This document shows, in pieces, positions 1 to 64,000 of a stretch of 64,000 nt of DNA. The position numbers and the translations under genes were made by a program. The notes under the pieces were generated by a model. It was given only the letters and a program-made list of their open reading frames with translations. It searched no databases and was not told the origin of the DNA. This DNA is from Amoebophrya sp. A120 (Eukaryota; Protista; Dinoflagellata), in contig CAJINV010000004.1 of NCBI GenBank assembly GCA_905178155.1, positions 814,629 through 878,628 of the forward strand, in the 5' to 3' direction. Position 1 is the stretch's first letter. Each line of letters starts with the position of its first letter.

Positions 1-557
1 TGAATAATGGAGTTCCAGGGCACCAGGGATCCCTCCGGGTCGCGGTCCTCTATATCGGGGCTCAATCGGTACCCAAGACCCTCCGTGTCCTGTCTTCCTG
101 TGTTCTCGATCAGAAAATAAGTCGCCGCAGGAGCTGCAGTAGAGGAAGATGAACCAAAATTCCTATCCGCCGCGTAACAAATGTCCTGCAGCAGTCCGTT
201 GTTCGCGGACAGCTGCTCGGGTGACAGCCAGTAGTATGCGTAGCAATTATCGGCTTGTTGTTGTGCGACTACTTGTTGTGCGTTTTGAAGTTCCTGATCT
301 CCAAAAATGTCGGCACTCGCATTAGCGGACATGTTCCCCGCCTGCTGGTGTCTCGACAAGAACGCATTTTGACGCTTCACACGTACCCATCGCCAGCCGG
401 CACGGAAGAGGGCGGAGATCTGCGATATTTTGTTGTCGCCCGGGGTAGTTCTACCTGCGCGGTTTCGTGGCTGAGCGCTGGTGCCGGGAGGAGCTGGTTC
501 ACGCAGCCCAGCAGCGTTCTTGGAAGATGATACGCGTTCGGACGACATCATAGGCAT
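1..557 (-). CDS. Hypothetical protein, 5' part (runs off the window edge)
   Basis: Manual translation from ATG at 557 (MPMMSSERVSSSKNAAGLREP...SLVPWNSII) is open to position 1. Absent from the ORF track because there is no stop in the window. Same strand as all other genes. Confidence 0.45.
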   Translation of the reverse strand, partial: MPMMSSERVSSSKNAAGLREPAPPGTSAQPRNRAGRTTPGDNKISQISALFRAGWRWVRVKRQNAFLSRHQQAGNMSANASADIFGDQELQNAQQVVAQQQADNCYAYYWLSPEQLSANNGLLQDICYAADRNFGSSSSTAAPAATYFLIENTGRQDTEGLGYRLSPDIEDRDPEGSLVPWNSII

Positions 558-2390
558 AGCTTTCTCAGTTTTGTGGAAATAGTCAGATTTTCACTCTTTG
601 TTTTATTGTGCGGGATTTTTTTGGTATTGATTGCAGCTAACGATTATAACATCATAACACGGGTGTTCAGAATCTTCCGTAATAGGGAGGCCGCAAAAAT
701 AAAGACTTGGGCTACACGTACGCCTAGCTACGTACAAAAATATAGAATGCTCATGGGTTGATGTTGATTTTCATCTCGTCATTTGAACTATCCTACGATA
801 GTGGACTGGCCACATTCAACATTGGTGAGGTTCCATAAAGCCACGCACTTTGTAGCCATAACGACGGTAAAGGACGAAGGTACAACAACTACGCAAAAAG
901 TCTAAGCTATACATACTCGGGAAACCAAAAAAATCAAAATGCCCTACATACCACCAGGCTAAAAAAAATATCAATGTACCACCAGAGCCTCCCAGAGCAC
1001 CGGAGCTACTTGATCTTCTGGCATGTAAGTAATTTGAACAATAGACCACCTCGTTCGTTTATCACTTGTAATTATACAAGAGGTGAACACGCTCCACACG
1101 TATCACTTGTAATTATCATCGAAGAAAAGTTCTTACTCTTACTGCTTGGATCGATTCGGAATCGTCTTCCCCATGGACGAAGATCCTTCTTCGGTAGATC
1201 CGAAAGAGCTTCATCTTTCAGGAGCCTCCACCTGAGGCGGCCGTGATCGGATCTTGCACGGGTCTTTTTACAACGGAGCTTGCATGCTGCACGAAGTCAT
1301 CTGACGCGAACCAGATGGAATCAGAGATCTCGTTCGTCCCTCCTAGCGATGTGCTGCCAACGAGAACCCGAGCGAAGAACTCCACCTTTCACACCACAGT
1401 TAAAATTTCATCGTCTGGGCCGTCACAACTGCGCAAGAAGTAGCACGAGAACGATGAAGTTGAAGACTCGGAGCTTCCTGCCAGTAGCATGATCTCCGAC
1501 TAGACGTTGAAGCTCCAACTAGTTGTAATTGTAAAAAAATGTGTTCTCGTTCTCGTTGTAGTTGTACTTCTACTATTTTCTATAATTTCATCTGCTGTTG
1601 ATTAGAAATAGCTCTACTTTGTGGTATACTGCGTCCTCTGGCGTGATACTTATACCAGAACTTGAACTTCAACTTCAACCTCTTCGATAGCGATGATTTG
1701 TCCACCCGCCGTTGACGCACGCCTCTTACTTTGGGCGGCGCCGGATACTATCGTGAGCGGCAAAGAAAAGGAGAGTCGATAGCGATAGATCATCGTCAGT
1801 CATCTGTCTTCTGCTCCTTGCTTCTAAGTACGACATAAGTACTCGCATCCTTCACATTCGGTCGTGGATCGTCAGTGTAGTTCTTCGTGTGCAAGACAAC
1901 TTTTCCTTTCACGAATGACGCGTTTTGATTTTGTAACGCCGCTTCGGCTCGGGCTCCAGGTTTCATCCTTCACTATTTTTTACAACTTCAACTTGTTCCG
2001 GCACAGCTCTGCTCTCACACCCCCCAGTCTCCGAGATATTAAGGAGCGCAAGCGCATCAACTGCTCCCCCTCGTCCCACTCATTAGCAGTGATCGCGAAA
2101 TAAGCAATGCCACAAATCATGTTACGTCCGGCACATGAGTCATTTTATTTTTTCTGTCATTGACTTTGACAAAAAAAATTTTCATCAAATCCGCAGGTGA
2201 AGATTGTATTAGTATTGCTCCTTCGACGTCGTCGTGCTAATGTGACAATGAATGCGTGTCATCAACGTCATGCAAAGAGTAGGTACAAGAAAAGGAAAAT
2301 CTACTGTGCATGAAAAACAAAAGTATTAATGCTTCAAATGCAATAATGTCAATGTGGGAGAAAGGGGCGAGTAGCTGAGCAGCACGACTC

Positions 2391-3123
2391 TCATAAAAGA
2401 AACGCCTTATAGTTTTTCAATATGTCCTCGCTGGAGACGTCCACAACCACATTCCCGTTCCGGGGGGGAGGGGTACTTTGGGTGCCATCAGTAGATCGCC
2501 TCGCCGCGCCTGTTGTACTGCTATCACTAGAGGAGCTGCTTGTTCTTTCTTCTATTTGATAAACCTCGAAGAGGCCGTCGTTCGTGGCTTGAGTCACCAC
2601 GGCAGATGTTGCTGCTGCCCCACTCACCTCGCCCTGCGCCTGCGGACCCCCCTGCGCCCCGTCTTTCTGGATCTTCTGGCTCATCTGGGTGATCTGTTCC
2701 CCCAGGCCATCCAGCAACGACTGGAGGAATCGCCCTGGCCCGTTCCCTACCCCTTCGTCTGTTTCTAGAGGCAGTTCGGGCAGTTGCTGCTGTTCCTCCG
2801 CCGCGTCGCCCGAGGTGAAGACCAACTTGCGGACCAGAAATGCTGCAGCTCTCATGGCGCGTTTCTTGACATTCTTTGTCACGCCCCCCGGTGCCGAGGG
2901 TTGTGCACCAGATGCTGACGCTTTTGCTTTAGCTTTTGCGGCCGCGGCTTTTCGGTTTTTCTTCACTGCATCCAGCTGCACAATCGTCGCGGTGATCTCC
3001 CCCAGTCTCTTCTTGGTTCCGGATGAAACGTTGGCGGCTACCATGTGGGGGCGCGCTATATGCAAGGAAATCTTCGCCACGTCGCACCACTTGTTCCCAC
3101 TACGAATCATCACGACCAAGAAG
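2391..3123 (-). CDS. Probable terminal exon of a hypothetical protein
   Basis: 242-aa ORF with no ATG start, preceded by a pyrimidine-rich tract ending in tgcag (canonical acceptor-like). Protein-like composition. Confidence 0.4.
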
Positions 3124-4105
3124 CTGCAGCACCACGCAATGTTTCAAAAACAACAACAAGAAAACTACTGGGCCTTATTTGGAGGCGCTCAATTTGAGCG
3201 GTGTTTTTCACGTTTTGAGCGTGCGAAACTGCAGAAGCTGGGCACCAGGAACGCTCCAGGAGTAGAGGAAATTCGGCGGCGTAGACCTCGACTTGGCCCT
3301 CGCGCTAGAGAGGGGACGGGCGCCGCGACCGGACGAAATAAAAGATGCCAAATATCGCCCCCGCCCGGGCATAGATACCGAGGGCGCCTGTGTTTTCTTG
3401 TCAGTCCTGGGCCGACGAGCGGCACACGGCCCGACCACCAAGCAAAAATTTCCAGTTTCAATAATGAATTAACTTGGCTGCCTCGCCACTGATCCAAAAA
3501 GAAACTAACACAACCAGGAAGAGGCCGCGCAACACATTCAGATGGTCCAGAAATTGGCGCAGGCGCTGCTTTTGAGTTGCGCGTGGTTTTTTTTTCGGGT
3601 CGCCGTGCTCTCGCTCTCGCGCGAAACGTCGCGCCGCGCGCCGACAATGGCGACCAGCGGGAGGCCTGCAGAAAACAAACTTGGCAGTTTTTGACGGACG
3701 AACCAGAAAAAGCTTCCCCCGAGGGCATGGCGGCCGATATATTTTCTCTTTCGTCCCCGAATCGGATGCGTATAGGGCTACGCAATTTTTCTGCTGATCA
3801 CCCTAGTGCACCTTCTGCGCTGCCTGGCGCCTCCCGACGATTTCTAAACCCTCTTTAGGAGGAGCCTAAATCAAAATCCTTTTCAAAAAAGATAATCTGT
3901 CTGGCGTGGTCACTTGTGATGCTTAATCATGCATGGCCGCGAACGACCCCAGCAACTACCCTCGTGATCTTTTTCTTTTCTACAGCTGTTCACCCGCTGC
4001 AGGCCCGATACAAACTAAAGTACAACCTACAACTACTGTAGCGCCGGCTTTGGCCTTGATGAGGGTAATAGTGTGCAAATGCGCGAAAAAGAAGCACATT
4101 TGATA

Positions 4106-7100
4106 CGGTGCGAGGTGGAATTTTTTGAGGTTCTCCATGGTGGTTTTAACACCCATCAAAAAAATGAGATGCGCTACAGCACGCTTGCAATCCGGTGCAG
4201 AGAGAAGTCCGAGCGCCATTTCGTCAAAGTCCACCGTGGCTCCTGGTTTTTTCTGGGATCCGGCCCTCTGCTCGTCGACGTCGTTGCTGATCCAATCCAG
4301 GTCGAGTAAAAAACGCTATCAAATGCAAATATGTCTGGGTCTGGAACAAGGTTGCAAGTTGTGACGCGTCCTGTGGATCACACAAAAATCTGTTTTCGTC
4401 TTGTGAGATCTTCACCAAAAGATGCCCACTTTTGACCAACATGAGAGGGAGTTTCTCGTGCAGGATGCAACATAGTCATAGGCATGTATGATAGAGACTT
4501 CGCAGAATCTGTCATGCTAGGTCCTCCATTCCAGACCGCGTAGGGCATGGAAATTATGCATCGTGACAAGTTTGCAGCGCATTCTTCCAGACCCAGGCAT
4601 ATTTGCAATGCACAAGCGCACGTCTTTCGCACCTTCCACACTGTTGAAGCGGGTACCTTCGTCTGGCCCACGCACGTCGGTCGGCCCAGCGAGATGAAAC
4701 TCTTTTAACGCTGCCGAAAAGATACTGTGGTCGCTAATTTCCAAAAAGTCAGCGACATTGCCGATAGGATAAAGGGAAAAACATGCACAGTAAGTCAATA
4801 TGCACCCACACCAGCACCGGAAAACGTCCTGTATTCAACCACGTCTGCCTCTGCGGAAAATCCAGTACTGTGGCATTTCTCGTCAATAATTTCCAAAATC
4901 TTCTAATTCAGCCAGCGACCTCAATTTGTAAATTATGGATACCGATAACTTGATATACAAATGTTGCTGCCGCGAACGAAGATATCGATAAGTAGCAATG
5001 CGAAGGACTATCTTAGGTTCGGTGAGGAGGACACGACATATCAATCTTCATCCGATATCAAAATGCAGAGCTAGAGAAAGCGCCTCAGCATCCGCAAGAG
5101 CCGAGTTGTACGGATGCTGCCAAGAGCAAGACTCCAACAAAAAACGACAAATGCAAATAGTGAGCAGCTCTGCGTGGTTTTTCGTGTCGCTGCGGGCGCC
5201 GCACTTGCACTCCATAAACGGGCTTCCTCAGCACTTTCATCGTACTTATCTACCTATGCATTCCAAATACGTTGCCTGGGTGTGGACGAACCTTGCAACT
5301 CGTCAAAAGTTGCAAGATAGATTGCAGACCGATAGTACTTCAGCAGAACAAGGAAGTTCGAGCTGCTTGCAAGATTCCTCACTCAGCAGCGCAAGTTGCG
5401 CCGCTGCGTCTGATAAAGAAGTAGAAAAAGACACGTCTTGGACTGCAAGAAAATAGCGTGCGCCCTCTGAATCCCGATAAAGAGGGTGTCTCTCATGCAG
5501 CTGCAGGCTAGGCACGGAAAAGCCTCCGCGAATCTTGTCAGCACGCTCTGCGTGCATTCCAGACCTTCGCGCTGGTCCAAAGGATGCATGCAAATTCATC
5601 TGCATTCTTTTTCTTCCAATCCTAAACAGATTTGCAAGCGATAGCGTTCCTATTGTCTTCGGGACAAGCTGCCGACTCAAAACGCCACAGGCGATAGAGT
5701 TAAATACCTTTGTTGTTTTTGTATAAAAGTAGTTTCTGTTCTATTGGGTTGGAGATCACGCATAGTGGTCATACATTTACATACTAGACATAAAGAACTG
5801 GCGCTCCTGTTGGAGATGAATAGTTTGGAATATTAGTATTAAAATATCGACGACACCTCCACGCACGTCGCGGTCGTTCACGAAAGAGGAAGAAAAAAAA
5901 GTAGAAAATAATAATAAGGTAAAGGTGTAGATTGGGTACCCACGGATTGGGTACCCACTTTGGATTGGGTACCCACTTTGAAAAAGGTACTCATTTTGGA
6001 AACAGGTACCCACTGGGAAATAGGTACCCAGAGGGAGTCGGGTACTCAGTATGATTGTATGATTTGGGTACCCGGTGGCGTGGAAGCGAAATTGGTTCCC
6101 GTCCCCGTCCAGAACGCGCATGACACACCCGCGAAATTCAAAAATTTTATTTTTATGGTGTCCGTAAGCTAGTCGCAACACAGAGCCTTGCTGTATTTAA
6201 CAAGGTTGTTTGTATTCGCATCACAAATCCGCGAAAATTGAAAATTTTATTTTGGTACCGAGCTTCCCTCGTGCAGTTCAGCGCCGCCCCTTGCGATTAC
6301 TATATGCATCTTTAAACACGAAACCATCGCTCACTGGTTTTTTTATCGCGGATCAAAGAGATAAACTACATATTAAAAGGAATTGATGTTGATTCCGCTG
6401 GCAAACAACACTCGATGTGGCTTGCTGCATAATGGCATCCTCGCATCGGCATAGATACATCAAGACATCCTCAGCTGCCTAGTAGTAAACCTAGAGCGAT
6501 GATTCAGTCATTTCACTCAATAGGATTCCGCACTCTTCGATTGGCCAGAGGCAGAAGCGGAGAAGCTACACGCGTGTAATGCTGCAGCACTTAGGTGCGT
6601 CCATCTTATTGCACCGTGCTCTGGTTTTTCCTTACTCGTTCTGCCCCGCCGCGCTGCGAGGGACTCCCGAAAGGAGATGAGCCTCGGCAGTCGTGAGAGG
6701 AGTCCCTGATGCTTGTCTTGTTCGCTTTCCTCCATGGCCTTGAAAAGCACAGCGCCGTGAAAGAGGTCCGAAGCTAAGAGTGACAGCTCGTCTTGGCGCC
6801 AACCTGGAGGGTAGTAGTCATCTACCGAAAGTCCAACGCCCTCGGCCACCACCTTGCTTGCCGTTTTTCGTTCCTGGGGCTGGGAGGACCCAAAAAGAAA
6901 TGTGCTCATCACTTTATCGCGCACTCAGGTGGACTTACAACGCCAACTGTTACAGGGCCAATGTTTCAACATCCCAGCCAGATAGTCATACGATGACGCA
7001 ATGCAACGGATGAAAACGCAAGCACTAGACTAACTCCTGTCCCGTCGACATTGATCGCAGATACGCATCAGCATCACAAGTCGAAATCTAAAAAATTTCT

Positions 7101-7475
7101 GAACTCGTGCGAGGACAGGAGAACTGCATCATGAAGAACTTGAACGCACGTTGTCGGGACAAATGATCAGAATGACAACTATTACTTTCATCCTATTATT
7201 TGTTCGTAACACTTGAGATTGCAAGAACACCTGAGCACGCTGTAAACTTTACTAACCCGCCTCCCCACCTTCCTCACTTGTTCGCCCCCCGACGCCGGAA
7301 CAAGGACTCCGATGTATGCATCAGCGACCTGGGCCATGCCGTTTAGAAGGGCAGGCGCCAAGCTCTTGGCCGCTGCCTGTGCGTCTTCGTTGCTTTGTTG
7401 GACAGTTGTCTCCCCCGCTTTAAACCGGATCAAAGTGTCACCAAGAGTTTTGACGATCGGAATGGCGGGTCCCAT
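4106..7475 (-). CDS. Fragmentary multi-exon hypothetical gene (or pseudogene) interrupted by introner-type and decayed introns
   Basis: Removing 4317-4614 plus one TSD joins ...FNSVEGAKDVR to FLLDLDWISNDVDEQ...KFHLAP. Other protein-like pieces at 6517-6924 and 7188-7475. A complete model could not be built. Confidence 0.3.
4317..4614. mobile_element. Introner/MITE family A (TIR TATCAAATGYAAA..TGTCTGGGTCTGGAA), degenerate right end
   Basis: Left TIR tatcaaatgcaaatatgtctgggtctggaa; right ttccagacccaggcatatttgcaatgcaca; TSD aacgc/agcgc. Interior is the reverse complement of the 47760-48020 element. Confidence 0.8.
5930..6073. repeat. Degenerate tandem repeat built on the palindrome GGGTACCC
   Basis: gattgggtacccac x3 followed by about 5 decayed ggtac(c/t)ca units. 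Confidence 0.7.
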
Positions 7476-7498
7476 GAGTATGGTAAGTCAGGGGGAGT

Positions 7499-7638
7499 CA
7501 TCCAGGAAAAAACACCCATCCCCATCCATTTTGGTTTTCTGTATGACTACACACACTTGACTTAAGTTAAAAATAAAATAAATGCATGTTTGTTGCATGA
7601 CAAATTCTTGGATAGGGATGGGTCTTTTTCTGTGGATA
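7499..7638. mobile_element. Introner/MITE family D (TIR TATC..GAAAAA.ACCC.TCCC.ATCC), 140 bp
   Basis: catccaggaaaaaacacccatccccatcca ... tggatagggatgggtctttttctgtggata; perfect 5-bp TSD ggagt at 7494-7498 and 7639-7643. Confidence 0.85.
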
Positions 7639-8011
7639 GGAGTGGAAAGCGAAACAATGGAATCACGAATTATCTGCGCTAAAGCATAAATCGCCAGAGG
7701 ACGTAAACTATCTGCATTTTTGCAGGGGGAGCTGCAACCGAGGCCGAGTTGAGGAGTAGGTCTCGTCTACTTCCGAAGCGGCCGGAGGATAAGGAATGAC
7801 ACGAGCAGGACCGATAATCTTCTTGTTGCTCTCACTCTGGTGTTGATCTAAGCAGCAAACAAGAATGCGCCAATTGGACTCGCTCTCGCCTCAACGTTTC
7901 AAATTTATAAAAGAGAAGTTTGCCATTATACTCATATTACGCCGCTTCGAAATGCAAACGCTTGCTGGCCCTCCACGCACCACCACCAACTGGCATCCTT
8001 ATCCATATCCA

Positions 8012-9070
8012 TTACCATTTGGCCTTGAAAATGCAAAAATGCAAGTTGTATCTACTATTGATTGCCATCCTAAGTTTGCCTTTCCATGTTCCCGATTTCC
8101 CCCCCGGCGTCTCCATAACCAGCCGGCGTAGCAGAAAGAGGTCAATCGGCAGGACCGGGCTGAGGTAGTAACTAGCAGCGGCTTCAAAGAGCAACGTGCA
8201 CAATCCCATAAGGTCGGTTGCTAGCTCCAAATACTGCGAAGCGAGTCCAGCGATTCGCTCCGCGTCAGGGCGGCCTAACCCTGCGCCCAGTTGTGTTCCG
8301 ACCGAAGAGGCGCCAGCCACTGCAACGTTGCCCCCTGCTGCTCCCGCAAGAAGCCGCGCCGTGTAGACGGCAAACTTCGACTGTGGTTGCGGGGCGCGGG
8401 TACCTGTCGCTAGATCGAATTGCTTTTGCACTTCTTTCTCCGCGAGCTTCGTTGTACCTCTCCAGCCTAGATATCTGAAACCTTCTCGAAATTTCTTGCT
8501 TCGCGGGTAAACTAGTGATGCACGCAATGAGCGAAACAAGTGACGCCTCTTTTCTTGGCGTGCAGGTGCAACGCGCGGTCGACCCTCTTGTTCATCTTGA
8601 AGATCATCTCGATCGCTGCTTTCTTCCTCCTCCTCCTCGTCCTCGGCGGTTTCGTCTATCCCTGTTGTTGATTCCCCAAGCGGCGTTACACCGTCGCGCT
8701 CCTTCCGAAACGGGTGAGCAAGCCCGAGAACAGCACCGACTCCCCACTTTCCAATTCCAATTCCTGTCTTGGACACTAGATTACAGCCAAAACCAATTAT
8801 ACCGTTAGCGCGCCTCGTCGGAGCAGCTGCTGGCGTGGGCGATGTCTCGGCTTGTGGGGCTGGACTGCTGCAACTCTTCTCTATGTGTTGCAAAGCCAGA
8901 TCGAGTCCTACCTTGGCTTTATCCCTGATTTCCTTCTCCTCGGCCCCAGCATTCGTTGCCAGGGCGTGCACGTACCCGTCAGCAACAACTTGCAGCCTTG
9001 TTTGCTCGCCCGAAGCAGGGGCCGTTCGTTTTTGTAAACTCGCTTGTTCATCTATGGAACGGTAAAGCAA
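8012..9070 (-). CDS. Hypothetical protein exon (acidic tract, Gly/Ala-rich helices)
   Basis: 352-aa ORF without a good start codon. Probably an internal exon of the gene that continues towards 2.4 kb. Confidence 0.45.
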   Translation of the reverse strand: MLYRSIDEQASLQKRTAPASGEQTRLQVVADGYVHALATNAGAEEKEIRDKAKVGLDLALQHIEKSCSSPAPQAETSPTPAAAPTRRANGIIGFGCNLVSKTGIGIGKWGVGAVLGLAHPFRKERDGVTPLGESTTGIDETAEDEEEEEESSDRDDLQDEQEGRPRVAPARQEKRRHLFRSLRASLVYPRSKKFREGFRYLGWRGTTKLAEKEVQKQFDLATGTRAPQPQSKFAVYTARLLAGAAGGNVAVAGASSVGTQLGAGLGRPDAERIAGLASQYLELATDLMGLCTLLFEAAASYYLSPVLPIDLFLLRRLVMETPGGKSGTWKGKLRMAINSRYNLHFCIFKAKW

Positions 9071-9695
9071 TTTTCTTCGAAGTAATTATGAAATTAGTTT
9101 TATAGTCTATAGACTAATCCGAACTTGACTCAAAGGCTGTAGACGAAAGTTCTGAGACCCTCAAACAGCATTAGAAATTGCGGCTCGACCTGCAGAAAAC
9201 CTGAAGCAAATCCCTAGGGCTTTTCAAACTAGTTCTTTTCCTATTTGCTAATACGCACGGCAGAGACTCAAAAGATGAAGGTCTAGCCGTAGGACACGAC
9301 CAAAAACCACGACAGACATGACGTCTGCCCACAAACTGAATCACCATGCTACTACGACAAAAGCTGAAGCGTTTCTGGGGCTCGAGCTCTAGAACTTTTC
9401 ATGTATCTGCCCGCTTTTTTTCGTAAAATGCATGCTACTGTGAAAATATTTGCGACAAATTCTACGGCTTAAGCTGTAGCGGTTCGGCACGATACACGAC
9501 AAGGAAGCCCCTAGGCGCTACAAAAATACCCCGAGCCCTGGACGCAGTGGCGCCCCTGCCCCCTCGCTCAGAAGGGAACCGCTTGCCCCCTTCAATATAA
9601 AAGCGCCCCTCGTCGCCCCCCGCGCGGTGCGCCCCGCTCCTGGTGGAACCTCTTGCCCCTGCGTGCTGGCGCCTGCCCCTTAGCCCTGGCAGTAT

Positions 9696-9776
9696 TTCTT
9701 ACTTGCCCTTTGCCGCAAAGGGCAAGTAAGAAGTTTGCAGTTAGGTCGAACCTAACGCAAAGGCTTTGCGTTAGGT
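9696..9776. repeat. Cluster of perfect palindromes (18-bp and 13-bp arms)
   Basis: ttcttacttgccctttgc-c-gcaaagggcaagtaagaa (9696-9732) and acctaacgcaaag-g-ctttgcgttaggt (9750-9776). Confidence 0.9.
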
Positions 9777-10031
9777 CTTGCCCCTCGCGGTGCATCTTGT
9801 CCCTCGCAGTACATCTTGCCCCCCGCAAGACATCTTGCCCCTCGCCGTACATCTTGCCCCTCGCAGTACATCTTGCCCCTCGCAGTACATCTTGCCCCTC
9901 GCAGTACATATTGCCCCTCGCAGTACATCTTGCCCCTCGCAGTACATCTTGCCCCTCGCAGTACATCTTGCCCCTCGCAGTGCATCTTGCCCCTCACAGT
10001 GCATCTTGCCCCTCGCAATACATCTTGTCCC
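9777..10031. repeat. 19-bp minisatellite (CATCTTGCCCCTCGCAGTA), about 13 copies
   Basis: Head-to-tail units without spacers. Produces the repetitive ORFs seen in all six frames. Confidence 0.95.
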
Positions 10032-11314
10032 TGCGCATACGCCTCGCCCCTGGTAGGACTTCTCGCTCCTTGTAGTGTTAGCGCCCCCTTTCCATCGCAA
10101 TGCGTTATATCTCGCCTCGGCAGGCACATGCACAGCTTGCGCCTGATAGAACTTCTTGCCCCTGGTAGGGCCTCTTGCTCCTGCTCCTGGTAGCACATAT
10201 GGGGCCCGCCTTCTAATACCCCTAACGCCCTGCCGGCAAAGACCTAGCCGCCCCGCCTTCGGAGAGCTAGCGAACAACCCCCACCGCTCCCAGGTTGGGT
10301 CCCTGCTATGGGTGTGACTGCGACCCCGGCAGGCCCCGGGCCGCCCCTTGTTGCTCTCGCGGCGCACCCGTTCCCGCCGGCCTGCGCCCCTTACGCCCCC
10401 GCTCCCCTAGCGCCCGCCCGGGAACGTCCAGGGGCCCTGTTTTTTCCCCCTGCGCCAGCCATTTTCTCCTTTGCACCAAAGCGGTGGAGGAAGCGTCCAC
10501 ACGCAATAAACAGACACGCTGGCGCAAGTAGCTGCCAAAATATGTCGCGGCCGTAAGTACGTATCGGGGGCATGTTGCCGCTATCTTGCGGCGACTAGGT
10601 CGAGGCCCGCTGCTCTCCGCCGCCCGCCCTCCCACCCAGGGGACAGCGGCGGCGCACTCCTGCAGCCAGTCTTTTGGAAGAAGACGGCCGCCGCCCTCCC
10701 CCGCGTGGGTGGGGGCAGGGTGGGTCAGGCCACCGACCGGGGGGGCCACGGGGCCGGGCGAGGGGGCAAGCGCCGTGCTCTGGGGGAAGCTAGCGCTAGC
10801 GCGCCAGTCAGCGGCTGTGCCCCAAACGCCCGAGCCAAGCTAGCAGCGCGGGCGAGGCGGCCCCGGGTCAGGGTCTCGGCTAGGATGAAAAAAATGGCGG
10901 GGCGCAGCACTTTCGTAAATATATAAGCAAGCCGGGAGGTAGCGCCCTGGCAGGCCGACTCTCCCCCCACCCCGGCCACCCATTGTGCCGCCCTCCGTCC
11001 CGGGTTTCGCTTGGTGGCGCGCCCCCTCGGCGCTAGTCAGCATGCAACCGCGCGGGCGGGCAGCGCAAGACTCGGGGCACGGTTGTTAGTTTCGAAAGCG
11101 CGCGGCCGCCGCCCCTGCGCTCCGTCCAGCCGTGTCACTTCGGCGCCATCCCGCCCAACATGCGCAAGGAAAACGGGTGGGCCTTACTCCCTCGCACGCT
11201 CGCCCCTAGCAGCGCCACTACGGCTACGCCCTTGGTAAGGCCTCTGCTCTTGTACCCCTCGCCCCCCGCGATGCCGCTTCGACTACGTCGACTGCTACCC
11301 CAACAACCTGAACC

Positions 11315-11535
11315 AACGCCGACTGCTACGCCTACTTCTACTTCCACGCCTACTCCCACGCCTACCGCTACGCCTGCCTCTACGCCTACTGCTGCGCCTA
11401 CTTCTGCGCCTACTTCTACGCCTACTTCTACGGCTACTCCCACGCCTACTTCTCCGCCTATTTCTACGCCTACTTCTACGCCTATGAATGCGCCTAGTTC
11501 TTCCCCTACTCCTGCGCCTACTTCTACGCCTGCTG
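11315..11535. repeat. Degenerate 12-bp repeat (ACGCCTACTTCT)
   Basis: Tandem acgcctacttct/acgcctactgct variants within a GC-rich intergenic block. Confidence 0.8.
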
Positions 11536-13452
11536 CCGCGTTTCTTGAGTTTTGCGCTTCCTTGTGCGCTTGCTTCATTCTAACTACCTCCGTGGCCACG
11601 GCGATGCCTCTGGCAGGGTGCGTTCGCAAATGACCCGGCTCCCGGCACTCGGCGCAGCCGACTTGCCCCCCCGTCCGCCCGTTAGGCCACTGAGGCTTTT
11701 TGATGCCGCGTTGGGTCAGTAGCCCCGGCGGAAGCTAGGGCCCATGGAATGTAGTCACTTTGCGTTTTCTTTGGGTCGGCTGTTTGCTTCATCCTTTCAA
11801 GCAACCGACCGCATGTGGACCAGGGACGGAGCGCATGAAAGTCTCCCGGGCTCCGTCCTCGAGGACTTCCATGCACTACATATCTACGGACGCTGCAAAA
11901 TCTACAAGCCTTTGAGTCAGCTCGTCTATGTTTCTATGGTCCCTCAATTATGAAGAAGTTGCCGCGCCGTTGTGCCAACACGGCGGCGCGAGTGCAACAT
12001 ATTTTTTCTTAGTCTCCGGACCACCCGTCGCCGTCATCGAAAAGATCAGTCGTCATAGATCTGTAGACAAGTCAGCAACGAAACAGCTATGCAGAGCTGC
12101 TGCTTTTCAGTTCGTTACAAAGCTAGCTACTTTAAGTAGTAGCTATCCTTTCGGCTGATTACGGACGCATGCGAAATGTACCTACCAAAATTTGCCATGC
12201 ACAAGGCGCAGTCCGGAGGCCCAGAAAATGAAAAGTTTTCAAATCACATCAAAAAATAATTGTTTTACCGCACCATATCTTTGTCCGCCTCTGCCGCCAT
12301 CTGTCGGGAGAGCTGCAGCGAAAGGATCAGGGTCTCGAAGAAGACTGGAGCTAGTAAGCTGAGGAGCTCAATTTCATCAAAGAGGCAAAAACCCCCGCCC
12401 AATCTTTTTTATATTTAAAGGAAGTCTCTGTCTCTATGTATAAGCGTGGCGGCCGTTTGTGTTTGAAGAGATGCGGACCCAATTATGCTGCTGGTGTAGT
12501 AGCAAAAGCAAGTCGCCCCGTGATCAGTATGACAGGAAGCAAATACTGCATGATTGCCCCATGGGATTACAATTACTAGCGACATGGCCAATGAAGATTC
12601 GCCTGTAAACGACTTGGCAGCGCGTGCATGTCTTTGCCTTTCTACTCTGAGAAGCACAGGCGCAAGGAAAATTCAACTTTCTCTTCCAAAGCCTCTGTCT
12701 TCCGGCTCTGAAGGTCTTCAGAAGACTCGAACTTTGCCTAAATTTCTTTTCGCATTCAGGATGGAAGGATCTAAGGAAAAAAACGAACAAAAAACACTCT
12801 TTAGAAGACCAAAAAGCTTTTCGATTTTGGTTTTCCGAAAACTCGGCTCCTCTGAAGGCGATAATACGAACTTTCAACCTTCAGAAGAACGCGAAACTCG
12901 CGCAAGAAACTCAAAAGGATCTATTTCTGTTAGTTCTTCTTTTCCTTTTTTCTCGACAGTCCTTGTCCTCTTTTTATTTTTGTCGTCGAATATCAAAGAA
13001 AAAGAGAAAGCAGCACAGCTCTGAAGTTGTTGCGGGGCTTTTTTTTTCTTCAGAGTGTGGGTTTTTTCTTCTTCTGTCTGAGTTTGGGCTTTTTTTTTAG
13101 CAGAAGATAGCTCTTCAGTAAGCTGCTCTTCAGATATTAGCCGTGGCTCAATTCTTGTTCTAGTTCTGTTGAAGAGCAAGAGTAGGCGTTTTCTTCTAAT
13201 CCACCAAAGCTTGCAGACGAAGGCGCTGCTTCAACAAGAACAGAAGAGTCTGCTATAGCAAAACAGCATCCCAGAGCGGTTTGTGTAGGCGCTGGCATAA
13301 ATTTTGCGAAGTGTCTCGACGCGTACTTAATTTCAGGGGAAGCGCAATTCCGCCAGGACCCACCTGGAACAGGCGGCGACGGTGACGCAATTTCGCTGAG
13401 TGCTCTTTTTTCTCGAAGTGACGCCGCCCGTGGTTCCACCATGCGCGAACTT

Positions 13453-16400
13453 TCATGGGCGTTTCGCTTTTCCGAAAGCTCCGATCCCGAACCAGACATT
13501 CGCGAAAAAGAAACTTCTTCTAAAGGGGTAAAATTTGCGCTTGCGCTTGCGGGCGCAATACCTAGAGAGGTATCGGCCGGGAGCCGGGCCTCGGTTGCGG
13601 AATGCCGACCGCGCCCCCGGCACTGAGTCGCCGCATGATGTAACTATGTGTCCACCACACAAAACTGCAAGAAGAAGTGTTAAATGTAAATCAATGACAA
13701 TGTCCTTGCTCCTCAGCGGTGCTGGTGCATGCCGCAAGGATTGGCTCATCTTACGTACACACACCACTACGTCGCAAGATATGAAATCAGTGTGGGGAGG
13801 GATTTTTTTTTCCGCGCAATAAATTTTCTTCGTTAACAACTGCGACTTGTTCGCGTCGTTTCCAGTCATTGATGTCAAAGCCGCTGTTAGGACGTTGGAG
13901 GGCGGCCCGCCCTGGCCATCTTGTACAACTAGTTGCTCTGCAAGGTAGTTGAGCCATTGCTGCACTTCCGGCAATTTTTGCTCGACCAACCTGTCAAGTA
14001 GCTTGCGACCGCGTTTGCGAACTTCTTCCGCTTGTTTCGCGTCCTCCGCCTTCTGATTTGATGAAAATCCGCTGAAGATCCGCTTGCCGATCCGACCGAC
14101 TGGTCCGAACAAAGTTGCGAGTGCTGCCTTTGGCCCACCTGCACTCGACTGCGCTTCTTGCAGAAAAGAAACAGGTCGTATCTGATGTCCTCCAGGATCT
14201 GGTGATGAAACAGGAGCGAGAGCAGGCACTAGGGACCCGGTAGAAGTTTCTTTCTGTTCTTGATGCTGACTCCCGATTACGTCTCCTGGCGGCGCGAGCG
14301 ACTCTTCTTTATTAATCCCAGAAGGTGGGGTGGAGCTTGAGGAACTCGCGACAGCGTTTGGCGCCGCGTTCGCCTTGTCCTCACCGGCTGTCGGCAACTC
14401 CAGATGGTTGCTCGGCGAAGATTCTTCACCTTGCTCTCGCTCGTCGCCCTGAAGCGCTTCCTTGATCTCTTCAAATACTTTCTTAGCTATATCTTCCGTG
14501 ACTTCGACGCCGTTTTTGAAAAAGGTTGCACGCGGCGTGTCCTGCGTGGTCGCACGGGATGGAAACTTCGCAGCTTTGTATGAAAAGTTCTGAATGGTGC
14601 GCTCATTGACTTTAGTTTCCGTGATCTTCGTTGGGAGTAGCTTTTTGACTAGTTGTTCGATTCGTTTTTCATTTTCTATTTCTGTACCTTTCCCGCCCAT
14701 CTCCATCTTCTTGCGTAGACCTTCCTTCTCTTCTTCGAGCTCTCCAGCGATGTAGTCCATCAGCTCTTCAGCGTCCTCCGGGGGTTGCAAGGCGTCCAGA
14801 AGGAAAGACGCGGCCACGTCCAGAATGAAATTCGCAAGCTCCTCGCGGAGCTCTTTGCGCTTCCCCTCAGGATCCGACTTGCTATCGAGCACAAACTGGA
14901 CGAAAGTCCTGTCCTGGTTTGGGCGACTTGTCTCTACAGCCACCTTCTCCAGTTTTGACCACTGCTCGTATGCTGCCTTCAGCTGTTCAAAGCTTGTGAT
15001 AACGCCGTTTACATTTTTTATGGCCAGCTGCTTCTGTTCTGGCAGCCCCGGCTCCTCGGGCGGTACTACGCCTCCTTTTTCTTTACTTTCGAATTTGATC
15101 CTGCTCTTGCTCTTGCTCTTGCTGGAAGGTCCTTTATCTTCCATAGATGTCCGTAGTCCCAGTATTTTGTCTAGATCACCTTGTGTTTTCCTCATCTCGG
15201 CTCCGTGTGCTTCTTGTTGTGGCATCGCCCCCCCGCTCCTTCTCCCGGTCTCTACAGCACTTCCGGGAGGGTTCGTGCTTTCGCTTGCCAATGCCGTTGC
15301 ACTTTCTGCAGTTTCCGGCGCTTGTGCTTGCTGCTGCGGCCCGGCGTTCTCAGCACCACGAGCGGTTGACGTAGGCGGCGTGGTGCGAATATGTGATTGG
15401 TCAGACGCGCTGGTCTTCGCTGCACTTCCTGTTGCTTCGGCCTCCTCGTCATTGCCCTCCCTTCCATCAGTAGAGCTAGGCACAAGAGCACTACTAGCAG
15501 ATGATGATGCCGAGGTTCTTGATGCTGAAGAGAAAGTTGAACTTGAACCGGTCTCGGCGGATGAAGCAGCAGGAGCCGCCGCCGCCGTGCTGCTGGAAGA
15601 CATGGCTGCAGGTGCAGGTGCTGTCCTGGACGCGCTTCCACTTTTTCCAGAGCCGTTCCCATTGTCGTCGTTCGAGATCACTTTTTCCTCGCGGTAGTTC
15701 CGGGCGGTGTGAGCAACACCTCCAGGCGGAGGGACAGCAGGATCCTCCTGCTGGTCTTGAGTCATCTGGCTGTTCTTGTCGTCGTCAGTATGCTGTTCCC
15801 CCACTGCTGTCCTCGCCGCTGTCGGAACTGGTGCTCGTCCACTGTGGCCGGTGACCAGCATCTCGCGCTCAAGATCACCATGCACTTCTTGGTCCTCGTG
15901 CTCGTCCGGGTCCGGGATGTTGCTGGGCGATGGTGAATTCGAAGCACCATCAGCGTGATGAACATGATCATCTTCATCATCGACAGGTAGAGCAGGTGGC
16001 GGATCTTGTTTGTCGATGATCCCCCCGGTGTCTTCTATTTGCAAGGAGTCCCGCCGTAACTCGGCCACTAAACCTGCGATGATGATGAAGATGATGTAGA
16101 TGTTATTTCCAAATCATCTGTTCATTGAACAAATTCGTGATGCAAAAGTTGACGAGCATCCAACATAGATGAAGCCCTACTGTTCCATCCAACACCACGG
16201 TACGTCTGCGTGCCATCAAGGCCATCAGGCTAAATATAAGCAGCAGAAGCTGTAGTTCTAGTTTAGAATTAGTACCAAATGCGTCCATCTCGTCTTCCGC
16301 GTCCAATGCAGCACTTCTTTTCGGTCCGGCCTCCTGCTGTCGCGGAGTACTATCCGACGTTGATTGAGCAGTCGACGCCGACTCTGGCGTCGCCCGGCCC

Positions 16401-19400
16401 CCGGCCGCTCCTGCTCCTGCTGTTTCGTCATCATCACCATTTCCGTGCGAGGCTTCACTTTCGACATCCAGTGGCTTTTTGTTACTTCGTTCCAAAGTTG
16501 AAGAAGTGGCAAACGCGTCGTTTAAATTCCCCTCCGGCCGTGCCGGAAGATCAACGCGCTCCACAACTGGTCCAGGCGGCTCGATGGCCGTTGGGCCGCG
16601 GTGCACTATCGCGGGCGTGGGGGGTTTTTCGTTGCCTTGAAGGCCCTCGTCGTGCTGATGATGATCACTTTCTTCGTGTCCAGCATGCTGACCAAGACCA
16701 TTTTGATCATGTGCAGCTGCTGCGACAACATCGTCCGCTACCACAGCTGCCAGCTCCTGCGCTTCTGGTTGTTGTTGATGCACGCCTGTCGATTGTTCGG
16801 CATCAGCCGGCGCAGCTGAGGGTTTTGAGGTCGAACTCGAACTCGCTACTGCTTTCGCCGGCGTGGTCCGATCCACAGCACTGGTCGGTGACGTACTACT
16901 CGTACTGCTGAAATCTGGCGCGGCAGCGGCACCTTCGGAGGATGCGGCGGAGGATTCATCGGACAGGAGTTGCAACTCGCCAACAGCGCCGAATAAGGTG
17001 TCCTGTCTCTGTTTTTCATCATCCGAAAAATGAGTTGCAGGTCGCTTTCCCACAGGACCGCGCTCTTGCCCCGCCGCATTCATTTTTTTCCTGTTCTCGG
17101 TTGCTCCATCGGTCTTTCCACCATCTCCACCAGCTTTCGCCACCGGTTTGTTCGCAGTAGAAGGCGGGCTTGTACCCGTCGTTTTTGTAGTACCTCCCCC
17201 GCCCCCGCCCGGGACTTGAGCTTGTGACGTGGAGGCAATTTTCTTTCCAGCCGGTGCTGGGTGAGCAGCACTAGCATCCGCATCCTTCTGGCGCGGCACG
17301 GTCAGCGTTTGGCCAGCTGCTGGTCCTACTTGATCATCGCTTACGCCCGCCTCCTGGTGCAGCGACAAGTGGTCTTCTGTGTTTGCAGCGACCCCTCGTC
17401 GTCCGCCGTCGGCAAAAAGAGCAGTAGTATGGCCAGATGGGGGTGCAGGTGTAGCTGTAGGTGCGGCAGGAGATGAACTTGAAGACCCTCCCGACAGTTC
17501 TTCTGTAGTCCTTGCGATAGCTGCGCCGGATCTGTCATCTTGCTTGTCTTCGACACTACTCAAAAACGAGGTTTGTTCCTCGTCATTTTTCTTCACGGCA
17601 GCATCTTCTGGTGCACCAGGGCCGAAAGCTTCATCGGTGGCAGTCGAAGTTCTTTGCGGTGAAGATGTTTCGTATCCTCGCGGGATATTCTCGGCTCCCG
17701 ATGCAGCTCCTCGTCCCGCGCTGACTTCATCTTCAGTCGTCGAGGTCGGCGAGCGCAGCATGCTTTTCTGGCCACTGTAAGCACTGTCATCTGCGCTACC
17801 AGCAGAAATTCCGTCGGTCGAATCCACGGCTGGAGCATCACCATTAGACAAGCTCCTTTCCGATTCCAGGGCCAAAGCCGACGTGCTCTTCGAAACATCT
17901 CGTCCAGCACCAGCTCCAGGTGGGTCGTTTTTACTACTTTCTATGGTACTCGAAGATGATGAAGCGGGTCGCTCTACTGCACTGATCCCACCTCCATGAC
18001 CACCTTCGTCCCAGCCGAACAGGGAAGCGAGCACTGAGGTGGTTACTGTAACCAGAGTTCTCGCGACGCTATCCTGGGGAGCCCCCGCGGCAAGCGCGCC
18101 GGGAGTCGAGCTTGTTTGCGCAAGGGAGCCTGCTTCTGCTGAAGTGCCGCGATTGCTGTCGCCCGACGATGAAGACGAAGAACCCAGCGAAGATGGCGGC
18201 CCCGGGTTCGACGTCTCCACCAAGGCGACTGTACGTCGGGGCTCGCGCCGCAACATTCTCTGCCGCGCGTCAACCAGCAGCATGCTGCACAACAGGACCA
18301 AGAAAAGCTTCATCACATTTTTGCTAGCTGGGGAAAATAAACCCGCCCAAGAGGTAGAAGAAGCAGGCATGACGCTCAACATCTCCCCGGTGCCGCGTGC
18401 CGCATTTTTCTTGCCGAGCGTGCTGGTCCCGGCCACGACTTCCGTAGCGGGTCCCCGGGAGATGGCCGGATGTTGATCTCCAAGCACATGTCTTACTGAG
18501 CGCTCTTCATCATCTTCGTGAGTGCTATGAGTGCTGCGTTTACTGTTCTTCTTTTTGTTTCTCTTCCGGTTTTTGTAGCTCAGCCCCTTCTGGTTTGTCG
18601 TTGTTGTTCTTTCTCCCCGCTGCATAACCTCGTCCTTCCCTTCGACAGATGAAGCAGCACTAGGTAGATGAGCCGTGCTGGTGGTAAGAGACGGCGCGCC
18701 AGCAGGTGGACGTAGCCCAGAAGTAGTTGCTGGTGGACTGTTCGGTCGCAGTACTGACGACAGTACAGTACTAGCCACTTCTGTAGAGCGATTGGACCCG
18801 CCACCGCTTTGGGTGGACGTGGAGGTCCCAGTCGCACAACTTGTGGTGATCTTGTGTCGCAGAACCTCCTCTGAACAAGTTGTAGACGCGCAGTCTTCGC
18901 TTCTGGTAAAAAAGTTGCTAGCACGCGAGCAACTGGATGCGATGGTGCGAGTCACGAACTCGGGACAAAAGCTCCTGGAGCAGCTCTTCATCGAAAAGCG
19001 CGCGGCTCTTGTCAATGCAGCTGTCATAATGTTGGATGAAAGTTGTCGCTCAGTAGAAGCCTGCAGTCGTCCCTCATCTACTTCACGTTGCGTGGTGGCG
19101 GAGGTGCTGCTCGACGCATCCTTGACACTACGCTGTTGCTCTGGTGGGGGCGTGACGTCCTGCGTAGAGCAACGGGCTGTTGTAGTCGTTGGAGCTCCAG
19201 CGGTGGAGGACAAGCTAGATTTATTCTTGGCGTCATCTTTTATTTACAGCTTGGACGCCCATGAGATATAGGGGCGGTGAATTTCAAGTGATTTTAGAGG
19301 TGGCGTAGAATCGCGGGGCCGGTCTTTCGGGTGGTTATGGTTCACGGGGCAAGGGCTAGCACAAATAGAGGTGATGGCGACACGGGGCTCGTCACCACGG

Positions 19401-21333
19401 CTCCCTCACATTGATTGCAATCCCCGTCCCGGCAACGCCCAACCGACCACATTTTTCCGCGTCTTTTTTCGCGAGGCAAGTCTTTTGGTGGTTTCATGAC
19501 TTTCTCCCTGCTTTCTCCACAGTTCAACTTCAACGTTTTAATTTTGGACAACAAAATCGCAAAAAAACGGCACTGCCATCGGGAAAAGCTTTCATTTAAA
19601 CATCATTCCCCATGGTATGATGAGGATGCATCTTTTGCTAAAAATCACCGATGTGGAGTGCCGTGCTGTTTCGCCCCAAAAACCAGCTTTAAAGTACCCC
19701 CTTTACCGATGGTATGCTGCGATCGGTGAATTTGGCGGTGAATTTAGAAATTGGTGGGCGGTGAATTTAGGAAATTTTTGCAATTTCCTAAATTCACCCC
19801 GACCTGATTCTGGATTCCAGACCATCACCAAATCAACACTCATTTTGCATTCATTTCTAAATTCACCGGAGTCGGAAAACCACACTCAAAACGATCGCCG
19901 CGCATTTGCTTCAGAAAATGCGAAACATTTGGCGCATGCACGCACAAATACAAAACCAACAAAATGCAAGCAGCACGCCACAAGGGCAGGCGAGGCATTG
20001 AATTGCTATGACTTCTTGCCGCAGCAGAAGGCGTGTGACAGATCAGGCGCCCGAGCCCGACAAGCCATCCGAAGCACTCAGAAAACAAAAATAACTGCGC
20101 GAAGCTATTTCGCAACCCATCATCCTAGGGGTGGGGCGCTGACAATGCAACTACACACTGAGGCGCCCCATCCCGGCCTTTTCTTTGCTGGAAAAATTCC
20201 GCCACCACCGGAAGCCTTTTGGAACTTACGTCGCTACGACTATTCCATCGGGTGGATGTCGATAATTCCGGGAGAAAATATTCGCAGCGCCACCTATCAA
20301 ATTCTTGCAGACCCCTAAAATCACGCGAAATTCACCACAGAGAAATCTAATGGCCATCCAAGCTGTAATCTTTTATTGGATTAGTCCCTCTACTTTCTTC
20401 AGATGACTTTGCTTTCTCGTCCGGTAGGACACTTTTTATCGTTCCTGTCCCTGCTGTCTGCGTCCGCTCCGTCGAGAATGCGGATTGCAGTCTGGTGCTG
20501 GTTGAGCTCCTCCTCCTCGTCGATACTGATGATTCCCCTTGTTCTTCCGCTTTCGCTTCATCTACTGCGATTTGCACTACCGGGAACTCGACCACGTCAC
20601 AGCTTTTTCTTCGTTGGTGATCCGCCGAGCTCGAAGGTTGTTGCACTGCGACAGCGTCTGCGTCTAATGAAGAAGAAGGTGTGCATACAATGCCCCCGCT
20701 GCCCATATTGCTACTTCTACTGATGCTCATCCCCCTCGGCCCTTTATTTCCCTTTTTACCTTGTTTATCTTTATGCTTTCTACTACTGCGCGCGCCGGAC
20801 TGCTTCTTGTCGTCGTGCCTTGACGCTCCCAGCACCGGCGGCTTCACTTTATTTCCCTCATGTGGCGCTGGCGGGGGACAAGCTCGCTGTGTTTCATCCT
20901 TCTTCACCTCAACCAAATGCTCCACAAGTGCGTCCTCAAACGCATGATCTTCTTCTTCGCCTTTCCCATACTCACACCCGCCACGTCGCGCTTGATTTTT
21001 CCGGCGTGCCGACGTGTGAAGTAGATGACCTGTGGATCCTGATCCAGCACGAAGAAGATTATTTCTGTGGTCACCTCGTCCAATACCTCCGCTGTTCCTT
21101 TTACCACAGCAAAGTCGCGCAATTGCTGTCCGCGCGTGAACGAGCAGGCTGCTGACGAGCTCGCGCAGCGACTCCAGCAGACTCGCAAACAGCCAGAAGA
21201 AAACTTCATAGAGTCGGGCAAGTACCCTTTTCGCAAAGTGGAGACTCGCAACTGAGTTTCGCTCCTGTGTTCGGCCGCGCGCGCCTAGGGATTCGCGTGC
21301 TCGTGCTTCGCTCTTGTTGTAGTTGCGCACCAT
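13453..21333 (-). CDS. Giant low-complexity hypothetical protein (~2,070 aa) with hydrophobic/signal-like segments
   Basis: Exons 21333-20368, 19234-16276, 16073-13822, 13491-13453 total 6216 nt and stay in frame. Joins: TNPIKD|DAKNKSSLSSTAG (1.1-kb TIR element removed) and DAFG|LVAELRR (GT-AG intron 16074-16275). The frame is open upstream to an acceptor at 21432, so the true start may be further 5'. The last intron is uncertain. Confidence 0.6.
13497..13821. mobile_element. Degenerate family D-like introner
   Basis: Right end reads tattgcgcggaaaaaaaaatccctccccac on the minus strand; left end cattcgcgaaaaagaaacttcttc. TSD not conserved. Element plus 5 nt is 330 nt and keeps the frame, but the ORF also reads through it. 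Confidence 0.4.
19245..20367. mobile_element. 1.12-kb non-autonomous TIR element with 8-10-bp TSD, inserted in coding sequence
   Basis: Imperfect TIR of about 65 bp (tacagcttggacgcccatgaga...ggtgaatttcaagtgattttag versus reverse complement tacagcttggatggccattaga...ggtgaatttcgcgtgattttag). Direct repeat atcttttatt at 19235-19244 and 20368-20377. Internal 17-bp-arm palindrome at 19760-19798. Confidence 0.85.
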
Positions 21334-21954
21334 GATCTTCTTGAACTTGATGAAGAGCGCCGCGAAAAAGAAGCAAGTGCCTTGTTGAGCTGTGCCGGTT
21401 TCCAGGTGGTAGCGACTTCTAACACGATAGTCCTGCGAAGGAAAGGCTGTGTCACTCAGCGCCGGTCCGAGCAGGCAGGGGCAGAAATACTACATTGCAA
21501 AAAAATATTCATGACAAGCTAGTCGATTTCGTGACGGGCTAGTTTAATTTGCCAACCCCATAGCGTCACCGTCGTTGAGAAACAAGGAAAGGTTCATTTT
21601 ATCATCCGCCCTGCCCTACCATCTGACGAGTAGTTGTAGTCCATATCCATTATCGTGGTGCTTTGACCACAATAAATGGCTTCGCTGTTGTAGGGTCATC
21701 TTTCTTACTAGTTCGGGCCATGAAAGACAAAGAGATGACCGCGTGTGAGCGGTCCGGGTCTTCTTACATATTGACGCTTGTTACTCATGGATGTACTAAC
21801 TACTGGTTGGTGTGGTCTGTTTTTAGTTTGTTTACGTGTGGTAACACCGACATCGCCGGTAGGAGATTCATAGAGTGTCTGATTTTGATGTTCTACCTCC
21901 CAACTCGGGAACGAACGACTTTGACTTCATTTCGTAGAGCGAACCATTGACGTG

Positions 21955-22236
21955 CTTCATCGTGACTGCAACTGCAAAGAAAAACCCTGCAAAGCAAGAA
22001 AACCCAACTCATCCGAGAGAAAGTCCTGCTGCGCAGCACGTGTCTCTCTCTCTCTCTCCATCTCTGGCGCTGCTACGGCACTGAAGAAAACATCCTTCAG
22101 TTTCTTCATCGTGACTGCCGCTGCAGAGAAAAACCCTGCAAAGCAAAACCAAACTCATCCTAGAGAAAATCCTGCTGCGCACGTTTCTCTCTTTCTCATT
22201 ATCTCTTGCGCTACAACAGCACTGAGTGAAAAACAA
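21955..22236. repeat. Diverged tandem duplication, period about 150 bp
   Basis: cttcatcgtgactgc...gaaaaaccctgcaaagca...aactcatcc...cctgctgcgca occurs at 21955 and 22104. Confidence 0.8.
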
Positions 22237-22458
22237 CAAGCCGCCGGTCGAACAATGCTGCAACTGGACCTGCAGAGAAGATGAGCACCACACTAATTCT
22301 AATTTACGCCTTTCTCCCTTTACCTCTTCGATTTGAAGTCGCAATGAGTGTACCACATCAGAGAAATCTTTTTGGTTTGAAGTCGCACACTAATACGCCT
22401 TTTTGGTTTCCCAGAGAGAAGGCGCAATAGGTTTGCGTTCTTTTCGGTTTTTCGTCGT

Positions 22459-24780
22459 CTACAACACTTCATCCAGTTCACACACTTCCTGATCCTCCGT
22501 GCCTTCGCGCTTCCGCGCCTCGAGTTCTTGCTCCACGCCCTGGGCGAACATTTCGTAGTCCTTCGCGACCTGGCTGCCTTCTAACCCTTGCCGCAGGTAA
22601 AACAGCTTGGCCTGGTGCTGAATGTTCTCCTTGCTCGACTTGCGCGAAAACTTCTGGTACCGCTTCGCCTGTTGGAGCGCGCGGTCCAAAAACGTCTTCT
22701 GCACGGCTGTAGGAGTCGACTCGTCGTTGTCATGATCTGCGCCACTCCCAGTTTTGTTCGCTTCCACCTGAGCACCAACAGCACGCTCCTGAATAGTGCT
22801 GCTCGTCTCTTGCACTTCATGACCCTTCCCCACCTCCAATAGAGGAGCTGTTGTTCTTTGGTCAGCATAGTGCTTTCTGTAGCCGTACTGGAGCACCGTC
22901 GGGTTGCGGATGCTGTTATGGATTGTAAAAATGTCTGGGTCAGTCTGGAAACTTCAACTTGTGATGCAAGGAAGAGAATAGTGAGCTCACTGTAATGCGC
23001 CGCCAAGCATGACAAGTTTTTTTCATGGTTCTTAGTTGCGTATTCCACATTAGAATCTGCGTTTTTGCAACACAGGGAGGAGGAGCTCTTTGCGGCCACG
23101 CAATACAGAGTTCAGAGTCATGCCAGATTAGCATGACAAATCTCAGAATCTTCCAGACCCAGACATTTCTAAACTTCATAGCTGTCGTGCAGAGCGCTGG
23201 TTTGTTCGAAGGAGACACTGTTCGCCGTGGCTGCACTATCGTGAGAAAAAAGTGTTACAGTTACACACTCTCATGCAAGACAAGCAAGACAAACAACCTC
23301 TGTCATGCAGGAAACGCTAGACAGCGTCATTTCGTTTCTGTTTTCCCTTATAGTCTGCGCATTACAAGTTTTCTTTGCCATGCAGAGCAAATTTGTGATG
23401 CTGAAATTACAACAAATGTGTAACTCTAACACTTTTTTCCTGTGATATGCACTGGGTAGCGTGATTCCCTCTGTTGCCTTTCCCTTCCTCTCTTCCAACT
23501 CCGCTTCGTCGACGGCGAATTGGTCGGCGTTTTTCATGATTTTGCGGTACGGATTATCACGACGAGAAGATGAAAAATATTAGGATCACTAGCAGTGCTA
23601 AATCATAACACGAAAGCCTTTGCCTTTCCGGCGCACGAAGGAGCACTGCAGCGCAACTGCAAGGACATGTAAAAGAACAACAACCTGGTGCTGCAGCGCA
23701 CAGCATCTCAATATTGCGACAACATGACCCAAGTCATGTTACATCGATGCATGCACGTTGCGTCTAGGTAAAAAATCTTCAAACAGCAGGAGCGCAGAAG
23801 TTATTCTCATTTCGATCTTCTGTGTGATAAACGTCCTTCTCCTTTTCTTTCTTCTCTTTCAGCTTTGCCTGCAAGCTCGTCGCCAGTGGCTCGTATGCAA
23901 TACAACAACTTTGTTCCCGCTCGGCCGCGGGCACAACCACAACCGCAAAAATGGAGGTACAAAACCCACTCACAAATTCGAATTTCCTTCTTTGGGGACC
24001 TACAACAAACATGCGAAGACCACTACGTACTGCTCTCATCATGCGGAGAAGTAGACGAGCTTTTGCTTTTGTTCTGTCATGCATATTAGAGACCACTTGT
24101 TGCTGTTGTGCATTGTTTCACCGGGAAAAAGAAAAACTTCCTGCGAATAGCTTGTTCCCCAAATCCACCAACTTCAAGATCGTTTTCTTCACGTCTTCGT
24201 AACTGCTACTCTGCTCCATCCCGAGCTGCGCCTCGCCCAGCCGGAACCACGCCTTCGCGTTGGACTTGTCTTCCCTGAGCACGATAAAGAGTGCTTTTTC
24301 CGCTTGCTTCCACTCCGAAAGCTTCAAATGGCCCTGGGCGAGGTTCAAATACAGTGCGGTCTCCAGCTCCGTCGCGGATCTGGGCAGGAGAATAAATTGT
24401 CCCGCTTGCAGCACGTCCTTCAGCGCTTCCGTCCACTTCTGGTTTGCCGCTTTGAACTCATGGTTCTTGTACAGCTCATTCCCTTCTCCCTTCTTCACCA
24501 ACGCAGCGTCCAGCAGTGCGTGACCCTGCTCTTGATCGGCGGACGAATCAACGCGATCTGGACTGCTACTGTCGACAGAGGAAAGCTCAGGCTTGCTTGC
24601 CCTCCGTGGCGGAGGATCTGCTGATATCGAGCCCGCCACGCCCACGCCGTGATCCTGTAGCTCCTCCTGTTCGACGTCGTCATGTATCAGGTCGACCTCC
24701 GGATTGTAGTTACGCGCTCCGGTGGTCATGGTCGTGGAAGCTGATGCGGACGCTGGAGGACCAACCGCAGGGACCGTCAT
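22459..24780 (-). CDS. TPR-repeat protein (FKBP/Cyp40 co-chaperone-type TPR clamp), 431 aa, 4 introner introns
   Basis: KGEGNELYK..., LYLNLAQGHLKL, NAKAWFRLGEA TPR motifs. Exons 24780-24150, 23888-23830, 23549-23448, 23231-23181, 22911-22459 total 1296 nt and give ...GNKPLATSLQAKLKEKKEKEKDVYRKIMKNADQF..., a typical post-TPR helix. Confidence 0.8.
22917..23180. mobile_element. Introner family A variant, 264 bp
   Basis: tatggattgtaaaaatgtctgggtcagtctggaa ... ttccagacccagacatttctaaacttcata; TSD gctgt. Removal joins ALHDS|IRNPTVLQY. Confidence 0.9.
23237..23447. mobile_element. Introner family E, 211 bp
   Basis: 31-bp TIR tatcgtgagaaaaaagtgttacagttacaca / tatcacaggaaaaaagtgttagagttacaca; TSD tgcac. 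Removal joins TLPSA|ATANSV. Confidence 0.9.
23555..23829. mobile_element. Aged introner, 275 bp, TSD diverged
   Basis: TIR tatcacgacgagaagatgaaa / tatcacacagaagatcgaaa; flanks cggat versus aacgt. Removing the element plus 5 nt restores the frame. Confidence 0.7.
23894..24149. mobile_element. Aged introner, 256 bp
   Basis: TA...TA ends with weak TIR; TSD gctcg/gcttg. Removal joins DLGNK|PLATSLQ. Confidence 0.6.
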
Positions 24781-25624
24781 TTTCGGTGTCGCACCACGTC
24801 GTGGGCACAGACGGCGCGCCTGGCTGCTGCTCCCGAAATAATAGACCGACGCTCTCTTGTAGCTGCAAGTACAACATGAACATCAATGCCCAAGATGGTA
24901 CGGCACCGGTACTAGTATCACATCAACATCACCTTTCCAAAATCTAAATCTGTTTGACCAAGCCTGTTTGCTTCCGCGCGTTCACACTCACGCTCTCATC
25001 TGTTTTTTTCACTCTCACACTCAGGTAAGATCTCACACGACACTGAGGCTAGCATCTTGTTGCAAAGAGACCCTAACTTCTGACGAACAAGACAGGATAA
25101 CGCTCCGGCTAGCTGTACACATCATGAACGATGCGCTAGCACCGCCGTCTCCTCAACCTCAACGCAGCTCTACGCCAGCACTCGGCAGGCGCTTGCAACT
25201 GAGCTGCACTTCTCGTTTTTTTTTCTCGAAATTTGAATATGAAATCCTCTTCTCAAAGTCTTCGATAAGATAGGTCCGATCAGATTTTTACTGTCTTCAA
25301 GCTCTCACAGGAAAGTATAGATCGGGATAAACCAATACCACATTTTCCTGCGGTCACCTAGTTGTCCATTCCATCTGTAAAAACCGACATATCTGTCCTC
25401 TTGGTGTAGTAGGAGTGGTTCCTCTCACACAGCGAGATGAGCCAACTCTACTTTACTAGTAGATTCACAGTATTATAAATTCACCCAAAAGTAGTAGTCT
25501 CACTACGGATTGATTTTCGATACCATCTGTGGTCCACCCACGTTCTGACATAAAAAACATCAAAGCTGCGAGAGAATGGCATCTCAGATGAATCTCAACC
25601 CCACTGTCTGGCAGAAGCAATAAT

Positions 25625-26974
25625 TTACTTCTTTCCGCTCCCACCGCGAAGGATACCGGTGCGGCGGGCGGCGATGAGACCGACCTTCTGACCCGGGGGC
25701 GCGTTGCGGGCGGTGGTGGTCGGGTGACCAACGTGCTGGTGGTTACCACCACCGTGGGGGTGCTCCACCGGGTTCATCGCCACACCACGCACCTTGGGCC
25801 AGCAGTTACGCTTGACACGGTACTTGTGGAACGCGGTTCCGGCCTTCAGGAGCGGCTTGTCGATGCGACCGCCACCCGCGACGATGCCGACGATGGCGCG
25901 GGAACCGGAATTCAGGCGCTTGCGGGTACCGGACGGGAGCTTGACCATGGACTTCTTGCCGTCTTCGGAGTGACCGATCACAATGCAGGAGGTACCTTTG
26001 GGGAAGAGGAGAGTGGATTTGGATAAAGCCGGATTTAAATTCATCTAGCACTTACGAACAAGTCGCTCTATCTCTTAGACTGATGTCCGAGTACTACCTA
26101 GCTGCAAAACTTCATCTCTCACTACACCCAAGAGGATGCGTCGAGCTGTACTCTGCTAAAGCCATTGTACCGAAATCAGCCGAGTATTGAAGGGCGATGA
26201 AACTTTCACACATTAGCTCGATAAATCTGAAAAAAAAATACCGGAAGCGCGGGCGATGGAGCCGCGGTCAGCGAATTTGTCCTCAACCATGGAGACAACG
26301 GTTCCCTCCGGGCACTTGCCAATCGGCAACACGTTTCCGACGGCCAGCTGAGCGTTCTTACCTGTGATAGAATTTTTAGAAAGAGGATAATGTTGCGCAT
26401 CTGCATTCTAAGTTCTAGCACAGATAAATACCAACGTCGAAGAGTCGAGTCCTCGCATATAGTTCCCAAAACTCGAAGAGCGACATTGGACAACATCTAA
26501 ATCTCCCGGTATTGAGCAGGTGTGTTGCACGCCATATTCGGTAGAAGATTTGGAAATCTAAATTATCTCAACCCTCCTAAGCCGATCTCGATCCCTAGGA
26601 GTCGTGGTCCTACAGCTACCAAAAATGGTAAACGCTGCCGCACTGCTGCCGAAAACAGGAGCGACAATGAAAATCAGGAGAAAAAAAAGTTTTCTATTAA
26701 TACCGCAGTAGACGAACTGTCCGGTGAAAGTGCCCTCGACGGCGACCATGAGTTCCTTGTTGATGCGGTACTTGTAGGGGTCCCGGAAGTAGACCTTGGC
26801 CAGCGGGGCGCCACGACCCGGGTCGTGGATGATCTCCTTGACCAAGCCCTTCACGTACCCGTGACGCTCGGCGTAGTCCAGGCAGCGGAGCTTGGCGGCG
26901 CCCTTGCGGTGCTTGGTCTTGGCGGCGAACACGCCCCCGCGACCCTTACGCTGACCACGAACGATGCGACCCAT
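25625..26974 (-). CDS. RPL8: 60S ribosomal protein L8 (uL2), 253 aa, two GT-AG introns (26362-26703, 25996-26241)
   Basis: [11 protein letters not shown]..., [35 protein letters not shown]. Exons 26974-26704, 26361-26242, 25995-25625 total 762 nt. Confidence 0.97.
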
Positions 26975-28002
26975 TTTGGATGAGGTTTATGTTTTGGGGT
27001 GGATTTTAGTACTGTGTATCTACTTAGCAGTAATTTGAGGAGGATTCTCAAATTCCCTCGTGGTCCCTGTGGGTGCGATTGATGGGTGGATGTTGTAGTT
27101 GTGTCAGTTTTTTTTGTAGTAGAGAGTGGCTCCGTGTTTAAGATTGATTCTTTAGAGTGAGGAAACGTCATGAGCTTCTATTTCTGGTAGGTCCGTCGAG
27201 CAGGAGCAGGCGGTGATCACAATCATTTCCGTTTCTAAATTTCAACAGTTGAATTATTTCAACAGGATCTTTATTCTTGCGAATTTCATAGCAGTATCAA
27301 AGTGACTCAGTGTCGCACTGGAGATCGATTTTTGAAAGTTAAAGAGCTGGTGGATCTTATTCCTTATTTGGTTTTTGCGCATCTAAATTTAAAGGATCAT
27401 GATCTGATGCAGTTGTTTCACCATCTCAGTCACGCCATGGCATCTTTAGAACTACCGACTCCACGACGACTGGGAAATGCAGGTGTATATCATCTCTCCC
27501 TCCCTCTCTTTATCTTCAAGGTCAGCCAACTCTTTGATTTGAACGTCCTTTCGGAAGCTGGTGATTCTTTAAATGTTGATCCAAGTCGTGTTGAAAATGA
27601 AAGTGCTGCCATTGGAATTCTTATCAAGTCGTGCAGGTCTACTGAAGGGATCCACTTCAGCGATGTCGGACCTTCTCAGGCATCACTACGAACGTCTTGA
27701 GTGGATCTCTTCATCTGCATGGAGGAGCTAGTGTTCATTTCTACATATCAGATCATGTCGATCGCGAACTTGCTTCGACCAGCTGCAGCTTCAACGAAGC
27801 AGGTTGTCCACATTTTAAAATTTCTGACCGATCATCGCAAGAAAAACTAAAAGAAAGAGTCTCGAAGTGGAAGTGCACACTGCCAGCCTGAAGTGATCAT
27901 TTGCGTATCGACTCCTAAATGCTAGAAGTCTACTTCCAAACCCTCAGCTGGATCCGCATCCGCGCCACGTCGCAGGTCTGCTAACTATGTAAGTGCACCT
28001 TC

Positions 28003-30018
28003 TTACACACCTACGGCACCATACCTTCTGGTCCAATCTTCAAATTTCATCAAATCCACCTCTGATGACACAGACCCCTTAATCTGCAGCAGCGCCTGCT
28101 CAAAGTGTCTTCGTGACAATTTTGGCAGAACTGTTTTCTTCCGCAGGTCGGGGCGGGTCGAGCGCAGCTGCTCGTAGGAGATCTCCAGCACCGAATCCGG
28201 CTCGAAAACCTCGTCGTTCTGAATGTTGCCCACCTTGTTGCCACCGCTGAATATCACCGGTTCAAGGGCAAAATTGGATCGGGAAGATACTCTTGCTACG
28301 CCACCGTTTTTACTCGCCCCAGCACCGCCCAGGACGACCCCTGCCTCGTCTGACGAGGATCCGCCAGAGTTGTACGCTCCACTGCTCGCTGTAGCCCGCA
28401 AGAATGGGTGAGGCCGGATTTTCTTCCAAATTTTCGCGGTTGAAAACTCGCGGACGCACTCTTGCAGGGCTTGCAACACCAGCGCCTTTAAATCGCGGCC
28501 AGAGAAGAAATTGGTCGCGTCGACGACTGTATTGAGCACATGATTTCCATCAGCGGCTTCCGCGGCCTCGCGGGAGCTTGTCGCTACGCCCCTTGCTCGT
28601 CCTCTTTCATCTTCTTCCACATCAGAAGTTCTACTTGAGCTGCCAAACACATCAAAATCGCACCGCTCGTTCTTTAGCAATTGCCTCAGCAACTCCCGCC
28701 GCGCACTCCGATCCGGCAGCGGAATGTAGATTTTTTTCTGGAAACGACTTAATATCGCCCGGTCCAGCTCCCAGGGGACGTTTGTCGCGCCGATAACCAG
28801 CACGCCCTCAATACTGGGCCCCACACCGTCCAGCTGCACAAGAAACTCCGTCAAAACCTGCCGGCTGGATTCGGATTTCGAATCGCTCGACGATCCTGTG
28901 CGGTCGCCCATCAGCGAGTCGATCTCATCCAAGAAGACGACCGAGGGCGCTTTTTCCCGCGCAAGTTCGAATAAGAGTTTCACTAGTTTCGGCGATTCGC
29001 CCACATACTTGCACATCAAATCAGCGGCGGAGACGGAGAGAAACGTCGTGGTCGATGCGGCGGTGGAATGATTTTGGTTCGCTGCCGTGGCGGTGGCTGA
29101 TGATCCACTCCCTGTTTCTTGAGGACGCGAAGAAGAAGAAGAAGAAGAAGCTCCTGTGCGACCACGAGGCTGTTCATGCTCCTGAGTGCTACCTCCATTC
29201 TGTGTCTGCGAGCTGGCCACCGCTTTGGCCAAAAACGTCTTTCCCGTTCCCGGGGGTCCGTAGAGCAAAATCCCAGTCCAAGGAACCAGGAGTGATTTGT
29301 TCTCAATCGCGGAGGAGAAATTTCCGCCAGGAATGGTGATGATTTGGGAGGACGATGCAGAGGAAGCGGAACCAGTCATAGTCGTCGACACGGAGCCGAA
29401 CAAGTGTGGAAATTCCAATGGGAGCTCCACGGTTTGCCGCAGCGTCCGCTTCGCTTCCTCGAGTCCGGCGATGTCTTCCCATTTCGTATCACAGTCGGTC
29501 TCGCACCTTATCGCGCCCGATAACTGCGCCAACAAAGCTGCTTCGTCCTTCGATTTTGTGCCTGCTGGTGGCTTGTTGCCCGCCGCAGCTCCGATGTCAT
29601 CTACAACTTCCGAAAGTCCCGAGGAGGCCCTGCCAGTCCTGTTACCACCGCGGGCACCTGGGAAAAAGTTGTTTTTCGCACTGCCGCCGTTCGCCTGGGT
29701 TGGATGCGAAGCTCCAAGAACAGTTCCAACTTGTGGTTCCCCCGCCGCACTACAGCCCTGAAGATTTGGCTCCACCTTCGTGATCCCCTGGTCAAGCAAT
29801 TTTTTGATGTCTTCCGCCCGTTTCAGCATTTCCGTCATTTTCTGACGGTACAAGGGTTTGCTGCGCTCGTTTTTGCTGTACTTGAAACCCAAATTCATGA
29901 TCTCCATGCCGCTCATGTACTCCCGAAAGGCCTCCTGCAGCTGTCCGTTGCTGTCCAGAGTAACTGCAACCTGCAGGGTAGCGACGGCCTTGTCGAAATA
30001 CTGCTGAGGGTCCGACAT
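28003..30018 (-). CDS. VPS4: Vacuolar protein sorting 4 AAA+ ATPase (MIT + AAA + Vps4_C), intronless
   Basis: N-terminal MIT domain (KAVATLQVAVTLDSNGQLQEAFREYMSG), Walker A GPPGTGKT, Walker B VVFLDEID, LVIGATNVPWELD, C-terminal DLMKFEDWTRRYG. Confidence 0.92.
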   Translation of the reverse strand: MSDPQQYFDKAVATLQVAVTLDSNGQLQEAFREYMSGMEIMNLGFKYSKNERSKPLYRQKMTEMLKRAEDIKKLLDQGITKVEPNLQGCSAAGEPQVGTVLGASHPTQANGGSAKNNFFPGARGGNRTGRASSGLSEVVDDIGAAAGNKPPAGTKSKDEAALLAQLSGAIRCETDCDTKWEDIAGLEEAKRTLRQTVELPLEFPHLFGSVSTTMTGSASSASSSQIITIPGGNFSSAIENKSLLVPWTGILLYGPPGTGKTFLAKAVASSQTQNGGSTQEHEQPRGRTGASSSSSSSRPQETGSGSSATATAANQNHSTAASTTTFLSVSAADLMCKYVGESPKLVKLLFELAREKAPSVVFLDEIDSLMGDRTGSSSDSKSESSRQVLTEFLVQLDGVGPSIEGVLVIGATNVPWELDRAILSRFQKKIYIPLPDRSARRELLRQLLKNERCDFDVFGSSSRTSDVEEDERGRARGVATSSREAAEAADGNHVLNTVVDATNFFSGRDLKALVLQALQECVREFSTAKIWKKIRPHPFLRATASSGAYNSGGSSSDEAGVVLGGAGASKNGGVARVSSRSNFALEPVIFSGGNKVGNIQNDEVFEPDSVLEISYEQLRSTRPDLRKKTVLPKLSRRHFEQALLQIKGSVSSEVDLMKFEDWTRRYGAVGV

Positions 30019-32547
30019 GATGATCCGATCTTGATCTTCTTTGTTGTTAGTATAGATCGTTATTGACAGAGGTTACATACTGTTGACCCAATTTACCAAA
30101 ATCGACAGTTTGCATTTCTGTTCGCGAAGTCTAAAGGACCATGATGATGTGGGCTTAAGTGGACAACTGTTTCCGACAATCCAATATAAGACACACTTCG
30201 TCGTATCATGGCAGAAAACGTAAGGTGGATCGTACGCAGGCGCTCGAGCCTAGCCGGGCCTTGGAAGAAAAATCCCCTCTCAATGTTCCTACTTGCTGTG
30301 GGACGAAAAGTAAAACTACACAGCCTGCCGCTGAGCGAATATATTATCACTGGAGGACACAGGAGCAGGCGCTCTGTCGCCAGGTAAAAAGCTCATCCAA
30401 AATGAATCAAATCGGAACTGACCGCAAATATAAACGCAGCCACAGCCACAGCTGTGCAACCCCGCTGCTGTTTCACGAAGCCTCCGGCTCAAGTGGGGCG
30501 CCAATAGAATAACCACGTCGTTCTTGCCCCGGCTAAAAAAAACTCAGAGCCAGAGGAGCAAAACTGCTCAGAATGGGCCCTACCTCTAGAACCACGAGGA
30601 CCCCCACCGTTTGCACTTAGTACACATCAGAAGGCGCTGCCCTTCCTCGCGATACTGTCGCCAGGCTCGATTTTGTGGTTTCTTGTTACGCGAAATCAAG
30701 AAGATACGCTGCAACCCGTAGAAGAAGGGGCGCTAAGCAGTCATCAACATCATGCTGCGCCGACTTATAAATTGGCGTCTTGTAGTTGCCGCACGGCAGG
30801 CGGAAGCATTGTGCCTCTTTTGCTTTAGCTTTTCAAAAAAAACATCTGTAGTAGATATAAATCCAAGTGGTGCCTGCAGTCGTGATGTCGACAAATGATC
30901 ATTTACGTGGGCAGCTGCGCCTTTACCTTTGTCAACACTTCTCCGCCTGATGTTTCGCCATTTTAGCTCCACTCCCTAGCAAGGCTCATGGCCCGCGCGA
31001 TCGCTACGCTTCACGTATAGCGAGGTTGCCGCGGAATACACAATGATCGCCCGGTAGGAGCGGCTGCGGCAAAAACAGCGCTGGTGCGGCGCCGGTGCGC
31101 CTCGCCGAAGGTAAGGTGGCGACCCGGACCACCTGCTCGGAGCGAACGGCGTGCCAGGCTCGCTGGCAGCAAAGCGGCAAATGATCTTCACGCAGCTCCT
31201 GCGCGTGCGCCCGAATGTACCCAGAGGCAGATGGTGGGTTCGACGCACGTGCTACGCTCGCATCACATGTAAGTAGGCAGGGGCGGATATCAAAAGGAAG
31301 CGGCGTCGCACGCGCGAACGAGCAGCAGCTGTAATATTATTGATCGGATTGGAACGAGCTTAAACTCTTTCATTCATGGCAGCAATCTCAAACGTTAACA
31401 TACAAGACTCAGCTCCTCAGAAGACAGGAAATCCACACTTCAACACAACTGCTTTCTTCTTCATTCCGCGTAAACACGAGGTGAAACTCTACTTCTTTGG
31501 AAGCCATGTTGCGGGACACGAAGCAATAGCAATGCTGTGACACGAGGATGCGGTCCTGCACCTGCTGTCACTCCTGCTACCTTCATCGTCCGACCTCGTA
31601 CTAAACTACACATCAACAAGAAAAAAAGATCAGGAAAAAGAAAGGAGTAGATGATTGCGGTACCGATCCATTGACTTCTCAACGAAGCCGAAAATGAAGA
31701 TGTGAAGCGAGTCCAGCAAAACGATGTTTGGGGCTCATGACCTGCGCACAAGAAAACGGTCGTCAACAATCGCGCAGGAGGTCTCGGCGCGGCTTCCAGA
31801 TGAAGACCCGTTGAAACGAGGGGCTTGTACCTTCCCGATACCATAAAATATCGGTCTTTTTTTTCCTTCTTCCTGATCCTTCTTTTTTTACTGGTGCGGT
31901 GCTTGCTGCTAGTGTTGCGGTTCATCACACAACGCAACGGCATCGAGCTGTCTTTTCGAAATTATAGGTCGTTCTTCTCTGTTGTTACTGTAACTGTTTT
32001 ATTCTCGGAAGATTATAGCGCGTCAAGATGATGTCGAAGATTTTTGGTAGTCCGTACTCGACGTAGACGATCTTGATAGAAGACTTCGCTTGTCGAGGAG
32101 AGAAATCGCCAATTGAGAAAGGTGAAGAAGATTGACGGTTGTCGTATTGATGATGATGTCGTTCTACTGGCGGAGATTGCGGTATTCATCAACTTTCGCC
32201 GTGCGGCCGCTGCTCGTATGTTCTGATGTACTATAACGGGGAGAGGTTCTTCTGTCGCTACTAGTGGTTGTAGACCTTGCCTGGTGCTGGCAGCTTGATA
32301 GTCGGTTTTTAATACAGGGGGTCAGTACCTGTAGTGAGCGATAGCTGCCTGTTGTGAAGATCCATCTTCTACTTCAACAGCCCCTTGCAATCAGCACTAA
32401 TCGTCTACTTCTAGTACTTACTTCTGCTTCAGGAGTACTAGAAGCTGAATCTTCTCAGTCTCACGACTAATTCCGTATCCGTGCAGAAGATGATTGAAAA
32501 ATTGCACTGTACGTTTTTCATCAGTTCTTGTTCTCGTCCTGCTATAA

Positions 32548-35500
32548 TCAGTTCCCGCCGTATCCCGGTTCGTGGAAGAACTTGCAGTTATCCCCCCGGA
32601 AGCAGCGACCGGCTCGGAAGTCCATGCAGGGTACGAAGTCATTATTTCCTCCGCCGCCACTGTAGTCGTCGAAACCACCCATGTTCATCTGTCTTCCACC
32701 ACCGCCGCCCATGAAATTCTGCTGCGATGGGGGTGGCGGTCCACCAGCACCGCCCGTAAAATTGTTCTGGTTTCCACCACCTCCCTTCCCTCCGCCACCC
32801 CTCCTGGGGCTGCGCTCGCGGTTACTCGTCCTGACGTTGCGCGCGTTGCCTGGGTCGTTGCTACGGTCCGGTGCACGGAACTCGTGCACAAAGCGGCAAT
32901 CCGGACGAAGACACTTGCCCAGCTGAAAATCACCGCAGAGTTCCTGATTTGTGTTTTATACGACCGGTAATATATATAAAGCAGGGGTTTGGTGGGGTCG
33001 CAGGGGTTATTTTTGTCTAGCGTCGGAAGAGCAGAACCGCGGGAGCCAAAGCCCTCCCGTCTGAGGCTGCGCGGTTTGGCCAATTTGGTACCCTACCCCG
33101 TTTCGCCTAATTTTATACCCTCACCCGATTCGCCTACTTTTGTACCCTACCCCGATTTGGCTAATTTTGTACCCTCCCCGAATTTTATACCCTAGACCGA
33201 TTTCCCTAATTTTGTACCCTTGCACGCCTTGGGCCGGTAGTTTCGCACCCTAACCCGATCAACGTAATTTTGCGCCTTCCCCCGATCTTCCCAATGTTGC
33301 ACCCTGCCACGGTTTGCCCAGTTGTGACCTCCCCTCGCCCGGTTTGCCTAAGTTTGCGCGCTGCCCCGATTCGCCTCACTGCGCGCCCTGCCTCGGCCCC
33401 CATGGTTTCATGGATGCGGAAACACGGAAACCGGGAATCACGGAAACCGGGAAACACGGAAACCGGGAATCACGGAAACCGGGAAACACGGAAACCGGGA
33501 AACACGGAAACCGGGAAACACGGAAACCGGGAAACACGGAANCCGGGAAACGCGGAAACCGGGAAACGCGGAAACCGGGAAACGCGGAAACCGGGAAACG
33601 CGGAAACCGGGAAACGCGGAAACCGGGAAACGCGGAAACCGGGAAACGCGGAAACCGGGAAACGCGGAAACCGGGAAACGCGGAAACCGGGAAACGCGGA
33701 AACCGGGAAACGCGGAAACCGGGAAACGCGGAAACCGGGAAACGCGGAAACCGGGAAACGCGGAAACCGGGAAACGCGGAAACCGGGAAACGCGGAAACC
33801 GGGAAACGCGGAAACCGGGAAACGCGGAAACCGGGAAACGCGGAAGCTAGCCGGGAAAGACGGAGGCCGGGAGGAGTCCGCCCGCCCCAGTGTTTTGTGC
33901 GTGTGGTCCATCCGCCCCAGTGATTTGCGCGCGTGGTCCATCCGCCTCAGTGTTTTGCGCGTGTAGTCCATCCGCCTCAGTGTTTCACGCGTGTGGTCCA
34001 TCCGCCTCAGTGTTTTGCGCGTGTGGTCCATCCGCCTCAGTGTTTTGCACGTGTGGTCCATCCGCCTCAGTAAAGGGAGTATCGCGCCCGAGATTCCGCG
34101 ACGGGCGACCTCGCGCCCTACCCGCCGCCCGGCTTGCGGCATTGGCAACAAAGCCGGCCCCGCGCCAGCGCCCGACAACACTGCACCCGGGGCGCTTTCA
34201 CACACTCACAGTCACCAAGGGCGGCGCCAAGGGTTTTGCGCGTCTGGTCCATCGGCCCCAGTGTTTTGCGCGTGTGGTCCATCCGCCTCAGTGTTTTGCG
34301 CGTGTGGCCCATCCGCCTCAGTAAAGGGAGTATCGCGCCCGAGATTCCGCGACGAGCGACCTCGTGCCCTACCCGCCGCCCGGCTTGCGGGCCGGCGGCA
34401 TTGGCAACAAGGCCGGCCCCACGCCAGCGCCCGACAGCACTGCACTCGAGGCGCCTTCACAGTCGCCAAGGGCGGCGCCAAGGGTTTTGCGCGTGTGGCC
34501 CATCCGCCCCAGTGTTTTGCGCGTGTGGTCCATCCGCCCCAGGGTTTTGCGCGTGTGGCCGATCCGCCCCAATGTTTTGCGCCTGTGGTCGATCCGCCTC
34601 AGTGTTTTTCGCGTGTGGTCCATCCGCCCCAGTGTTTTGCGAGTGAGGTCCGTCCGCCCCAGTGAAGGAAGTATCGCGCCCGAGATTCCGCGACGAGCGA
34701 CCTCGCGCCCTACCCGCCGCCCGGCTTGCGGGCGGGCCGGCATTGGCAACAAGGCCGGCCCCACGCCAGCGCGCCCGCGACAGCACTGCACCCGAGGCGC
34801 CCCCACAGTCGCCAAGGGCGGCGAAAAGGGTTTGCGCGTGTGGTCCATCCACCCAAGTGCTTTGCGCGCGTGGTCCATCCGCCCCAGTGTTTTGCGCGTG
34901 TGGTCCATCCGCCCCAGTGCTTTGCGCGCGTGGCCCATCCGCCCCAGTCAGTGCATTGCGAGCGAGGTCCGCCCGCCCCAGTGTTTTGCGCGTGAGGTCC
35001 GTCCGCCCCAGCGTTTTGCGAGTGAGGTCCGTCCGCCCCAGTAAAGGGAGCACCGCGCCCAAGATTCCGCGATGAGCGACCCCGCGCCCTACCCCGCGCG
35101 CCGTCGCCCCTCCTTCCCGTCCTCGCCTAGTTCTTCTCTTCCCCTCCCGCCCCTGCGACCGCACTATTTTTCCTAGAGATTCCTTCCCCCGAGCTAGTAT
35201 GTGAATGAATGATCTACCCAACTGACGGGGGTACCCAACTGACCAAATAATCAATGAAGTACACCTACACACCCAAAAATTGCATTGATGATAAACTGCT
35301 TTATTGCGTCCTCTGATGTGTGCTTCAAAAAACAAGTAGAACAAGAAGCAGCAGGCTGAGGTTCAGGTTGACGAAATCCAATACCTTTCGCATTTGCGGT
35401 CCCCCGGCGCCGCCACCGCCCCGTCGTTGTCGCGTCTGGCCGGCGGCGGCCCGTCTGCCGCGGATCCGGTTTGACGTGCCCTCGAATACATAGCCCGCAT

Positions 35501-37841
35501 TTTCCGCCTCTTCCCGGATCATGTGCAGGAATCGGCAGTCGAACCGCGCACACTTGCCCAACCGCCAGTCGGCGCAGAGCTCCGTAGGGCCGCTGTAGAC
35601 GTCTCCAGTATTGCCGTCGCGCAGCAGCAGGCTTGTGTCGTGCGAAAATTTGCACCGGCTGCCGCGGTCGCACCGGTTGTTCAAAAAGTCGTTGCAAATC
35701 TCGAGCGAAGTAGGATTGCGGTTACCGCCCATGTTGCTATTGCGATTATCATAATCGCCACCACGGCCGCCGCGACCTCGAGATCTGCGCCCACCGTCGT
35801 TCATCTGTGGTTTGAATTTTACGTTAGTTTTTCAGATCGTCGCTTGTTCAAGAACATTCTTGTTCGTGCATGCAACAAAAGCAGGGTTTCATCTGACAGA
35901 TCGTCGTGAAAAAGAGGCATATCCATATCATAACATAACATTTCCCAAGCTCGACGAGCATCAGCACCATGATGCAAAGAAACTAGAGCCCGCCGCTACA
36001 AGCAGTTTTTACCTGTCTTCCCCCGCCATTATTCGCTTCCAAGCTGCCGCTGAGGTCATGCGAAAATTTACAGTTGGCGCCCCTCATGCAGCGGTCCGCC
36101 TTGAACTCGCCGCAAATTTCCACGCCATTGCGATCTCTGGAGCGCTCGCGGTCCCGGCCAGAGAGCTGCCTTGATGTGTTGTTCGACATGCTCCGACCGT
36201 TCATGTTATTGCCTCCCCGAGGACCACCACCTCTTTGCGTTGGACCTCCACCCCGACCGCCCCGAGGACCGCCGCCGCCCATGTTATTGTTGCTGCGGCT
36301 GTCTTCGTAGTCGTCCTCGTCGCCGAACTGACTGTTCATGCTGTTATTCCTACTGGCGCTGTTGAAGGTGGGAAACAGGCGGTTGTTTGCGTCCTCGCAC
36401 ACGGGCGAATCATCTTCATCCCCCATGTGCATGTAATTGTCCTCGAAGGGGTTCTGCGTGTTATTGGACTTGATAGCATTTCCACCTCGTCCACCCCTAG
36501 CTCCGCCCCGGTTATTGTTGTCATTACCTCTATTGTTGCCACCAGGAGCACAACCTCGTGGTGGCAGGCGTTGTAGGTTGTTTCTTTCAGCTGCACCTCC
36601 CGTCTTCGACGTGTTCGTCATTCTGTTCTGATTTCGGTTCTCGCTCATATCGTCAACACTATCCATCATCATACCGGGTACGTTTTTCATTCCCGGCGGC
36701 GGGACGTAATCTTTGCCGAGCAGTTGCTTCTTCAGGATTTCGAACATCGGGTGGCTCAAACTTGGGTGGTACTTGTTGCAGTCCATGCCCTCGGAGCAGT
36801 GGACGCCGCTCTTGTCGGCGTCCTCCATCGGGTTGCGAATCCACTCCGCGCAAACCTCCACGTGCAACTCTGCCAGGGTGTTGTGGTTTTCGGGGTGCGC
36901 GCCGTCGCATTCCTCCTGGTCCTTTATGGATGTGTCAGAGTTGAAATCGACAAAGTTGAAATAATTTGTCATGCATAAAATGGATGCCAGGTGGAACCCA
37001 GTTTCCAAGTGGCGCATGACAAATTTCGGCGGTCCCTAAATCCAGGCTGTCACGCTGTTTAGGCAAAGAAGGGCGATTTTCTCATGCTACTTTAGCAGCT
37101 CGAGCTGTAACCCCAAACAGGCTCACAATCGGCCTCACTTGCCTGCTCTGCAACACACGCGCCTCGGGTCATGCATCTTATGCATTACAGATTATTTCAA
37201 CTTTGACGATTTCAAACCTGACGCTTCCATATCCTTGAAGCAGTTGTTATTCAGGTAGTCGTATCCTGTGCAAAAGTATCGTACTCGTATTGCGATCATG
37301 CATTACAAATTTTTTTCTCAAGGTAAATCCGCATTACAAATTTTATTTCTCATGCTGAGGAAATTTGTAATGCATTTATACGAGTACGATTCTTTTGCAG
37401 TTCACAAGTCGCTGCAAACCGGAACGGTTTTGTCCTTGGTATTGGGGTCTATGTTCCAGCAGGCGGGTGGGTGGAAATACCTGGGTTTAGGGAAGATGGA
37501 GGTGCAACAACAGCATGAGAGCAACGCCGTAAATCATGCACTCACGCATTTTCTACAATTTGAATTTCAATTTCCAATTTCTATTTCTCCCGCTTGTATG
37601 ATAACTCAAGAAGAACGGTAGAAAGCAAAAGTATTGCACTTGTGGTTGTGTTCTTGAGAACAAATTATCGCTACTTGCATTCCACCCGGTCGCACTTCCC
37701 CTTCAGAAAGTCGGCGCAAAGGGGGACCTTCCCGCGGTGTTTTCGCACATTCACCGGGTCGTCCACGTGGGCAAAGCGGCAGTCGCGCAAGTTGCACTCC
37801 CCCCGCTCAAATTTGCGGCACATTTGAAGCATGAGCACCAT
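32548..37841 (-). CDS. Muscleblind-like multi-CCCH zinc-finger/RGG RNA-binding protein (~662 aa, 9 CCCH-type fingers)
   Basis: Exons 37841-37675, 37480-37407, 37256-37232, 36919-36013, 35804-35385, 32943-32548 total 1989 nt in frame. The first finger pair CRKFERGECNLRDCRFAH...CADFLKGKCDRVECKYFHPP resembles the MBNL tandem zinc finger. Three GT-AG introns and two introners. Start uncertain (possible short exon near 38041). Confidence 0.8.
33080..33270. repeat. Degenerate ~28-bp tandem repeat (AATTTTGTACCCT.CCCGATT..CCT)
   Basis: About 6 decayed units at the start of the intronic repeat block. Confidence 0.75.
33417..33845. repeat. 16-bp minisatellite (CGGAAACCGGGAAACG), about 27 copies
   Basis: Near-perfect tandem array. 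The variant changes near the N at 33542, so the true length may be collapsed in the assembly. Confidence 0.95.
33880..35095. repeat. Higher-order satellite: runs of a 30-bp unit (TGTTTTGCGCGTGTGGTCCATCCGCCYCAG) alternating with a ~160-bp GC-rich unit
   Basis: The long unit (gtaaagggagtatcgcgcccgagattccgcgacg...) starts at about 34070, 34321, 34662 and 35041, separated by 3-7 copies of the 30-mer. Confidence 0.9.
36925..37231. mobile_element. Introner family B, 307 bp
   Basis: ~55-bp TIR tatggatgtgtcagagttgaaatcgacaaagttgaaataat...; TSD tcctt. Removal completes the finger CSDYLNNNCFKD|QEECDGAH. Homologous to 46286-46593. Confidence 0.93.
37262..37406. mobile_element. Introner family C, 145 bp
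   Basis: TIR tatcctgtgcaaaagtatcgtactcgta (outer 7 nt of the right copy diverged); TSD agtcg. Reverse complement of 47143-47290. Confidence 0.9.
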
Positions 37842-39392
37842 TTTGCGTGAAGATGTCGTGTGGCTTTGGCAGGAGTGATAAGTTTTGTTTGCGCAAAGCC
37901 AAAAGTAGAAGCAAAAGAACAAGAAAGAGCTTTGCGTCGTGTTATTTTACTTTCAAAAAAAAACGGCACCGCGTGGCCCAAGGAAACAAAAGCGCAAGCT
38001 CTGGTCGACTACAGTGAGCTCGCTTGATTTCCTTTCTTCATCTTCCTAATTTTCGCGCTTTTTCATTGAATTCACAATCCAGTCGCAATGGCTTCTCGCA
38101 CTGTGAAAATTATCCAGACGATGATGAATGTTGCTGGCGAGTATGCTGCTCTTGCTTTCGAGGATGGAGCGAGCAATAGTTGTATTGCAAGGGCAATGGC
38201 AGGGCCGACGATAAAATTTAAACGCCAGTCCTCCTCAGGATTTTTGCAATGTTGACGAGAGGAAAAAGTATGGCGCGAGGCAAATAATGATACGGCTGTG
38301 ATTTCTCTTCCCTGAACGTCGCTCGACGTGAAAAGGATCGAAAATTAGAATCACGAAGCTCTAGGCGCTGCATAGATTGGGATTGCTGAGGATCCTTCTT
38401 GAAGAGCGCGTTTCTTTCATACGATGACGATGTGTTTACGTTTAGGTTTACTAGAGAAGGCGTTCTCGAGCTAAAAAGAAAGTAGATCTTGAGCCGGGCA
38501 ATTGATGATGTTCTTCGCTTGCATAGATCCTGGGGCTTTGGCCTACGTGGTTTTGTATTCTTGCAATATGATGAATCGTTTAGGCTTGCAAGCACTTTGC
38601 AGAGTGTTGATTCTTCTGCTGAATCTACTACCAGTACATGTTCATGGCGTTGTACTACTTGCGCAATCTGTCTGGTAGAAAATCAACCGAGCGGCGCGCG
38701 GGCAAAAAGGCAGTCAGTCAACGTCTCGCGCTTTTTTCTTTTTGTGTAACTCGTCTGGGCAGGTGTGAGCTCTCGCAAAATTTTGTATCCGAGGCTGAGG
38801 CACCAGCAGCACTTACTCGCAAGATGAACGCGCAGATTTTCTTTTCTGTCACTACTTTTTGTTTTTTAGTGCGGCGCTTAGTGTTTATGTTTTGTTGCTC
38901 GCTGGAGTCCCAGATAGGGCTAGACACTAGCACGAGCGCGCTCTGTTTCGCTTTGGCGCATGAAGTAGATGCAGCTGTTGTAAAAAAATGGACAGACTGC
39001 GGCTCGCACAACTTGATTGCAGGACTTCGATAGATGGAACACACGTAAGTTTGAAGATAACAAGTGATTCAGACGACCGGAGCGGGCCGTAGTTTTCAAA
39101 ATTCATGTCGCTCGTGCAGCTGGCAATTTCATTTCTTTCTATTCTTTGCTGACAGACTGCACATTCGCTTCTCCACAAAAGCTGCGATGCAAGAAGCTAC
39201 AATCATGGGACTCCTGTGCAATAAAGTTTTTATCAATACATCAACCGAAGATCGCAGAAGTAGCACATGATCTTGCAGCATCTATGGTGGAAAAGAAGGT
39301 AGTTCGCAAAAGTTGAAAACAGCAGGTCAATCCATGTCTAACACCGTCTTGTACCCTTTCATCCGTGTCATGGAACAAGATGAAGCACTTAT

Positions 39393-41417
39393 TCACTCCA
39401 CCGGCCCGCCCTTGATGTTCATTGGCGGGGAGAACTGTGCTGCTCCGACACTGAAGGCCGCTCCCCCTCCAGCAGAGTAGGAGCTCTGTGCACCGGCACT
39501 GCCAGCTGTCATGCTCCCGCCTATAATCACGCTCGCCGTGGTCGACACAGTACTGCTGGTGATCGTCGTCAGCTCGCTCTCGTCATCATTCGCTTGATCC
39601 TTCTCCGGGCTCTCGAGGTCGAAATCCACAGCATGCTGTACAGCTGGAGGTATCATGCTGCTACCGTGCACTAAATTCGTTCCGAATTTCACCTCCAAAT
39701 ACCACCGAACAGCAAGCGCCAGCCCGTTCGCGACCGTCCCGCAGAAGTTCTGAATCAGCACGGGTTTTTGGTTGATCAGCACGCCCTGAATCGTCCAGAC
39801 GAAGGCACAGGAAAAGGAGAACAAATTCATGACGAAGCTGCCCATCACCTGCGGGTTCCCCGTCTCCAGAGCCTGCTGAATCACAAACAGAGGGCTGGTT
39901 AGAAGTAGTAGCCCAATCAAACAGGCGAGGTACCCGATAGTGTCGTGTGCGACGTTGCTTTGTGGATTTTTGCTTCCACTTGAAGAAGCTTCAGAGGATG
40001 ATGAAGTTGTAGCTCCTCGTCCTGCTGCTCCATTTGCTATTTCCATAGTGTTCTGCTCGAAAACAAACGCCATCCAATGCAGCACGACGCCGATCACCGC
40101 GATCAGGATCACGAGATTCATCTGCAAGCGGTATTGCTGCTTAAATAAAGACACCGTCGGAGAATTACTGGCAGCACTGCCCAGAAACTTCGGGTAGAGA
40201 TACAAATAGACCACGCCCAAAACCAGGCCGACAACGTTTGGAATCAGCACCACCGGCTGCGCGTCCTTGCTTAGATGTAACCCGAACAGCAGCCACAGAA
40301 AGCACTGGGTGGTTTGTGACGTCAGCGGGAGTGGTGGGAGGGAGAACGAGGCTCCAGCACTTCCACCGACACCACCCGCATTCGCACTGTTCCGATCGGC
40401 TTGTTTCCACGCGGGGTAGAAGACGGAAACCCCGGGGCTGAGAAACATAAAAAAGGGCAGGAACATGCAGAGGGAATCCAGGAGGAGGCGCGCGAAGGAA
40501 GAGGTCGCGGTCGTGGGTGCAGCATTCGCCGAATTTTCTTCTAGTTCCGCGATCTGGGGGTTGGAGGTTTTTGCATCTTCACCACCCGGACCGGAGGAAA
40601 ATTCCAACGTGGGCTCGTCCGGGTCGGACAACCGTCTACTTCCACTGGCAGTGGTAGCTGCTGAGCCGGTCGCACTTTGTGTTGTAGTACCATAAAAATC
40701 GCGTCCCTGCTCCAAATCCTGCAAGTTTTGCAAAACATTCGCCATGTCGTTCCGCAACGTGCTCGGCGTCAGCAGGTGTGCCGCGGAAAGCCAGCGTTTG
40801 TTGGAAAGCGACAGCGCCAAGGTGGTGGAGCTGGATTGTGCAGAACTCGTGCGCCGTTTTTGTAGTGATGACGACACTGCTGAAGAGTCCTCGTGCGTTG
40901 AGCTGTGTAAAGATGATGCAAAGGTAGACTTCGTCGTCCTGGCCATCAAATTGTGCAACCTAAGATGACCCCCGTGCTGCGCTTCTGCGTCGTGTCGTGC
41001 CATCATCGTTGCCGCGTGCCGTTTATTTCCCGCTGCAGCAGTCAGAGTCTTCTCCATTTCTGATTGCCTGTTTTGCATTTCTTCATCCGCTTCATCATCC
41101 TGTTGATGTTGTGCAGCTAGACGAGAAGATGATGCTCCTCCCACGGACGACGACTTACTCGCAGTGTTACGCTCGTCCAAGAGAACCGCAAGACCACCCT
41201 TCGCTTTGTTCTTGGAGCTGGCTATGGGTATGGCTTCGCTTGTTTTCGTGCCAACTACGTAATTACCCGTCGCTTCGCCCTCGTTTGACGTGGTTGTGGT
41301 CGTCTCAGGGACTGAGGGCAAGGTGCGCCCGACAGCTGAGGCTGCGAAGAACGACCCGAGAGCAATGAGGGACAGCAGAAGCTGCAAAAGCGCTGGCCAT
41401 TTTCTTCGCTTCCGCAT
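39393..41417 (-). CDS. SWEET (MtN3/saliva) sugar transporter with long N-terminal extension
   Basis: Two MtN3 repeats: FFMFLSP...PLP...QCFLWLLFG...LIPNVVGLVLG and LLTSPL...SCAFVWTIQGVL...VLIQNFCG. N-terminal signal-like helix. Intronless, 674 aa. Confidence 0.85.
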   Translation of the reverse strand: MRKRRKWPALLQLLLSLIALGSFFAASAVGRTLPSVPETTTTTSNEGEATGNYVVGTKTSEAIPIASSKNKAKGGLAVLLDERNTASKSSSVGGASSSRLAAQHQQDDEADEEMQNRQSEMEKTLTAAAGNKRHAATMMARHDAEAQHGGHLRLHNLMARTTKSTFASSLHSSTHEDSSAVSSSLQKRRTSSAQSSSTTLALSLSNKRWLSAAHLLTPSTLRNDMANVLQNLQDLEQGRDFYGTTTQSATGSAATTASGSRRLSDPDEPTLEFSSGPGGEDAKTSNPQIAELEENSANAAPTTATSSFARLLLDSLCMFLPFFMFLSPGVSVFYPAWKQADRNSANAGGVGGSAGASFSLPPLPLTSQTTQCFLWLLFGLHLSKDAQPVVLIPNVVGLVLGVVYLYLYPKFLGSAASNSPTVSLFKQQYRLQMNLVILIAVIGVVLHWMAFVFEQNTMEIANGAAGRGATTSSSSEASSSGSKNPQSNVAHDTIGYLACLIGLLLLTSPLFVIQQALETGNPQVMGSFVMNLFSFSCAFVWTIQGVLINQKPVLIQNFCGTVANGLALAVRWYLEVKFGTNLVHGSSMIPPAVQHAVDFDLESPEKDQANDDESELTTITSSTVSTTASVIIGGSMTAGSAGAQSSYSAGGGAAFSVGAAQFSPPMNIKGGPVE

Positions 41418-42294
41418 TGTCGTGTACAGAAAGTTAAAGTAGAATCAGAATGATCCTAATTGAGTGTCAGCAGGAGTGAAAGAGTGTCAGCAGGAGTGAA
41501 AGTAGTCACTCCTGCTGAAAATAGCAATCCGAATCCCGTTGATCCTAAGAAGAACTTCCTAAATTCGTTAATACCTTGCATCTTCATGATCATGCTGCAG
41601 TCGCGCGCTACTTTCCGGTATTACACAGGGCGACGCAATCAATTCCATATCGCTCAAAAGAAACATGAGATGAAGCGGAAAACTTCTACACTCAAGTACG
41701 ATTTGCGACTTTCGACATACATAGAAGATAACAACTACGAAGTGAGTTTAGTACCTGTACCATCCTCGGCAACAGATGTTTCCGCTGCCGCGCTGCAAAG
41801 ACCTGTAGAAAAAACACTGCAGCACACGCACACGGGCGGAGACGGAACTCAACAAATTACAAGCCCACGCCGGCACGCGAAAACTTTTTTTGGCACCAAG
41901 CACACTTCTGCTTGATGACGTTGAAAAACTTTTACAAGTAGAAGAACTTCGTTTGGAAAATTTTTGCTCCACCCCCAAGCCAAGAACTTGTCCGAGATTT
42001 TTGAGCATTGAAATTCAATTCAAGCCGCAGTACAAAAATGTGTAGTGCCGCATCAACTACGTACGTGGTCGTGGTCGGAAGATTTTAAGTAAAAGTAAAT
42101 TCAGAAATACGTCGCCTTTGAAAAAATCTAAAGCCAAGGAAAGTTGTCATTTGTGAAAGAAAGCACGAAATACTAGTGACGTCCTCAGACTTTTCCACTG
42201 AGCCGCCGCAACGCTGGTGAAGTCCGGCTCCAGTTCCAATTGCAAGAAATCGTGATGAAACTACAAAACTATCGAAAAACGGAAACACATTTTA

Positions 42295-45200
42295 TCAAAA
42301 CGAAAAGCCGATTCCCGGGTTGGAGATTTGGCGCATGATTTCGATGACCTGCCCGTCTGGATTGTAGGTGGTCAACTTGACAAAAGACGGCTCCATCACG
42401 GAATCCAGGATGTGCTCCACGTCCGCCTGCTTCAAAACCCCCTCCTTGGTCAGGTGCTGCAGCATGGTGCTCTTATTGATCAAGAGCAGTCGGGCGGCCA
42501 AGATGTGTTCCAACATGATGAACATCTCGGGCGACTGTTTGTGCAGCTGGTACAGCTTCTCCGCCATGGCAGCTTCCAGTAAGTGGTTCACCGTGTTTTT
42601 GATGTGCGGAAAATCATCGAACACGGGCAGTTCCTCGATCAGAGTTTCGTTCACGATGATGAACGCGAAAATCGCCTCAAAATGCCGCTTGGAAATGTCC
42701 CACTTCGTGCGGAGCAGGCTAGATTCCGAAGGTTTGAACCACCTGCGCTGCTGATTATGATTTTTCTGGGAAGAAGCTTTTGCTTGTTTCGCTTTCTTCT
42801 CCTTCTGGAGCTGCTGTTTGTTTTTCGATTGAGCATTGCTATCGTCTGCTCCTTCCATGAGCTCTTTAGTCGTAGCACGACCACCACCAGCTCCTGCTCC
42901 CTGCAGATCATTGAGACTCGTGCTTTCCGCCAGACAGAGGCTGCTCCCGCTGTCGCCGTGGAGCCAATTGCTGAATTTCCACCGCAGGCCGACGCCGGAA
43001 CTCAAGCAGTGGAGTAAGCAGTCCCAGAAGACTTCCAAACTGGCCTCGCACTGCACTCGGTGGGGCTGGAGGTGGAGTTCCGGAAAGTGTCCGTTCGTCA
43101 GAAAGCAGTACTCTTGCAGCTCCCCCTGGACCGCCTCTTGTGCGTATTCGAAGGCCTCTATCACATGTAAAAATGTCTGGGTCTGGAAGAATTCATGTTT
43201 GTCATGCTTGTCTGGCATGACCCTTAAATCTGTCATGCACGTTACCCAAGAGCTCCGCTTTTCTGTGATGCAGAAGCGCACTTTGTCATGCAGAATAGGC
43301 AACGCCTAGGAGCTCAGAAACTTGTCATGCTGAGCCAGCATCTGTAGCCTCATCATGAGACGCCACCCAGCATCACAAGTTTCCAGACCCAGACATTTTT
43401 ACATTTGGTAGCCTCCATCAAGGCACGATACGTCAACTCGGAAATCACTTGCAACTCGTACATATCAAATGCAAAAGTGTCTGGGTCGGGAAGATTGCGA
43501 GATTTGTCATGCTTGTCTGGGATGACCAAAAAGTTTGTGATGCATTTCCAAGAAGACACCCTTTCGTCTGTTATGCATTGTCATGCGAAAAACGCAACAC
43601 AACGAAGCGCAGATATTTCTCATGCTTGGCTGGGCATTGCAGAGCATTCACTATTCCCAACACAGCATTACAAGTTTCCAGACCCAGACATATTTGCATT
43701 TGATAGTACAGTTCGCTGTACCCCGCGAAAGACGCGTCGAGGATGGTTTGGTACAGCTCCGCAGCGGTTTCAATGTCCGCCGTGATCGCCTGCCGCACGT
43801 TCAGCATGGAAATCGTGTTGGACATGTTGTGCGGATTGGAACTGTTGGGCGCATAATTACTGTTGCAGCTTTTGCTGCCGGACGCGAGGAAGGTGTTGTC
43901 ATCTTCATCAGAGTTGTTGCCAGATTTTTGCAGCCCGTCGGGCGAAGATCCATCTCCACAACCTGCTGCTCCACGAAGACGACCGCTCCCGCGGCCAATG
44001 CGATCCTGTTCGCAGGAGCGGTGTCTGGGTAGAGACGGTGGCCGGTGCGGCGTGCGCAGGTTTGTGTCGTTGATGATTGTACCACCTGCGATGTTGCTTG
44101 TGTCAACTGCATGAGCTGCTTGCGGACCTGTTCCGTTGAACCCCGAAGTTGTAGATAATGGAAGCAGTACCCCTGCCGAATTCCTCCTTCGCTGTTGTTC
44201 TACTTGCTGTTGATGTCCCGCACCTCCCGCCCGAGCAGCTTTGTCTTGGCTGATAGACCGCCGGAATTCATCCAGAACTAAAAGCGACGAAGTGGAAGCC
44301 TTCTTATTTTGCAGCAACTCCTCGCTCATTTCACTCGTACTGTCCCGCGGACCACCTCCTCTGGTGGGAAACATACCACGGGTAGATGATTTCATAGTAG
44401 TTCCGAATGCCCCACCGTCCACCTCCTCTTCCCCCCCTCCACCTACCGGAAGCGGCGATTCGTTGTCGATAATGGAGATCCTTACGCTCTTCCGCGCCTC
44501 CCCGCGGTTGTCGATGTTCGAGGACGCGCGGCCGCGGGTGCTGTTCTGGAGGATGGATTTTGGCTGCAGGAGGGCGGCAGTGGTCATCGTCATGCTGGGC
44601 GAAACCGCGAGTTCGGGGTGGTCTTCGAACATGGAGTTCTTATTCATCAGGTCGGAGGAACTCTCTTGATGACCATGTATTTCGTCCTGCTCCACGAGCT
44701 CCGCTGAATTCCGGCCAGTTTTACAGATGATGCTGTTCTTCGCAGTCTTCGTCCTGGTTGTAGTTGACGTAGTTTTGTCATTTGCAAAAACGTCCGCCAC
44801 AGCAGCTCCGCTATTTAATGTCGCAGTTTCTTCAACAGCTCCACCACAACCGACATTTTCGTCCACAGACTGCCTGTGCGCGGCCGGCGTGATGTCTGCG
44901 TCTTGGTCGGTCTCTGATTCGTCGTAACTGCGCCGTAGCATCTCTTCATTCGCAATCAGATGATCCTCCAACTGGGAGCTAGTGCTGTTTCGTTTATTGA
45001 TATTGGCACAGGCGCCAACGTTTACGTTATGCCCGTTATTGTTCATCCCAACGCCGCCTACATCCAACACCGAGCCATTCACGAGATCAATCTTCGAGCT
45101 GGCTCCAAAATCAGTTCCACCAGGACCTTCGTTGCTTTTCAGTTTTTCCGTGTGCTTCGTGACGCGTTGGTTCTTGATCGCTTTGTTAAAGAAGCGAATC

Positions 45201-48200
45201 AGGCTGCGCAGCGTCCGGGGCTCGTTCGACGGGAGAGAGGCGATGACGGTGTCTAAAGGCAGGTCTTCGTGGTCGATTAAATTACTGATCCGCTTTCCAA
45301 ACAGCTCGTCAGGATGATCCTGATCGTTCTCACTGCTTTCGACGTGAAGATTCACCGTGTCGGTTTCATTGACATTCTCGTTGCTGTTTACGCGCTTCGG
45401 CGGTCCGTGTTCTCTAATTGATGCGGTAGATCTTCCCGCATGTTGACAAAACGCCGCCATCTCGACGTCCACAGCTTGGTGCTTGTTCAACATCTTCCGG
45501 CTCGTCGTGTCACCATCCTCTTCGAAATAACTCCTGCTTCCCGAGCGGAGTTCAGATAATAACTGCTGCGAAGTGGCGGGCGGCCGGGAATCTATTTCAT
45601 CCAAACCCGTCAAATAAAGCTGCGAAGTACTAGAAGATGAACTTGCCTTCCCGATTGCCCCACCAGTCGCCAGGAATTCTTGCGTTTTGTTCGACCGCAA
45701 TCCCTGCAACACGCTCGCATTGGATTTCAGCGGGAACTCGAAGTTTTTCTTTTTCCCGGACCAACAAAGTAACGGCGTCTTGCTGGCGGAGAAGGCGGAG
45801 GAAGAGTTCTGGCAGGAAGATTTCCGCGGAATTCCGGGCCGGTGCAACTTCTTGCTCTTTGGATGAATCATGGCAACTCCTTGAACAGCAACAGCGGCAG
45901 CTCCAGGTCCAGGTGCAGAAGTGCCCATGGTTGTATAATTCTGCTTCTTTAACGGCACCCCCTCCACCACCACACTGGCACACGAACTTGTTGAACCGCG
46001 TCGCCCACGACCTGCGTAGTCGTGCCCACTCGACGTGTTCGAGTTTCGCTTCAACAACATCGTCGTGTTCCTGGCAGCTGCGTCAAGATCTAGTACATGA
46101 TCCTCCTCGGCGCCGCTGCTGGACAAGTCGGAGGATGTTTTCACTTTCTTCCTCTTTCTCTGCGACATGGTCGTGGTCATGATCTGTTGCTGCGCAATCG
46201 CCCCGGCAGAATTGGAATGCGACGTCGTGGTCCCACTGGTCCCAGCAGGGTATAAATGGTTCCGTAAGTCGCTCGCATTCAGCATTATGGATGTGTCACC
46301 TTTGAAATCGTCAAAGTTGAAATAGTTTGTCATGCATAAAACGGATACCAGTTAGACCTACAGTTTGTAGTCGGTGCATGGCAAATTTTCCCGGTCCTGG
46401 AAGCGAGTCTGTCATGCGGTTTAGGGCAAAAGAGCTGCCTTCTGTCATGCTAGTTAGCAGTCCAACTTTTGACCCTTACCAGGACTATAATCTGCCTCCC
46501 TTGGGTCCTCTGCAATAGAGTCACTTTTTGTATCGCATTTTATGCATTACAAATTATTTCAAGTTTGACGATTTCAAACCTGACGCTTCCATAAGCATCT
46601 CGCGTTGCGTACACAACGATAACCCGCGAACCGACGAGAATCAACTGTAAAAATGTCTGGGTCTGGAAACTTGTGATGCTGGGTGGCGTCTCATGATGAG
46701 GCCACAAATGCTGGCTCAGCATGACAAGTTTCTGAGCTTCTAGGTGTTGCCTATTCTGCATGACAAACTGCGTTCTTGCATCACAGAAAAATGGAGCTCT
46801 TGGGTAACGTGCATGACAGATTTAAGAGTCATGCCAGACAAGCATGACAAACATGCATTCTTCCAGACCCAGACATTTTTACATTTGATAACGAGAATTC
46901 GGACGCAAACTCGATCTTCGCACGGTACCGCGACTCTTTCTCCACGTTCAGCATCGAGGCCAGCTGCATCATCAATCGCTGGACCCGTTTGTCGGTGATC
47001 TGGGACTTGTTGTCCGCGGTTAAATTCCTCGCGATCGCGTCGTCTGAAGATTTGAAAATCCGGTGTAACTGCGGGATCAACAAGTCCAGGATCTCGAAGT
47101 TGCAGTTGTGGAAGAACCAGTGCTTCTGCATCTGTTTCTGTTTATTCTGTGCAAAAGTATCATACTCTTACAAATGCATTACAAATTTTCTCAGAATGAG
47201 ACATGAAATTTGTAATGCTGATTTACCTTGAGGAAAAGATTTGTAATGCATGACTGCATTACGAGTACGATACTTATTTTGCACAGGATACTGTTGCGCC
47301 TTGGACAAAATCTCCGCCTGGCACAGCGCGCGGTGGAGCAGTAAAGAGTGGTGCTTCGCGGAGTCGTAGACGGAGAGGTAGTGATACAGCGGCGTTTATC
47401 CTGAGAAAAAACACCCCCACCCCATAGACATAGTCAAGATGGGAAAGCTGCTAGACAAATCAGCCAGCTTTGGTTGTTGCGCATGACAAGTTTGGCCTCG
47501 TAGTGTGATTCTGTTTAAATTGTTCAGCAGCATCACAGAAGATCTGGCCTATTATACTGATTGAAGCATTACAAATTCCAAAACACGACCAGAAAACGCT
47601 TGGCATAGGGCTCCGCATGAGAAACATCTTGAGCATGCAGAATTGCATGAGAGCTATGGGGTGGGGACGTTTTTGCATTTGATAGCGTGATCGTCGTGCC
47701 GTTGATGAAGATCGTCAAGAGTGCGATCCCCGAGACGTGAAACGCGATCCGCGCCCGCGTACCAAATGTAAAAATGTCTGGGTCTGGAAGGATGCGAACT
47801 CGTCATGCAGCTTTTCCATGACCCATGAGGTCTGGAATGCAGGACCTAGCATGACAGATTCTGCGCGATCTCTTTCATGCCTATCCTGCATGAGAAACTC
47901 CCTCGCGGCTTGGTCAAAACTGGACGACTTATGGTAATCATGCAACACAGATTTTTGCATGCTTCAGATTTAGCATGACAAGTTGCATTCTTCCAGACCC
48001 AGACACTTTTACATTCGATACCGCGTCTCTAACGGCAACACGGTCGAACTCGTGTCTATGGGATTCTCAAACGTTTCATTCTCAACTGTTACATGAATTT
48101 GCGATGCGAGAATAGCAAAAGTGAGAGGAGGGATCGTGCGCGTCTTGCATGACAGATTTGGCGCCGATTATGAGCCTGCTTGGCCCTCTGGGAATTTGTC

Positions 48201-51071
48201 ATGCGAAGCAGCTTGATGGTGTCGATTCTGAAGGCAATTTTGCATGACAAATCATGTAACAGTTGAGAATGTAACAATTGAGAACGCCATAGTGTCGGAT
48301 TCGACCAAAATCGCCATCGCCAACCCAACCGCACCGCGTAAACCGCTGTACACGAGAATGATGCACTCCTTCATGGTCATGCCGTATCCGGACCTTTTCA
48401 AAAACGGGTACAAGACCGCCACGACAATGGCTCTCGTCAGGTGCACCAAAAAGTACAGCACGATCAGTTCGATCCAGTCTCGGGGGAGCAAATTGGCCTG
48501 GAAACTGTAGCGGTACCCCACCACGCCGGCGAGGACGAAGATCAACTCGTTGGACACCAACGCGAGAAACGCGATCACGGTGTGGTGCGAGTGCGCGTGC
48601 TCGCCCGCGATGCTGTACTGCCCCGTGGCGGACATTGCGAAGCCGAAGGTAACGATGGCGAGAACGGCCGACACCTCGATGTCGTGGTGGTCCGCGACGA
48701 AAAAGGTCCCGTAGGCGCCGACAATCACGATAAACAGCCCGACCTGGTAGGACGACTCCTTATTGTTGTTGATGTTCCCCGCGTTTTTCGTCACATTCCG
48801 GAGCAGAAACAGCGTGATGCAGAAAGAAATGATTCCGACAAAAATGCCGCCGAACGCCAAATACGCAAACTGAAACGTGACATCCGTGAAGGAAAACGGT
48901 TTCAACCCCTTTGCGAGGTCGAGGAAGACCAGAAACAGCAGCACCCCCGACCCGTCGTTTAGCAGCGCTTCGCCGGAGATCAGTAAAGTCAATTTCGCGG
49001 GCGCGTGAAGGTTGTGCAAAGCGCCAATGACCGCGACGGGGTCGGTCGCGGAAAGGATGGCACCGAGCAGGAGCGCTTCGGAAACCGTGAACCCCTGCCA
49101 GGAGGAGGAGGTGGAGGTGGAAGAAGTCGCAGCTAGGAGGCGGTTGGTGCTGTGTGTAGAAGAGGTTTGGCTCACGCTGAACGCTGTTGGCCCGTTTTCG
49201 TCTTGGTGTACTTCTTGCTGGGTCGTTTCTGTTCGCTGTTGTAGAAGTTGTTCCTGCTGCTGCAATTGTGGAGGGAGAAACACGAGTGAGCCCTGTTCCG
49301 GAATCAACGAGGACAACTCATTCGCGGCATTGGGAATGGTTCCCATGCTGGACGACCTTGCGGTAGTGAAAGGCGTACTGGAAGTAGAACCCGTAGAGGT
49401 AACACTCTCCGCCGCGTCCGCGAAAGCGCTCGAAGCGGTAGAGGGAAAGGGAGGCACTTCTGAATCCAGATCCATTGACGTAGAAGATCCTGGTAGCAAC
49501 GTCCCGGTACTAGCACCAGCTGGCGCGGCTCCACTCGGGCCGACCACCATTCCCTGTGCTGGTCCAGCTCCTGCTCCACCCGGAATTATGGTATAATTAC
49601 TTCCAGCTCCAAAAAACGTAAATTTTCCGAAGGTGAAGTACAAAAACGCCCCGGTCAGCACTGTGTTCAAAATCGCGCCGGGTAAGGCCAGCAGCAAACT
49701 GTTCGGCAAAACCCTCCTGCCCACGTGCCAAATGGTCTTCGCGGAGTCCTCATAGAGGAGCGCCGGGAGCAGAATCCAGAAGATCACTTTTGGGTCGATG
49801 TTCTGCGCCACTTCAACCGCTTCGGAAATTTCGTAATCCGGGCAAACGGAGGAAAAGTGGGACAGGAGCAAGCCCGCGCAGTACAACATGACGGAGTGCG
49901 GAAAGTCGAAGGGCAGGACTTTGTGCAGAACGTCCTGCAGCATCTGGCAGCAGGCGGAAATGAAGAGAGCGAGGAGAACGAAATAGAGCGGGTAAAATGA
50001 CCGGGACAGGATGTGCGACTCCGTGTGCAAGGTCTGCTCACCGTGGACCCTCATAGATGCGCGCTGCTGGAGTAGTCCTCCACCTGCTCCGCCGGGAGCT
50101 ATCTCTCCACCGCCCGCCGCTGCAGCTCCTCCGGAACCACCCTCAGCGTTCGCAGCAGCTGCTCCCGAAGATATTAATGCGATATTTTGCACATTTTTGT
50201 GCTCGTGCAGATAACTGTAGTCGACGAGGCAAATCGCTAGATAAGATTTGTAGTTCCGGCTGCGGTCCCGTGCGTCCGTCTTGGTTTGCAAGTACAATTT
50301 CGACGCTTGTTGGTCGTAGTAGCACCCCGCGTGCTTCATCAAATCCTGGGGTGTTTCTTCCAGGGGCTCCACGGTCAGGAGGAAAGACTTCGTGTGCGGG
50401 TCGACGGTTCTGCGTCTCAACCCAAGTTCGTAGTTCGCGACCCGGGCGCATTCTTCCGCGGTGAGAATTTGAAATTCGTGGTCGCACCTCTCGGGCGTTA
50501 GGTGGTACAGCTTGCTCGTCGGCGCGGTGGAAGGGGAAGAGATAGAATCTTCAAGAACCTCCGACGTGGCCGCAAGGACATCCCTTGTACCAGGTGATAG
50601 ATTTCGCCTTGCTCGTCCAACAGTGACGAATGGATTGGTGCTGCCCTCGTTCGTTTCAGAAATGCCACTGTGTCCAGCCGCCCACGATGATGAAAGTCGT
50701 GGTCGAGGTGGCCCTCGTGCTGACCCGGAAGCTGCAGCACGATTTCCCTTGCTCTTCCAAAGCAACAGCACCGGTGAGAGCAGCAAGCAGAGGGACAAGA
50801 GGGAATAGATCCCAGAACGAGTTTTCGAACAAGACTGATGCTTCGCCATCATTTTCAACTCCATCTTCGGTGATGACAATGCATTCACTCGCCACACAAT
50901 AAGTAGATACCCGGCAACAGCGAAAAGGATCAACTTGACAACCGATTTATTTCTTTGTCTCTCGGGCGGGGGGGGGGGGGGTGGTGAGCGTATGATTTTC
51001 AACAATCTTACTCGCATTCTCTCAGCAACAGACGATGTCGAACAACAAAATGAAGATTTTACATCCCGCAT
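42295..51071 (-). CDS. CPA1-family Na+/H+ exchanger (SOS1/NhaP-like), ~2,249 aa, 8 introner introns
   Basis: LLPALLYE, GAILSATDPVAV, LISGEALLNDG, SGLRGAVGLAMA motifs. Exons 51071-48292, 48051-48021, 47754-47685, 47391-47291, 47137-46891, 46633-46594, 46280-43706, 43457-43411, 43153-42295 total 6750 nt and recover the last TM helix IAFHVSGIALLTIFINGTT. Confidence 0.9.
43159..43410. mobile_element. Introner family A, 252 bp
   Basis: 30-bp TIR; TSD gcctc; joins ALMEA|FEYAQE. Near-identical reverse complement of 46639-46890. Confidence 0.95.
43463..43705. mobile_element. Introner family A, 243 bp
   Basis: TIR tatcaaatgcaaaagtgtctgggtcgggaa; TSD gtaca; joins YSELY|ELQVIS. Confidence 0.93.
46286..46593. 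mobile_element. Introner family B, 308 bp
   Basis: ~55-bp TIR; TSD agcat; joins QREML|NASDLR. Confidence 0.93.
46639..46890. mobile_element. Introner family A, 252 bp (opposite orientation to 43159-43410)
   Basis: TIR aatcaactgtaaaaatgtctgggtctggaa / tatcaaatgtaaaaatgtctgggtctggaa; TSD acgag; joins SEFS|SVRGL. Confidence 0.95.
47143..47290. mobile_element. Introner family C, 148 bp
   Basis: TIR tattctgtgcaaaagtatc / tatcctgtgcaaaataagtatc; TSD ctgtt; joins SKAQQ|KQMQKHW. Confidence 0.92.
47397..47684. mobile_element. Introner family D, 288 bp
   Basis: tatcctgagaaaaaacacccccaccccatag / tatcaaatgcaaaaacgtccccaccccatag; TSD gcgtt/gcgtg; joins NGTTIT|PLYHYL. Confidence 0.88.
47760..48020. mobile_element. 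Introner family A, 261 bp
   Basis: 31-bp TIR; TSD ccgcg; joins PLETR|ARIAFH. Confidence 0.93.
48057..48291. mobile_element. Introner family F, 235 bp
   Basis: ~40-bp TIR tatgg..ttctcaa....cattctcaactgttacatga; TSD gtgtc; joins VESDT|SSTVLP. Confidence 0.9.
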
Positions 51072-51827
51072 GGCGTTTTTTGCTGCTTCTGCTTCCCGAA
51101 TGCGCGGCGAACTAGAAAATGTACTTCTAGGTCTGCGTCAAGTTCAAGAACTGTGGAAAAAGCAAAACATAAAGAAATTCGAGATCCCCATGAATCACTT
51201 CGCGAGGACCAACTCCCCTGCTCCGTATCCAGACGAAAATTATCAACATGCTGTCCTCGTGTAAAATCCCTCACGGTCACGGAGCCTGGAAAATAAAAGT
51301 TCGTCAGCTGCTTTCCAAATTGATTAGAAGCCATGATGAAGTGCTCGCGCGTGACAACACGTCAGATCTAGATCTTTCTAGTGGTCGGGGTTTGAAGATA
51401 ATAAAAGTCAAGTTTTGACTTGAATTTAGGGGGGAATACAAGAATGTCACGCATGCGAACTATTTTAACTAGTTTTTGTTTTTTGTTTTCAAGAGGGACT
51501 TTTACCTGTTTGATTTTGATTTGATTTTCTTTTGATTATTCACCCGTAGATGATTAGCTATGCGCGCAATAAGAACAACACTTCGGCCCTTGCCGTCTCA
51601 CCATCAAGAACCTCTCTACCCGATGAAGTAGACCTAATGAGGACAGGTCGGGGCTTGAAGATAATAAAAAAAAAAATAGTAATACTAAATGGGTGATGAA
51701 CTTCTTGCTGCAATAGAACACGACCGTCAGATAGAAAAAAGTAAAAGATCAAGTTAGGGTTAGCATAAATAGTATAAAAATTCTTCTTTGAACAAGGGGG
51801 GTGTTGGTCTTTGTTTGGTACTTTTCA

Positions 51828-52260
51828 GTGCAATTTCAATTTGGGTTTGATGCTTAGTAGTTGGTTGACAAAAGCAAAAGCGAAACGAAAACCAAAACCG
51901 AATTATAAAGTAAACGTAAAGCGAATCATAATAAAACAAAAACAGTGACTACAGAGCAAGGCTTCTTGTGATGTATGATCATGATGTCTGTGGAATTGGA
52001 AAAACAAATATTTACAAGCTTGTTCGGATCGTAATCGTATTTCTCCAGATCCAAAAACGAAATATGCGCTATCCACTCCTCTACTCCCCAGAAGAGTCGT
52101 CACTTTCGTCGTCGACGTCACCTCCTTTACTCCCCTTGCGCGCCCCGTTCTTCGCTTTTTTATTTTTCGAGGCCGCAAGCGCAACCGCCATAATGCCGGT
52201 TGTCGGCAACTACAACATGTTGTCGTTACCATCGTCCATTTGTTTGGAGGTATCGGTACG
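51828..52260 (-). pseudogene. Relic of the 3' end and 3' flank of a paralogue of the Lys/Met-rich gene at 59391-63869
   Basis: 52081-52260 translates DDGNDNML*LPTTGIMAVALAASKNKKAKNGARKGSKGGDVDDESDDSSGE*, matching DDDDDMLTTAGIMAVAASKNKGGNGARGKGGRGGGIDYDESDNSSGE*. The downstream gtgcaatttcaat...tgcttag.agttggt.gaca block is also shared (51828 versus 59190). Confidence 0.8.
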
Positions 52261-52461
52261 GGTAAGACACTTATTTTTCGTGCACATTTAGCTTAAACTT
52301 AAAGGTTGTTCGATGCGAATGCGATTCTTTTTACTTTGACATCAATCCGTCAGAATTTCATTCACATTCGTGGCCCAACAGCCGGGACCTCCCATGATTG
52401 AAGCTCTCCGGAGGTACTACGTGCAGCTCGACGAACGTCATGGCTCGACCTCCTCGACCTG

Positions 52462-55400
52462 CTACTCCGGGTAGTTACAAGTAGCTTCACGAAATCCACG
52501 CTTCGTAACGTACCTTTCAATCCTGTCGCGCCTGTTGTCCTCCTGCCAAGTTTCGGCCTCAGAGCGGAACTCCAAACTGTTGTGATAGGCCTTAAGAAAC
52601 GCCTTCTTTTCTCCTTCCGAGCTCGCATTCGCAAGCGACATCACCACGAGCCTGCCATTAGCATCAAGAACCTCCCGAAAGAAAAAGTGTTGCGAGCGAA
52701 AGACAAACTGAAAAAGGCCTTCGGTGTACAGTGCGGCGGCCCCCAGGGACAACAGGACACGCCGCCACATTGCTTCCGTAAGATGTTGCTTACGCTGCAA
52801 CCGCGAGTCCGCGCCAAATAAATTGGACGTCTTGGTGACCTTGGTGGTTGTAGTAGCCGCTCGCGACTGACTCGTCTGCCAGGAGTGCACGCGATCTATT
52901 CGTAAAAGCATGGGTTTCGCAAATTCGACGACGTCGCCAACTAGCTCGCTTCGCTTTTTTCTCGAACCATGTTCCTCCAACCGGCGAAGTTGAAGCACCA
53001 ACAACTCCGCGTGGGCGTCGTCGACGAGACCAAGTAGATGGCGATTCACGGTTTCTTGTGCTTCCTTCACGTAACACAAGTCAAGATAATTGCCTTGCCG
53101 CACCACGAATATCCCATCCGGGGTCGTGATCCGAGAGTTCTTTTCTTCTTTGCCAGGCCACATCAAACGTAAACCTAATGCGTCCTCGCGGCTCTCGGTC
53201 CTGCTTACTTTCTCGTCCTTGCTCTTCAAATCTCCCAAGACTTCCTTATCGAACCATGCGTCCTCATCGTGCGCGATTTCCTCAATCCGCTTTTTTATAT
53301 CTTCCGGGCTGATGTAGTAGCGCCACAATCTGTCCTCGAAGTCGTTTTCCAGATCTTGGAGCACTCCCGCAGCTAGCTTTTCACTGTGATGATACTCGAG
53401 CGCCTGTAACAGAAACACTGGCGTGAAATGAGGCGTGTCGCCCTCGATTTCGGATGTTGGGAGGACTCCGGCGTGTCGATATACTGTGCTGAGTTGCCCA
53501 GTCAGCCAGGATCTCAATTCACCGGAAGCGGACGCTCGCGCGGTGTGGAGACTGTCGGGGCGAAATAAACAGCTTTCTCCTTCATCTGCAATGACCCGCA
53601 CCGGTGAATATTGACCACAATAGAAAAAATTTCTCCAGTTACCTGCAGCCCCGTACGAAGTAACCCAGACGGCGCGCGCCAGAAGATGCGGCCTTTGTCG
53701 GAAGAGAACAGCAAGTGCTCCTTTGGCTTTTGTACCATCTGCATCACCCGTGGTCGTCGAGGAGGCGGACGATGTGGGCGCCCGGATAGCTTCGATTACT
53801 TCGACGCCCTGTTCTGTAATTTGGTTCTGGTGCGATTCTGGAAGTGCGGCGACCGCAATATCAACTCTCTGCCTTGGCACGCTTGCGAGATGCGACATGT
53901 CATGCTCTGCTTTGTCATTGTCCGTGGTTGTTCCCTTACCCTTGCTCTTTCCTCGTCGTTGTTGTTTTTCTTTTTGTTCGGCCAACACTTGTGTCTGCAA
54001 TGGCGCGCGCCATAAACCTCGAAGGAGGTCGTCTATGGAACTGTCGCCCTCGGACATCGTTTGCGTGGTAGCAACGACAGCATACAACTCGGACAGGCTT
54101 TGCAAGTAATCCGGATCGCTGGTGGCTAGGTCCACAGCCATGCCAAACGACACGAGTGCTGCAAGGCACTCAAAGTCACCGTTGAAGCCAACGCGACCTT
54201 GTGCTATTCCAGTAAGCCATTCGAGTCGGCCGGGTTCGACTCTGCAATCGCGCACCTGTCTCTTTCTTATGGTATCCTTTCTTGACGCCCACGCCCAGTT
54301 GTGACTCTGCGGACCATGCTGTGTGTCCTCGTAGTCGTGATGAAGTAGACGTACCTGACGGAAGTGGCTCATTGCTTCGAGATAGTTTATTTGCGGGGGC
54401 AATGTAATGGCGCCTGCCCAGGCCATCGCCAAGTTTCCGATCATGGTAGCGAGGGACACGATTGCCGATTTATCTTTGCCGGCCGCGGTGTCCAAGTGAT
54501 CACGACTGATTTTCCATCGCCATCGGTACTCACCGGCCGTTGCCGTAATGTGGGCGACCACGGGAAAATCAGCCAGATAGCGCTTGCTCCGTACTTGTTG
54601 CCTCATTTCTTCCACCAGCGCCATCGCCTCGTCTTGATCAGTTCTCTGCTGAGCAGTGTAATAATTATGCCCGTTAGGCTTTTCACTTGCTGTTGCTATC
54701 CAAAACACAGACTCCGCCTTTCCCAAAAGCACCCGCACTTCCGCGTCGATCCGGGATCGAAGACCAAGCGCAAGGACTGCAAGTTGCATGATGGCCTCTC
54801 GTTCCGAACTTCGGTCCACCTCTACTGCAAGCTGCTGGAGGGGTTGTCCACCTTTCCTTGCCCGTAATTCCAATTTCCGCCAGAGCTCAGAAAGAAACTC
54901 CTCCTTTGTTTAGGGCGGAAAAATCGGCAAATAGCATCATTTTTGTCAGCTCACACTTTGGGGGGGTATTTTTTTTTCTTTTGTCAGGGAGTCAACTACC
55001 TGGAAATCAACAGAAGTAAAGCATCACTTCATCTTTTCCACGAGAAACATGATAGCTCGGCTTTCAAAAGGCCTTCATAGCAAGACACGAAACAGGCGGC
55101 AGCGCCTTCGCGCTGTGCGTTGTCGCTCAGATGGCCCGGCAATGTTGAGTAGGCCCGCTCTTCGAGAAGTGGCTGGGCCACCTCCGGGACCGGACCACAA
55201 CGAGGACGCTCGCCACGAGGAAGAGGGAACCCGGCAAGGGGGGTGGTCAGGGGGGTGCATTTTTGCCCCCTTCGGACACCCCTTCCGGGTACCCCTTCCG
55301 GGTACCCTTTCGGTAGCCTATGCCGACCCCCTAATCCCCATTAGAAACTGCCGATTTTGCGTGCCCCAAAATGGTAGCCCAGAGGCAGCCCAAGCGCACC

Positions 55401-57467
55401 CCCTTACCCCCCCCCCCTTCGGCACCCCCCCGGAAGCATTTGACTGCTGGCGCGTCCGCATTCTCAATATCTGGCCGTAAAGGGAAGATGCGAAGATGTC
55501 TGGGCGCGTACGGAATTGGATGCCGGAGAGGGGGCGCGGCTTCCCGCGCCGGGGGGCCGCAGGCCCATGCAACTTCAACAAAATGCTGCGGCTCTATTGG
55601 AAAAAGGGGAGGGCCGGATGGCGGAACGTGACAACGAAGAGCGGCGCCAGCATCTAAATGGCCAACAGGAAAAAAAGCAGTAGCGACACCCCCAATAGCC
55701 ATAATTTTTTTGCCCCCCCAAAAAGTGCGCTTGCAAAAATGATGCTATTTGCCGATTTTTCCGCCCTAATTTGTTTCGATTTTGGTTAGAAGTTTTTTTG
55801 CATTTTATCGTAAGGAAAAATCTCCCCGCCCCATATCGAAAACGAGGCCACAGAAAATTTGCAGTGCTGATTTGTGACCACAAATCGTATTTGTCTTGCT
55901 GGAAGACAACTCCAGACAGGCTGCGCCGCATTATGCAAGCGGTTTGTGATGCTCGTGGGCCTACAGTGTGGACATTTGTAATGCTAGGCGTCTATGTCAA
56001 AACCTCGCTGCCCAGGGTTGGCATATGCCTGCAGTCCTCTACTGCAAGACCAATCTGATTTGTGTACGCAAATCCAGCATCACAAATTTTCTTTTCGATA
56101 TAGGGAGGGGGGATTGTTCCTTTTGATACATTTTGATCATCCCGTAGAAACCCAGTCGCCATCTCAATACGGCCAGGACCATCTGGAACTGTGGCGTCAG
56201 ATTCGAAGATCGTGAGGAACCTCTCCACGGCATGTTCGACGCGACCATCTACAACTCCGTTCGTTTTTGCAGTCGTCCCCCGCCCAACCAACTTCCGAAC
56301 CGCACGCGATAAATGCGTTATACTTTTACTTGTTCTTGTTTCCTCCACGAAGCTTGAGCCCACAAAACGATCAGCAGCCAGCGCACCACTCGCGCTGGTG
56401 CTATTGGCAACACCAACATGTTCAGCTATTGCGCCCTTTGTGCCTTCGTCGCCTTCGGGGTCCGCAGCGTCATCTTCTCGGCCGCCTGAAGCCAGACCGC
56501 GGTGAGAATCCTTTCCTCCACCCCTTGGCGTGGCAGGATCGTGTTCGCTGATCACGCCGGTAGCGTTGGAAGGTGTGTTTCCTGTACTATTTAGCGACTC
56601 TTCACGGGCCGCGACCAGTGGCTGTTTTCTGTCAACACCGACCCGCTCAGTCCCCGACTGGGTCGCATTTTTTGGACCATCTTCGCCCAGTTCATTGGCA
56701 GTGCGCCTCGGGTTTGCGTTGCGTTCCATATTAAAGTTAGCCCTGGCTCGTTCGTGTTCGTCCCGCTGAGACGGTTCTTCTTCTTGCTGCAAGGGTTGGC
56801 TCGCGTGGCTTACATTTGCCGAGAGAGCTGCGGGACCGTCGCTGGCAACGGGCGGACTAGAATCCGTACTTGCGTGGTGCGGCTCTTTTGCCACTAACTC
56901 GCTCTCGCTTTGCTTTTGCACCAACCTTCGTTTTTCAATTCCCTCGTCCCGCATCGTTGAATTCTTCTTGTAGTTCTTGTCGCGGCCGTTCCTGTTAGGT
57001 TCTCGCTGCTTCTTCCGTTCTTGCCGCCTCGATGACGAGGCCGCTTTCCGCTTCTTCCTACTTTTTCGCTTCTTGCGGTCCTTTTTTGCACGTCTTTTCT
57101 TCCGTTGCTTTCGATCCTTCTTCTTGTCTTCTTCCATGAACGCCATCTGCGAAATTTGTGATGGGGCATCTTCGTAGTCATAATGATAGGGACTTCTATC
57201 TTCTTCATCTCCGTGTCTGTGGTAAGCATAATCATCTGTGTCTGTCCACAGAACTTCATCAATGCGAGGTCCACGACGAACGGCGGAAGCATTGTAGGCG
57301 TACGCAAGAAAGAGCCTGCTAACTTCGCTGGAAGCAAACCAGAGTGAGATTGCGCAACGCATTAGTTGATGCATGATCTTCTGCCGCACGGGCAACAGGT
57401 GGCTTCCCGTCGCTTTATCTTTTGTTCCTGACAGCGACGAGGCCCAAGTGGCAGGAAACACGATCAT
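52462..57467 (-). CDS. Large hypothetical protein (~1,270 aa) with N-terminal hydrophobic segment and K/R-rich tract; 2 TIR-element introns
   Basis: Exons 57467-56129, 55800-55770, 54904-52462 total 3813 nt. The joins FLRDDQN|AKKLLTKIET|KEEFLSELWRKLELRARKG fuse the 491-aa and 803-aa track ORFs. No family recognised. Confidence 0.7.
54910..55769. mobile_element. 860-bp GC-rich TIR element (TTAGGG-starting termini, 5-bp TSD) in coding sequence
   Basis: Perfect 36-bp TIR ttagggcggaaaaatcggcaaatagcatcatttttg, extending imperfectly to about 60 bp. TSD tttgt at 54905-54909 and 55770-55774. Confidence 0.92.
55806..56128. mobile_element. Introner family D, 323 bp
   Basis: tatcgtaaggaaaaatctccccgccccatatc / tatcaaaaggaacaatcccccctccctatatc; TSD cattt. 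Confidence 0.88.
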
Positions 57468-59390
57468 GATGACGCCGTAAGCCGCTTCTGGTTATGCCTG
57501 GACTCGAAAGCTGTCGTGGACGAAGAAGAGCAAGAGTGGATTTCTTCCGGCTGCAAGACGCCCGTCACTCGACGAGGTCAAAGTTGCGCGACGAACGGCG
57601 TTCAAGAACGACCTGAAAAAAATACGCGTGAAAAACTTTTACCAACAGCCTGACTAATTAGTGCTCTGCCTGCATTTACAACTGCATGACTCGAGGCCAG
57701 CACCATAGGACTATGAAAATAGTAAAGTAAAAACTAAATAAAATAGCCACGCACTACATCAGAAGAGTCCCGCTCTCGCTAATATCTTCAAGATAATTAA
57801 AGATGGTGTTCCGGTGATAATATCATGCAGCATGAAGAAACAGAAACAGTGTACTTGCTTCCAATTCATCCAAGCTCGTTCCACGTATATTAAACTGGTT
57901 CCCCCGTGTCAGCAAGGTCCTGGTGTATGGTCGTGTAAGTTTAGCGCTCCTTTTTGGACTTCTTGACTCACCAAGCTCCTTGCTCCTGTAGTTGACACTT
58001 CAAATGGAGGCGATCGCCTGGTGTAACGGTCGCTGCAGCGTTGATGTGAGCTAATAGCTACAAATCGTCTTGTGTCTGTAATGCGCCAACTCCCGGTCCG
58101 TGGTTCTAGACCTAGAGTGTTCCACCTACAAAATTACCAACGACAGCTCAACGCAAGACCAGTACGCAGACTTTTGAAAATCCGACAAGGACAACAGCAC
58201 GCGATACGAAAATGGTTCTTGGAGAAATTCGAATTTTAATTTTATATAATTGGGTCAAAAACTTAAGTGTAAACGTGATTTCTTTCGTCTGTCGTGGTGG
58301 GGTGATCAAATGCAAATGCAAGCTATGAAGGTGTGTGTGCCTCAAGCTTCCGGCTGTAGTTGTGGTGGATCATGCATCTTTGTTTTTAAACCAACGGTCG
58401 TCGTTATCAATGGTAATGGCGACGTTCTTTTGCTGCTCGAAAGAGTGCCGCGGCTTGAACGAAAAATGTTGATACGGCTTCGTACGAACTACTCACGTGG
58501 CCAAGAACGACGTGGCTGGACGAACAGGAAGAACGTAGTAGCACATACTTACCGAAGACTTGTCCCACGTTTAGAACAAACGACCGAGCGGACGAGGCAG
58601 TGCAAGTGATCACTGCAGGCGCAGTGGGTTGATACAGAAATAAGCGGCCAACCAAAGTAGAGGGTCACGCATAGTACGATACCGATCTTCATCGTAAATT
58701 AGGATGAAAATTGGAGTACTAACTAACAGACACGACAACTTTGATGCGTGTCGCAAGGCCGGTAGACAATACATACAGGAGCAACGACAGCCTCACTGTC
58801 GAGTTTCTGTTAGAAGAAGAGAACCACAGTACTTTTTTTTCTACAGCATACAGAAACGGCGGAGCGTGAAAAATTTGTCAGCCTTCCAAATCGAGAAGTA
58901 GCCATGAACTGCTCGCACGTGATGCATCAGATGTCTTGTCAGATCTAGGAGTCGGGGAGGTTTGATACTAATCATAATTCATCAACAAATACTAAGCGGG
59001 TGATTAATTAATGCAATTGCTGCAATAGAAATAGAATGTGATTACCTGATAAAAAATAAAAAAGTAAAACTAAAACAGCAACAGCATCAAGAAAATGAAA
59101 ATATTTTGTGCAGGTAGTCACGCTACCCATAAAATTGTTGGAATAAGGGAATGTAATGTTTATGTTTGTTTAGTATTGTATGTTGTCCGGTGCAATTTCA
59201 ATCTTGGTCTGGACTTGGCTTGCTTAGCAGTTGGTCGACATAACAGTGTCAGTGAAAGAAAAGCAAATAGAAAAAAAAACAGAGGAGTAGTTCTTGTGAT
59301 GATATTAATGTGGAAAAACGAATGGTACTAAAAGCTTCGGGTTTGATGTCATACATTCAGCTCCAAAAACAAAAAGCGTTTTCCACTCCT

Positions 59391-62300
59391 CTACTCTCCG
59401 GACGAGTTGTCACTCTCGTCGTAGTCGATGCCACCTCCTCTACCTCCCTTGCCGCGCGCCCCGTTTCCACCTTTATTCTTGGAGGCCGCAACCGCCATAA
59501 TGCCGGCTGTGGTTAACATGTCGTCGTCATCGTCTTCCATTTCCAGATACCGGTCGCGACGGCGCCTCTTGCGCATCATCTTTTTTTTCATTTTCATAGC
59601 CGACGGGGCTTTCATCATCTTCATTTTCATCTTTTTTTTCATCGACGATTTGCTCATCTTCGCGGCCATCATTTTCTTCGAAGACGTAGAGTCGCCTTCG
59701 CCAGTACTAGACGAGGACCTGGTGCTGAAGAACCTGCGTCTTCTGGTCGTGTTCCGACTGGAAGAGTTTCCAACGCGCCGAGCCACCCGGTTTCGAACTA
59801 GCAAACCTCCCGCACGGGAAGCGGAAAGCGGCGTGACCAGGGTTTGGACCAAAACACCACGCTGCCCGCTTTGCAAGGGCCGCAGATTGGGGCGCGGCGC
59901 GGAACGCCCGACAGCTGCCATCTTTTTCATCATCATTCGTTTCCGCATCATTTTCGGGGCTGCAGCACGAGAAGACATCATTTTCATGCGCCGCGGTGAG
60001 TTCATTCGTCTTCTAGAAGCTGCAGACATTTTGGAAGTCGAAGTTGTTCTCCTCGAAGACATCATTTTGCTCGACATCATTTTCATCATTTTCCTGCGCT
60101 CGAGCTTCGCCTTCTTCGCTCGTGCGGCCGCGCGCATCTTCTGCCGTTGCTGCTCCTTCAGAAGCATTTGCTTTTGCTTCTTCAGCAACGACCTTTCCTT
60201 CTTCGCGGTCAGTGCGTGTTTCTTGCGGAGCTGTTTCTTCAACGCCGACACCTTCCGATAGGCGGTGGAAACGCGCTTCCGCAAGTTGGGTGGCAAGGTG
60301 TTTGAAGAAGAAGCTTTATTCGACACGGGCATTCTGGACAAAACTTTAACTTTCTGTCGCAGACGGTGCTTCAGCAACTTTTTCGTCCGCGCGAGCTGCT
60401 GGAGCTGCTGCCTGAACACCTTGCTGCGCTTGCGGTGCGCGGCGGTGGCTTTGTTGCTCATCTTCATCTTCATCACCATTTTTCGCGGTCGGGCAGCCAT
60501 CATTCGAAGCTTCTTCGCCATCGGGCTGGGCTCCTTCTTCATCATTTTCATTTTACCCATGTTTATCTTGCGCAACATCTTCATGGACATCATACAAGAA
60601 TTATGGCGCATTTTTGTGTATCGACCGGTCGACGGAGCTGGTGCTGCTGTTTTCATCTTCATCACGGACTTGCGCAGCATCTTCTTCATCGGCATGCTCC
60701 TGCGCATTTTCATCGTCTTCATGGAAGAAGTTGATGCAGCAGTACGGGCCTGCATCTTCTTCATCATCTTCATTCTCATCTTCATAGAAGTCGGCTTTGC
60801 CATTTTTGTTTTCCGGCCCATCGTTGTTTTCATGCTTTTCTTCATCGCCATGAAACTGCGTCCACTTTGGCTGCCCATTTTCATCGGCTTTTGCATCTTC
60901 ATCTTCATCATCTTCATCCTGGAGGATGACATCATCTTCATCGGACGGGAAGTAGACATCATCTTCATTTTGCGGGCCATTTTTCTTGGACGAGCGGTGC
61001 CTGGACGAGAGACAGCCTTTGATGCGGCGCGCATTCTCATCGCCTTTTTCATCCGCATCATCTTCCTCATCTTGCCCATCATAACGGTTTTCCTTGTAGC
61101 TGCAGAAATTCCACCGGCTTGTCCTCTCCGCCGCTGCAGAATGCGGATGCGCTGTTTGACCGCGTTGAGGCGCTCCTTTAACAATTTGTGTCGCAAAGCC
61201 ACAGCGAAGTTGACACCTTGCTGTTTGTTCCGCATCTTCATCAATTTTCCCCTGACTTGATACCGGTGCTTCTTCTTCGTCATCATCCTTTTCGCAGCGA
61301 TGCGCCGCACGAGAGCGTCCAGAGACTTCTGCTGGTTTTGCGGGAGCTTGAGTTTCATCATCTTGGTGCTTGATGATGATGTCGGCGATCGCTGCATCTT
61401 CATCGTCTGCATCCTTCTCGCAGCGATCCTCTTCACCAGTCGGTCGATGGCTGCTTTTTGGGATTTTGCCATTTTGCCCTTCTGCATCTTCTTGTGCGCT
61501 GCGATTCGGCGGACCAGCATGTCAAGCCGCTTTTGGTTTCTGATGGAAAGCTTCTGGCTTTTGCTTCCCCCGGTGGACTTTGATGTCGATGGTCTTCTTC
61601 CCTGGTTGTTGCTCTGCATCATCTTTTTCTTCGCCGCAATTCTCCGTACCAACATGTCGATTCTTTGCTGGTTCCGCACAGAGAGTTTCTTGTTTCCACG
61701 GGTACCGCCGGCCTTCTGCATCTTCTTCTGCCGCGCGATCCTGCGCACCAACATGTCAAGTCTCTTTTGGTTGTTGATGGAAAGCTTCTTTCCGGCTGGA
61801 AGTTTTTTCATTTTCCTGCTCTGTGCCGCGATCCTGCGCACCAACATGTCGAGTCGTTTTTGGTTTCTCAGCGAAATCTGTTGTGTCTTTTTCCGGCCTT
61901 TATTTTGCATCTTCTTGTTCTGTGCCGCGATCCTGCGAACCAACATGTCAAGTCTCTTTTGGTTGTTGAGGGAAAGCTTTTTTCCACCTTTCGATTGTTT
62001 CCCAGCAGCGGATTTCTTCGGCGTTTTCATCTTCGTCTGCATCATCTTCCGCTTGGCCGCGATCCTACGCACAAGCTGGTCAATGCTCGCCTTGGAAAAA
62101 TTTTGCTTCATCTTCGACATCGTTGTTCGTTTTGTTGTCCCCATTTTCGCTTCACCCTTCATCTTCGCTGCAATTCTGCGCACGAGCAGGTCGATCGAAG
62201 TGTTGCCGACACCGACCACCTTCTTGCCAGCCAGACTGCTTGATGTTCTCTTGCTGCTCAACCGGCCACGACTTTTCGTTTTCGCTGCTGCTGCCATTTT

Positions 62301-63869
62301 CTTCATTTTGCTTGCCATTTTTGTGATTTTCATCTTCATATTTTTGCCACCTGGTCGTGCTCCTCCCGCAGTTCGCTTTTTCGTGGTGAACGTTTTGCTT
62401 CGAGCAACTTTCCTCGGACCAACCTGATGGCCGCGTCCTCTGCTCCCACCACGACCACCACCAGCTCCCATCTTCTTCATTTTCGACTCAATCCGCTCGA
62501 CCAGCTGGTCGATTGTCTTTTTATCGGCCCGGGTTTTCGCCTTTTCAGCGATTTTCCGCACCAATTCGTCCAATCGCTGCTGCTCATTCGTCTTCATGTT
62601 GAGCCGGGTTTTATTCGCCTTTTCCGCGATTTTCCGCACCAATTCGTCCAATCTCTGCTGCTCATTCGTCTTCATGTTGAGGAAAACCGAGGAAGTGGTC
62701 TGCTGTCCTGTCGTGTTGTTCGACAACGAGGAAATACTGCTCCGTGGTTCTGGTAAAGGTGGGTTGATCTGCGCCATTACCACGTTGAACTTCTTGTTCC
62801 GCGCAGTTCCAGGAGAATTCTTAGATTTTGCCCGGCGCATGAGCACCGAATTCCTTTCCTTCTCCTTGTTCAGCCGTTTTATCTCTCGCACCAGCTCGTC
62901 GATCTTTTTCTTCCCGGTTTGTCCACTTTTCGCCGCCTGTTTCTCAATTCGGTTCACCAAACTGTTCAACTTTCGCATAGACGCCCGCTCCTTCAACTTC
63001 TGCAGCTCCCGGGTGGTCACCGGCTTACCGATGGCAATTCTCTGCGGCGCCTTGCTCGCAATGTTCTCATTCTCCTTGATGGTCGACTTAATTCGCTGAA
63101 ATTCCTTGGAGTGTTTCTGCTGCTCCCTCACCGCTTGCTGGATCAACTGCACCGCTTGCCACTGCATGTGCCGGTTCTTAGTCGCGATCTGCCGCACCAT
63201 TGAATTCAGACGCTGGATCTGCGAGGTGGTTGGAGATTTTTGCTTTTTCAACTGCTGATTTGTTTTCATCTTCGTGGTGGTCATTCTCGTCAGCGCTTTG
63301 CTCATCTTCGGCACCGAAGATTTCGTTCGGCGGGGAACCTTCACCTTGAAGGTCTTGTTGCGCATCACCTTCATTTTGCTCGCGGTTCTTTTCGGCGAAG
63401 AAGATTTTTTCCTTGGAACAACATCGAACTTTACCGGATCGATGCGTAGGGACACTGATTTCATGTTCACATCCCCAAGGTTCATATTAACCGCGTTAGT
63501 ACTTCTGCTTGGTTTCTTCTCTGTTTTCTTCTTCATCGCTTGCATTTTAGGCTGGGTCGTTTTCTTCTTCATCTGGACCATCTTAGTAGAAGTGGTCTTA
63601 CTTGGCTTTGGCTTGCTCGTTTTCCCCAACCTCAGCGCGCCATGCGTCGGCAAGGTCGCGATGTTTTTCTTCAACAACGCAACGCGCATCTTCGCCTGGG
63701 CAATGCGTTTCTGGATTTGGTTTAGCTGCTGGGAGTGCTTGCGCGAGTTAAATTTGGCGGTCTTCATCTTCATCACAGTTCTCGAGGATGTTGAGGTTGC
63801 CGCCATAGCCTTCGCATTCTCAACCACCGCAGCGCCGCGCCCGACGGTGGGGGCTGTTATAGTTGACAC
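59391..63869 (-). CDS. Giant Lys/Met/Arg-rich basic repeat protein (first ATG at 63806, ~1,470 aa)
   Basis: Single uninterrupted 4.5-kb ORF with about 15 copies of a helix motif (N)QKRLDMLVRRIAA, MKMK-rich tracts and a short acidic C-terminus. Confidence 0.8.
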   Translation of the reverse strand: MSTITAPTVGRGAAVVENAKAMAATSTSSRTVMKMKTAKFNSRKHSQQLNQIQKRIAQAKMRVALLKKNIATLPTHGALRLGKTSKPKPSKTTSTKMVQMKKKTTQPKMQAMKKKTEKKPSRSTNAVNMNLGDVNMKSVSLRIDPVKFDVVPRKKSSSPKRTASKMKVMRNKTFKVKVPRRTKSSVPKMSKALTRMTTTKMKTNQQLKKQKSPTTSQIQRLNSMVRQIATKNRHMQWQAVQLIQQAVREQQKHSKEFQRIKSTIKENENIASKAPQRIAIGKPVTTRELQKLKERASMRKLNSLVNRIEKQAAKSGQTGKKKIDELVREIKRLNKEKERNSVLMRRAKSKNSPGTARNKKFNVVMAQINPPLPEPRSSISSLSNNTTGQQTTSSVFLNMKTNEQQRLDELVRKIAEKANKTRLNMKTNEQQRLDELVRKIAEKAKTRADKKTIDQLVERIESKMKKMGAGGGRGGSRGRGHQVGPRKVARSKTFTTKKRTAGGARPGGKNMKMKITKMASKMKKMAAAAKTKSRGRLSSKRTSSSLAGKKVVGVGNTSIDLLVRRIAAKMKGEAKMGTTKRTTMSKMKQNFSKASIDQLVRRIAAKRKMMQTKMKTPKKSAAGKQSKGGKKLSLNNQKRLDMLVRRIAAQNKKMQNKGRKKTQQISLRNQKRLDMLVRRIAAQSRKMKKLPAGKKLSINNQKRLDMLVRRIARQKKMQKAGGTRGNKKLSVRNQQRIDMLVRRIAAKKKMMQSNNQGRRPSTSKSTGGSKSQKLSIRNQKRLDMLVRRIAAHKKMQKGKMAKSQKAAIDRLVKRIAARRMQTMKMQRSPTSSSSTKMMKLKLPQNQQKSLDALVRRIAAKRMMTKKKHRYQVRGKLMKMRNKQQGVNFAVALRHKLLKERLNAVKQRIRILQRRRGQAGGISAATRKTVMMGKMRKMMRMKKAMRMRAASKAVSRPGTARPRKMARKMKMMSTSRPMKMMSSSRMKMMKMKMQKPMKMGSQSGRSFMAMKKSMKTTMGRKTKMAKPTSMKMRMKMMKKMQARTAASTSSMKTMKMRRSMPMKKMLRKSVMKMKTAAPAPSTGRYTKMRHNSCMMSMKMLRKINMGKMKMMKKEPSPMAKKLRMMAARPRKMVMKMKMSNKATAAHRKRSKVFRQQLQQLARTKKLLKHRLRQKVKVLSRMPVSNKASSSNTLPPNLRKRVSTAYRKVSALKKQLRKKHALTAKKERSLLKKQKQMLLKEQQRQKMRAAARAKKAKLERRKMMKMMSSKMMSSRRTTSTSKMSAASRRRMNSPRRMKMMSSRAAAPKMMRKRMMMKKMAAVGRSAPRPNLRPLQSGQRGVLVQTLVTPLSASRAGGLLVRNRVARRVGNSSSRNTTRRRRFFSTRSSSSTGEGDSTSSKKMMAAKMSKSSMKKKMKMKMMKAPSAMKMKKKMMRKRRRRDRYLEMEDDDDDMLTTAGIMAVAASKNKGGNGARGKGGRGGGIDYDESDNSSGE

Positions 63870-64000
63870 GTGTAGTTATTTGCATCTGCGAAAGGATAAA
63901 AACTAACATAATCCTGCTTAGTACCACAAACGGATATGATCATGTCTTGCTCCACATGAAAGTAGGGGAAACGACAGTTAGTGCACGCCGCAAAGACATG

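Follow-up and report, generated by a model that had tools for sequence, protein, structure and literature searches.

Introner MITEs of Amoebophrya sp. A120 lost from RNA in either orientation, probably by way of their shared ends

The introns described here belong to a class that is already known: introner elements of Amoebophrya sp. A120 and A25, carrying inverted repeats and 3- to 5-nt direct repeats and interpreted with a hairpin model, were published in 2021 (Farhat et al., PMC7789003). They lack GT-AG borders, occur in thousands of copies and fall into strain-specific families; those of A120 show the repeat motif TAT, 7 nt, AAA, and U1 is missing (Farhat et al. 2021, PMC7789003). The orientation of an element relative to its gene is mentioned neither in the main text nor in one supplementary file of that study (PMC7789003). 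Two-way introners have been described in Aureococcus anophagefferens (Huff et al. 2016) and Polarella glacialis (Roy et al., 10.1101/2020.10.14.339549), and in Euglena inverted repeats are needed for splicing (Milanowski et al.; PMC12501133; PMC6221363).

We were particularly interested in one family of elements, here called family A, found in the 64,000-nt stretch of A120 DNA that was analysed (the window). In our assessment, these elements are very probably published A120 introner MITEs that are removed from RNA either way round via their shared ends.

An exchanger gene and its inserts

The gene hosting the elements is interrupted by at least eight introner introns spanning 43159 to 48306. 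It is listed here with inserts and with two related elements found elsewhere in the window (TSD, target-site duplication; TIR, terminal inverted repeat).

42298-51137, minus strand: host gene, Na+/H+ exchanger (PF00999, Pfam) with a long orphan C-terminal tail
43159-43410, plus strand (reference orientation): 252-bp introner MITE of family A, antisense to the exchanger gene; TSD GCCTC at 43154-43158 and 43411-43415
43463-43705, plus strand: diverged family-A relative, 243 bp, oriented as 43159-43410; TSD GTACA at 43458-43462 and 43706-43710
46286-46593, no strand assigned: introner of an unrelated family, 308 bp, TAT...ATA ends, 57-nt TIRs, 313 nt removed; TSD AGCAT at 46281-46285 and 46594-46598
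46639-46890, minus strand: 252-bp introner MITE of family A, inverted copy, sense with respect to the exchanger gene; TSD ACGAG at 46634-46638 and 46891-46895
47143-47290, no strand assigned: 148-bp introner of a further TATC-type family, 5-bp TSD, 153 nt removed; inverted relative of 37262-37406
47760-48020, minus strand: family-A-related introner, 261 bp, inverted and diverged relative of 4317-4614; TSD CCGCG at 47755-47759 and 48021-48025
37262-37406, no strand assigned: introner, 145 bp, exact TSD AGTCG
4317-4614, plus strand: family-A-related introner, 298 bp, TSD AACGC / AGCGC with one mismatch

The first-pass annotation of this DNA had singled out 43159-43410 and 46639-46890 as near-identical, reverse-complemented copies within one gene. 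They are indeed 252-bp copies, about 95% identical, in a single minus-strand gene: BLAST aligns them in reverse orientation over 250 nt at 94.8% identity, and the arms 43159-43407 and 46642-46890 (249 nt) are 94% complementary. Two further inverted pairs that it had named are equally real, with a reverse identity of 88% over 142 nt for 37262-37406 and 47143-47290, and of 79-85% over 120 + 41 nt for 4317-4614 and 47760-48020. It was also right that both family-A copies must go for the frame to be kept, but the unit that has to be removed is 257 nt, i.e., the element plus one copy of its 5-bp TSD, and not 252 nt. Over four inserts of the host gene the frames run 0, 2, 0, 2 and 1, and at all eight inserts the reading frame is continuous only after insert removal.

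A public gene model of 1742 aa (P0001) matches the exon 43706-46279 at 100% identity, continues over both insertion sites and crosses all junctions of the host gene as predicted. When this single exon, read on the minus strand, was used as the query of a homology search, no homologue besides its own gene model appeared among 1.84 billion representatives.

The elements represent a young DNA transposon of the non-autonomous TIR type (MITE). Family A combines TIRs and a TSD of fixed length and variable sequence with many near-identical, short, noncoding copies. Its TIR measures 30 bp, most positions of which are paired in 46-50 of 50 copies, while six of the 30 are more variable, with pairing down to 25 of 50. 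In the window, the 24-nt core of the TIR turns up 10 times, as compared with 0 times in 100 shuffles. An exact 5-bp TSD flanks 46 of 52 sampled copies, and there is no target-site consensus. Genome-wide, an internal 26-mer is found 675 times forward and 679 times in reverse, giving at least 1354 family-A copies of 252 bp. The 50 copies that were aligned match the query at 92-100% identity and diverge by 2-3% from their own consensus. This consensus starts TAT-CAAATGT-AAAAA, the A120-type motif (TAT, 7 nt, at least three A).

Taking out the family-A-related element at 4317-4614 plus 5 nt leaves an open, coding-like frame. With the diverged TSDs at 47397-47680 and 4317-4614 keeping either copy is synonymous. 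Integrase-type (rve) ORFs of 366-1213 aa are present in the genome as candidate autonomous partners; within ~1.5 kb of six rve loci, the family-A TIR was not found. No Pfam match was obtained for the 258-aa ORF in a 1.1-kb element (19244-20368). A TSD of 5 bp would suit a DDE enzyme of the integrase-like or Transib-like kind.

Removal from RNA and retention in DNA

Assembled contigs of a sequencing run that is probably RNA (X3) lack the elements at 43159, 43463, 46286, 46639 and 47143, with exact junctions. Record 9 joins the exon of the 43411 region to 43153, leaving exactly 47 nt between 43706 and 43153; record 12, from which 46639-46890 is absent, joins 47291 to 47137 and contains a 40-nt exon between 46891 and 46280. 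Further upstream, 101 nt remain between 48292 and 47391, consistent with the loss of three inserts. The gene model reads ...RALMEAFEYAQ... at 43159-43410, ...GYSELYELQVIS... at 43463-43705, ...QREMLNASDL... at 46286-46593, ...IEFASEFSSVRGLS... at 46639-46890, ...SKAQQKQMQKHW... at 47143-47290 and ...PLETRARIAFH... at 47760-48020. We worked with contig pieces; an alternative mapping table was swamped by cross-mapping among repeat copies.

Thus, flanking frames, X3 contigs and P0001 agree that 257 nt, the element together with one copy of its TSD, are lost precisely whichever way the same family lies, as had been proposed, and both orientations are removed within one transcript of the host gene. 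Beyond this gene, flanking frames indicate that the length lost is 2 mod 3 (257 nt) for all ten confident copies, in both orientations, and for 26 of 40 copies overall.

The first-pass annotation had also considered precise excision at the DNA level, as for the IES of ciliates; an element-free template would then be transcribed. Such a scheme would fit transposon-derived inserts with TA-containing ends, a direct repeat and precise loss, all of which resemble the IES of Paramecium, and that X3 is RNA is itself a guess. It is contradicted by the contigs of a second run, probably DNA (X1): records 1-5 run unbroken over every exon/element junction at the depth of unique exon (36-49, versus 42.7 for the exon), and no element-free form occurs among the X1 contigs listed, although contigs can miss rare variants. 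Nuclear dualism is not known from Amoebophrya. In addition, the elements are part of the published assembly, which is DNA based, and RNA-seq confirmed the introns (Farhat et al. 2021, PMC7789003). We therefore regard excision from DNA as very improbable. Since the X1 contigs keep the elements at full depth, removal takes place at the RNA level: family-A elements are removed from RNA, and the DNA retains them.

The mRNA itself might keep the elements if the spliced cDNA were false. A strong hairpin between short direct repeats is the classical signature of template switching by reverse transcriptase, and family A offers just this arrangement, its predicted stems being very stable (-109 to -125 kcal/mol). 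Against such an artefact, however, the frames need the 257-nt loss in the ten confident copies as well as at all eight inserts of the host gene, retention would bring stops into tens of thousands of CDS (29,850 repeated introns), and the form that assembles is the spliced one, in contigs at full depth. Of all readings weighed here, we give this one the least credence.

Orientation, intron ends and the acting machinery

How are family-A elements oriented relative to the genes that they interrupt? This tally had been called for by the first-pass annotation. Of the 40 copies sampled for which the gene strand could be called, 16 share the orientation of the gene and 24 have the opposite one, in line with 50:50 (p=0.27). 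Gene strands were called by a classifier based on codon log-odds, for which seven long ORFs of the window served as training set, because antisense frames are frequently open; a test for an open frame across the junction was dropped as a strand caller for the same reason.

Conventional GT-AG signals are unavailable, as had been suspected. In 33 of 36 copies, none of GT-AG, GC-AG, GA-AG and AT-AC can be formed at any equivalent cut position, and in 22 of 36 not even G..G or A..C are possible as intron-terminal nucleotides. Family-A introns are thus not of the U2 type by their termini (GT/GC-AG or AT-AC), and in the diverged relative at 43463-43705 GT-AG is impossible at all 6 equivalent cut positions.

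Folding predictions for both orientations give a terminal stem (z = -7.4 and -7.7). The TIRs are slightly less conserved than the interior (3.4% versus 2.3% divergence). On the gene-sense strand, we compared wobble-preserving with disruptive transitions and found no bias toward the former, with 11 versus 26 in the TIRs and 59 versus 62 in the interior. As the TIRs are neither better conserved nor biased toward wobble pairs, there is no population-genetic sign of selection on individual stem pairs.

According to our preferred reading, an element would insert into coding DNA in either orientation, creating a 5-bp TSD, and the gene would survive because its pre-mRNA sheds the element together with one TSD copy, no more and no less. 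Whatever removal requires would be confined to the parts common to both orientations, namely the TIRs of 30 nt and the direct repeat on either side. In the RNA, the TIRs may pair as a ~30-bp stem that would bring both exon ends side by side and present identical 5′ and 3′ end sequences whichever way the element lies. Orientation independence would arise because the TIRs make both intron ends alike either way, and a required polar signal cannot sit in the asymmetric ~190-nt interior.

The first-pass annotation had gone further and proposed a strand-symmetric splicing signal read from the TIRs. Symmetry of the signal is not implied, since inverted-repeat ends give the same transcript ends either way, and polar end signals would persist after inversion; orientation independence does not by itself exclude them. 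Indeed, the 5′ end of the element in the transcript is always TATCAAATG... and its 3′ end always ...CATTTGATA, and in both orientations a YTNAY-like TTTAC lies inside the 3′ TIR, about 10-15 nt from the junction. What stands of the proposal is that the two orientations share only TIR and TSD; the stem as recognition determinant, and the kind of enzyme that acts on it, are what we infer beyond this.

As to this enzyme, we lean toward a structure-guided cut-and-ligate pathway that works independently of the spliceosome, of the kind suspected for the nonconventional introns of Euglena, assign a clearly smaller share to a relaxed, U1-independent spliceosome, and leave a small remainder to other machineries. 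A spliceosome exists in this organism and could take part, given that the genome holds about 10 copies of U6 snRNA and that GT-AG introns make up ~30% of all introns. Rfam searches of the genome for U1 and U2 were empty, with ~45 of ~2000 candidates scored and U2 published as present.

A modified spliceosome working without U1 and yielding a lariat would find its polar signals within the TIRs, the stem substituting for cross-intron bridging. The presence of U6 fits this scheme, as do the constant start of the 5′ TIR and the YTNAY-like TTTAC that the 3′ TIR always offers. Moreover, nearly all spliceosomal proteins are present in Amoebophrya, with U1 undetected (Farhat et al. 2021, PMC7789003), and the two-way introners of Polarella and Aureococcus are spliceosomal (10.1101/2020.10.14.339549). 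Yet the canonical dinucleotide pair is impossible in most copies, many lack even the relaxed termini, and splice-like target sites are not enriched among surviving insertions. While it deserves serious attention, we hold the spliceosomal reading to be rather unlikely.

We also consider a bolder version of the cut-and-ligate reading, for which we would claim slightly less than an even chance: family A may expose a second, spliceosome-independent system of nuclear mRNA intron removal, in which the terminal stem and the flanking repeat would be recognized, cut and religated, perhaps with release of circles. Such a system could have arisen in an alveolate, independently of that of Euglena, as a host answer to MITE invasion. 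If so, orientation independence would be inherent in the mechanism.

Comparison with known systems

Family A and the introner elements of A120 are the same object: inverted repeats, direct repeat at the borders, motif and non-canonical removal are all found. Differences concern the inverted repeats, of 8-20 nt in Farhat et al. (2021) as opposed to pairing over 30 nt in family A, and mobility, for which that study doubts a transposase whereas family A shows textbook exact 5-bp TSDs.

In Aureococcus and Polarella, as in family A, splicing takes out the element plus one TSD copy. There, however, G[T/C/A]-AG sites are recruited from the TSD or TIR and targets are constrained (such as GHN6 or AGGH), in contrast with family A, which has neither canonical dinucleotides nor a target consensus.

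With its non-canonical borders and predicted end-to-end RNA pairing, family A resembles the euglenid type. The nonconventional introns of euglenids likewise lack GT-AG borders and coexist with conventional introns; their terminal inverted repeats pair in the RNA, their direct repeats leave the exact junction ambiguous, and an origin from MITEs is suspected. Since euglenids belong to a different supergroup, they are an analogue of family A and not fellow members of one class, and their introns pair over a short core. Experiments in euglenids have shown that these introns leave as full-length circles and that the inverted repeats are required, whereas family A is known from sequence and contigs.

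The IES of Paramecium, removed by PiggyMac, are similar in being transposon-derived inserts of coding DNA that are lost precisely with one repeat copy left behind, but they are eliminated from the DNA of a somatic nucleus, while Amoebophrya DNA keeps its elements. Structure-guided splicing by endonuclease and ligase, as for the bulge-helix-bulge introns of tRNAs and the IRE1-RtcB splicing of HAC1/XBP1, would explain removal that is free of GT-AG and independent of the interior. Neither a bulge-helix-bulge nor an IRE1-type loop motif is seen in family A, though, whose flanking repeats are direct and not complementary, and the introner introns of Amoebophrya have not been connected with any enzyme.

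How about two thirds of Amoebophrya introns are removed without GT-AG and without detectable U1 has been a standing question since 2021. Quantifying orientation independence for one family (16 versus 24), together with the loss of both orientations from one transcript, narrows the search to 30-nt TIRs and a 5-nt repeat. Family A thereby provides a compact, testable substrate for the enzyme, and a natural experiment to be set against the introns of Euglena and the canonical two-way introners.

Inverted introner copies in one exchanger gene

Coding in the window is almost entirely on the minus strand, and both family-A copies lie, with further inserts, within one gene of that strand. The upstream part of the gene carries a Na+/H+ exchanger domain (PF00999), and two of its inserts are copies of the same introner, family A, lying in opposite orientations.

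42298-51137, minus strand: Na+/H+ exchanger (host) gene
43159-43410: family-A copy, exact 5-bp flanking direct repeat GCCTC
46639-46890: inverted family-A copy, exact 5-bp flanking direct repeat ACGAG
37262-37406 and 47143-47290: inverted pair, reverse identity 88%
4317-4614 and 47760-48020: inverted pair, reverse identity 79-85%

All three inverted pairs had been noticed in the first-pass annotation, and all are real. Both family-A copies are 252 bp long with 30-bp terminal inverted repeats (TIRs) beginning TATCAAATGTAAAAATG. BLAST gave a reverse-orientation identity of 94.8% over 250 nt, the arms 43159-43407 and 46642-46890 (249 nt each) are 94% complementary, and the 24-nt repeat core of the family occurs 10 times in the window versus 0 in 100 shuffles. 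Another insert, 46281-46598, resembles at first sight a TTA...TAA element bordered by 3-bp repeats, but the better reading is TATGG...CCATA, with ATGCT (gene sense) as its 5-bp repeat. So re-read, it leaves all eight host-gene inserts with TAT...ATA-type ends, at least six of them with a 5-bp direct repeat.

In a three-frame reading, the frame stays open only upon loss of each element plus one copy of its 5-bp repeat, running 0 -> 2 -> 0 -> 2 -> 1 over inserts 46639, 46286, 43463 and 43159. The earlier claim that removal is needed to keep the frame of this one gene therefore stands; the removed unit, 252 nt by the coordinates given there, is 257 nt from the frames, and loss of 252 nt alone would leave a 5-nt duplication behind.

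Removed lengths from the three-frame reading
Element 46639: 257 nt
Element 46286: 313 nt
Element 43463: 248 nt
Element 43159: 257 nt

Searching the single exon 43706-46279 (minus strand) against 1.84 billion representative proteins returned one match, 100% identical: P0001, the public 1742-aa model of this gene. Its sequence spans every host-gene junction as predicted, with junction-crossing residues IEFASEFSSVRGLSLCTQREMLNASDL; GYSELYELQVISELTYRALMEAFEYAQ; PLETRARIAFH; and SKAQQKQMQKHW. Since P0001 reads across both family-A insertion sites, both orientations are removed from one transcript, as had been proposed. Its C-terminal 1150 aa (42298-46280) have no homologue among the same 1.84 billion representatives beyond the gene's own model, an orphan exchanger tail that fits the published link of introner-rich genes with fast-evolving sequence.

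Loss from RNA, retention in DNA

Of the sequencing runs, X1 probably represents the DNA library, and X3 was taken as RNA by guess; its share of the sampled words, 0.77, is near the exon share of the 5,701 nt analysed. In an X3 contig of 3821 nt, 46173..43706, 47 nt and 43153..42700 are joined; the contig lacks elements 43463 and 43159 and, with each, one copy of its repeat. A second (48374..48292, 101 nt, 47391..47291, 47137..46891, 40 nt, 46280..46151) displays exact loss of the inverted copy 46639 and of inserts 46286 and 47143, and its 101 nt fit loss of three further inserts between 47397 and 48306. X1 contigs run unbroken over the exon/element junctions listed between 43158 and 47143 (five contig records), at a depth of 36-49, like that of unique exon (42.7), so the DNA keeps the elements. 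Hence, with X3 as the guessed RNA, element and one repeat copy are lost exactly at the RNA level, the DNA being unchanged.

The possibility raised earlier of precise, IES-like excision from DNA is contradicted by the X1 and X3 contigs and by the frame data, and we consider it very improbable. The same evidence contradicts template switching by reverse transcriptase, to which we give slightly less credence still.

Three raw RNA-seq runs from 2026 bearing the same species label (X10-X12) have essentially no reads in this 5.7-kb stretch (three in X10, none in X11), and probably represent a different strain or a very low parasite share.

Orientation, ends and route of removal

Querying the window's own genome with the family-A element gave 2332 first-look candidates, and an asymmetric internal 26-mer (at most two mismatches) has 675 forward and 679 reverse occurrences. 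The transposon inserts in both orientations. Fifty loci were sampled, and of the 52 copies examined 46 are flanked by a perfect 5-bp repeat. Seven long ORFs of the window served to train a codon log-odds classifier, which assigned a gene strand to 40 copies: 16 lie one way relative to the gene and 24 the other (p = 0.27 versus 50:50). Flanking frames put the length removed at 2 mod 3 (= 257 nt) in all 10 confident copies (seven opposite, three same) and in 26/40 overall.

Canonical dinucleotides are unavailable. Owing to the direct repeat, each copy has at least six equivalent cut positions; GT-AG, GC-AG, GA-AG and AT-AC are absent at every one in 33/36 copies, and G..G or A..C as first and last intron nucleotides are impossible at any in 22/36. 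The insertion sites have no target-site consensus, so survival of an insertion is independent of splice-like target sequence.

Precise two-way removal had been attributed to a strand-symmetric signal. The removal holds, but the attribution goes too far: since both ends carry the inverted repeat, the transcript starts TATCAAATG and ends CATTTGATA in either orientation, so polar end signals, including a TTTAC some 10 nt before the 3' end, survive inversion. Removal in both orientations also means that no required signal lies in the roughly 190-nt asymmetric interior, an exclusion that covers the motif TTGTCATGC. This 9-mer (reverse complement GCATGACAA) has 18 occurrences in the window, where 0.75 would be expected (for example at 43199, 43283, 43322, 46327, 46719, 46758, 46842, 47481, 47973, 48196 and 48242). 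Eight occurrences are on the plus strand and ten on the minus, despite the strand bias of coding. The motif sits within introners of several unrelated TIR families and, instead of acting in splicing, may serve as a subterminal repeat for transposase binding.

Recognition probably depends on the TIR stem and ends together with the direct repeat. Folded as sense RNA, the two orientations form a common terminal stem of about 30 bp (-125 and -109 kcal/mol; z = -7.4 and -7.7). Of 50 copies, 46-50 retain pairing at most TIR positions; positions 1, 3, 7, 8, 10 and 15 are more variable (down to 25/50). Selection on the RNA stem was not detected as a wobble-preserving bias (versus disruptive transitions, gene-sense strand, TIR versus interior), and in a 50-copy alignment of sampled and window copies divergence is slightly higher in the TIRs (3.4%) than in the interior (2.3%). 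The stem either tolerates several mismatches or is without per-pair selection; after this negative outcome, its role in recognition stays an inference.

As to the enzyme, arbitrary terminal nucleotides and the lack of target preference lead us to lean, by a narrow measure, toward non-spliceosomal cutting and ligation. Removal by a relaxed, U1-less spliceosome is a weaker but serious contender: the genome has about 10 copies of U6 snRNA, at least eight full-length and near-identical, scattered over several contigs (e.g., G000 C1:322202, C2:2679845 and C5:7891161).

With respect to possible transposase sources, a 1.1-kb element at 19244-20368 has 58-nt TIRs and a 258-aa plus-strand ORF (19542-20315) without a Pfam match. 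Integrase-core (rve) matches at loci L051-L056 (contigs C180, C13, C2 and C1) fall within open reading frames 366-1213 aa long, with no family-A TIR within about 1.5 kb; they could represent the integrase-like TIR transposons that Gozashti et al. 2025 reported in A120.

Relation to known introners

The phenomenon is already published. In A120, 66.6% of introns have 'other' splice sites and 29,850 introns are repeated; inverted repeats and 3-5-nt direct repeats mark the borders, with a repeat motif (TAT, 7 nt, then AAA) that family A matches exactly; a hairpin model was proposed, and U1 was undetectable (Farhat et al. 2021, PMC7789003). Element orientation relative to the gene goes unmentioned in the main text and one supplementary file of that study, and in the introner surveys that followed, intron ends were compared with the orientation fixed. 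Our analysis confirms the first-pass observation and partly supports its interpretation, and the orientation tally adds a modest but useful constraint on the published phenomenon. Introners of Aureococcus and Polarella, like family A, make introns either way but, unlike it, use G[T/C/A]-AG sites from the repeat or TIR (10.1101/2020.10.14.339549). The closest functional analogue is the nonconventional introns of Euglena, with their non-canonical borders, direct repeats, required inverted repeats and circular excision (PMC12501133; PMC6221363).

What the first reader, a model, noticed from the sequence alone, without database searches (positions are those of the whole stretch)
54905..55774. An unrelated 860-bp TIR element also behaves as a precise intron and fuses two separate ORFs
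Seen: a perfect 36-bp TIR starting TTAGGG (not TATC), a perfect TSD tttgt and a GC-rich interior unlike the small families. Removing it plus one TSD, and the neighbouring 323-bp introner, joins the 491-aa and 803-aa ORFs through a 31-nt micro-exon. The 865 nt removed is not a multiple of three, so read-through is impossible. Inference: the removal machinery is largely sequence-independent, and this is a young insertion of a different family. The telomere-like TTAGGG terminus may be coincidental.
Basis: partly seen in the sequence, partly recalled or inferred. Interest (0 to 1): 0.8.

Follow-up and report, generated by a model that had tools for sequence, protein, structure and literature searches.

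The report
Hairpin-measured transposon intron in Amoebophrya
An 860-base transposon-like insert in a gene of a parasitic dinoflagellate is missing exactly from the gene's assembled transcript although it lacks normal intron ends, a kind of intron already described in this organism, and its neighbours suggest that the cell likely cuts such inserts at fixed distances from the hairpin formed by their ends.

Summary
Observation confirmed. 54910-55769 has a perfect 36-bp TIR and a 5-bp TSD. Contigs of three transcript-type runs (one sample) skip it (865 nt), the 323-bp neighbour (328 nt) and a GT-AG intron, with no mismatches; DNA-type contigs run into the element. No placement of the cut gives GT-AG. 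The fused 1270-aa protein is already annotated in Amoebophrya sp. A120, so this is a member of the known Amoebophrya introners (PMC7789003). The scan noted similar introns in other dinoflagellates.

'Sequence-independent' and 'unrelated' are overstated. What I add: of 12 non-GT-AG introns in two annotated genes here, 11 fit one geometry, 1 nt + a U...A/G-closed hairpin + 4 nt (chance mean 0.9). A 1125-bp element with an 8-bp TSD loses element + 5 nt, not + 8, adding a codon, as predicted beforehand. So hairpin geometry, not the TSD, likely sets the cut. I did not find this rule in print. It rests on 12 junctions, 10 of them from annotation only.

The parts
54910..55769 (.). 860-bp non-autonomous TIR element acting as a non-canonical intron; intron 865 nt, 8 equivalent placements, 54906-55770 under the 1+4 geometry
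54910..54945 (.). left TIR, 36 bp perfect (57 bp at 91%, to 54966)
55734..55769 (.). right TIR, 36 bp perfect (57 bp at 91%, from 55713)
54905..54909 (.). 5-bp target site duplication, left copy
55770..55774 (.). 5-bp target site duplication, right copy
55770..55800 (-). 31-nt micro-exon (55771-55801 under the 1+4 geometry)
   Evidence: 31 letters between the two joints in contigs of X3, X4, X5; predicted mRNA 5328 nt equals the X4 contig length
55806..56128 (.). 323-bp TAT-type introner of a high-copy family, 5-bp TSD; intron 328 nt
56129..57467 (-). first coding exon part (446 aa) of the host gene
52462..54904 (-). last coding exon (814 codons with stop) of the 1270-aa orphan protein CAD7944071.1
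57613..57854 (-). canonical GT-AG intron (242 nt) in the 5' UTR; its loss shows that the X4/X5 contigs are spliced RNA
19244..20368 (.). 1125-bp TIR element with TTA...TAA ends and an 8-bp TSD (19236-19243, 20369-20376); the annotated protein needs removal of 1130 nt (element + 5)

Best explanation
The 860-bp element is a non-coding inverted-repeat insert with a 5-base target duplication that is absent from the host gene's transcript, and it is likely a non-autonomous DNA transposon whose paired ends form a stem in the pre-mRNA that is likely cut 1 base before and 4 bases after the stem. SHOWN: TIR, TSD, other copies in DNA, exact absence from spliced contigs, no GT-AG placement, intact 1270-aa frame. 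INFERRED (about 0.9): insertion by a transposase acting in trans with a 5-bp staggered cut; no parent was found. INFERRED (about 0.6): removal is set by a ruler on the terminal stem (N, then U...A/G stem, then NNNN) plus a short end code, not by the TSD or the family. Element + 5 nt is always lost, so a 5-bp TSD is restored exactly and an 8-bp TSD leaves one extra codon. INFERRED (about 0.45): the catalyst is a modified U2/U5/U6 spliceosome in which the stem replaces the missing U1; the invariant U falls at intron position +2 as in GU and AU introns.
For: Splicing: X3 contig, 5336 nt, joints 54904>55770 and 55800>56129, 0 mismatches. X4 and X5 contigs (5328, 5297 nt) have the same pieces and also skip the GT-AG intron; 5328 equals the predicted mRNA. 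X1 and X2 contigs run unbroken from the flank 34 nt into the element and through the GT-AG intron. P0001 equals the predicted protein at 1270 of 1270 residues. Stem: the fold closes the 36-bp helix, z = -9.4 on 20 shuffles. Ruler: of 14 junctions in P0001 and P0002, 2 are GT-AG. Of the other 12, 11 fit 1+4 and 10 fit 0+5, while the mirror image 4+1 fits only 4; chance mean 0.88, maximum 6 in 5000 draws. The twelfth (335 nt) fails only at the third pair. The 8-bp-TSD element is reproduced only by removing 1130 nt; the idea came before that call but was written down just after it. Seven of the 11 match at 3 or fewer of 5 TSD bases and still lose element + 5. U1 was not found in A25 or A120 (PMC7789003, section 10).
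Against: RNA evidence is assembled contigs of one sample; the tool labels their RNA status a guess. The joints table was cut (14 rows hidden), so the absence of the joined form from DNA rests on unbroken contigs. Ten of the 12 junctions rest on one annotated protein, not on reads seen here. 1+4 is separated from 0+5 by one junction only (394 nt). I scanned 90 geometry cells; the next best off the 5-nt diagonal scored 7 of 12. Three older introns have weak stems (z -0.8, -1.2, -2.0), so pairing alone cannot explain them. PMC7789003 calls the splice sites variable relative to the hairpin and reports direct repeats of 3-5 nt. Automated TSD calls of 3, 4 and 6 bp for some A120 families (PMC12130899, supplement file 8) would frameshift under a fixed rule. 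Selection for an open frame could alone keep a +3 outcome at the 8-bp element.
Confidence: 0.8

Rival explanations
1. Removal is guided by the direct repeat (TSD to TSD), not by a ruler: the element plus exactly one TSD copy is lost, whatever its length.
For: Fits both RNA-supported junctions of this gene and the 1452-nt intron, all with perfect 5-bp TSDs.
Against: The 8-bp-TSD element loses +5, not +8. Seven of 11 fitting introns match at 3 or fewer of 5 TSD bases.
Confidence: 0.1
2. The same geometry is processed by a non-spliceosomal structure-specific nuclease and ligase, as proposed for euglenid nonconventional introns.
For: No conserved 3' AG and no common branch motif. Euglena introns also use paired ends with a longer 3' overhang (PMC12501133, abstract and discussion) and are released as circles (PMC11282704, section 6).
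Against: Nearly all spliceosome proteins and U2, U4, U6 are present (PMC7789003, section 10); U at +2 is invariant in 12 of 12. No direct test here. This rival disputes the catalyst only.
Confidence: 0.4
3. A short sequence code at the ends (T-A-T ... A-T-R) fixes the cut and the long stem is only a transposon relic.
For: Older introns keep TAT...ATA/ATG ends while their stems have decayed.
Against: The 860- and 1125-bp elements change positions 2-3 on both sides together (TTA...TAA), which keeps pairing but not sequence; T-G closes two introns.
Confidence: 0.25
4. The element is a gene-disrupting insertion, and the joined contigs come from an empty allele or another strain.
For: The run type of X3-X5 is only guessed; they are another sample than X1/X2.
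Against: The same contigs lack a GT-AG intron, stop at 58378/58347 where DNA contigs go on, and have 0 mismatches in the listed exon pieces; X1/X2 contigs do not branch at 54904.
Confidence: 0.03

Closest known systems
Introner elements (non-canonical introns) of Amoebophrya sp. A25 and A120 (Farhat et al. 2021, PMC7789003)
   Same: Same organism by protein identity; RNA-supported non-GT-AG intron, inverted ends, short direct repeat, repeated, no transposase inside; already in the gene model GSA120T00015553001.
   Different: Much longer than the 240-nt A120 mean; perfect TIR of 36 bp against the 8-20 nt reported; starts TTAGG (their A25-type motif) in a genome whose families they describe as starting TAT. 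They call the cut position variable; here it looks fixed.
Long TIR introner families of A120 in Gozashti et al. 2025 (PMC12130899, supplement file 8: fam38, fam196, fam99, fam26, fam71, fam103, fam65, fam86)
   Same: Low-copy TIR elements of about 630-1620 bp making non-canonical introns; fam38 has a 5-bp TSD, fam65 an 8-9-bp TSD.
   Different: None of the 58 rows lists 860 bp; fam38 has TA/TA ends. The rows carry no sequence, so identity with fam196 (811 bp, TIR 54-57) or fam99 cannot be excluded.
Euglenid nonconventional introns (Nomura et al. 2025, PMC12501133)
   Same: MITE-like origin, paired ends, fixed spacers, 3' overhang longer than 5' overhang.
   Different: Their code is N3-CDG ... 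CHG-N5-6 then a purine; here N1-T ... A/G-N4. Unrelated lineage.
MITE-derived introners of Aureococcus and Fritillaria (PMC9860276 passages; PMC11282704 section 6)
   Same: TIR + TSD elements removed as introns; insertions can add residues in frame.
   Different: They carry or co-opt defined dinucleotide splice sites; here no dinucleotide pair is conserved.

Membership tests
Amoebophrya introner element (PMC7789003) | RNA-supported intron without GT-AG ends | tested here: met
   none of 8 placements is GT-AG, GC-AG or AT-AC
Amoebophrya introner element (PMC7789003) | inverted repeat pairing the two intron ends (8-20 nt reported) | tested here: met
   36 bp perfect, longer than the reported range
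Amoebophrya introner element (PMC7789003) | 3-5-nt direct repeat at the boundaries | tested here: met
   5 nt
Amoebophrya introner element (PMC7789003) | repeated elsewhere in the genome | tested here: met
   DNA-type contigs of about 87-99% identity over parts of the element, depth above flank; flanks of other copies not seen
Amoebophrya introner element (PMC7789003) | no internal transposase gene | tested here: met
   7 of the 18 stop-to-stop frames (the longest inside the element) scanned; no Pfam family reaches its cut-off
A120 TAT-type introner families | IR starts TAT, 7 free bases, then at least AAA | tested here: not met
   starts TTA; the A-run at 11-13 is present. Not filed under these families
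Non-autonomous TIR DNA transposon (MITE-like) | TIR, TSD, several copies, no coding capacity | tested here: met
Non-autonomous TIR DNA transposon (MITE-like) | autonomous partner with the same TIR; superfamily | not testable with these tools
   no genome held; TIR scans of metagenome and viral contigs found no true copy
U2/U12 spliceosomal intron | GT-AG, GC-AG or AT-AC ends | tested here: not met
U2/U12 spliceosomal intron | lariat intermediate, snRNP dependence | not testable with these tools
   only contigs cover the locus
Euglenid nonconventional intron | N3-CDG ... CHG-N5-6 signature | tested here: not met
   read by eye from the 8 placements
Telomere-bearing element (recalled, no call) | tandem telomeric repeats at the ends | tested here: not met
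   one hexamer only

The most novel reading that the evidence does not exclude
Amoebophrya A120 has one geometric splicing code, N | U...A stem | NNNN, that turns any TIR transposon with T...A ends into an intron, whatever its family, length (220-3225 bp here) or TSD. It removes element + 5 nt, so it restores 5-bp TSDs exactly and tolerates 2-, 8- and 11-bp TSDs as one- or two-codon indels. The reported absence of a splice signature would then be an alignment artefact of the TSD, the code would filter which transposon superfamilies can live in exons, and it would be a route to the rapid protein change seen in this parasite.
Probability: 0.55. Interest if true: 0.72.

Novelty: new member of a known kind. 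Interest (0 to 1): 0.45.

Why it matters
The element itself is one of tens of thousands of known A120 non-canonical introns and is already in the gene model. Its value is as a long, differently ended test case. How these introns are removed in an organism with no detected U1 is an open question, and the published view is that they have no clear signature. A fixed 1+4 offset from the terminal stem would give a concrete code that existing RNA-seq can test in a day, would fix annotation of over 60% of the introns, and parallels the Euglena code in an unrelated lineage.

Tried and rejected
No whole genome is held, so no genome-wide copy or parent search was possible. Raw-read RNA runs X7-X9 gave 0 reads laid: no test. 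No listed holder is on record as RNA. TIR scans: 26-mer, 0 hits in metagenomes; 20-mer, 2 hits with no further similarity, inside an ORF, rejected as chance; 0 in viral contigs. Rfam: 4 miRNA-type matches far below gathering score, rejected. Pfam on element frames: best E 0.006 and 0.09, below cut-off. Host protein: no Pfam family and no relative but itself, so no orthologous empty site. The first search for the second gene at 'near' length found nothing; 'longer' found it. The protein atlas gave no answer. The gene and genome accession are absent from supplement file 3 of PMC12130899, which seems not to cover A120. The excess of xT donors in that paper's tables was not used as support: aligner preference inside a TSD can produce it. 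A loose TIR+TSD scan found 12 in the window against 0-7 in 20 shuffles, so its weakest hits were not trusted; its ORF-fusion column is uninformative where introns are adjacent. Telomere link rejected.
Full report
1. Observation. The element spans 54910-55769 (860 bp). Its first 36 bases are the exact reverse complement of its last 36, and the arms extend to 57 bp at 91%. TTTGT flanks both ends. A perfect 36-bp pair is expected about 4e-14 times by chance. The neighbour 55806-56128 has TAT-type ends and a 5-bp TSD. Removing 865 and 328 nt opens a 1270-aa frame on the minus strand; every partial or alternative removal tried stops at 457-491 aa.

2. It is removed from RNA. Six listed runs hold the stretch or part of it, in two studies. 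In X3 one 5336-nt contig joins 54904 to 55770 and 55800 to 56129 with 31 letters between and no mismatch in the listed pieces. X4 and X5, the same sample, give 5328- and 5297-nt contigs with the same pieces plus a third gap, which is a 242-nt GT-AG intron in the 5' UTR. The predicted mRNA is 5328 nt, the length of the X4 contig. X1 and X2 behave as DNA: their contigs run from 51611/51576 to 54938, 34 nt past the joint into the element, and from 56060 to 58600 through the GT-AG intron. Limits: contigs only, one RNA-type sample, run type guessed by the tool, and 14 rows of the joints table hidden. Three raw-read RNA runs laid no reads, which is no test. None of the 8 placements of the 865-nt gap is GT-AG, GC-AG or AT-AC.

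3. It is already annotated. The only relative of the host protein is P0001, named Amoebophrya sp. A120, CAD7944071.1, identical to my prediction at 1270 of 1270 residues. It has no Pfam family and no other homolog among 1.84 billion representatives. Its function is unknown and no empty orthologous site could be examined.

4. Family. The interior resembles nothing else in the window, encodes no recognisable protein and matches no Rfam family at threshold. In X1, summed depth is 245-1126 over the element, about 42 on the flanks and 30,000-50,000 over the neighbour. The tool warns that this is no copy number; it still separates a small family from a very large one. Pieces at 99% and at 87-89% identity point to a few close copies and older ones. 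No autonomous parent could be sought. The ends are not wholly unrelated to the small families: T...A termini, a 5-bp TSD, an A-run at 10-14, and a 9-mer shared with the neighbour's TIR (10 of 63,969 window positions do as well; noticed after the fact). PMC7789003 (section 11) gives TAT-N7-AAA for A120 and TTA-purine-purine for A25; this element has the A25-type start in an A120 gene.

5. How the cut is set. A second long element, 19244-20368 (1125 bp, TTA...TAA), has an 8-bp TSD. If the TSD guided removal, 1133 nt would go; if a ruler on the stem did, 1130. Both keep the frame. The annotated 2998-aa protein P0002 is reproduced only by removing 1130 nt. Gene models in that paper were built from transcript alignments (section 25). 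I then took all 14 junctions of P0001 and P0002: 2 are GT-AG and were set aside, 12 are not. Asking for a T and three closing pairs at i bases from the donor and j from the acceptor, over 90 cells, 1+4 fits 11 of 12, 0+5 fits 10, 2+3 fits 8, the mirror 4+1 fits 4, and the best cell off the 5-nt diagonal fits 7. Random positions give 0.88 on average and at most 6 in 5000 draws. The twelfth intron fits with a mismatch at pair 3. Elements range from 220 to 3225 bp, and 7 of the 11 have largely decayed or non-5-bp TSDs. The asymmetry follows the direction of transcription, as an RNA-level process should. Against: 10 junctions rest on one annotation; one junction (394 nt) separates 1+4 from 0+5; three old introns have weak stems, so a short end code must contribute; published automated TSD calls of 3, 4 and 6 bp do not fit, while the three manual ones (5, 5, 8-9 bp) do.

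6. Mechanism. A transposase acting in trans likely inserted the element with a 5-bp staggered cut (inferred). In the pre-mRNA the TIRs are predicted to close a long helix. Cutting 1 nt before and 4 nt after the helix removes element + 5 nt and restores the exon (net result shown; offsets inferred). I favour a modified spliceosome in which the helix replaces U1 in bringing the ends together: U1 was not found while most other components were (PMC7789003, section 10), and the invariant U sits at +2, a position conserved in spliceosomal introns (own knowledge). A Euglena-like separate machinery is nearly as likely.

7. Literature seen. PMC7789003: abstract, sections 10, 11, 12, 16, 25, 32, supplement passages. 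PMC12130899: passages, all 58 A120 rows of supplement file 8, legends in file 1. PMC11282704: passages and section 6. PMC12501133: abstract, introduction and discussion. PMC12005148, PMC11453091, PMC9860276: passages. Seven searches showed no paper stating a fixed cut offset for Amoebophrya; PMC7789003 calls the position variable. Subscription papers and figure images were not seen. Earlier notes of this scan describe similar introns in other dinoflagellates; none on this genome or sequence. They are unchecked and not used as support.

8. Verdict. Real, spliced, and a new member of a known kind that is already in the public gene model. Interest 0.45, carried by the fixed-geometry rule (probability about 0.55, interest 0.72 if true).

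Noticed in passing
window 19244-20368: 1125-bp TIR element with TTA...TAA ends and an 8-bp TSD, probably another transposon superfamily; the annotated protein keeps 3 of the duplicated bases (one extra codon). It has an internal palindrome at about 19736-19868.
   Followed up: yes
window 2391-21333 (-): One annotated 2998-aa orphan gene (P0002) with 12 introns: 10 non-canonical (225-3230 nt) and 2 GT-AG. Four are over 1000 nt, outside the length window analysed in PMC7789003.
   Followed up: yes
window 9053-12277: 3225-bp TAT-ended intron holding 19-bp and 12-bp tandem arrays and a possible nested 1107-bp GG...CC-ended element (9668-10774) with a 5-bp direct repeat.
   Followed up: partly
window 22917-23447, 36925-37231, 43159-43705, 46286-48291: At least ten more small TAT-ended elements of several families, most with perfect 5-bp TSDs; not tested against RNA.
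   Followed up: partly
window 33076-35044: Complex tandem arrays with 27-, 16- and 30-bp units; may lie inside another long element.
   Followed up: no
window 54917-54925 and 55814-55822: The TIRs of the 860-bp and 323-bp elements share a 9-base word one position apart; may be a common transposase-binding or splicing signal.
   Followed up: partly
window 55002-55763: Transcript-type runs hold contigs of other, diverged copies of the 860-bp family, up to 614 nt: retained copies or excised introns.
   Followed up: no
window 51400-51640: A second transcript-type contig overlaps the 3' end of the host transcript (from 51616) by about 25 nt, suggesting convergent genes with touching ends.
   Followed up: no
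window 28003-30018, 39393-41417, 48252-51071: Vps4-like MIT+AAA ATPase, SWEET-type sugar transporter and Na+/H+ exchanger by Pfam.
   Followed up: no
window 59391-63869 (-): 1492-aa low-complexity ORF with internal repeats and no Pfam family.
   Followed up: no
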